Of a stretch of DNA of 64,000 bases, positions 1 through 64,000 are shown one piece after another (positions within the stretch are counted from its first letter, which is position 1; the number at the start of each line of letters is the position of its first letter). Origin of the DNA: Macrostomum lignano (taxonomy: Eukaryota); NCBI GenBank assembly GCA_002269645.1, contig NIVC01002501.1, positions 1 through 64,000 of the forward strand, given 5' to 3'. Made by a program: the position numbers and the translations under genes. The notes below the pieces were generated by a model. The model searched no databases. It was not told the origin of the DNA and was given only the letters and a program-made list of their open reading frames with translations.

Positions 1-325
1 AATCGCCATTCACTCCTCATGAATCGCCATTCCTCCAATAATCGCCATTCACTCCTCATGAATCGCCATTCACTCCTCAAGAATCGCCATCACTCCTCAT
101 GGAATGCCAGCTATTCACTCTTCAGAATCGCCATTCACCCTCATGAATCGCCATTCACTCCTCAAGAATCGCCATTCACTCCTCAAGAATCGCCGTTCCT
201 CCTCAAGAATCGCCATTCACCCTCATGAATCGCCAGCCATTCATCTTCAAGAATCGCCATTCACCCCTCATGAATCGCCATTCACTCCTCAGGACGCCAT
301 TCACTTTCAAGAATCGCCATTCAGC
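1..325. repeat. 21-bp minisatellite (gaatcgccattcactcctcaW), cut by the window edge
   Basis: About 15 degenerate copies of gaatcgccattca read directly; ORFs 19..228 and 104..373 are translations of this repeat. Confidence 0.95.
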
Positions 326-439
326 ATCCTTTGGTCCTCAAAAATTGCCCTAGTCAGCCTCTTAATAAAGTGATCGGATAGTGACACTCGTTCAAACTAC
401 TTTTCAGCTAGTAGTGTAAAAGGACATTTTTTTATTTGA

Positions 440-1537
440 ACCATTACCGAACGCATTGCAGGAAGCGACAACAGCCTCAGAATCCGCGGCAGACTCCGCA
501 GCAGCGGATGCCGCCAGCCAGCTGTCCGCTGTCTCGGCCTGCTGCCGGTGTCGCTGTACCTCAGCTCCGAGCAGCGCCAGCAGCTGAACCGCCTGGGCAG
601 CGGCGGCGGCATTCGGCGGCTCCGCTTCGATCCGGACTTCGCCGACCCGGCCAAAGTCCTGACGGCCCTCGCAAGCTCAATCAGGTGTCGAAGAAAAAGC
701 AGAAGAAACTGAAAACTGACTCGACAGTTTCACATTCTTCATCCGTCGTTGAGCCAGTGATGAAGCTGGCTACTCAGCAGCAGCCATCGAAGTCGGAGAA
801 GGCGGCGGCCACCAGGCAGGAGCTGCAGCAGAAGCTGCAGGCCCGCATGGAGCAGCTGCGCCAGCAGCGAAACGCGCAACCCACGGCTTCTGGCGACCGC
901 GGCAAGAAGCGGCGCAGCCTGAAGCGCAAAGAGGCGACCCTGAAGCGCCGGGTGCAAAACCTGGCGGCCGCCAATGAGACTCAGCCGAACCAGCAGCAGC
1001 AGAAGCAGCAGTCGGGCAGCCAGGCCAAGTACAACAAAGACGGCAAAATCTTGTACTCAAAGTTCGACCTGGTTGCCAAGGAGGAGCTGCTGGGCTCGGA
1101 GACCACCGGCAGCCGGGCCGCCGCCGAGACGCGCAAGCGGCAGCGCAAGCAGCTGGAGCGCCGCCTGGTGCCCACCACCGCCGGCGCCGACCTCGAGCGT
1201 CAGCGGCGCCGCATCGAGGCGATGAAATCTTCCAATCCCGAGGCGGCGGCCCGCCTGGAGGAGAAGGCGCGGTGGGAGCGCGCAATGGCCCGCGCCGAGG
1301 GCGTGAAGGTGAAGGACGACCCGGCCCGGCTGGCGCGCACAGCCAAGCGCCAGGCGAAGATGCGGCGCGTGAAGGCGCGCAAATGGCAGGAGCGCCAGGC
1401 CGGCGTGGAGCAGCGCCAGACGGAGCGCCAGGAGCGCCGGCGCGCCAACATTCGGCGCGCGGGAGGCGCGAGTAAAGCGCAAAATCGAGCGCGCAAAAAA
1501 GAAGGGCCGAATTTTGCCGGAGCTGCACGGCAAATGA
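440..1537 (+). CDS. SURF6: Surfeit locus protein 6 (nucleolar SURF6/Rrp14 family), frame-disrupted in this sequence
   Basis: ORF 436..1758 contains SURF6-like YNKDGKILYSKFDL and GVKVKDDPARL..KARKWQERQAGVEQRQTERQERRRANI. Shifting frame in the A6 run at 1495-1500 gives RKKKGRILPELHGK* (TGA 1535-1537), matching the SURF6 C-terminal RKKGRILP motif. The GC3-rich frame at 539-660 (LLPVSLYLSSEQRQQL..FDPDFADPAKV) is off-frame relative to the ORF. The start codon is unresolved. Confidence 0.85.
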
Positions 1538-2324
1538 GGATGCTGGGTGCTTCTTCATCAGGCGGACTTTCCTGGAATACCAGCGGCAGGCCACCGCCCT
1601 CCCCTTGGGGTTTGCATTTCAGTCCCATATTTATTCAGCCTCGATGCAGTGCGAGTTACAATAATAATAGTAAACACAGATCTGCCAACCCACTGGCAGA
1701 AACCCACCGCCGGTTTCTCGTGTCAAATCGAAAGTGTTTGGTAAAAAAAAAAAATTAAAATCACGCGCTGTCATTTGGCTTGGTTAATTTTATACCTGGA
1801 TGAATGAAAGCAGTTTTTATCAGTAGGATGAAGACCAGTAGTATGACAAGTAGCAGCACAACCAAATAAATATTAATGACGCATTCACTACAGCATAACT
1901 ACATATATTATTGTATTAAAAAACTCGCGACTTGCCTACTTCTAGTAGGCTGATTTGAACATTTTGATTAAAAATATATTCACTCTAGTCAGCTTTGGCG
2001 GACTAGAAGCCGATATAAATTGAATTTCAATGCGATTGATAGTCTGGAATCAAGGACCATTTGCTAAGGAGATAGGAAGACAGCTAAAAAGGAATTTTTA
2101 ACCTCGCCGTTCGGACAACCCGCATACGCTTTGATTGGTCCGATGTGGCTTCACAATTTGATAGACTAGAGACCGGTTAAACAATGCAAATTTAAGACAG
2201 ACAGGTCGCCTTGGCTTCAAAAATAACCTTCAAACATATTTCCAATGCTTCAAATCCTTGATTCCTTGATGCCATGCAGTAGATGGTAATAATGTACATG
2301 AAAATGAAGACTGCTTCATCTCAG

Positions 2325-3418
2325 TTATCTGTCTACAGCCTCCTCGCCGCCGCCATCCGTCTTCTGCTGCCGCTGACTCAGCGCCAGCAGCCGGTCGGCC
2401 AGCTCGCCGAGCTCCGGCAGGCAGCGCAGGCTGGGGCTGCTCAGCAGGGATGCCAGACCGGCTTCCAGGCGGCTTCGCTGACCGACATTGTCCAGCAGGC
2501 GGGGCCGCCGCTGGCACAGCAGCAGCAGGCAGCGGAGCGCGTGCTCCAACCAGTCCAGCCTCTCTGCGGCTGCCGCTTCATCATCCTCGCCGCCTTCGTC
2601 GGCAGATTTCGCATCGTCGGTGGCGTCGACCAGCTCCGACACGCTGTCGATCAGGCTTGCCACGACAACGCCACCGCTGTCGTCGGCCAGCCGGTCGGCC
2701 AGACTGTCCGACTCTTCGCCGGCCAGGCTGGCCAGCAAGAAGGCTGCTTTTCGACGCAGACGCCGCCGACGGCGCTGCTGGTCGTCGCTGACGCCGTCGC
2801 CAAGTCGAAGGCAGCCGGCGATGGCGGGGAGGCCGCCGGCCTGGACGCAGGCGGTCTGCGCGGCCGGACAGTCGCGCACCAGACAGGACAGGGCGGACAG
2901 AGCGGCGAATCGGACATCGCCATCGTCGGAGCCGCCGCCGCTGTTACCGACGTCGCCAACGGCGCAGACCAGATCTCGGACGCAGCCGAGGCCGGCCACC
3001 TGGGCGAATGGGTTGTTCTGGAACAGGCCGGCCAGCAGGTGCAGCGCCGCCGAACGCAAGCGGCCGCCGCACCGCTGGCAAACGTATGCGGCAGCGTCCA
3101 ATCCGCCTAGTTTGATGAAATCGTTGGCCACGTCCAGGTTGTCGCAGAGGTCCTTGGTCTCCTCTAGGCAGTCCAGGCATTTCTCTGCAGCCTCGGAGTC
3201 GCCGTCGGCGGCCGGGTCGGCGTTCTGCAGCAGCTTGGCGATGCGCTCCCGCAACTGCTTGCCGATGTCCACGGTCAGGCTGTCCATGGCCTCCTGCAGC
3301 CAGCGGGCCCGCTCGGGTCCATGGAGGCCACATCAGCAGATGTTGGTGGATTGTCGCCGACTTGCATGCAGAAGCGCAGCAGGCCTTGCAGATTTTGTGG
3401 CAGTCTGGGCTCGCCCAT
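2325..3418 (-). CDS. HSPBP1: Hsp70 nucleotide-exchange factor HSPBP1/Fes1, with one apparent 1-nt deletion at ~3315-3317
   Basis: ORF has the Fes1 motif LEETKDLCDNLDVANDFIKLGG and the ARM segment LAGLFQNNPFAQ. Upstream ATG at 3418 reads MGEPRLPQNLQGLLRFC..MDP and joins ERARWLQEAMDSL if one base is added (1094+1 = 365 codons). Confidence 0.9.
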
Positions 3419-3570
3419 TTAGCAGTCTTTGATGAGCTGGGGACTCCTGGATTGGAATTGCATGGATTTTATTAGGACAGAAAATTATAAATAATTCTAC
3501 ACAGGACCTTGCTCTAGCTATAATATGCATATATCCTTTGAAACAAGATGTCCAAATTTTACTTTTACTG

Positions 3571-3973
3571 TAGGGATTGCAATCCTAGGATCCTGAAAAG
3601 TGTTGTAATATGAACATAATTATGCCCCAACTAGCTTATTATACTGTGCTAATTTCTGTTAAATTCCTCACATTGCGCGGCACCTTTTTAAACCCAACAT
3701 CATAGATTTAAATGTGAAATTTATTCCAATGTAAATTTTGATATATGATTAGCTTCTTTACTACTGATTAATACTTTTATACTACTTACTTAAATGTCAC
3801 AAGACAATGCTGTTTTTCATATACAAAAAGAACATCTCTATAAAAATAAAAAATAGAAGCAAAAATATGTTTAGCACATGTTTTGCCTTAAAATTTCAAC
3901 CCAGAAGCTTAAAAATCTGTATTTTTTATCCTAGGATTGGCCAAATTCTAGAATTAAATCTCAGAATCCCCTA
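3571..3973. mobile_element. hAT-like MITE (TAGGGATTGCAATCC..AATCCCCTA family), older copy
   Basis: Termini TAGGG/CCCTA; flanks ttttactg/ttttacac (6/8 match, putative 8-bp TSD); the body aligns by eye with 39624-39720 and 40085-40370. Confidence 0.65.
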
Positions 3974-6870
3974 TTTTACACAAATCCTTAAAAACTGAAA
4001 AATTTATCCTATTTGGTCTATATAAAAACTGGTCCTATCTGCTATCTTAGCCATCTCTATATACCAAGTAATATCAAGGGTACACCAGTTGCTAGGCCCT
4101 TTTACTTGCCAATAGTCTATAAAATTATATATTTCTATTTCAGAATTTTCTAGTATATGTATATACCATTGTGAGTTTAGGGTCTGGGCCATAGTTCAGA
4201 TGGTGCAGCATGGTGGTATCATAGTATATTAGAAATACCTTTTTTATTATGGTATACCAAACCAAATGTATGCCACTTTTATATTTACAAAAGATAATTA
4301 TAATTTTAAATTTTCTGAAGAATGTTTTATAAACAAAAACTTTTTTATAATATATTAGAGAGAGCAAAAACATTAATTCCCAACAACTTTTTAATTAAAG
4401 AATTTTTTGTTTGTTTAAAAAATACTATTACTAATAGTATTAGTATTATAAATAAAAAAAGAAATTTTTGAAACTCTTATAGTGCATGTGGCCCGCCGTG
4501 CATGTATTCTTAAAAAAGAAAAATTATTACAATATATGGGCCTTATTTTGTCTAAAGTTATCAAAGTTTTGAAGTTTTGGTAAGTATAGGTTGATTGCAT
4601 TAAAATTTTACTTGAATTTAAAGTGGTACCCACACTCTGGATCATGTATTATATACCCAAAAATTTAGGCATGCATTGGCCTTGCATGCCAAAAGTAGGC
4701 ACACACAGTTGCTATGCATCACTCTTAAGAAAATAGTGTGCATGCACACTTGGCTTGCACTTTATAGAATCATATAGAAAGGTTAGTCTTCAGTAGAAAA
4801 AAGATTTTTTAAAGTTCATTTAAGCATAAATTTCAAGCTTCCTGGGTTTTTAAAGCTTGTAATAAGGCATTTAAACAAACCTTTGTATGTATTGATTTTT
4901 TGCTATATAAATGGTATCACTAAAAAAGTAGGCCTATAAAAATCAACCAAATTCTCTGCTAAAAAGTTTTTTATGCAATTTAAAAAGTCATTTATTGTCT
5001 CAATATAAAAATGTCATTTATTGTTGCAACACTAGCATAGTTTTGGGAATGGGCATGCACTGTATTTTTTGGTGTGCATATTGTTTGTAATTATTTGATT
5101 TTTGTTTGGATATTCACCCAGCATGATCTAGACTATACTATAGAGTGGTACATATACCAAAGTGGTATGCTAAAACAGTTAAACTAATAATTACTCACGG
5201 TATGCTAGAAATTTTCAGTATACTAGTAAAATTCCAAAGTGTGGGTGTAGGGTCCATAATGCATTTTGGATATTATCATAGCATATAAAGTCATTGGCAT
5301 TTACATTTACATATAGATGATATAGGTCTAGCACAAAATTTTATGTCTACTAAAATAAATAAACAATTTCTTTTGATCAAAAGTGGGCCTACATACAATA
5401 CTCTATATAATATGTATATAGTACTCATTAATTTTTAATAAAAAACCTGACTATTCGGGCATTTCATTTATACAAATCATCATGTCTATTTTCTAAAAAT
5501 AGTGTAAATTTATTTAGGATCAGATCTATAGTATTTGCAAAAATATTATTCGAATGCAACGATTTACTTACAAGTAACAACAAGAATAGGCCTAATTTAC
5601 AAGCAGTAGTGACTCAGTGAGTAGTATTCTCGACCTCCGAAGTTTTGTTTCGCTAAGGACTTTCCACTTCCACTCTTATGAATCTTAATATTTTACTGTA
5701 GGCTACGGTACAGAGGAGTTAAAACAAGTGGGACTAAGAATCCGACCTTATGAATCAATTCTTTATATGTATATTATGAATTTTCGCAGACTTCACAAAT
5801 CTTGAAATTGGACCGATTTATATACGTAGACACTCATCGTAAGACAAATTTCTAAAAAAATTCTGCACGTGTTTTCCAGAAATTTCTAGAAAAAAATTAT
5901 CATCTGTTAAAGTTTAAACAACTAAATAAGATTTTGTTAATACACAGCGGCGGTTGCTAATAAAGTTCATCTAATGTTATGTTTCATTTCAAAAAAATAA
6001 TTTTTTATCATTTTTATCCTAGCTCTTACAAATATTTTTTGACGTCTCCATGGCTACAAAACAAAAAACTCTTTCGTATTTCAACTTTACAAACTCAAAT
6101 GTGCACTTCACTATTACAAAAAATTCTGGATGTTTAAATAATTTAATATACCGGCCAAATTAATTATATACATATGTGCCCCCTTAAATTTACCCGTAAT
6201 GATTTTTTTTCCAAATTTTCATCGTTTACTATAGTTTCAATCCTATTTTATACAATCTACCTAACCTTTACAGTGCCCCCCGCTCCAGAAAAAAAGTGGC
6301 TTCGCCGCCCCGCAAACCTGCCTACCTAGGAAACCATGAACGGCAACGGGCAACTGATCGCTATCAATACTGCAATACATGCGCTTTTGTTCTTTTTCAA
6401 TCACGTGTCTGCTTAATATTTTCTTATAGATTGCTGCTAAAAAGTTCTAGTTACCTCTTAACGGTGAATACGAACGTATATTTGCAGCAATTTTTTCGAA
6501 ACAGTTTAAAATTGGTACCGAAATAGATAAATAATAATAGAAACTAAGTACGAGCCTAATTTATTCCTTAAATTATTTTCATTTGTAGATCGTATGCCAA
6601 CCTTTACTTTTATTTGCGTGTCGCTTAATTTCTTAAATTTTATTTTAGCTGCGTTACAACCAAGATGGGAAAATAAAAAACACAGCTAGCGTTCTGAGAA
6701 CTGAAAACATTAAGTCGAATGAACACTCCTTGATTTTTTTGTTTTTCAAGCAATTCAAGTAGTCGGTCTTTTGAAATTGGATGTGCTCTCGCTTGAATCC
6801 TTGCCTATCTCGCACTGCATTGTTAAAGTCTTATAATTAGCTGTCCTTAGCAGTCGAACTTCAAGCGCTG

Positions 6871-8835
6871 TCAGTCTTTGCCCAGGAACGCCAGAATCGA
6901 CTTGGCCGGGACGAACACCACGTCAAGACTGTATTCCTGGTCCTTCACGTAGGATGTCGAGCCGCCGCCAGCGTTGTACAACACCTTCAGCGTGCCGGTG
7001 GTCACCTTGGCCTGCTTGGCGAGTCCCAGGGTCGCCGCCTTGTCTCCGGTGTTCATGATGACCAGAACTGGCGGGAACCGCTCCGCCTCGCGCTTGAATG
7101 CCACCAGCGAGTCGTCACGAGTGGCCAAAAACTCGATGCCGCCCCACTGCAGCGACTCGCTGCCTCCAATCAGCGTCAGCACCGATTTCACCAGCTCCAG
7201 CTGCGACTGCGCCTTCGGGTGGCCGGTCGAGCTGAGCAGGCGCAGGTTGTGCAGCTCGATGTCGGCGGCCCGTGGGCTCAGGTCCACCCAGGCCAGGCTG
7301 GCCGAGGTGTTCGACAGCCAGCCGGCGTTGGCGGCGCTGCCGGACCACTGCATCGGCGTCTCCGATGCGTCCGTTGATTCGTTGCCCGACAGGTAGCTGG
7401 ACAGACCTTCGCCTAGCAGACTGACGCCGGCCACGTGAGCCATGCCCAGCTCCTGGCCGTAGTAGAGGCAGGGCACGCCCGGCAGCAGCAGGGACAGCGC
7501 GGTCAGGTGCGACTCCTTGGGCCGACGGAGATGCGACCAGGCGGTGGCGAACAGCACGCTGTCGTTGGACCCGGCGGCACCCAGGGTGTCCAGCACCACT
7601 TTGCTCGGCGAGGTCCATTTGGCTGACGCGGAACTTAAAGAAGCGCCGAGTGCCGTGCTGATGACGGCGTGAGCTCCGTTCTTCTTGTCCAGGTAGGCAG
7701 CCAGGCGGTCGGGCGGCTGCGGGAAGCCGGTGTTGCCGGGCTCCACGAACAGTGCCAGCTCGCGGCCGCGCTTCTCAGCCTGGGCGTTGATGAACTGCCG
7801 AATCTGACGGACGAATTTCACGCTGTCGTTGCTGAACAGCAGCGCCGTCGGGTCCGCGTCGCTCCAGGTTTTGCCGTTCAAGCCGGGTGGCGCGTCGGCT
7901 GGCGGCGCTCTTCTCGGCGCCATGAAGGCCACGTTGGTGAGCACGAAGCCGCTGAGCCCGGCGTCCAGCCAGAAGCTGAGCGCCGCTTCGATCTTCTCGG
8001 CCACCTGCGCATCTGTGACGTTCAACGACAGGCAGCGGCTCCTCGGCAGGTGCAGCTGCGAGTCCCGCCAGGCTGGGCCGCCGTCTCGACTGGCCAGCGG
8101 CGCCTGCGGTTCGACGGTTGTCAGGAAGGCGCCGCTGCCCCAGGCCGAGCTCGCCTGGCTGGCGTCGAACTCCATGAGGAAGCTGAAGCCCTTCTTGCGG
8201 CCCAGCTTTGTCAGGCTTTTCAGCGACTCCAGAGACACCAGGCTGGAGTTGTAGGCCTTGAAGTCGGCGATGCAGCCGCTGGTGGGTTCGCGGGTCACCA
8301 GGCTGTCCAGGATGAAGTTGTTGAAGCCCAGCGTGTTGAGCAGGTAGTCCATCTTCTTGGTGAGGCCCTCGACGCTGCCCAGAGCCGTCGGGTCGGCGTC
8401 CGAGGCCGGGGCGAAGGCCTTCACGGACAGGCGGTAGATCGGCTTCTGCCAGAACTGGCGCGGCGGCCTCGGCGGGCACCGGGGCGACACCACGATGATG
8501 ACGACCACGGCTGCGAGCATGGTGGCCCAGACCGCCCAGAACAGGATAAAGAAGATCAGCCTCAGTCGGTGCCAGAACGGGTCCTTGGCGAAGTGCTCCA
8601 GGTCCTCCTTGGTCAGGCAGCTGAATTCGGCGTCGGGCGTCGGCTTTTTCGACGTCGATTGGCCCGTTTCGTCGGCCTCGGCGATCTTGTCCCCTGGCGA
8701 CTTGATCTCCACCAGAGGCGTGCCCTCGTCAGCATCCTGATCCTCCTTGCGAGCGAGAGCTTCGGCCGCGGCCTCCTGACTGTCCGACTCGGCCTGCGAC
8801 TGCGGCAGATCGGCGTTGGCTTCCGGGTTCACCAT
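6871..8835 (-). CDS. SLC3A2: SLC3 family heavy subunit (4F2hc/CD98hc/rBAT-like), single coding exon, ~654 aa
   Basis: LTKEDLEHFAKDPFWHRLRLIFFILFWAVWATMLAAVVVIIVVSPRCP is the SLC3 N-terminal/TM motif with the bridging Cys. It is followed by a GH13-like ectodomain (FWLDAGLSGFVLTNV, LLLPGVPCLYYGQELGM, TPMQWS). First ATG at 8835. Orthology to SLC3A2 versus SLC3A1 is not established. Confidence 0.85.
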   Translation of the reverse strand: MVNPEANADLPQSQAESDSQEAAAEALARKEDQDADEGTPLVEIKSPGDKIAEADETGQSTSKKPTPDAEFSCLTKEDLEHFAKDPFWHRLRLIFFILFWAVWATMLAAVVVIIVVSPRCPPRPPRQFWQKPIYRLSVKAFAPASDADPTALGSVEGLTKKMDYLLNTLGFNNFILDSLVTREPTSGCIADFKAYNSSLVSLESLKSLTKLGRKKGFSFLMEFDASQASSAWGSGAFLTTVEPQAPLASRDGGPAWRDSQLHLPRSRCLSLNVTDAQVAEKIEAALSFWLDAGLSGFVLTNVAFMAPRRAPPADAPPGLNGKTWSDADPTALLFSNDSVKFVRQIRQFINAQAEKRGRELALFVEPGNTGFPQPPDRLAAYLDKKNGAHAVISTALGASLSSASAKWTSPSKVVLDTLGAAGSNDSVLFATAWSHLRRPKESHLTALSLLLPGVPCLYYGQELGMAHVAGVSLLGEGLSSYLSGNESTDASETPMQWSGSAANAGWLSNTSASLAWVDLSPRAADIELHNLRLLSSTGHPKAQSQLELVKSVLTLIGGSESLQWGGIEFLATRDDSLVAFKREAERFPPVLVIMNTGDKAATLGLAKQAKVTTGTLKVLYNAGGGSTSYVKDQEYSLDVVFVPAKSILAFLGKD

Positions 8836-10265
8836 GGCTCGGGCAGCAGAGAGATCGCGCTTGGCGCTGCGCAAATAGCTGTAATGGCTTGATGAACCCC
8901 CACAGCCAGTTCAGCCAAGACTCTTTATGGCCCGAGCGATACAGGCTGGGTTTGGGGTTGGTTCCCTCCCCCCCCCCGCTGACTCACCCCAGTCACCTCA
9001 ACTGGGCCCCCCCCCGGGCAGAAGAGTCCCCGTGTGCTGCCTATCCAGCCAGGCGCGCACATTGGACCCCCGCCCGCCACCCCTCCCAGTCACGACCCTA
9101 CGGTGTAGAACTATTTTTTGTAGATTTTTTGTACCAGTTCTGCTAACACAAAGATACGCCGTGTTTAGAAGCGTATATGGGGTGCCTCTCATGAGACAGT
9201 TAGATAAGATGAAGTATAGGGTCTTCACTCTTTAGCAACACAATTACCATGCAAGCGTTGCTTTAATTGTGAAGCAGACTGCAGAACTCTTAGAAATGCA
9301 GCCGCAGGACACACACGACACGAGCCTCTCAAACGCCTGCCAGTCTGACTGACTGACGAAACTCCGTACTAAGAGGTCAGTCAGAGCTGCAATGAGGGGG
9401 AGGGAGAAGAGTGCACAAGGCAGCAGGCAGTCTGGAATCGGTATTTCGTCAGCATCTCTGACCAATCATAGCCAAGCTTCATCAGTGCAATTTGCATTTG
9501 CGTTTTGTTCTCTGCGTGGCGTTGGGCCAGATGAGCCATGCCTGCCCTTCGTCTCAACTGCAGCCACTTTATTCTGCCAGTAACCTGAAGAAAGCCGCCT
9601 CCTAAATTCGGGCTTTTTAAATATAATATTCCAGTGCTAGCATGCTTGTGAATCAGCCAATTTAACATATTGTCAAGTAAAATATGAGTTTGTTGCAAAA
9701 TATCATTCATATTTTGCTTCTCTTCGCGATGCGCCACTCTGACTCTCATTGATTTCTCCTCTCTCCCCCGCTCCCGTCTCTACTCTCTACCCCCTCTCCT
9801 CTCTCTCTCCATCTCCTTTCTGCCTGCTTTCTCTATCTCTTTCCCCTCACTGTCTTCTCTCTCTCCCTCTCCCCTCTCCTTCCCTGTCCCTACTTTCTTC
9901 ATTAACCCCCTTAGACCTTTTCCTATCTTGCACTCTTCTAATAATTTCTTTCTTGATGCACGCAGTCCTCTGTGCTTCAGTGCCTGTTTCATCACACATG
10001 TAATTTATTGGAATTGCTTTTATTAAAAAAAAATCCGCTTCTGTCACTCATCCTGAGCGAATTAGGCGGGGCCGTGTTTTCCTGCCAATCTCAACTTCCG
10101 TAGCAGCTCTTTGCTGAATGATCCGAGAATTGCCTTGCTTCAATCTCTGACACTTTCAATCAAACGAGGCTGGGACTGGGGCTGGCACCAGATTGAAATC
10201 CAAAAAAAATTGGTGTGGAGTGTTCTAAACCACAAAAATACAGGCTAAAAATTCATTCTGCATGT

Positions 10266-11857
10266 AGAGATGAGGCAGTGGGTGAGAGATGAGGCAGTGG
10301 GTGAGAGATGAGGCAGTGGGTGAGAGATGAGGCAGTGGGTGAGAGATGAGGCAGTGGGTGAGAGATGAGGCAGTGGGTGAGAGATGAGGCAGTGGGTGAG
10401 AGATGAGGCAGTGGGTGAGAGATGAGGCAGTGGGTGAGAGATGAGGCAGTGGGTGAGAGATGAGGCAGTGGGTGAGAGATGAGGCAGTGGGTAAGAGATG
10501 AGACAGTGGGTGAGAGATGAGGCAGTGGGTGAGAGATGAGGCAGTGGGTGAGAGATGAGGCAGTGGGTGAGAGATGAGGCAGTGGGTGAGAGATGAGGCA
10601 GTGGGTGAGAGATGAGGCAGTGGGTGAGAGATGAGACAGTGGGTGAGAGATGAGACAGTGGGTGAGAGATGAGACAGTGGGTGAGAGATGAGGCAGTGGG
10701 TGAGAGATGAGGCAGTGGGTGAGAGATGAGGCAGTGGGTGAGAGATGAGGCAGTGGGTGAGAGATGAGGCAGTGGGTGAGAGATGAGGTAGTGGGTGAGA
10801 GATGAGGCAGTGGGTGAGAGATGAGGTAGTAGGTGAGAGATGAGGCAGTGGGTGAGAGATGAGACAGTGGGTGAGAGATGAGACAGTGGGTGAGAGATGA
10901 GACAGTGGGTGAGAGATGAGGCAGTGGGTGAGAGATGAGGCACAGTGGGTGAGAGATGAGGCAGTGGGTGAGAGATGAGGTAGTGGGTGAGAGATGAGGC
11001 AGTGGGTGAGAGATGAGGTAGTAGGTGAGAGATGAGGCAGTGGGTGAGAGATGAGACAGTGGGTGAGAGATGAGACAGTGGGTGAGAGATGAGACAGTGG
11101 GTGAGAGATGAGGCAGTGGGTGAGAGATGAGGCACAGTGGGTGAGAGATGAGGCAGTGGGTGAGAGATGAGGCAGTGGGTGAGAGATGAGGCAGTGGGTG
11201 AGAGATGAGACAGTGGGTGAGAGATGAGACAGTGGGTGAGAGATGAGGTAGTAGGTGAGAGATGAGACAGTGGGTGAGAGATGAGGTAGTGGGTGAGAGA
11301 TGAGGTAGTAGGTGAGAGATGAGGCAGTGGGTGAGAGATGAGGCAGTGGGTGAGAGATGAGGCAGTGGGTGAGAGATGAGGCAGTGGGTGAGAGATGAGA
11401 CAGTGGGTGAGAGATGAGACAGTGGGTGAGAGATGAGAGAGTGGGTGAGAGATGAGACAGTGGGTGAGAGATGAGGCAGTGGGTGAGAGATGAGGCAGTG
11501 GGTGAGAGATGAGGCACAGTGGGTGAGAGATGAGGCAGTGGGTGAGAGATGAGGCAGTGGGTGAGAGATGAGGCACAGTGGGTGAGAGATGAGGCAGTGG
11601 GTGAGAGATGAGACAGTGGGTGAGAGATGAGGCAGTGGGTGAGAGATGAGGCACAGTGGGTGAGAGATGAGACAGTGGGTGAGAGATGAGGCAGTGGGTG
11701 AGAGATGAGGCAGTGGGTGAGAGATGAGACAGTGGGTGAGAGATGAGGCAGTGGGTGAGAGATGAGGCAGTGGGTGAGAGATGAGGCAGTGGGTGAGAGA
11801 TGAGGCAGTGGGTGAGAGATGAGGCAGTGGGTGAGAGATGAGGCAGTGGGTGAGAGA
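10266..11857. repeat. 19-bp minisatellite (gagatgaggcagtgggtga), ~1.6 kb
   Basis: About 80 near-identical units; the 19-aa periodicity of ORFs 10225..11865 and 10245..11894 reflects the unit. Confidence 0.98.
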
Positions 11858-12228
11858 CCTGCCATGTTTTTAGCTTCCTCAGTTTAAAAAACACCCGAAG
11901 CCACTCCCGATACAGCCGCAGACGGCAAATCTCAGAACTGTCTTGGCAGGGTGAGGGTCACGTCAGACAAAGCATATCTCTGCATGAACGCCGTTTATTT
12001 AATGAGAGGAGGCTGATGTTTCTGTCTGCCGTGTCTGCAGTGCCAAGGCAGTGCTGTTTAATTACTCAACTCAACTGCCCGCGGCTGCCGATTTACGAGC
12101 TATTAATAGCTTAAGGTGACATTTCTCCAACAATGTGTGCCTCATGTTTACTGTTTACTACCTGCTTTCTGCAGCTCAAGCAGTTGTTTTTATAACTTAG
12201 ACTGGGAGACGCCACAAAGAGACGGGGA

Positions 12229-27250: not shown

Positions 27251-27539
27251 AACGTGGTTGAAGTAGCGAGGTTTTCGAGTTTGGAAATCAGTAGCTAGTT
27301 AGTTTGTATGGTGTTGTTGGACTCTGGCGCAAGTCAAGACGCAGGCTGTGAGTCAGTCAGTCATGCCCATTTTGTCGAGCTCTGAGCACTCACTCCCTCA
27401 TGGACAGAAAAAGCACGAAACACTGCGGGCAAATCCCTGCTCAAATTCCGGTACATGCGGCTGCGCACGGAATCTTGCTAGTCAGATAAGTCATCGATGA
27501 GATACCCCTAAAGCTTGAAGCTTCAGGTCTTTAACTCAC

Positions 27540-35335
<7,796 letters not shown>

Positions 35336-36295
35336 CGCCGGGTTAAATTAACAAGTTTGTTGTTGCATCGCGTGTGAGCGTTCGGAATGTTGTCAGCTCA
35401 TCGACTGTTTATTGGGTTCCGTGAAGTTGAGCTTAAAATAACTCATAACTGCGTGAGCTCGTCTATGGAGAAAACTATACTTACGAGTATAGCTGTTCTA
35501 AAAATAGCTGTAGCTCGATTTTACTTAAACAAAGAGATCTCAGTTTTTATTAAAACATCTCGAACTTAGCAACTGACGGGTTCTGCATATTGAGGCAATA
35601 TCTAATAAATTGTCAGAGTTTCGTCTGTCCAGATCAACCTGCTAGCATGCATTTTAAAGGAGCTATTTTTATAAATCACGAGGGCCCGAAAAGTCATGCT
35701 TAATCTCATATAAAACATAAACATAAAGATTTTATAGGATATTATTGAAAATTACCTAATAAAATCCTAGAAAATACAAATAAAGGCCCAGACAATTTTT
35801 AAACTATATTATATATATATATTATATGCATATAAAATCTTGAAAAAATTAAAATAACTCTAGTTTAGACAATGTTTTCACTGAAAAATTTGTAAATAAT
35901 TTGAATAAAAATGAACCAATGAATTATTTTGATTGTAGAAATAGAAAACAGCCATAAAAACACAGGGCATATTTAGCAGCTGCTTAATTTTAATTTTAAC
36001 TGCTTAATTAGAGGGATTTTTGTATTACTCATTTGAAAAAATGGCAAAACAAACATGGAGCAACTATGGAAAGTGTTATTAAAACTGTTTCTGGCAAAAT
36101 AAACTTTTTAATAAAACCCAATTTACCCAGAAACTTCTTTGACTGCACTGCAAAGGCAATTATTTAAAATAAAAATAACTTGAAAACTCAAATAAACAAT
36201 TTACTCATAAAGATGCTAAATATTATATTAATTTGATAACTAGATTGTCAACCAAGAAATTAGAGGTTGATCTTGTTGATACCTGAACTGCTTTA

Positions 36296-36309
36296 TCTCT
36301 CTCTCTCTT

Positions 36310-36366
<57 letters not shown>

Positions 36367-36367
36367 A
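36296..36367. repeat. (CT)n microsatellite
   Basis: Direct reading. Confidence 0.95.
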
Positions 36368-37593
36368 TAAAACAAATATAATTTAATAAAATCAATACAC
36401 ACTAAGGCGATTATAAATACATTTTTACGAATATGTATTGCATTAACAGAAAATAGTATGTATTAGTTGGCACATTTAACTCCATGCTTATTTAGGTGGC
36501 AATGAATAAGCTATTTAATGTGAATAACTATTTAAAATAAAATATTAAATGATCCTTTCTTTGCAGATTTTAGGTATTAATGAAGCTAGTTTCTAACATA
36601 CTTGATGTCAATAAATGTTGAATGTAATGAAATCTAAACGGAGATTTATTGTGGAAATGAAAACGATTAATTTGAGTTTGAGCAGACTGTAACATAGTCT
36701 TCATAATTGCTTCAGAAGAAATTTAGTAAAATAATAAATCAAAGCTAAGGCTTTTATTTCTCTTAAGCATGAGAAGGAAGTACAGTAAAGAGCTTTGAAT
36801 AAGGGTACAGAATTTAATGGTTAAAATTAATTCGCAATTGTATTTTTGTGTTCTAGCGTGCCGTAGCTATAGAAGCAATCGTTTTAACAACTAAAGTAAA
36901 AATAATAGCTTAAAAAAGTAACTGTGAATTAGTTCAGAATTTGAATAAAGTATTTAAATTAATAAATAAGCGGAAAAAAAACATTTTTTAATGAAGACTA
37001 TCGCCTTATGAGGTGAACTGCTTCACATGCTAGATGCATGCAAACAATTTGTCATGTAATGAAATCATCTAAGAGATCTTAAGACTTAAGTAGAAGGAAA
37101 GAAACTTTGAGAAAGAGATCGAAGTATCGCAAAATTATTCTACCCCTTAATCCAATTATAATTAATTTAAGTGTGATGATGATCCATTCATTAGTTGCAA
37201 CAGAAGCTTTGATTACGATTTAGGGGCGGCGGCGTGCCCGCTCCTAAACAAAGGGCGCCTGCCGCCCCCCCTTGCGGTCCAATCCCTCTTCCCTTTTTCC
37301 ATACCGGCCTGCATGCATATACTGTACGTGCAGCTCTCTCCGGCACGGAGACCGTCCTATCTACGAACACCTATCCGCTTTACCCCACAATAGCGCCTGA
37401 TTAACATCTGTGAATGCCCTCTCCGAGCACTGCAGACTCCCTGGATCTACATCACCAATTAAGAGCAACGAGCAGCAGCCAATAGCAGCACACCCTGTCT
37501 GGTTGTCTCGCTGTCACAGTGGAATTTCCGCAGTTTACTGCGACAGCTTAAAAATCTGATCTGCCTTCGATTTTTAGAGAGCTGCCTTCGTGC

Positions 37594-37666
37594 TTCCGAG
37601 TAGCTCAATGGTAATTACGTTTCCTACTCTCGCGGCATCTCCTCTGTTCGATTCACACCCCCCCAT
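37594..37666 (+). mobile_element. tRNA-derived SINE head or tRNA pseudogene
   Basis: A-box TAGCTCAATGG (37601) and B-box GTTCGATTC (37646) lie 45 nt apart, as in tRNA; the acceptor stem does not pair. Confidence 0.55.
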
Positions 37667-37986
37667 GAGGCCAAGCCCCCAAAGGCATACATGTAGTGAG
37701 TTTATGTACTTGCTTGACGGATAGAAAGTTAGGGCCGCTGTACGCTGTGCAGAATTGCGTCACCGATGGCTGTAAGACGATTTCGCGTTGCGGTGGGATG
37801 CCCGCAGCCCTTAGTCAGTAAGGCCTTTTTAACTACTCGAATAGTAGCAGTGGTAGTGACTGAAAGAACTATAAAGAAACTACTAATTGTTTTTTAATGA
37901 TGGTGGGTACATCCTTTTTAAAAAATAATCTATCTGGCAAAAAATATTTCTTCACTCCAGTTATTTTTAACAGCTCATCGTCCAGC

Positions 37987-38095
37987 GCTAAGGCGTTGGG
38001 GCCAGGATGGTGATGCATGGGAGGCACAGCCGGCCATGCAGGCTCCTTGGGCGGCATTGCAGGCCAGGATGGCGGGAGGAACGACTGCTGGGCCA
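37987..38095 (-). pseudogene. 5'-truncated, frameshifted copy of the Cys-rich peptide gene
   Basis: Reads AVVPPAILACNAAQGACMAGCAS, then a small insertion shifts ITILAPTP*. The 3' flank matches that of the 57214-57671 copy. Confidence 0.85.
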
Positions 38096-38692
38096 ATGGA
38101 GATCCTGGAAACTCTACTTCGCACTTGGAAAAAACGTTTAAAATAATGACAAGACCAATTTAACATGAAAAATCGATTAATGCGTCGTTTGAGCAGCATG
38201 TGAGGCACAAAATAGTGTGATCGTGAAATTTCCTATCTCCGTAGTGTATTTTCCGGTGAAACCTGCCTTTAAAACTATTTCTGAACGAAAAGCTTCATGA
38301 ATATCGATAGAGCAATAAGAAAGGCACAACATTAAAAGATGAACACTGGATCTGTCTCCTATCAAAAGCAAAAACAATTTTTGTGCTGAAAAAATTAAAA
38401 CCTCCTATCTCTGTAGTGTATTTTTCAGCGAAAAGTTTCCTTCAAAACATTTACCACAGATTTCGAGTGTAGCGTCCTACATGTATATATATGTTACTTG
38501 AGTAGTCCTTGTGTGTCGAAGGGATATAAAAATATTGATCTTGAAACGGACAGAAACTTTCAGAAAAAGCAATGGCTTTCGAAGAAAACGAGAAACAGAC
38601 GCCAGGTGCAGAGGAACCATTTGAATTAATGACCGCAGACAGATGACCTCCGACAGAGTTCATCCGGCATGCATCAAATCCAGTGCCGCCAA

Positions 38693-39056
38693 TTAAACTG
38701 GACCTGCAATGGTGACGGAGGCGCAGGCGGCCATGCAGACTCCTTGGGCGGCGTTGCAGGCCAGGATGGCGGCGGGCACGGCCGTGCCGCCCGTGGAGAC
38801 CCCGGCAACGCCTCCGGCGGCGGCCACGCAGGCGACCCAGACGGTGTTGCAGCCGGTCTGGCAGATCCCGTAGCCGAACAAGGCGCCAAAGAGCCCCGCC
38901 TCGGCCTGCAGCAGCGGCCCGCAGGTCAGCAGCAGCGACACGGTCAGCACAGCAGCGGTGGCAAAGCTGGTGGCTGAATTAACAGTGAAAATGGTTATAG
39001 TTATCGGCAGGGCGTTAATGCGTGTACTTTAAACTGTATTAACTGTACTCACCCAT
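38693..39056 (-). CDS. Small secreted Cys-rich hydrophobic peptide, copy A (94 aa); exons 39056-39053 and 38973-38693
   Basis: ATG-G|GTGAGT micro-exon, 79-nt intron, signal peptide ending AEA. Mature region GLFGALFGYGICQTGCNTVWVAC..ACNAAQGVCMAAC has 6 Cys. TATAAATA lies ~100 nt upstream. Confidence 0.88.
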
Positions 39057-39344
39057 AGCGTATGAATTAAGAATTCTGCTGGGATTAGAATTGGCTTGGA
39101 AATCTAGAGAAGGCTTTGTCGTGTGGGAAGAGTTGAAAAGAGAGACGCGTATTTATAAAATTGCTGCTGACCTCTATACTAGCTCCTAGCTTTTAAATGT
39201 ATAGGTTTTTTTTACCAGCTACCACCAATCACTGTGAGCTGTGGCTCAAGACACACTGTATAGAATATTATCTAATCGTTGTCTGGAAAAAATAAAGCAA
39301 AGTGTCCAAGACTCTCTGATTTAAATTTTCAAATAGCCAAATCG

Positions 39345-39470
39345 AAAACTAAAATGAAAACGAAGAACCTAAAATGGAAAACGAAAAACGAAAATGAAAA
39401 ACGAAAAACGAAAATGAAAAACGAAAAACGAAAATGAAAAACGAAAAACGAAAATGAAATACGAAAAACT
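39345..39470. repeat. A-rich short tandem repeat (gaaaatgaaaaacgaaaaac)
   Basis: Direct reading. Confidence 0.85.
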
Positions 39471-39623
39471 GAAACAGGGAAAACCTGGGCCCGTGCACCT
39501 GATTGTACCTGATTGTGAGTAAATAGCCAGTTGTTTTTAAGAGAAACTTCGATTCACAGTCCACCCGGTAGCTTTTTCTATTCGTGCGCGTACTACGCAC
39601 TCAGCAACTGACAATGTGCCGTA

Positions 39624-40370
39624 TAGGGATTGCAATCCCGGGACAAATTTTTGTTATGATTACAAAAAGTGTTATAATATGAACATAATTGAGCCCAGAA
39701 CTAATTTATTATACTGCGCTAGTTTCCGTTAGATGCCTCGCTTCGCGTGGCGTCTTTTTAAAGCCGCTGCTGTTACCCGAGTGGAAACTAAGTCTGACAG
39801 GATTTTCGTTTTCGTTTTTCAAATTGCTCAATGGATAGACTTGGCAACTGGTATTGGTTGGAAGTTGATAAGCTTCCGCTTGGTTGGTTGGCACCTCGTA
39901 GTTGCTAGTATTTGTTGCTGTGTGAGAGTGAGAGTGGATAGTCTCAATAGATCGAGACAATTTAGAGCTTCAGAAACTTTAATTAATAATTTTCTTTTTA
40001 CACTTTTCTACTCTATACTATCTAAATTCGACAGATAAACATAACAGTACACGATAAATGCATGTATATCGCATTTGTAATTTGTGGCATCACATATTTA
40101 AATGTAAAATTTATTGCAATATAACTTTTTAAATTTGATATTTTGCTTCTTAACTACTAGTATAGTTGTACTTTTGTACTACTTAAATACGTCGCAAGAT
40201 AATGCTGTTTGTCATATACAAATAGATCATTAACTCTATAACAACCAAAAATACGAGCTAGAAGCAAAAAAGTTTAGCGCATATTTAGCCTTAAAATTTC
40301 AACCCTGAAGCTTAAAAATAGGAACTTTTCTGATCCCGGAATCGAAAAAACCAGGATTTTGCAGTCCCTA
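39624..40370. mobile_element. hAT-like MITE
   Basis: TAGGGATTGCAATCCCGG...GGATTTTGCAGTCCCTA with flanks GTGCCGTA/GTGCCGTC (7/8 match, 8-bp TSD). Confidence 0.8.
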
Positions 40371-40389
40371 GTGCCGTCCAATGTGCTTT

Positions 40390-41050
40390 AATTTTTTTCC
40401 GAGTCTGATCAATGGCCGGCGAGACCGCCACCAGAGCTGCAGCCGTTTAGGTCACACGCGGAACAGCTGAGCGCGGAAGACGCGGGGGCTGTTTCTTCTG
40501 GTGGCGAGGACTGGATGCAGAAATCAAGCAGCTCCTCATTGCCAGCCCCGACTGCTAGGAGCTGCAGAAGTCGCCAGCACCCGTCGCACTGCATCCCTAG
40601 GCTTGGCCAGACAGGCCATTGGTCCCGCCTATACTCACTGTGGATGCGCACTCAAAGTGTATGGATGTCCACGCAATAACTATGACTTCTTAAGCCGCAA
40701 CCATCCAGAGGCTGCGACAAAGTTTTTCTACACATGGGCAGCATCGTATCGAACAACGAACCGAACTTCATGAGGAAGAAGATGGAGACCTTTCTGTCAA
40801 AAAACGGGATTCGGCACGTAAGGACGGCGCCCTACCACTGGCGTCCAACGCTCAGGCGAGAGGGCGGTCCAGACGCTCAAAAGGTTGCTAGCTAAGCAGA
40901 AGAGTGAATCCTTGGACGAGCGAGTAGCCCGATTTTTGCTCACCTACGCCGCGTGACGCCCCATGCCACGACCTAAGTTCCTCCTGAGGCTGCACTCGCT
41001 GCTGGATCGCGTTAGACCGGACCTGCCAGCCAGGGTGCAGCAGCAGCCAG
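40390..41050 (+). mobile_element. Degenerate Gypsy-type pol (integrase) relic
   Basis: Broken frames read FWWRGLDAEIKQL..PDC*ELQKSPAPVALHP*AWPDRP and IVSNNEPNF..FLSKNGIRHVRTAPYH-ASNAQA..VQTLK..ARFLLTY..TPHATT, matching integrase motifs with stops and indels. Confidence 0.8.
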
Positions 41051-41454
41051 CTCTGCAGAACCAACGGCATAACGTCCATGCTCATGACTGTCACATCGAT
41101 GTCGGTGACTTCAGGTGACTTCATGCTGGCGAAAGACTGCCAATGGAAGCCGGTGGAAGCCAGCGACAGTGATGGCTTAAACTGTCTCGACGTTCTGCGA
41201 GCGTTGCTTTGAAGATGATCAGGTAGGCAAGCCGGCGGAGTGACTGGTTTGACAATGTTCTATTGACAATTAGAGTTTCCTTCCGTGGTCGTGATCTTAC
41301 AGTAAGAATTGTCTTGTTTAAGTGGGGCTATAGGGGGGGGGGGGGGTTCGGGACAATTTTGGAAGGTCGCGATGCGTCACCTCGCTGTTCATTGTCTCTT
41401 TCCAGTTCCTCCTCCATGCGTAGTGCCCTCCATTCTCTCTTCACGGGTCTGGGC

Positions 41455-42632
41455 TGTGATAAATACAATATAAATATATTGCATGCACGATAAGCAATTA
41501 ATTAGGCCCTAGACAAACCTATTTTTGGAGCGTTCAGAGATTTTAAAGCTATTGGCCTTAATTGCCTATCGCCGGTCGGCGAGTCCTACCAATCTTTCTC
41601 CAATAGTCACAGTACGGTACAAGAAAAGAAGGAACACAGGTGAACACGAACCGAAAGATTTAGAGAGTGATAATCCTATGTGATACAAACTGATAATTGG
41701 CTAGACGATTTAATTTGATTACTTCAAGTTACAAGATTTAAATTCAAGCGGCGCAGATAACTAGAGTTGACAAAATGACGATAACGGTTAATAATAATAA
41801 TTAGATTACGCAACTGGCAAGCAGATCTCAGCTGAGAAGAAGAGGAAGAACCGAACACGACCACGGAGAAGACTCCTAACCCCTGGCCTAAGCCAGAACC
41901 TACACTCAAACGAGAGCCCTGCCGAACCGACCGTTCAACGGAGTACCGACTAAATTCTATCGGCACTGCCCTTCAGTGTGACACTGAGGCCCTCGGGGTC
42001 GAGGCCGCGTACTTGATCAGATCCGACAGTCTCTATCTAACCGCGCTTGATAGCGACGACTTCAGACAGGAATTTGCCGTAGACGTTACGCCACAAGACT
42101 GAAGCGGTTGGGCGGGGAACAAAGTATGGACCGGGGTGACGAAATCAAAACGCCTCAAAGCGCGAACCAAAGGGAAACAGGCCACCGGCCGGGAACAAAC
42201 CAAAACAGGGGACGGAGCAGGAAAGAGAAGGGAAAAAAGTGAGATCCGATTGCCAAACACACATTCATATATAGTCAGAGTCACAACCCCTCAAAACCCC
42301 CTCAAGCCGGGTGGTGGTCGTCTGGCCGGCCGCTTGCTTAAGCCGAATTGCACTGTGCCCGCGGCGCCGGGTAGAATTGAAACTTGCCGCGTGCCAGGGT
42401 CCAGGCCGGTTCTGATTGGCTGGCCGCGCAAAGCGAGGGTTCGCAGACAAAAACTCAACCCTCCGCTGAGTCACAAATGGCGTCTAACTCTAACCTGTTT
42501 ACGCAAAATTGATTCTAACTAACAAGGAAAAAGTACACCAAAAACGTATGACTAAACTAGAGCAAAATAATAATTCAATAACAATAATGCAAAACCTAAC
42601 TAATAGAATACGCAAAAGATGCTCACACTACA
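41455..42632 (-). mobile_element. Solo LTR, family 2 copy 1 (1178 bp)
   Basis: TG..CA termini (tgtgat..actaca) with a 4-bp TSD GGGC; high similarity to 52091-53246. Strand inferred from minus-strand CCAAT/TATA order. Confidence 0.88.
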
Positions 42633-43074
42633 GGGCGTACGGAGTTGAGTGTGACTAATTGCGAGCTTGAATATATTAGAACCAACTGACTCTCTTCGTA
42701 GCCTGACGGTCTTGTTTCATCACGACAGTGGACACTTTCTAAAAAATTACAGATTGACTGTTTCAAAAGAGATCAGTGGAAAGTTTTACTGCCGACTGAT
42801 AACAAAACATGTGTTTTTTGCTAACAAAGCGACTGCCCGTCAAGCACGTCGACTGATTTTGAACTTATTAATTAGTGAAAAAAAGTTTTTTCTGCAAAGT
42901 TGGACACGATAAAACACAGGACAGATTAAGAAAAAGAGGGAAGAGCCTAATAAAAGTCACACCACGCTTAAAGAAACCAATGAGTTATTGCTGTGTGATT
43001 GGTCTTAATCACAGAGCAAACAGACAGGTTTAAGGAAGTTAATTTTTCCAGAGACGGTGTTTAACACAGAAATA

Positions 43075-43392
43075 ACAGTGGTTAACAATTAAAAAGTTCT
43101 GTTACTGAGACGGAGCGCTTAATCAGAGTTAAAAATGGTTAACAATCAGAGTTCTGTACTGAGACAGAGCACTTAATCAGAGTTAAAATGGTTAACAATC
43201 AGAGTTCTGTACTGAGACAGAGCGCTTAATCAGAGTTAAAAATGGTTAACAATCAGAGTTCTGTACTGAGACAGAGCGCTTAATCAGAGTTAAAATGGTT
43301 AACAATCAGAGTTCTGTACTGAGACAGAGCGCTTAATCAGAGTTAAAATGGTTAACAATCAGAGTTCTGTACTGAGACAGAGCGCTTAACCA
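43075..43392. repeat. 53-bp minisatellite
   Basis: gagacagagcgcttaatcagagttaaaatggttaacaatcagagttctgtact, about 6 copies. Confidence 0.95.
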
Positions 43393-43531
43393 CAGAATGA
43401 AATCAGGATTGAATGAGTCAAAAGGGGTTCGCTTCGAGTTCCGCTAATCACAGAGTTAAACTGACAATTCTGTTTTTTAGGGTCCTTGCGGTGACTCGTC
43501 TCGTCTCCTCAACTCTCATTTATCCGATCGC

Positions 43532-44359
43532 TCAGACGCGAAGGAAGAATTCACCAGGCACGTCCTCCAGCTCGTGCGGCAGAGCGGGCAGTCTCAGCAG
43601 GTGGCAGGTGTCCAGGTGGAACAGCACGGCCTGGCAGTCGGTCCCGCAGCGAACCATGCAGTCGGTCAGGCACCTCCTCACGGGCTGCACGGTGCGGTAG
43701 AAAGGCGCGCTGGAGGAGGTCACGTTCAGGTAGACTCGATCAGCCCAGGTGAAGCGTCCGCTGGCTGAAAGTGTAATCCATCATTAGTCATGATCGCGGG
43801 TTATAATCATCTCCTTGGTAACTGGCACATACCCCATGGTCACAATGCGAGCTGGGACGTTTATGCAGGACAGGTTAAGAGCTAGGGGCTAGCCCTGACC
43901 GATGTGAATATGCCGTAGGTTGGAGAGCGTCAGCATCGCTGTTTCCGTTGCAACTCACCTGCATGGACGAAGGTAGACCTGCCGGTACACTGAGTTTCTG
44001 TAAAATCCTCCGCAAATTTGAGCGGGGTTTCCAGCACAGTTCATGTTGCAGTCGCTGTCAGCTGCCTGGCCTAAGCCGCCGTACGAGTTCCCACAGACAC
44101 ATGAACGTGAGTACTGAGTAGCAAAGTACTTGAAGTTTCCATAGGCGCAGATTCGGCTGCACAGTTCCAGGGTCATATTGCTGAGGTCGACACTCAGCGT
44201 GTTCACCGAGTAGGGCCCGATGGTGGACCTGCCTACAAGGCCGGTTATGTCTCGAGTTGGGCTGTCCACGAAGCAGCCCAACGGACTGAATTCGACGCCA
44301 AGGGAGCAGCGGAAGGCGACGCAGCAGCAGAAAAGCGGCAGAATTAATGAGGCCTGCAT
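43532..44359 (-). CDS. Secreted WSC-domain protein with a C-terminal PAN/apple-like module (209 aa); exons 44359-43959 and 43760-43532
   Basis: Signal peptide; WSC signature LGCFVD..MTLELCSRIC..YFATQYSRSCVCGN..DCNMNCAGNPAQICGG..RNSVY; exon 2 CLTDCMVRCGTDCQAVLFHLDTCHL. In frame (630 nt) if the second AG of tttcagccag is the acceptor. Confidence 0.85.
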
Positions 44360-46045
44360 GGTAAGCGGCTCTACAGAGTTCTGTCTACGGGGCAAAAGGC
44401 TTGCGCGTCTATTGCTGCTATACTGGCTGCTTTATGCATTTTGCCCGATCGCATTGGGGTGGCGGGGTGGACGCAGCGGTAATGACCCGCAAATTCAGGT
44501 GAGTGAGAATTCCAGTGGCAGTTGCGCTTTTTTAATCAAACATTTCTATTTTCCTTCTCCAGTTGGAGAGGCTCGCTACCCCCCATCCCCCTGGTCATCC
44601 TACGAAAAACATATGGCTACGCCACTGAGAAGGGGGATGGATAGGATGCAACATAGATTTCCCAAACGTTTTGCTTTGAAGGGAGGAAAAAATAATTTAA
44701 AATATGCAACTCATTCCCCTTCTTTAGCGCTGTGGAGGCTGCCCCTGCTGAGGAGTGACCGCGCGTCCAGCATTAGTTTCTGTCTGTCTCCCGTCCCTAG
44801 GAAGATAACAAGGCAGAGAGAGGGAGAGAGAAAGAGAACCAAAGCAGCATTTTGCGAACTCTTCACAAAGCGGCATAGCAGTACCACCAAAGCTATGTTG
44901 TACGACCGTAAAGTTATTGTGCAGAGTTAGAGTTGTCCTCACAGAATGCTGCAGCTTAACAATGTTTTCATGTCCTGAAAGGCTCTTTCACACAAAGTTT
45001 CAGTTAGCTATCGAGCAATCTTTGACGATCCCATCAATTTGTCACACAATTAAGTGATTCTCTACGAGTGATCAAAAGCGTTCGCACTGCAATTAGTTGA
45101 TTTGAATCCAATTGCGAGAATACAGTATAAGTAGGGGGGGGGGTGGGTGGAGGTGTAGTGACGCTAAATTCGAATAGGCTGCAGATAGGTGCCAGATTTA
45201 ACATCCGCTCGAAGTGAAGTGAACATCAATAAAATTTAAGAGTCAAGACAGGACAGGACGTCAGACATCAGGAGTGCATTTGACATGTAGGAACAACTTC
45301 TTTATTTGCTGCTTCAAACCCATAGAAGGTACAAAAGGAACAAAAGCAGCATTGACAGGATGGGGGATCCGCGCAATAGCAACCCCCATAAGAACAATAG
45401 CAACAGCTGTTTCAGAAGGTTTGCAACAGATAGTTCAACGATGTCCTTGAGTTTCGTGTGTTCGGGTTTGGTCGATTCTAGCATGAAAGTAAGAAAACTT
45501 ATCAAATATGGGTGAACTTGGCACTTCTACTGCTGGTAAATATAGCTGGTAATCCTCGGTGTCCTCAGTGTCAAAAAGCCCAAAATCTTGACAAATATTA
45601 AATGTGCTCACTCGAAAATGAAAACGAAAAGTCGTGAGTAAAGCCTTCGAAGAAGTATACGTAACAGCGAACTTCCAATTCCTTAAACTTCACATTCCAC
45701 CCATTTCATCACATTCCCTAATGGATGAACGGAGCCTTGGCGTTCTGTCTCAATTTTGGCATTTGCATAATGAAGATAGACGGCTGGCAGGGTGTGTTCA
45801 GGGAATTAAAACACCCGGCCAGCTGCCGTAAACCACAGACGTGAAATTGGGTCAATTAAGATGACAAGAGATCCCTGTTAATTAGCTAAAAATCAACTCC
45901 AAGCATTTATCTTAGCTGCGTTAAGAAGCCAGAGCCAGGGAGGTTCTTCTTGGCAACGTATCCGAACTCTTAGGTTCCCATTCGGGAGTACTAGGTATGT
46001 CAACCCCGGGTAGTGCTCCCCTGGGAATTGGACCGGGGATCCCGG

Positions 46046-46902
46046 TGTTAGAGTTTAGGATCTCCGTGTTTTAGGGTCTCCGGCCCGGAGATCACAAACT
46101 GAAAATTGTGTCATTTTAAGATCGCCCACACGGAGATCGGAAGTCTTGTGACAGGTGCGAGCTGGTCACACCGTGGGAGCAGCTGGGGTTCAGGATCTGA
46201 AGCGAGGGGACAGAGTTAGGCTTCGCAATCTTCGCAGGGACGATCAGAAGGGTGGTAAGATGCGATACACTTGGAGTCAGCAAGTCTACATCGTGACCAG
46301 GTGTCTTGGTCAAAACGTGTACAGGCTAGGAGGACTAACCAGGTGTGTCAATGGGAAACACCTCAAGAGATGCTTCCTCCAAGCACCGGCTGAAAGTGCA
46401 TCACCGGTTTTTCACTAAGTGGACATTTACTTCATTACTTTAACAGTAAACAGTTTTCCATTTAAATACACAGTTGTGCGAGCATATACATATAAAACTA
46501 ATGCTACGTTGATGATAAAAATGCCTTTCCACTTCTTATACATGTACGCGTTCAATACCATGACCATTGGTTTTACACAAATGGGGGGGGGGAGATCGGA
46601 AACCGGAGATCCTAAACCAGGACTTTGTTTTTGCGGCCCTGACGGAGAGCTGAAACTGGTTTAGAGTCTCCTGGGGGGAGATCAGAAACTGGTTTAAGAT
46701 CTCCGGGTGCGGAGACCTGAAAATGCCCCGGAGACCCTTAAACGGTTTCAGATCTCCTACCACGGAGACCCATAACCGTTAGAAGTCTCCAGGGGAGATC
46801 CTAAACGGTTTAGGGTCTCCGGGCGGAGATCCTAAACCGTTTAGGGTCTCCGCCCCGGACACCCTAAACTGACCGGACCCCCGGAGATTCTAAACCATAA
46901 CA
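46046..46902 (+). mobile_element. Non-autonomous Ginger-like DNA transposon retaining an integrase C-terminal fragment
   Basis: Termini TGTTA..TAACA with TIR (tgttagagtttaggatctcc vs ggagattctaaaccataaca) and perfect CCGG TSD; subterminal ggagatcctaaac repeats. Internal frame GDRVRLRNLRRDDQKGGKMRYTWSQQVYIV..GQNVYRL..VNGKHLKR resembles the GPY/F region of Gypsy-like integrases. Confidence 0.8.
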
Positions 46903-47294
46903 CCGGGGAGAAAAAAATATTTAAAAAATGGATTTGTAACCTAATTTTTGCCATTTAAATAAGAAAAAGATTCACAGAAAGCAGATTGAAACTCAGCTTA
47001 TGCGAATCAAAGTATGCATTTTCCGCGTCCGGACTCTTTCTGACAAAGGTGCGCGCGCGCAATTTGGTGATGCCACGCTGCAATGCTGTGCCGCTTTTCA
47101 AGAATCGGCAGAAGCAGTTGCGTAGCACATACAGTAGCAATACCCAGCAGCAGATAGCAGCAGACATCAGTGGACAGTGCCATATGGCATCAGAAGGCAG
47201 CTGAAGGCAGCAGGCAGAAGACAGAGCAAAAAAAGCAGCAGACAACTATTGAAGCCGGAATAGAATAGATGGCACCAGGAAGCAGCTAAGCAGC

Positions 47295-47520
47295 TGACAG
47301 TAGCAGACAGCATCAGGCTGCAGCACACAGCAGCAATCTGTAGCAGACAGCATCAGGCTGCAGCACACAGCAGCAATCTGTAGCAGACAGCATCAGGCTG
47401 CAGCACACAGCAGCAATCTGTAGCAGACAGCATCAGGCTGCAGCACACAGCAGCAATCTGTAGCAGACAGCATCAGGCTGCAGCACACAGCAGCAATCTG
47501 TAGCAGACAGCATCAGACTG
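47295..47520. repeat. 40-bp minisatellite
   Basis: tagcagacagcatcaggctgcagcacacagcagcaatctg starts at 47301, 47341, 47381, 47421, 47461 and 47501. Confidence 0.96.
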
Positions 47521-48199
47521 TAACAACCGAAAAAGGCCGTTTTAGAGGTTTTTGGTATTTTTCGAATACAAAAGTGGCATCGAATTTCCGTTTTGTTATT
47601 TCATAATAAAATTCCATCTTTTCAACGCATTTTGACACCTGGCGCAAATCAGGGGACCAAAAATGCTAAACTTTTACAGCAATTTTTTATCAAAACTCGT
47701 CGTCCAAAATTGTTTCCCGAACCTCACTATCAACTTCCTTCGGTCGTAGCTCGTAACTATTGGTTACTTACTATAATGGACTAAACTGGCACTGGCAGAG
47801 ACATTTGAGAGAAACTAATCGCTCCATTGTATTTGGCTCCAGCGTTACAATATTGGGGTCCAACCAGCTAAGTTATCAAAAGAAGCTAGATACCAATCAC
47901 CAGTTTCACCATTATTATTTTTTAGACGCAGGGGGGCTGTGTGCACCCTGGCGCACTTTAAGCGACATAGGCACACAACCGGCGAGAGGCATTACTGCCC
48001 ATTCCGCCGACTCCCCTGAGCAGGCATACAAGCGCGCGGATACGTACGCAGGCACACACTCACACAGGAGTGTACAGCGGCCCTAACTTTATTTTATCGT
48101 TAGGCATGTACACTTTACTGCGCTTTGGGGGGTTGGCTCTCAAGGCCGTTAATTGCACGAGCAGAGCCAAGCCGAGATTCCAATTCAGCCCCAAATTAA

Positions 48200-48272
48200 T
48201 GTGACTGCACTTGGAATCGAGCCTGGGTCGCTGGCACACCAGAGCCTGCGCTAGACCTCTAGCTACGGCCCC
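48200..48272 (-). mobile_element. tRNA-like SINE head
   Basis: Minus strand GGGGCCGTAGCTAGAGG...GGCTCGATTCC shows A/B-box-like motifs; no full cloverleaf. Confidence 0.4.
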
Positions 48273-48482
48273 CTTCCAGTTTCACCATCCTATTATCACG
48301 GTTTTAGTCACATGCAAGATGCAACAGTAATACCCTTCTTTTAAAGTTTTCAATATCTAAAATTCTGTGTTAAATTTTATAAAATTTCATAAACAGTGAA
48401 ATTTTAATAACTCTCTACGTGCTGGTGGTTTGAAAGTAGCTACTTTTGTTCGAAAATAAACTGTCATTAATACCGTACCTAT

Positions 48483-50218
48483 TAGGGAATACAATCCCGG
48501 GTTCCCGGGATCCCGAAATCCCGGGATTAGGCCCATTAGGCCCACAATTGTCCGGGATTCGAAAATCCCGGGATTGCACCATCGGGATCCCGATCCCGGT
48601 TCGCAGTAATTCAATCAATCATTCTCGAGTAGTAGAGTATCTGCAGCTGAGCTATTTGTCACGTGAAGATCATCACCCATTTGTCTTGCTTTGTCTTGTC
48701 TTGCATATGGTACTCGCAGACTAATGTAATTATTATTCAAAAACCTGTGAACAGAGCCTAAGCCCTAAAGCAATGCATGTAGAAGCGAATTCCTCATCGT
48801 TTCCGATCGCAGCGATGACGCTGGCCAAACGGGAGTCAAATTATTGTTCATTTGAACTCTCCCTCTTCTCAAACCCATGCAGCTAAAATCAAGGGGTCTC
48901 GACCTTGCACAGATCAGAAGCCCCCTATGCGACAGACCTCATTCTCAGCACCCTTTAGATTGCCCAGCATGCAGCAAAGGGGTGATGACAGAACTACTTT
49001 AAGCAGTCGATACCTTAAAACTCCTTGGCCGTAGTTGGGATTAGAACAGTGAGACCTTGCTATCCGAATAACCCAAGCTACCATGCAATTCTCCATCTAG
49101 GGCGGGAGGGGGAGGTCTGAGTCTGGACTCTGATCCCCTTCTAACTTGTTATCAGTACCTCGGGCCATAGCTCTGCTGTAGGCTATCATTCCCCAGGTTA
49201 CATCAAAATCGAGTGTGATTTTCCTGAGCTGATACTGGCATGTAAAAAAGCACGTCCATTACGCCAGCCCGTACATCACACTCTAATTCAGAGCTCACTG
49301 TCAGTTTCTTGTTTGCAAAATATTTTATTCTCTTCTACTTTATTATTAAAAGCCCATTAAAATCAGGTTAGATGGCTTCGAAAGCCAAATTTGCACCAAC
49401 AAAGATGGGAAACTTTTTCAATTCCGGGATCCCGGGATCCCGCGATTGGCAAAGTCCGGGATATCCCGATCCCGAGAATCCCGGGATTTTCAAAGTCCGG
49501 GATATCTCGATTCGGAAAATCCCGGGATGGGCAAAACTCGGGATTTTGTATTCCCTACTCGAGACCCCCTGACTTTAGCTGGGTTTGAGATTGAGGAAGA
49601 GTTCAAATGAACAATGATTTGACACCCGTCTGGCAAGCTATAGCGCTGTGATAGGAAACTATGAGAAATTGGCTTCTATTGCTTTAGAGTCTAGACTCTG
49701 TGCACAGGTTTTAGAATAATATAGTCTGCGAGTACCATATGCATACAGTTGCACGTACATTATTACACCCGAAATCTCCTACGAACTGCCACAACTTCAG
49801 TTTTGTATCCCTGCAGCCCTAGCCTTCTCACTAGCCTGCATGCTAAAAATATTAATAAATCAAAAGCATGCCAACTGGGTTTATGATTTTTACCTGACAG
49901 GTAGCTCAGCTGCAGATACTATACTACTCGAGAATGAATGATTGAATTATTGCAAACCGGGATCGGGATCCCGATGGTCAATCCCGGGATTTTCGAATCC
50001 CTGACAAATGTGATCCCGGGATTCAGGCATAATCCCGGGTAGGGATTGCAAAATCCCGGTCTTCTGTCAATCCCGGGATTGTCGGGATCGGCATATCCCG
50101 GCCATGGATAATCCCGGGATTATCAATCCCGATAAATCCCGAGTATTTGTAATCCCGGGATCCCGGGATTGCAAACCCTAATCCCGGAATTTCGGGATCA
50201 CGGAATTGTATTTCCCTA
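48483..50218. mobile_element. Long-TIR (foldback-like) element of the TAGGG..CCCTA family
   Basis: Arms 48483-~48880 and ~49590-50218 are reverse complements (e.g. gagtagtagagtatctgcagctgagct / agctcagctgcagatactatactactc); many ATCCCGGGAT motifs; no clear TSD. Confidence 0.75.
50040..50180. mobile_element. 141-bp hAT-like MITE nested in the right arm of the long-TIR element
   Basis: TAGGGATTGCAAAATCCCGG..CCCGGGATTGCAAACCCTA with flanks ATCCCGGG/ATCCCGGA (7/8 match). Confidence 0.75.
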
Positions 50219-50304
50219 TCTATTATTATCGTTTCTTTTTTATATGACCTATGAAGCGTAAATAGTGTACTTTTCTAATTTTATTTTGTCATTGCGTTTG
50301 CGAG

Positions 50305-50870
50305 GGGGCATCACAAACCCGAAAAATCACAACTCCGAAAAGCGCTTTCCATCATAAACCTGAAATATCATATCATAAACCCGAAATATTATATCATAAA
50401 CCCGAAATATCATATCATAAACTCGAAATATCACAAACCCGAAATATCACAAACCGAAATATCATAACTCCGAAATTGATAGCAACGCACATCATAAACT
50501 CGAAAAATCATAAACCCGAAAAATCACAGCTCCGAAAAACAAAATAGCAACGCCCATCATAAATCCGAAATATCATAAACTCGAAATATCATAACTCCGA
50601 AAGTTCTAGCAATGTCCAACACTATTTTAGCTTTCGGAGTTGTGATTTTTCGGGTTTATGATATTTCGGGTTTATGATGGGCCCTGCTATTAATTTCGAA
50701 GTTGTGATTTTTCGGGTTTATGATATTTCGGGTTTGTGATGTGCGTTGCTATCAATTTTGGAGTTATGGTATTTCGTGTTTATGATGGGCGTTGCTATTT
50801 TGTTTTTCGGAGTTATGATATATCGGGTTTGTGATATTTCGGGTTTGTGATATTTCGGGTTTGATGGGTT
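50305..50870. repeat. Large imperfect palindrome of tcataaacccgaaata motifs (foldback/MITE-like)
   Basis: Left arm has the motif forward, right arm has tatttcgggtttatga; centre at ~50620. A fragment recurs at ~54003-54055. Confidence 0.8.
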
Positions 50871-52090
50871 TCGACCTTCCGGCCCCCTTGTGGGGAAGCT
50901 TTCGGGCCTCAGGTCTCAGAAATAAATCAATTAGAGTCCTGGCCCCCCACTCCTGTCAGATGGTCAGCCCCATGGTAGCTTGATCGTGTGGCGAGCAGTC
51001 TAGGTCCTATAGCTAAGAGAGGGACAGCGAGAGACAAGCAGGGAGAATTTTGAAAGAAGAAATTAGCTAATCCGCAGATCAACTAACTTGCTGCCACCAG
51101 CCCGTGCGCCCTGGCTCACCACACCGAGACTCTCGAAATCGGGCTTCCGACTAGAAGGGGCTTTGCACTTACCTGCCAACTAGTGTCTTTTTGCTGTCTA
51201 TCTCGAAGTCATAGCCGATGATAAGGGACACTGCTGGGACTAGATCGCATTGGCCATGCAGGTACAGAGGGGACTTGTGCAGCGGATTCTTGCAGTGGCG
51301 AGACTATGGGGTAGCTGCATGTACTATTACATTGCTAAATACGAAGAATTGTACTTTTGGCCTTCAACGCGCCAACTAGCCTCTCCTAGCGCTGATGATA
51401 GACTAACTCGAACTTCAGAGACCGCGTGATTCATTACCCGAGCCGCTTGGCGAACCTAGAGTGCACAAAGTACATCTCTGGCGCCGATTTTGCACTATTG
51501 GCAATTTTGCTCATTGATTTGATAGATTGATCGACTGAGAACTGCCTTGCCATTGGTCCACTGTGACCGGCGCCTACTAGCTTAGCTACTCATCTGAGCC
51601 ATCGGCGAACAAAGAAATAAAGCCGACAAAGATAACTGTTAGATTTAACCTTCTCCTTAGTTCACTTCACACTTCAGATTGAATTGGAGTTTAGACTACT
51701 AGCAGTATTATTGAATGACTTCTGCCTCAGCAACAGCACTACTGAACAAAGTGAGCAAAAGTGTGCGCCTAATTCAGCTACTGAAACAGGGGACAGATAA
51801 GGGATCACCCAATCAAGCAAGTCCAGGTAGCCTCTCACCCAACCAATCAGAAACTCAACAGCCGGAGACCATTCCACAGTGACCGAATCGGCTTGATGCT
51901 TCGCAGCTGTAGACTCGGGATGATGCTGACACAATCTTCGCTGATAGCTAGCAGGTGATGATCTTAACTTTGATGTTCGCTGCTGATGACCGGGGGACTC
52001 GTCCTTGATGATGAGGGGGGAAGTCGCAATCCGGGGATCAAGAAACGACGGTCGGGCTCCGGGAACCAGAAATGTCGGGAAGGTTCCTCC

Positions 52091-53246
52091 TGTGATAAAA
52101 GCAATTAGATAATAGCATGCACGGTGAGCAATTATTTAGGCCCTAGACAAACCTACTTGGAGCGTTCGAAGATTTTAAAGCTATTAATCCTAATCGCCTA
52201 TCGCCGGTCGGCGAGTCCTACCAGTCTTTCTCCAATAGCCGCAGGTACAGTACAAGAAAAGAAAGAACACGAGGGAACACAAACCGAAAGATTTAGAGAG
52301 TGATAATCCTATGTGATACAACTGATAATTGGCTAGACGATTTAATTTGATTACTTCAAGTTACAAGATTTAAATTCAAGCGGCGCAGATAATTAGAGTT
52401 GACAAAACGACAATATCGGTTAATAATAATAATAATTAGATTACGGAAACTGGCAAGCAGATCTCAGCTGAGAAAAAGAGGAAAAAAACCGGACACGACC
52501 ACGGAGAAGACTCCTAACCCCTGGCCTAAACCAGAACCTACTCTCAAACGAGAGCCCTGCCGAATCGACCGTTCAACGGAGTACCGACTAAATTCTATCG
52601 GCACTGCCCTTCAGTGTGACACTGAGGCCCTCGGAGTCGAGTGATCAGATCCGACAGTCTCTATCTAAACTGCGCTTGATAGCGACGACGTCAGACAAGG
52701 ATGCCGAATCGTTACGCTACAAGACTGAAGCGGTTGGGCGGGAACAAAACTATGGACCGGGGGTGACGAATCAAAACGCCTCAAAGCGCGAACCAAAGGG
52801 AAACAGGCCACCGGCCGGGAAGCTGGACAAAACCAAGAACCGGGAAAAGAAGGCGAGGCCAAACACACTTTCATATATAGCCAGAGTCACAACCCCTCAA
52901 AACCCCCTCAAGCCGGGTGGTGGTCGTCTGGCCGGCCGCTTGCTTAAGCCGAATTGCACTGTGCCCGCGGCGCCGGGTAGAATTGAAACTTGCCGCGTGC
53001 CAGGGTCCAGGCCGGTTCTGATTGGCTGGCTGCGCAAAGCTAGGGTTCGCAGACAAAAACTCAACCCTCCGCTGAGTCACAGTTGGCGTCTAACTTCTAA
53101 CCTGTTTACAATTTTAGATTTCAACCAACTAGAAAAAGTACACAAAAAACGCATGACTAAACTAGAGCAAAATAATAATCCAATAACAATAATGCAAAAC
53201 CTAACTAATAGAATACAAGGCTATCGCAAAAGATGCTCACACTACA
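52091..53246 (-). mobile_element. Solo LTR, family 2 copy 2 (1156 bp)
   Basis: tgtgat..actaca termini with its own 4-bp TSD CTCC; direct repeat of 41455-42632. Confidence 0.88.
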
Positions 53247-54439
53247 CTCCGCGGGAGAGCCGGTGCTCGGTCCGAGCGGGCCAAAAACACCGGTTTAAAT
53301 AGCCGCCAACTGGACCACAGTTTGTTATAATGGAACACGTCGATTCTGATTGGCTGAGCCGTTTTGTTAAAATGAGCGCCGAATTTTCTGATTGGCTAAG
53401 CTTGTTGCCACCCAGAATCACGTGACCGGGAGATCCTATCAGTTCCCACAGGGTCGTAAAAAGATGACAGGTGCGGCCATAAATCAATCAAAATCGCAAC
53501 AAAATGATTTATGACTTTTCGCGTAGGATTGACAGAAATTAATGAAAAAATATACATTAGAAAGCTCTTATTAAATAGAAGGTGAAGATAATGAAGAGAA
53601 ATCGCTAATCGCTAATCCCAAAGTACTTTTAGGGGTAAAACGCATAGCTGTCAAATCTGTCACACGCTTGAGTGAATCCGAACAATAGGCTCTGACCTCA
53701 TAAATTTTGATGGCCTGTCAAAATGATGAGAAAAACGCTACCGCCCGCATCCTCTCAGACCATCTGGCGCCCGCCTCAACACTGAGTGAGGCGCAGGTGG
53801 CTGTCAGACCAGCTTCGAAAGCGATGATTTATGACCCAAAAAGCTGCGCCTATGTTATTATGACTACTAGTATGGCCAGACATTATATCTAGTATAGATT
53901 CTATGACATTTCGCAGAGAAAGGATAAAGATGCCCATAGCCTGCTGTTAGTAGGCTAGTAAGTTTAGAGCCCATGTGCTTTGGGAAATAGTGCGTCCTCA
54001 TCAGGTTTATGATGGGAAGTGCTTTCGGAGTTGTGATTTTTCGGGGTTATGATGGCGAGGCGAACCGCGTTTGCGCGCTCGGGCCGGCCTGCCTGCCTTG
54101 TGGGGGGGGGTGCCCTTGGCCACTTTCTTCCCCTTCTTTTACAATCGAAACACAGCTTGCCGCAAGTGTACATTTAATTTTATCGATTGATTATTTAAAA
54201 CAAGCTTCTAGTGGTTGGTGTTAAGACTCAAGAGTGAGTGGCATTGAGTGTACCCGAAAGTTGAGAGGAAGCCCATGGGCGGACTATGAACCCTCCTGTT
54301 GTGGAAAGTTGGGCCTTGTGCATTGCATAGTGTACGCTACAAAGGATAGAAGGGAAGAGAAAGAGAACGATAGGATAGCCAATAGCGATAGCATGTGCTT
54401 CTCTCCAGTCCACTCCGGTGGGGGTGTCAGACGGCCCAC

Positions 54440-55260
54440 ACCTAATTTGGCGCCAGGATCACCAAATCGGCGCTAGGATCGCTGAATCAGCGCCGGAATG
54501 CTGAAATCAGCTCAAGAAAACCTAAACCAGCGCTAGAAAGCTCAAATCGGCACAGGATAGCTCAAATTGGCGCGGGAAAGCTCAAATTGGCGCTAGAAAG
54601 CTCAAATTGGCGCGGGAAAGCTGGAATTAGCGGCGAAAGTCAAATTTGGCGCCAGGATCACCAAATCGGCGTTAGGATCGCCGAATCAGCGCCGGAATGC
54701 TGAAATCAGCGCCAAAAAGCCCGGACCAGCGTTGGAAAGCTCAAATCGGCGCAGGATAGCTCAAATTGGCGCGGGAAAGCTCAAATTGGCGCTGAAAGTC
54801 AAATTTGGCGCCAGGATAACCAAATCGGCGCCATGATCGCCGAATTAGCGCCGGAATGTGAAATCAGCTCGAGAAAAACCTAAACCAGCGCTAGAAAGCT
54901 AAAATCGGCGCAGGATAGCTCAAATTTGGCGCCAGAATCATTAAATCAGCGCCGGTCGGCGCCAGGATCGCTGAATCAGCGCGGAATGCTGAAATCAGCG
55001 CCAAAAAGCCCGGACCAGCGCTGGAAAGCTCAAATCGGCGCAGGATAGCTCAAATTGGCGCGGGAAAGCTGGAATTGGCGCCGAAAGTCAAATTTGGCGC
55101 CAGGATCACCAAATTGGCGCCAGGATCCCCAAATCAGCGCTGGAATGTGCCAACGGGCGTAGAAGTGGCAGCATATATCAGCTTGCTACTTCTGGACGCC
55201 AAGTTTAATATACCGGCGCCAATTTCAGCCTTTGGGCGCCCATTTTAGCGCCCTGGCAAG
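54440..55260. repeat. Complex satellite of aaatYggcgc subunits with ~160-200-bp higher-order units
   Basis: The block tggcgccaggat recurs at ~54448, 54647, 54805 and 55097. Confidence 0.85.
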
Positions 55261-55579
55261 GTCAATGCATTTAGTTCTCACGCAATGGAGCCGAAAAAAT
55301 AGTTTTTTTCTTTTTTGAATTAGTGCCATGTATCTTGACAACCAATGCGAGTCAAGTTCTGGCATATCCTAACCATTGTGGGCTGGCCCGCGCTAAGGGA
55401 GCCCACCCCACCGTGGGGCGGACCCCGCTAACGGGCTTTTTTTAGCGTGGGATGGGCTCCGCTAACGGGCGGCCATAAACTGCGGCCCAAGCCCAACTCT
55501 ACTAACCCCCCATATTGCTAGACGGACTGTGCGGCGTGCCGCGTGCAGTAGTCATGGTCTCGCGACTCTCAGAGTCTCA

Positions 55580-55840
55580 GGGCCTTTTCATATTACCAAT
55601 TCCAGAACCAGAATCGGTTCGGAATTCGAAGAAAAACAGCAGTATAACTATTAAACTCTGTTAATATTTGACTGCCTTAACAGCCTCACTTAGCACAATT
55701 TTTCACTTTCTTCTTGGCGACTGTCATTCAATAATAAAAACTTTATAGCACGTATCTCCCTCTAGTTATGGAGACAAAAAGTTTATACTTCACAAATTGG
55801 TTCTTGTTCTGGAACCAGAGCAAGCAATATGAAAAGGCCC
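55580..55840. mobile_element. PIF/Harbinger-like MITE (261 bp)
   Basis: Perfect 15-bp TIR GGGCCTTTTCATATT/AATATGAAAAGGCCC with a 3-bp TSD TCA. Confidence 0.85.
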
Positions 55841-56027
55841 TCAGTCTCGTCTCGTGGTAGAAAACGAAAAAAAGTTAAAATTATCTATAATTTACAGTTC
55901 ACATTAACAATTTTTAGCTCAATTAGGACAGGAGCTTTGCAAATGTTTAACGTTTCATTGAGAAACAGCAAAAACAAATAAATGTTTTATTATTCAAATA
56001 AACGTTTAGACTTTAAATTATCTAATT

Positions 56028-56231
56028 TAGGCATTGAAAGGTCGTTCTAATCCCGGACCAATCCCGGGATTAAGGCCTTGAAATCCCGGGATCCCGATCC
56101 CGGTCTTTTGCAATCCCGGGATTAAAAATCCCGGGATTCGATTCCCAAAAAAATCCCGGGATTCAAATCCCGGATTTTTGGCCCCAATCCCGGGATCCCG
56201 GGATCCCGGGATCCCGGGATTGGAATCCCTA
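56028..56231. mobile_element. Short TAGG..CCCTA family MITE rich in ATCCCGGGAT
   Basis: Same terminal and subterminal motifs as the other copies; no TSD seen. Confidence 0.6.
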
Positions 56232-57213
56232 GTGGTCACCCCCTGGGGTTGGTCACCCCCTGAGGGTGGTGAGGGGTGGTCACCCGGGGGCAGCCCGCCC
56301 CCCCGCCCCCCCCTGCGCCGCCACTGGCTCTAGAGTCTAAACCATAATTGCTACACCATTTAACTTATTTGACTATTTGCTAACTTCATGTATGACACGA
56401 CACAAAATATTAGGAGCATCAGCGTTAATAATGCCTTGGAAGCTTCTAAATAATCGATACCACACTAAGCATTATAAGATTCCAACCTCAAAGCTCACTG
56501 GGGAACAGACTTTGAGCCCGTTCTATAAAGCCATCGTAAGATAAGATCGTTCTTAGCTCCCATCTCCGCAGTGTAAAAGTTCCGGCGTACGATCCAACTG
56601 ACGCTACGACAGCTTTATAGTACGACCCGTTTGTCTTCATTAACTAGTTTGCATTAACAGCGGGAGGTTGAACCTACATTTTCAGAATAACGAACGAACG
56701 AACGTAGATAAGAGACGGGCGGAACGGAGGATGGCGGACATGTACATGTTGATTGGTGGCCGAGGCATTGAACAATTAAAGATAAGGTGGATGGTTAGAC
56801 AGGGCCCAGGGGCAGATAGAGAAAGAAAAAGAGGGGAGCAAGTGCAGGCGCACTCGCAATAAAAATTTAGCGACAAGTCTTAGCCAGCACGTGCTAAAAT
56901 GCCTAGAGTGGAATTTCCAGGAAAGAAAGAAAAATAGATTTCTTGGAAATTCACATGTGAGGAAGACGCACTCACGCCCTTTGCAAGCACAGAGGAACGC
57001 AAGTTAAAACTGTTTTCGCTTCCCTGTCTAACCCCCACCCCCACCCCTCCACCCCATGGCAGGCCGTACGTACGCAGGGAAGGACCACCATAAATACAAG
57101 TAGTTGGGGCTGTTCCTCAGCCAGAAATTCCCCCTGTTCTCGCGACACAAAGTCTGCTGTCAGATTATTGCGAACGAATCGTTCAGCAACAGATCTCACC
57201 TAGCGAATTTGCA

Positions 57214-57671
57214 ATGGGTAAGTATATTATAATTTTATATTAAAAACTCACACAAATAATTAATAAAGGACGCTAGGAACTTGTTTATTCATAAGTCTAA
57301 GAAAAGAACCCATGCTTAAGAATTTAAAATTAGCTCGTAGTACAAGTGTGCATACCATAAACTGCTTTTATTACGTTCGCTTTGATTCAGCTATCCAGTT
57401 CGTCACCAAAGTCGCCCTGCTGGCTTTGCTGCTGATCGGCGGGCCGCAGCTGCAGGCCGAGGCCGGCATTATCGGCGCTGTGGCCAGCTACGGGGTCTGC
57501 CAGACCGGCTGCAACACCGTCTGGGTCGCCTGCGTGGCCGCCGCCGGAGGCGTTGCCGGGGTCTCCACGGGTGGCACTGCCGTGCCCGCCGCCATCCTGG
57601 CCTGCAACGCCGCCAACGGTGTCTGCATGGCCGGCTGTGCCTCCGTCACCCTCCTGGCCCCGACGCCTTGA
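57214..57671 (+). CDS. Small secreted Cys-rich hydrophobic peptide, copy B (94 aa); exons 57214-57217 and 57391-57671
   Basis: Same ATG-G|GTAAGT micro-exon and phase as copy A, 173-nt intron, signal peptide ending AEA. Mature region GIIGAVASYGVCQTGCNTVWVAC..ACNAANGVCMAGC. Confidence 0.88.
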
Positions 57672-58386
57672 CGCCGGACGAAGAGTTGTTAAAAATAACT
57701 GGATTGAAACTCAGTGTTTGGTTTGGTGGAAGTTTCATCTCTCTCCCTCTTTACTCGTAAATGTACTTTTATAATCCGACAGACCACTCACCTCAGTAAA
57801 ACAAAACAGCCAGTATGTCAATTCTCTACATGTCTGCGTTGTTTGTTTTTCTGCTGGCTATCTTTTACTCTAACAGTTCTGCTTAAGCCAGAACTAGCGT
57901 TTGCTATTTTGCCCTGCAGTTTATTCCAATTTTTCAAAAAAAGGACATGGTACCATCATTGAAAAACAAGTAGTTTCTTTTTACGATTTGCAGTCACTGC
58001 GGCTACTACTATTTGAGTAGTTAAAAAGGCCTTACTGACTTTATTTGAGCCGATTTTTTCCTCCGAGACAATTCAAGGACCTGTTTATGCGCAACTTGCA
58101 GTTTGAGCTTATTAGATGCTTTCATTGAGAACAAAGGCGTACCCTGGCTGGAGCTACATTCGTGCATAAACTGTCCACGAAAAATATTAAAAAATCAAAA
58201 TTCAAACTCTCGTCCGAGTTTCAGAGCAAAACGCAGGTGTCTATGCATGTACTAATAAGCAATTCACAAAAGCAAGTTTCATTCAGTTAACTACAGTACG
58301 TGAAACTGACTACAGTTACGAGCGTCTCAGGCTTGCTTTATAACGTTTCATTGTCTTCGCCCTCGCTCCTGCTGCTGCTGCTGCTG

Positions 58387-61300
58387 CTAGTCTTCCGCCT
58401 GTTCCTCGCTTTTGTCAACATCGGCAGACACTTTTCTAGACGCCCGAGGAGAGTCGCTGCGCAGGGCCAGCTGCTGCTGTGGTTGCTGCTCCAACGACTT
58501 CTGTGACAATGAAAGCGTCTGCGCAACTGGCTGCGTCGGCTGCGGCGGCCTTGGCATCGGATCAGGCAGTTGCGAATGTGGCGACACGTCAAGCAGCAGC
58601 GATGGCCTCCTTTGCTTAAGCCGCGCCTGCAACGGCAAATTCAGCTGTTGCTGTTGTTCTTGTTGCTGTTGTTGCTCTTGTTGTTGCTGCTGCTGCTGCT
58701 GTTGTTCTTGTTGCTGTTGTTGCTGTTGTACTTCAGGCGGCGGCAAAGCGGCAGGTTGTGTTGAGGCCGCCTGCGGTGGCAGGGGCAGAAGTGGATCGTC
58801 AGATATCAGCGAAAAACGAGAATTGTCGAACAGGTCCGAATCGCGTCCCTGAATCTGCTGCTGGAACTGCTGAGCGGAATATTTCTGAGGCAGCTGATTT
58901 CCAGTAAGGCGGAGAGATCTGGTGGGTGTCATTAGGTCGGGCTGATAGGACAAAGATGTCATGCCTAGAGTGTCGCAGTCGTAGTTGAGCTCCAAAGCAG
59001 GATCTGCGGCCTGTCTGAACGAGTGCACGGTCTCGCAGGCACTGCTGGCGTGGTGCAGCAGCTCGCCAATACCGCGGGCAGCCGTTGAATCGATTATCCG
59101 CAGTGAAATGTCGCGGGGTACCAGGGCGACTTCCGTGCTGGTGCCACTGAGTGCTTGTGCCGTCTTCTGCGATTCGCTGCCCACTCGCGACGAAGCATCC
59201 GAAGGTGCCATGTACGCAGCGGCCTGCTGCGAGCCAACCGGATCGCATAGCAGCTGGCCACCTTCGCCTTTCATCGGCCGGAAGACGTCCTCAGTGTCAT
59301 CAAGGTCGTCGTATGTCATCACGTTCTTGGCTGTGATTTGCTGTTCGGCATCCTTGATGAAAATTCGCACAGTGACAACGTCGAGGGCTTTGTGCAGGGC
59401 GTTCTGGTAAAGCGGGTTGCTCATGTCCAGCTGTACATCGTCACTTGCAGGATCGGCAAGCCACGAAGGCGCGTTGCATTTAGTGAAGAAAAATATGTGC
59501 AGCTTGAAGATTGGGCCGTCCTCCATGAAGCAAGTTCGTGTGTACCTGAAGTTTGGTTAAGTTTAAGTGAAAAAAAGATTGAACCCACTTTTTCTCAATA
59601 TTATATTAATGCCTTCTTAATATCAAATAAAGTGTCAAACCGTCAATGCTATATGCAGACAGACTTCGCAGTTTGAAGCTATCAGATTTTACCTTAGGTA
59701 TATCTGTATCTGCTCGCAGAGGCTATCTGACATCGTTGACTCCTGGGCACCGCCACCGAACTTTCGCTTCTCCGAGTAATGCAGCAGCTGTCCGAACCGC
59801 GGGGTCACCAGTATCTCGTCACCGAGTTCCAGCTGGCCGTAATCCTCCTCTTGAGGAATGATGCAGTAGTACAGCGACGCCTTGTAGATATTCACCAGGT
59901 AGATCTCCGTCAGCCAGTGCACGTGCGGGCTTCCGATTCCCCGATCAATTATGACGTCATTCTTTGGATAGACAATCACTGGGCCGGAGATAGTGTCCTC
60001 CGGAACAAAGTATGGGTAAAAACAACGGCTCATCTTGTAGCCACCAGTGAGGGTCTCCGTGTGTCGAAACAGCTCTTCGATGTTGTAGTTTCGCTCGTCC
60101 ACTGCATAAGGATCTACGAATGCTACGTCCAATAAAAACACGTGACTCTGCACGTGATTCTTTTCGTCCTTGACTTCCGCGCTTCGCTCAGTTGCGGCCA
60201 TTTTCATCCAAACTGCGAGGTCTTTCTTTCTCTGCATGGTTCGCAGCAGCCTTGGGGAGTCGTCATTGCGGCCGAGGGCATCTGCGTTGCCAATGCCGCC
60301 AGCAGTGGCCATGAGGCGGGTGAGATCGGCTGATGAACGGCTAACATCACCCGAGTAGAGCTCGCCGGACTGCTGGCCCCCAGAGTCATGCGCTGATCAT
60401 CGAACCCCGTCTCTTTTAATGCGGAACTGAGCCCAGCAATCTCAGAGTTTCTAGAGGAGCCTCGTCGAAAAAAATTAGCACTATCGGCATTGCTCACGTT
60501 GCTGTTATGCTGCTGCTGCTGTTGCTTCTGCTGCTGCTGCTGCTTTGGTGCTTGCTGTTGTTGCTGCTCCTGATGCCTTAAATAGGAGGGCTTGTTAAAA
60601 GCTGACTCGCCGGATGAGCTGAGAGCCTCGCCCTCCGCGATCACATCGCTGTAAAGGAAGCGGATGGACACGGAGTCTGCCTGCTCTTCGTGCTCCTTCT
60701 CATTCAGAGTATCTCTGGCCATCGAGGCGAAATTCTGTGTGTCAGCGAAACGGTGATTGTCGCAGCGGACCTTGTTCTGCGGTGCGCTGCGGCTGACTGA
60801 CGAGCGGAAGAACTTCTTGTCCATCATGATGTCCGGCTGGATTTGCTCCGCTTTTGAACTGGCCGTCTCGATCGCATCTTTGGTGTGTAGGGAGGCACAA
60901 GGGAAAGCTGAGTCAAAAAATTGGCTTCGTGGATTGTGAATCCTAAATAAAAACTGTCAATACACTAGGTCTCACAAATTCTATAGAAATATAAAGTCAC
61001 AGGGCGTTAAAGTCAAGCGATGAAGGTTGTACCAACGTTTTTTACTAACCAGTCTCACCCGCATCGTCTCCAAACGCAGCTGACGAATTAGTTGGCAAAA
61101 CATTGTTATTAGAAGAATTCGACGCCATTCCGTTAGTTTTGTTTAAATGCTCCAGTGTCTCGGAGAACTTCGACGTTTGGTACTTTAAGCTGAACATCTT
61201 GCGACGGAATCTTGGCATTAGAACGCCCTCGGTAGGCATCACAACATAGTGCTGGGGCGCTGTGGTCCTCAGCTTGTAGATCAGATAGTGGCTGGGCGCG

Positions 61301-62115
61301 TGATTGCGGATGGTGACCTCTCCGATCCAGGGGTTGTAGGAGCGCTTCCCCTTCTTCAGCTGGATGCGGGTCTCTCGCTTGAACTGGATGTAGCGGTTCG
61401 GGTAAACCTCGGCGTGCTCAGCCTTATACGGTTCGCTCGGGTTGGTAAAATTTCGAAACAATCGCTGGGCTCGGATTTCAAAGTCTGTGAACTTCCGGAT
61501 GCGCAGCACCTGCCGGATCTGCTGATCGCCCTGGTCCAGCTCCTCCTGCCGCGTCGCCGCCGCGTCCAGCAGGATATCGTTGGATTCGTTGACCCGATGG
61601 TTCTGCGCCCCAACCTCCGGGATGAGAATCGTTCGCCGCTTGGTGAACGGCAGGCTGGGAATCCGGACCCGGATGCTCGCCTTGTAGGGCGCGAACTTCT
61701 CCAGGCGAGCCTTCCAGTCGACGGAGTTCAGCACGTTGCCGTAGACGATGCAGAGATCCTCCAGCAGCATGCTGTGACCTTTCTCTACCATACGCTCGAT
61801 CTGCTCCCTGTCGGCGCCTTTCATCACCTTGTCAATGTCGCCAACGTAGCCGCCCTTGTCGTCATTGAACACCACCATGAACTTGAAGCTGTGAAAGTCG
61901 TTGATGCTGCCGGATGGCTGCAGCAGGAAGCTGGAGCCCTCGAGCAGGCGATAGTTGTAGTGGTAGTTCCGATCCAGCTGGCGCACAATCACGCCGATGC
62001 ACTCGGTGGGGTTTCGGTTGAAGACCTCGCAGTGACCGACCCAGCTGTCCCGGTTGGTGTTCCGCGTCACGATGATCTCCTGCTGCGGGAAGGCGATGTC
62101 GCTGCGGTTGAACAT
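58387..62115 (-). CDS. ~1133-aa protein with MSP/PapD-like modules and poly-Q tracts; exons 62115-61059, 60877-59693 (1-nt deletion near 60377-60381), 59545-58387
   Basis: MSP-like motif GEVTIRN..YLIYKLRTTAPQHYVVMPTEGVLMP. Two further segments (IAFPQQEIIV.., VYPKNDVII..ILVTPRFGQL) show similar beta patterns. GT-AG junctions are phase-compatible (1 and 2) and 3401+1 nt is divisible by 3. It could instead be two genes. Confidence 0.65.
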
Positions 62116-62808
62116 TCTGGCAAAGGCGTTGCTCAGCTTTACGTGAGGGGCGATGTGCGTTTAATATAGCATCTTCAGTTGAGTATTGCTGCTCAGTAAG
62201 GCATGCGATTTGGCCATAGAGTGGTTTGGTATCATAAAAAATAGCGTTATTAATAAATCTCCGACATGCCGAGGAGGCAAGCATTAATGCCCATTCCGTT
62301 GAACCCTGAACACGCACAACCGCACAGATGCGCTCGAAGGCACACGCTTTGAATTACCAGCTATAGTAACGTTGCTGACAGCCTCTTTCCTTTTTAAAAC
62401 TTATCATCATATTTTATACGAGCCATACCTGTCGACTATTTTACCAACGGAGCTGAGAAAGAGTCGTTGTTCCTACGAGGAAGAACGCTGGAAAAACCAG
62501 ATGATTTTGTTTGAAAGAAATGCGAGGATTAAATTTCTGCTCGGCTCACCTGAGAACCTTCATAAATCTACCGATAATTTGCATTCCTCTCATTTTCATA
62601 CCCCAGCTTGTTGTGAAGTCAGTAGAGTGTGTGACCTGCCCGTGAAAGGCCGGGGTAGTGTCTTGTTATGAACAATTGCAATTTGTAATGTCAACTTTTC
62701 TTTCAGCTTTCGCTTGAAGCCTTGAGTTTGAATTTGCAGTTTTCTTGCTTTCTGGGCATTGAGCTTGAGTTGTCTTCGGATGAGAGCTTCATGAACTTCA
62801 CTGACATT

Positions 62809-62990
62809 GTTAATTGTAATCAATGTTGATTTTAACTTTTGTTTTTCTCTGCCTGCTAAATAAAGTTGTTGTGAGTGTTAAAAATACACTAGACCCTGAA
62901 GATGGCCATTGTTGGTCCGAAACGCGTCGGTAGAAAGAATTAATTGTAATCTATGTTGATTTCAACTTTTGTTTTTCTCTGCCTGCTAAA
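62809..62990 (+). mobile_element. Penelope-like element pseudo-LTR remnant
   Basis: A ~50-bp direct repeat (ttaattgtaatc..ctctgcctgctaaa at ~62809 and ~62940) flanks a hammerhead motif. Confidence 0.6.
62893..62931 (+). ncRNA. Minimal type I hammerhead ribozyme motif
   Basis: CUGAAGA (62896-62902); stem II GGCCA/UGGUC; GAAA (62919-62922); palindromic ACGCGU; GUC cleavage triplet (62926-62928); stem I ACC/GGU. Confidence 0.75.
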
Positions 62991-63809
62991 GCGTGCTACC
63001 TTACCTCAATTTGTAATGGTCATTGACGCCATGACAAATTTGGCGTATATTACTTTGCCGTATGCACTATATACACGCGCACTTTTGCAGTGCGAGGGCA
63101 TTCTGTCCTCCGACGGTCTGAGTCACCCCTTTTTGCGTCCCTTTTTTCGTTGTGGGTCATCCCCCCATCGCGTATACCGCAGTTGGGCTTAAGCCGGTTT
63201 TCTTTATTGTTGTTTATCTCGGGCTCTGAGCTATGATTGGCTGCGGTCAGCTTTGCCCTTTTTTGGCGAGTTACTGATTGGCTGGGCCGGGCGGCGGGCG
63301 GTGCTGCTTTCCCCCTGGCGGGGTGGTGGGCTGTGGGGCTGACGCCGACCTAGGTTAGACACATCGGTACTGTATTGCATCATCTGAACGCAAGCCTGTG
63401 CGTCCCGACGTCTTGCTGAAGGTGGCCGACATCACCGCGTCCCGACGCGTGGGAAGGCTGCGTGGGTGCATCCTGACGCCCCAGACTTTGGGAGATTGCT
63501 CGCACTCGTGCTCGAGTGCAGGCTGGCAAGGACCCGTAATGAATTAAATACTGTACCCTGTAGGACCCACCGTACTGCCTAGGCCGGGACTGCAGGAATA
63601 CAACATTAAAAATCGATAAATTTGTCAGGGATTTTACCATAGACAGTTGCAGCATTCCAAGAAAAGGATTTTTTAAATTTTCCACTTGCTCTGACAATAT
63701 ATTCAATCAGAAAATTCTTATTGACAACCCTTCCACGTGTAGAACAGTTTGCAAATAAATTTGTTTCTTTTTTATTGTGGAGTTTTGAAGATCATCAAAG
63801 ACAGACTGA

Positions 63810-64000
63810 TTAACCGTGCCGGCACATGCTGCTGGCCTTGGAGCCGGTCACGGTTTTCTTGCTGCGGCTCATTTCGCAACTGTCGCCTCTGGCCACGGGC
63901 TTAGTCACGTACTCCACCGCGATGAGGCTCGGCCGGCCGCGCTTGTACTTTAACCGGCACACGTGGAAGCGCTTGGCCTTGCGCCCGGCGCACGGATTAC
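63810..64000 (-). CDS. Probable terminal exon of an unidentified Cys/basic-rich protein continuing beyond the window
   Basis: GC3-rich open frame NPCAGRKAKRFHVCRLKYKRGRPSLIAVEYVTKPVARGDSCEMSRSKK..MCRHG*, with TAA at 63812-63810. Confidence 0.5.
   Translation of the reverse strand, partial: NPCAGRKAKRFHVCRLKYKRGRPSLIAVEYVTKPVARGDSCEMSRSKKTVTGSKASSMCRHG

Follow-up and report, generated by a model that had tools for sequence, protein, structure and literature searches.

The window analysed here, a stretch of 64,000 nt of Macrostomum lignano contig NIVC01002501.1, carries two intact genes, and a third that is broken, for a very small peptide predicted to be secreted. Copy A lies on the reverse strand (39056..38693) and copy B on the forward strand (57214..57671); each encodes 94 aa and their products are 75% identical (tblastn, E = 1.3e-42). 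An earlier note made from the sequence had described two 94-aa genes in opposite orientation about 18 kb apart, and both are present, divergent and separated by 18.2 kb. The annotated M. lignano proteins agree with this pair: P0001 (94 aa) is 99% identical to copy A, its gene on a homeologous contig covering 364 nt (4+79+281), and P0002 corresponds to copy B plus an in-frame translated 5'UTR. The first coding exon that the two genes were said to share is indeed only four nucleotides (ATGG) in both, followed by a GT..AG intron, and as P0002 reads through ATGG/CT the splice junction of copy B is confirmed. The sole correction to the earlier observation is that exon coordinates were a few bases off from a naive reading. 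The features of the locus are as follows.

37813..37904, reverse: outer relic flank with homology to sequence lying 3' of copy B (57952..58040; blastn, 84%)
37951..38112, reverse: relic, a 5'-truncated, frameshifted B-type pseudogene (residues ~57-87 plus a B-like 3'UTR; tblastn, E = 5e-10; blastn to the CDS and 3'UTR of copy B, 83%)
38693..38973, reverse: copy A exon 2, remaining signal peptide, mature peptide and stop
38696..38896, reverse: 67-aa mature peptide predicted for copy A (GLFGALFGYGICQ...IAGPV), two helices joined by a Gly-rich loop, with six Cys (from the translation, with putative AEA/G cleavage)
38974..39052, reverse: copy A intron, 79 nt, GTGAGT...TTCAG, phase 1 (splice-site reading)
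39053..39056, reverse: copy A first coding exon, ATGG only (read from the sequence)
39150..39157, reverse: TATA-like box TATAAATA, ~100 nt 5' of the copy A ATG (read from the sequence; putative function)
57089..57096, forward: TATA-like box CATAAATA, ~25 nt 5' of the annotated copy B exon 1 start (putative function)
57118..57217, forward: copy B annotated exon 1, 5'UTR plus ATGG (coding 57214..57217); the annotated model starts at 57118
57218..57390, forward: copy B intron, 173 nt, GTAAGT...TTCAG, phase 1 (splice-site reading)
57391..57671, forward: copy B exon 2, remaining signal peptide, mature peptide (57468..57668, 68 aa) and stop

A third, broken copy had been noticed at about 38.0 kb and proved to be a truncated, frameshifted pseudogene of the B type. 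It aligns to residues 57-87 only (tblastn, E = 5e-10), carries a frameshift of +5 nt in the window, and is followed by a 3' flank homologous to the copy B 3'UTR (83-84%, blastn). The relic is also found on the homeologous contig L007 with a different indel (+1 nt). The interval originally marked out (37987..57671) cuts off its 3' part, as the relic extends to 37951 and flank homology to 37813. Family expansion, which had also been suggested, is modest here: two genes, a pseudogene and the homeologous copies.

Both precursors have a signal-like N-terminus, and cleavage at AEA/G would lead to secretion of mature peptides of 67 aa (A) and 68 aa (B), neither of which contains a single D, E, K, R or H. 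The mature N-terminus is Gly-rich and hydrophobic (GLFGALFG in A, GIIGAVAS in B) and Ala, Gly, Val, Thr and Cys are abundant in the peptide as a whole, whose GRAVY is 1.26 for copy A and about 1.2 (1.19-1.21) for copy B. The cysteines of both copies are arranged as C39-x3-C43-x6-C50-x23-C74-x6-C81-x3-C85, so the architecture first read from the locus, a signal-like N-terminus and a symmetric six-Cys scaffold round an uncharged Gly/Ala/Val core, is seen in both.

On sequence comparison, A and B belong to a real, large and functionally uncharacterised family that is already in the databases. It comprised 286 word-index matches and 530 clusters at 50% identity (E <= 1e-3), and the HMMER searches that had been suggested for gauging its spread find it in animals, fungi and a green alga. 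Named members matched A and B with E from 1e-48 to 1e-10 (phmmer and hmmsearch) and represent Cnidaria, Placozoa, one nematode, three fungal phyla and Chlorella; outside M. lignano, homologue E-values reach 1e-31. Animal relatives include Trichoplax RDD42285.1, Heterodera KAL3122511.1 and Nematostella LOC116601956, with three copies in a tandem array in Nematostella, and fungal relatives include Mycena, Armillaria, Pleurotus, Gigaspora, Clathrospora and Heterobasidion. The one sequence seen from green algae forms the C-terminus of a Chlorella sorokiniana model. Relatives are labelled 'Cysteine-rich protein' or 'Zygote-specific protein', the latter name presumably deriving from the Chlamydomonas 'zygote-specific class V' protein, and the Heterobasidion relative is named 'cep2 cellulose medium expressed protein 2'. 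From the names and spread given in the earlier note, these two labels, the fungi, a green alga and the patchy occurrence in animals were recovered. One Ganoderma member is labelled 'Hydrophobin' in UniRef.

The pattern C-x3-C-x6-C-x(19-29)-C-x6-C-x3-C was present in 346 of the 404 members fetched, with a spacer of 23 in 288. D, E, K and R are absent from 308 of 345 family domains, whose composition is dominated by Ala (27%), Gly (13%), Val (10%), Cys (10%) and Thr (9%). Relatives thus resemble A and B in length, signal-like N-terminus, six-Cys spacing, uncharged composition and a conserved C-terminal P-T-P. A and B differ from them in a hydrophobic mature N-terminus that is 7 residues longer, and their intron after ATGG splits the start, whereas the Nematostella intron ends right at the ATG. 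Pfam gave no match to A or B at E <= 10, no relative was found in NCBIfam or in the PDB (sequence and Foldseek searches), and no description of the family was found in the literature. It is therefore at the level of function that the locus can still be called an undescribed system, as had been suggested, and not at the level of sequence. A bacterial hairpin bacteriocin (sactipeptide or glycocin) was considered and rejected: NCBIfam contained no match and, with the patterns used, neither 185,579 bacterial and archaeal genomes nor viruses yielded a relative.

The AlphaFold2 (AF2) model of the mature peptide (74 sequences; pLDDT 87.7, pTM 0.70) is an antiparallel two-helix hairpin with helices at 2-26 and 42-64, each of 23-25 residues, and a 15-residue Gly-rich loop; modelling the full precursor gave the same topology. 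Cysteines fall at i, i+4 and i+11 on helix 1 and are mirrored on helix 2. This spacing places all six where the helices face each other, and from it we infer a nested set of three disulfides (C39-C85, C43-C81 and C50-C74). The confident prediction agrees with the disulfide-stapled hairpin that had been suggested for this scaffold. The coding sequences show purifying selection on the peptide core, where dN is 0.035 vs 0.42 in the signal/N-terminal part and dN/dS is ~0.36, a ratio drawn from only 8 changes. Identity of A and B to relatives is 78-80% for cnidarians, 55-62% for dikaryan fungi and 41-53% for the other named lineages, all percentages being inflated by the low-complexity composition. 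Column entropy is 1.68 (inner) vs 1.58 bits (outer) for helix 1 and 1.86 vs 1.87 bits for helix 2, so every helix face appears equally conserved, the opposite of what arms-race effectors display.

We propose, tentatively and with somewhat less than even confidence, that A and B, as expressed genes of the host, belong to an old and widespread family and encode a charge-free secreted hairpin that is a self-associating, or a surface- or membrane-active, structural building block. M. lignano would express both genes, and each precursor would lose its signal peptide to leave a charge-free mature peptide of 67-68 aa. This would fold as the antiparallel two-helix hairpin, closed by its Gly-rich loop and three nested disulfides. 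The remaining surface, apolar or polar-uncharged and conserved as much as the inner face, would then pack against other copies of the peptide or, outside the cell, against a membrane or some other hydrophobic surface, much as hydrophobins or proteolipids do. The pointers to self-association are two, the uniform conservation and the apolar surface. Counting against a structural role, tandem multi-copy arrays such as the Nematostella trio are also typical of effector genes.

The earlier note put an antimicrobial or toxin first; after secretion, such a hydrophobic hairpin would insert into target membranes and form pores in them or disrupt them. A signal-like N-terminus in front of an apolar hairpin, a Gly-rich hydrophobic mature N-terminus resembling membrane-inserting peptides, and the multi-copy or tandem arrangement here and in Nematostella fit such a defence peptide, and the best Foldseek neighbours include the alpha-pore-forming toxin hairpins AhlB and SmhB, with non-significant E-values of 5-9. 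However, positive charge and amphiphilic structure are among the properties considered general for antimicrobial peptides (AMPs) (PMC7191063), and the peptide has neither a net charge nor an amphipathic face; with 0 charged residues, the two mature peptides do not resemble cationic amphipathic AMPs. The extreme conservation across phyla, with all faces equally constrained, is unlike that of effectors under diversifying selection, and the core dN is very low, with dN/dS at ~0.36 on 8 changes only. Zero charge, equal face conservation and the cnidarian identity argue against a fast-evolving antimicrobial or toxin and suit the proposed structural peptide better. We consider the defence or toxin role unlikely.

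Another explanation, and a distinctly unlikely one, is that the two helices stay in the bilayer after signal cleavage as an integral two-span proteolipid that oligomerises like ATP synthase c subunits. With a GRAVY of ~1.2 the peptide equals true proteolipids in hydrophobicity, the helices are uncharged and of suitable length at 23-25 residues, and small-xxx-small motifs are many; mycobacterial c subunits were the top Foldseek matches to the precursor model, although at E = 2.2 this is not significant, and the JGI label of one metagenome member reads 'uncharacterized membrane protein'. Insertion energies point the other way. As a simple 19-residue Hessa sum, with no position weighting, every segment of the mature peptide scored at least +4 kcal/mol (lowest +4.0), compared with -0.5 for the Escherichia coli c subunit and -6.3 for SP-C by the same sum; the family median was +3.3 and no member fell below 0. 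In addition, Asn and Gln are conserved inside both helices, three disulfides between the helices would have to be made within the bilayer, and neither ATP-synt_C nor any other membrane family of Pfam was matched. The peptide is thus probably secreted rather than membrane-integrated.

It is also conceivable, though improbable, that the peptide is a secreted ligand of the hormone, pheromone or gamete-recognition type for a conserved receptor. Very high conservation is typical where the receptor is fixed, the database names suggest zygote-specific expression of an algal relative, and a Daphnia gene linked by name alone responds to acute hypoxia (PMC9548574). Against this, an uncharged apolar surface is unusual in soluble ligands, animals, fungi and algae have few receptors in common, the genes occur in multi-copy arrays, and no receptor candidate was found.

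That the genes entered recently from a fungus or alga by horizontal transfer, or reflect contamination of the assembly, instead of being inherited animal genes, is highly improbable. In its favour, the family is patchy in animals and its gene tree departs from that of the species, with Trichoplax at only 49% identity and Heterodera placed among fungi. Against it, A and B have spliceosomal introns, are flanked by animal genes (SLC3A2-like, rhodopsin-type GPCR and MSP-domain), are present on two homeologous contigs, have cnidarian and not fungal proteins as closest named relatives, and lack any bacterial, archaeal or viral relative detectable with the patterns used. Their GC3 (0.85-0.87) is like that of neighbouring host genes (0.78-0.87), and with codon usage so similar a recent transfer is unsupported. 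The proposal that the genes were acquired horizontally and then intronised is likewise unsupported, though conceivable: besides the host-like GC3, a start-proximal intron is common to Nematostella and two other loci, and A and B pair with one another within a clade of cnidarian type, the tree incongruence notwithstanding. An ancient transfer is possible.

Returning to the structural building block, a bolder version, which we offer as speculative and unlikely, would have the family consist of ancient, pan-eukaryotic 'cystine-stapled proteolipids', all-alpha charge-free hairpins that form a homo-oligomeric coat, film or pore. If true, these would be a helical counterpart of hydrophobins in zygote, egg or spore envelopes or on epithelial surfaces, and this would explain why almost all residues are fixed from mushrooms to flatworms. 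Some 60 residues at 55-80% identity across a flatworm, cnidarians and dikaryan fungi, with no domain model, structure or published function, represent a gap in the protein-family catalogue, and a charge-free Ala/Gly hairpin with three nested disulfides, as predicted here, would not fit among the familiar types of Cys-rich effector. Should the peptide turn out to self-assemble as a surface-active or membrane protein, it would define a new structural class of possible materials interest; as a minor matrix component it would amount to routine annotation of an uncharacterised family. As M. lignano is amenable to RNAi and in situ hybridisation, A and B offer a direct route to the function of the family.

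Several known systems share parts of this design. The ATP synthase c subunit resembles the peptide in its hairpin of two Ala/Gly-rich helices, in their length and in GRAVY, but it lacks cysteines and a signal peptide, has an essential carboxylate where the peptide has no acidic residue, and is predicted to insert. Saposin-like proteins (NK-lysin, amoebapores, SP-B) are lipid-active and consist of 4-5 amphipathic charged helices with six Cys in three disulfides. The peptide is likewise alpha-helical, with six Cys and putatively three disulfides; it differs in having two helices only and another Cys spacing, Pfam SapB was not matched at E <= 10, and an NK-lysin control was far more polar. Fungal hydrophobins and bacterial chaplins are small secreted coat proteins with surface activity; the former carry eight Cys and fold as a beta-barrel, the latter form amyloid. 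Like them the peptide is small, apparently secreted, Cys-stabilised, largely uncharged or hydrophobic, and multi-copy, and self-assembly at hydrophobic interfaces may be a functional analogy, although the six Cys, the all-alpha predicted fold and the absence of a Pfam hydrophobin match set it apart. The plant alpha-hairpinins (EcAMP1, VhTI, BWI-2c, Luffin P1) are similar in layout, with a helix-loop-helix, one CX3C motif per helix and C1-C4 and C2-C3 bonds (PMC7191063). In the predicted fold the outer cysteines, C39x3C43...C81x3C85, match the hairpinin motif C1-X3-C2-Xn-C3-X3-C4 as a sub-motif of the six-Cys scaffold, and the PDB search gave no sequence match to solved hairpinins. Hairpinins have four Cys, two bonds and 30-50 aa, are strongly charged or hydrophilic (Luffin P1 is charged), occur in plants only and are in some cases homologous to the vicilin N-terminal region (PMC7191063). 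The peptide described here, unlike hairpinins, has six Cys, 67-68 aa, a 15-residue Gly-rich loop and zero charge, and occurs in animals, fungi and an alga.

The two intact family members of the window, copies A and B, are divergently oriented, lie 18.2 kb apart and encode 94 aa each.

Gene models of the two copies
39056..39053 and 38973..38693 (-): copy A, exon 1 (ATGG) and exon 2, with a 79-nt GT..AG intron between them
57214..57217 and 57391..57671 (+): copy B, exon 1 (ATGG) and exon 2, with a 173-nt GT..AG intron between them

An annotated Macrostomum lignano protein, P0001 (BOX15_Mlig019107g3, from locus L007 on contig NIVC01000299.1), is 99% identical to copy A and spans 364 nt (4+79+281). 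A second, P0002 (BOX15_Mlig004286g2), is copy B with its 5'UTR translated in frame across the ATGG/CT junction; the splice therefore belongs to the deposited model, which we infer to be transcript-derived. Copy A matched copy B at E = 1.3e-42 by tblastn, and both have a TATAAATA-like box approximately 100-125 nt 5' of the ATG. Coordinates, tblastn and annotated proteins thus confirm the earlier note, which had described two opposed 94-aa genes about 18 kb apart with a 4-nt first coding exon, and its broken third copy at ~38.0 kb proves to be a pseudogene. This relic (38112..37951, -), 0.6 kb downstream of copy A, matched residues 57-87 only in tblastn, with similarity ending abruptly 5' of residue ~57; a second, intact upstream half was ruled out, tblastn giving no match to one. 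The DNA downstream of the relic has its homologue (83-84%) behind copy B, in the 3'UTR and the flank beyond it, and not behind copy A, and near the C-terminus it carries 5 nt more than copy B, the same relic in L007 carrying 1 nt more. The truncated match, B-like flank and indels together identify a 5'-truncated, frameshifted B-type pseudogene that predates the separation of the two contigs from each other.

Similarity between copies A and B was undetectable by blastn in the UTRs and introns. The signal/N-terminal 34 codons have a dS of 0.65 and a dN of 0.42, as against 0.098 and 0.035 for the 53-codon core, the latter being small counts (4 synonymous and 4 non-synonymous changes). The approximately sevenfold lower core dS, few as the changes are, suggests that, besides purifying selection, gene conversion or a recent exchange confined to the core has acted.

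The window is the first 64 kb of contig NIVC01002501.1 of assembly GCA_002269645.1: locus L008, taken from that record, agrees with it in coordinates and is 100% identical along 16.9 kb. L007 runs colinear to window 49.5-30.2 kb, with an identity of 92-99%, which makes NIVC01000299.1 an allelic or homeologous copy. An 815-aa kinesin (Kinesin/KIF9 domains) is annotated on L007 downstream of its copy A', and window ~30200-35400 (-), colinear with L007 13613-20364, should hold the counterpart, interrupted by minisatellites. Three further long ORFs have matches to animal families.

Neighbouring ORFs with domain matches
6871-8874 (-): SLC3A2-like amino-acid-transporter heavy chain (Pfam SLC3A2_N and alpha-amylase domain)
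22175-23095 (-): rhodopsin-family GPCR (Pfam)
61045-62115 (-): MSP (major sperm protein) domain, weak (E = 1.3e-4, 22.2 bits, under the Pfam cut-off of 25.9 bits)

A 379-aa ORF directly 3' of copy B (58387-59526, -) contains extended poly-Gln/Glu tracts and matches nothing in Pfam, and an AT-rich island at 4001-6000 has a GC of 0.29 against ~52-56% around it. Micro- and minisatellites are exceptionally dense across 10266-33692, and these arrays account for the extreme GC/AT skews of the composition profile and for many long spurious ORFs.

Examples of the tandem arrays
10266-11857: 19-mer x83
14998-15894: AGAC x224
16398-17499: CTCTCC x191
20908-21960: CTGT x265
26052-27230: 40-mer x31
33030-33692: 41-mer x16

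Between copies A and B lies a 1.2-kb direct repeat (41454-42632 and 52090-53246, 88.7% identical), perhaps a dispersed element or a transposable one; a 228-aa ORF (52616-53302) that has no match in Pfam overlaps its second copy. Inverted repeats (48543-48902 and 49559-50012, 80-89%), a self-complementary palindrome of ~550 bp (50314-50863) and a short dispersed repeat (3698-3916 and 40088-40319, 77.5% over 236 bp), whose right member is just upstream of copy A, were also seen.

A word-indexed search found 286 relatives, and HMMER against 1.84 billion cluster representatives gave 530 clusters at E <= 1e-3 and 142 at E <= 1e-10. Of the taxonomic spread given in the earlier note (fungi, oomycetes, algae and, patchily, animals), the fungal, algal and animal parts were borne out.

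Named members by group
Cnidaria: Nematostella, Desmophyllum and a EukProt model attributed to Aurelia from its identifier
Placozoa: Trichoplax sp. H2
Nematoda: Heterodera trifolii
Basidiomycota: more than 100 species
Ascomycota: Clathrospora
Glomeromycotina: Gigaspora, Funneliformis
Chlorophyta: Chlorella sorokiniana, at the C-terminus of a fused model

The labels 'Cysteine-rich protein' and 'Zygote-specific protein', also given there, do occur among members, beside 'hypothetical', 'cep2 cellulose medium expressed protein 2' and, once, 'Hydrophobin'. The six-cysteine pattern is present in 346 of the 404 members fetched, 288 of these having a central spacer of 23 residues, and 308 of 345 domains lack D, E, K and R. 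Seeding a third homology search with the Chlorella-type domain gave 7 hits only. Scans with two animal-type peptide patterns, which bound the sensitivity, detected no relatives among bacterial and archaeal genomes or IMG/VR viral contigs. For both proteins Pfam gave nothing at E <= 10 except a meaningless LNR match (E = 1.5), NCBIfam gave no match, and a PDB sequence profile search returned thanatin alone (E = 0.34). As the genes and the family are already in databases under uninformative names, this is not a new sequence class. A literature search found no study on the family. The novelty lies in recognising how this family is built, how widely it occurs and how extremely it is conserved, and that no functional or structural description of it exists.

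The precursors are likely cleaved at AEA/G, giving predicted mature peptides of 67 and 68 aa (about 6.2 kDa) with 16 Ala, 11-12 Gly, 9-10 Val and 6 Cys each, no D, E, K, R or H, and a GRAVY of about 1.2 (1.26 for A). The predicted mature N-terminus of copy A, GLFGALFG (38875-38896, -), is Gly-rich, hydrophobic and of the membrane-inserting kind; that of copy B is GIIGAVAS. GLFGA also forms the first five residues of the influenza HA2 fusion peptide, a match that is probably a coincidence. The cysteines (C39, C43, C50, C74, C81, C85) are spaced mirror-symmetrically (3, 6, 23, 6, 3), and since i, i+4 and i+11 fall on the same side of an alpha-helix, this pattern alone predicts two facing helices. 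Structure prediction, for which the earlier note had called, gave just such a hairpin: AlphaFold2 placed helices at 19-52 and 66-90 in the precursor (34 sequences, pLDDT 75), and at 2-26 and 42-64 in the mature peptide (74 animal and fungal sequences, pLDDT 87.7, pTM 0.70), where a Gly-rich loop of 15 residues connects them. Foldseek, whose sensitivity is poor for short hairpins, found no usable PDB neighbour for the precursor (best a c subunit, E = 2.2) or the mature model (best E = 9.2).

The helix faces that bear the cysteines are no more conserved than those opposite (1.6-1.9 bits, equal on both), and the uncharged polar residues Q40, N44, N75 and Q78 are among the conserved positions. The simplest reading of a whole surface frozen in this way is that the hairpin packs against something on all sides, which could be its own copies, a membrane or some further hydrophobic surface. 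Together with the lack of charge and the unfavourable Hessa sums described below, this leads us to favour, tentatively, a secreted, disulfide-stapled, self-associating structural or surface-active peptide. A pore-forming defence peptide is unlikely; the absence of charge and of an amphipathic face disfavours the classical cationic antimicrobial type, so that the disulfide-stapled membrane-active peptide proposed in the earlier note is supported in part, the stapled hairpin being predicted and the antimicrobial reading weakened. Another possibility, an integral two-span proteolipid, is quite unlikely, as the simple Hessa-scale sum is at least +4.0 kcal/mol in every 19-residue stretch of the mature peptide (the family has a median of +3.3 and no value under 0; controls: E. 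coli c subunit -0.5, SP-C -6.3). The high GRAVY is owed to Ala, Gly and Cys and not to Leu, Ile and Phe, and on these sums the peptide would probably go through the translocon into the lumen. A signalling ligand is improbable.

A recent horizontal acquisition by M. lignano, suspected in the earlier note, or an artefact, is very improbable at best: the GC3 of copies A and B (0.85-0.87) equals that of the SLC3A2-like, GPCR and MSP ORFs (0.78-0.87; regional GC ~47%), which rules out a compositional signal, both copies contain introns, and both homeologous contigs carry copies; introns, surrounding host genes and the homeologous copy also rule out contamination or an ORF artefact. In an NJ tree, not robust at about 60 low-complexity columns, A and B are sisters within a tight clade with cnidarians and further sequences (76-85% identity); identity is 55-62% to dikaryan fungi, 53% to Chlorella, 49% to Trichoplax and 41-51% to both Glomeromycotina members, and Heterodera places with the fungal type. 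Nevertheless the domain tree does not just mirror the species tree. The one nematode among the members seen (P0153, H. trifolii KAL3122511.1) has a dikaryan-fungal type sequence (Y51, 'FGTVTAG', 'GTP') and could be a horizontal acquisition by this plant parasite or fungal contamination of the assembly. Nematostella (L005, OW051985.1) has three tandem same-strand copies within 15 kb (5922-6110, 17237-17425, 20953-21141) with near-identical upstream regions and an intron acceptor abutting each ATG; in the 153-aa NCBI model LOC116601956, exons from far upstream seem to have been fused with the second copy. Two further loci have acceptor-like sites 1-6 nt 5' of the ATG. In M. lignano the intron is set 4 nt deeper than in Nematostella, and we suggest that the two could be one ancestral start-proximal intron, the start codon having shifted into exon 1.

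Plant alpha-hairpinins have a single CX3C per helix and bonds C1-C4 and C2-C3 (PMC7191063). By likeness to them, nested disulfides 39-85, 43-81 and 50-74 would be expected here, and the family would represent a six-cysteine, charge-free extension of the alpha-hairpin staple.
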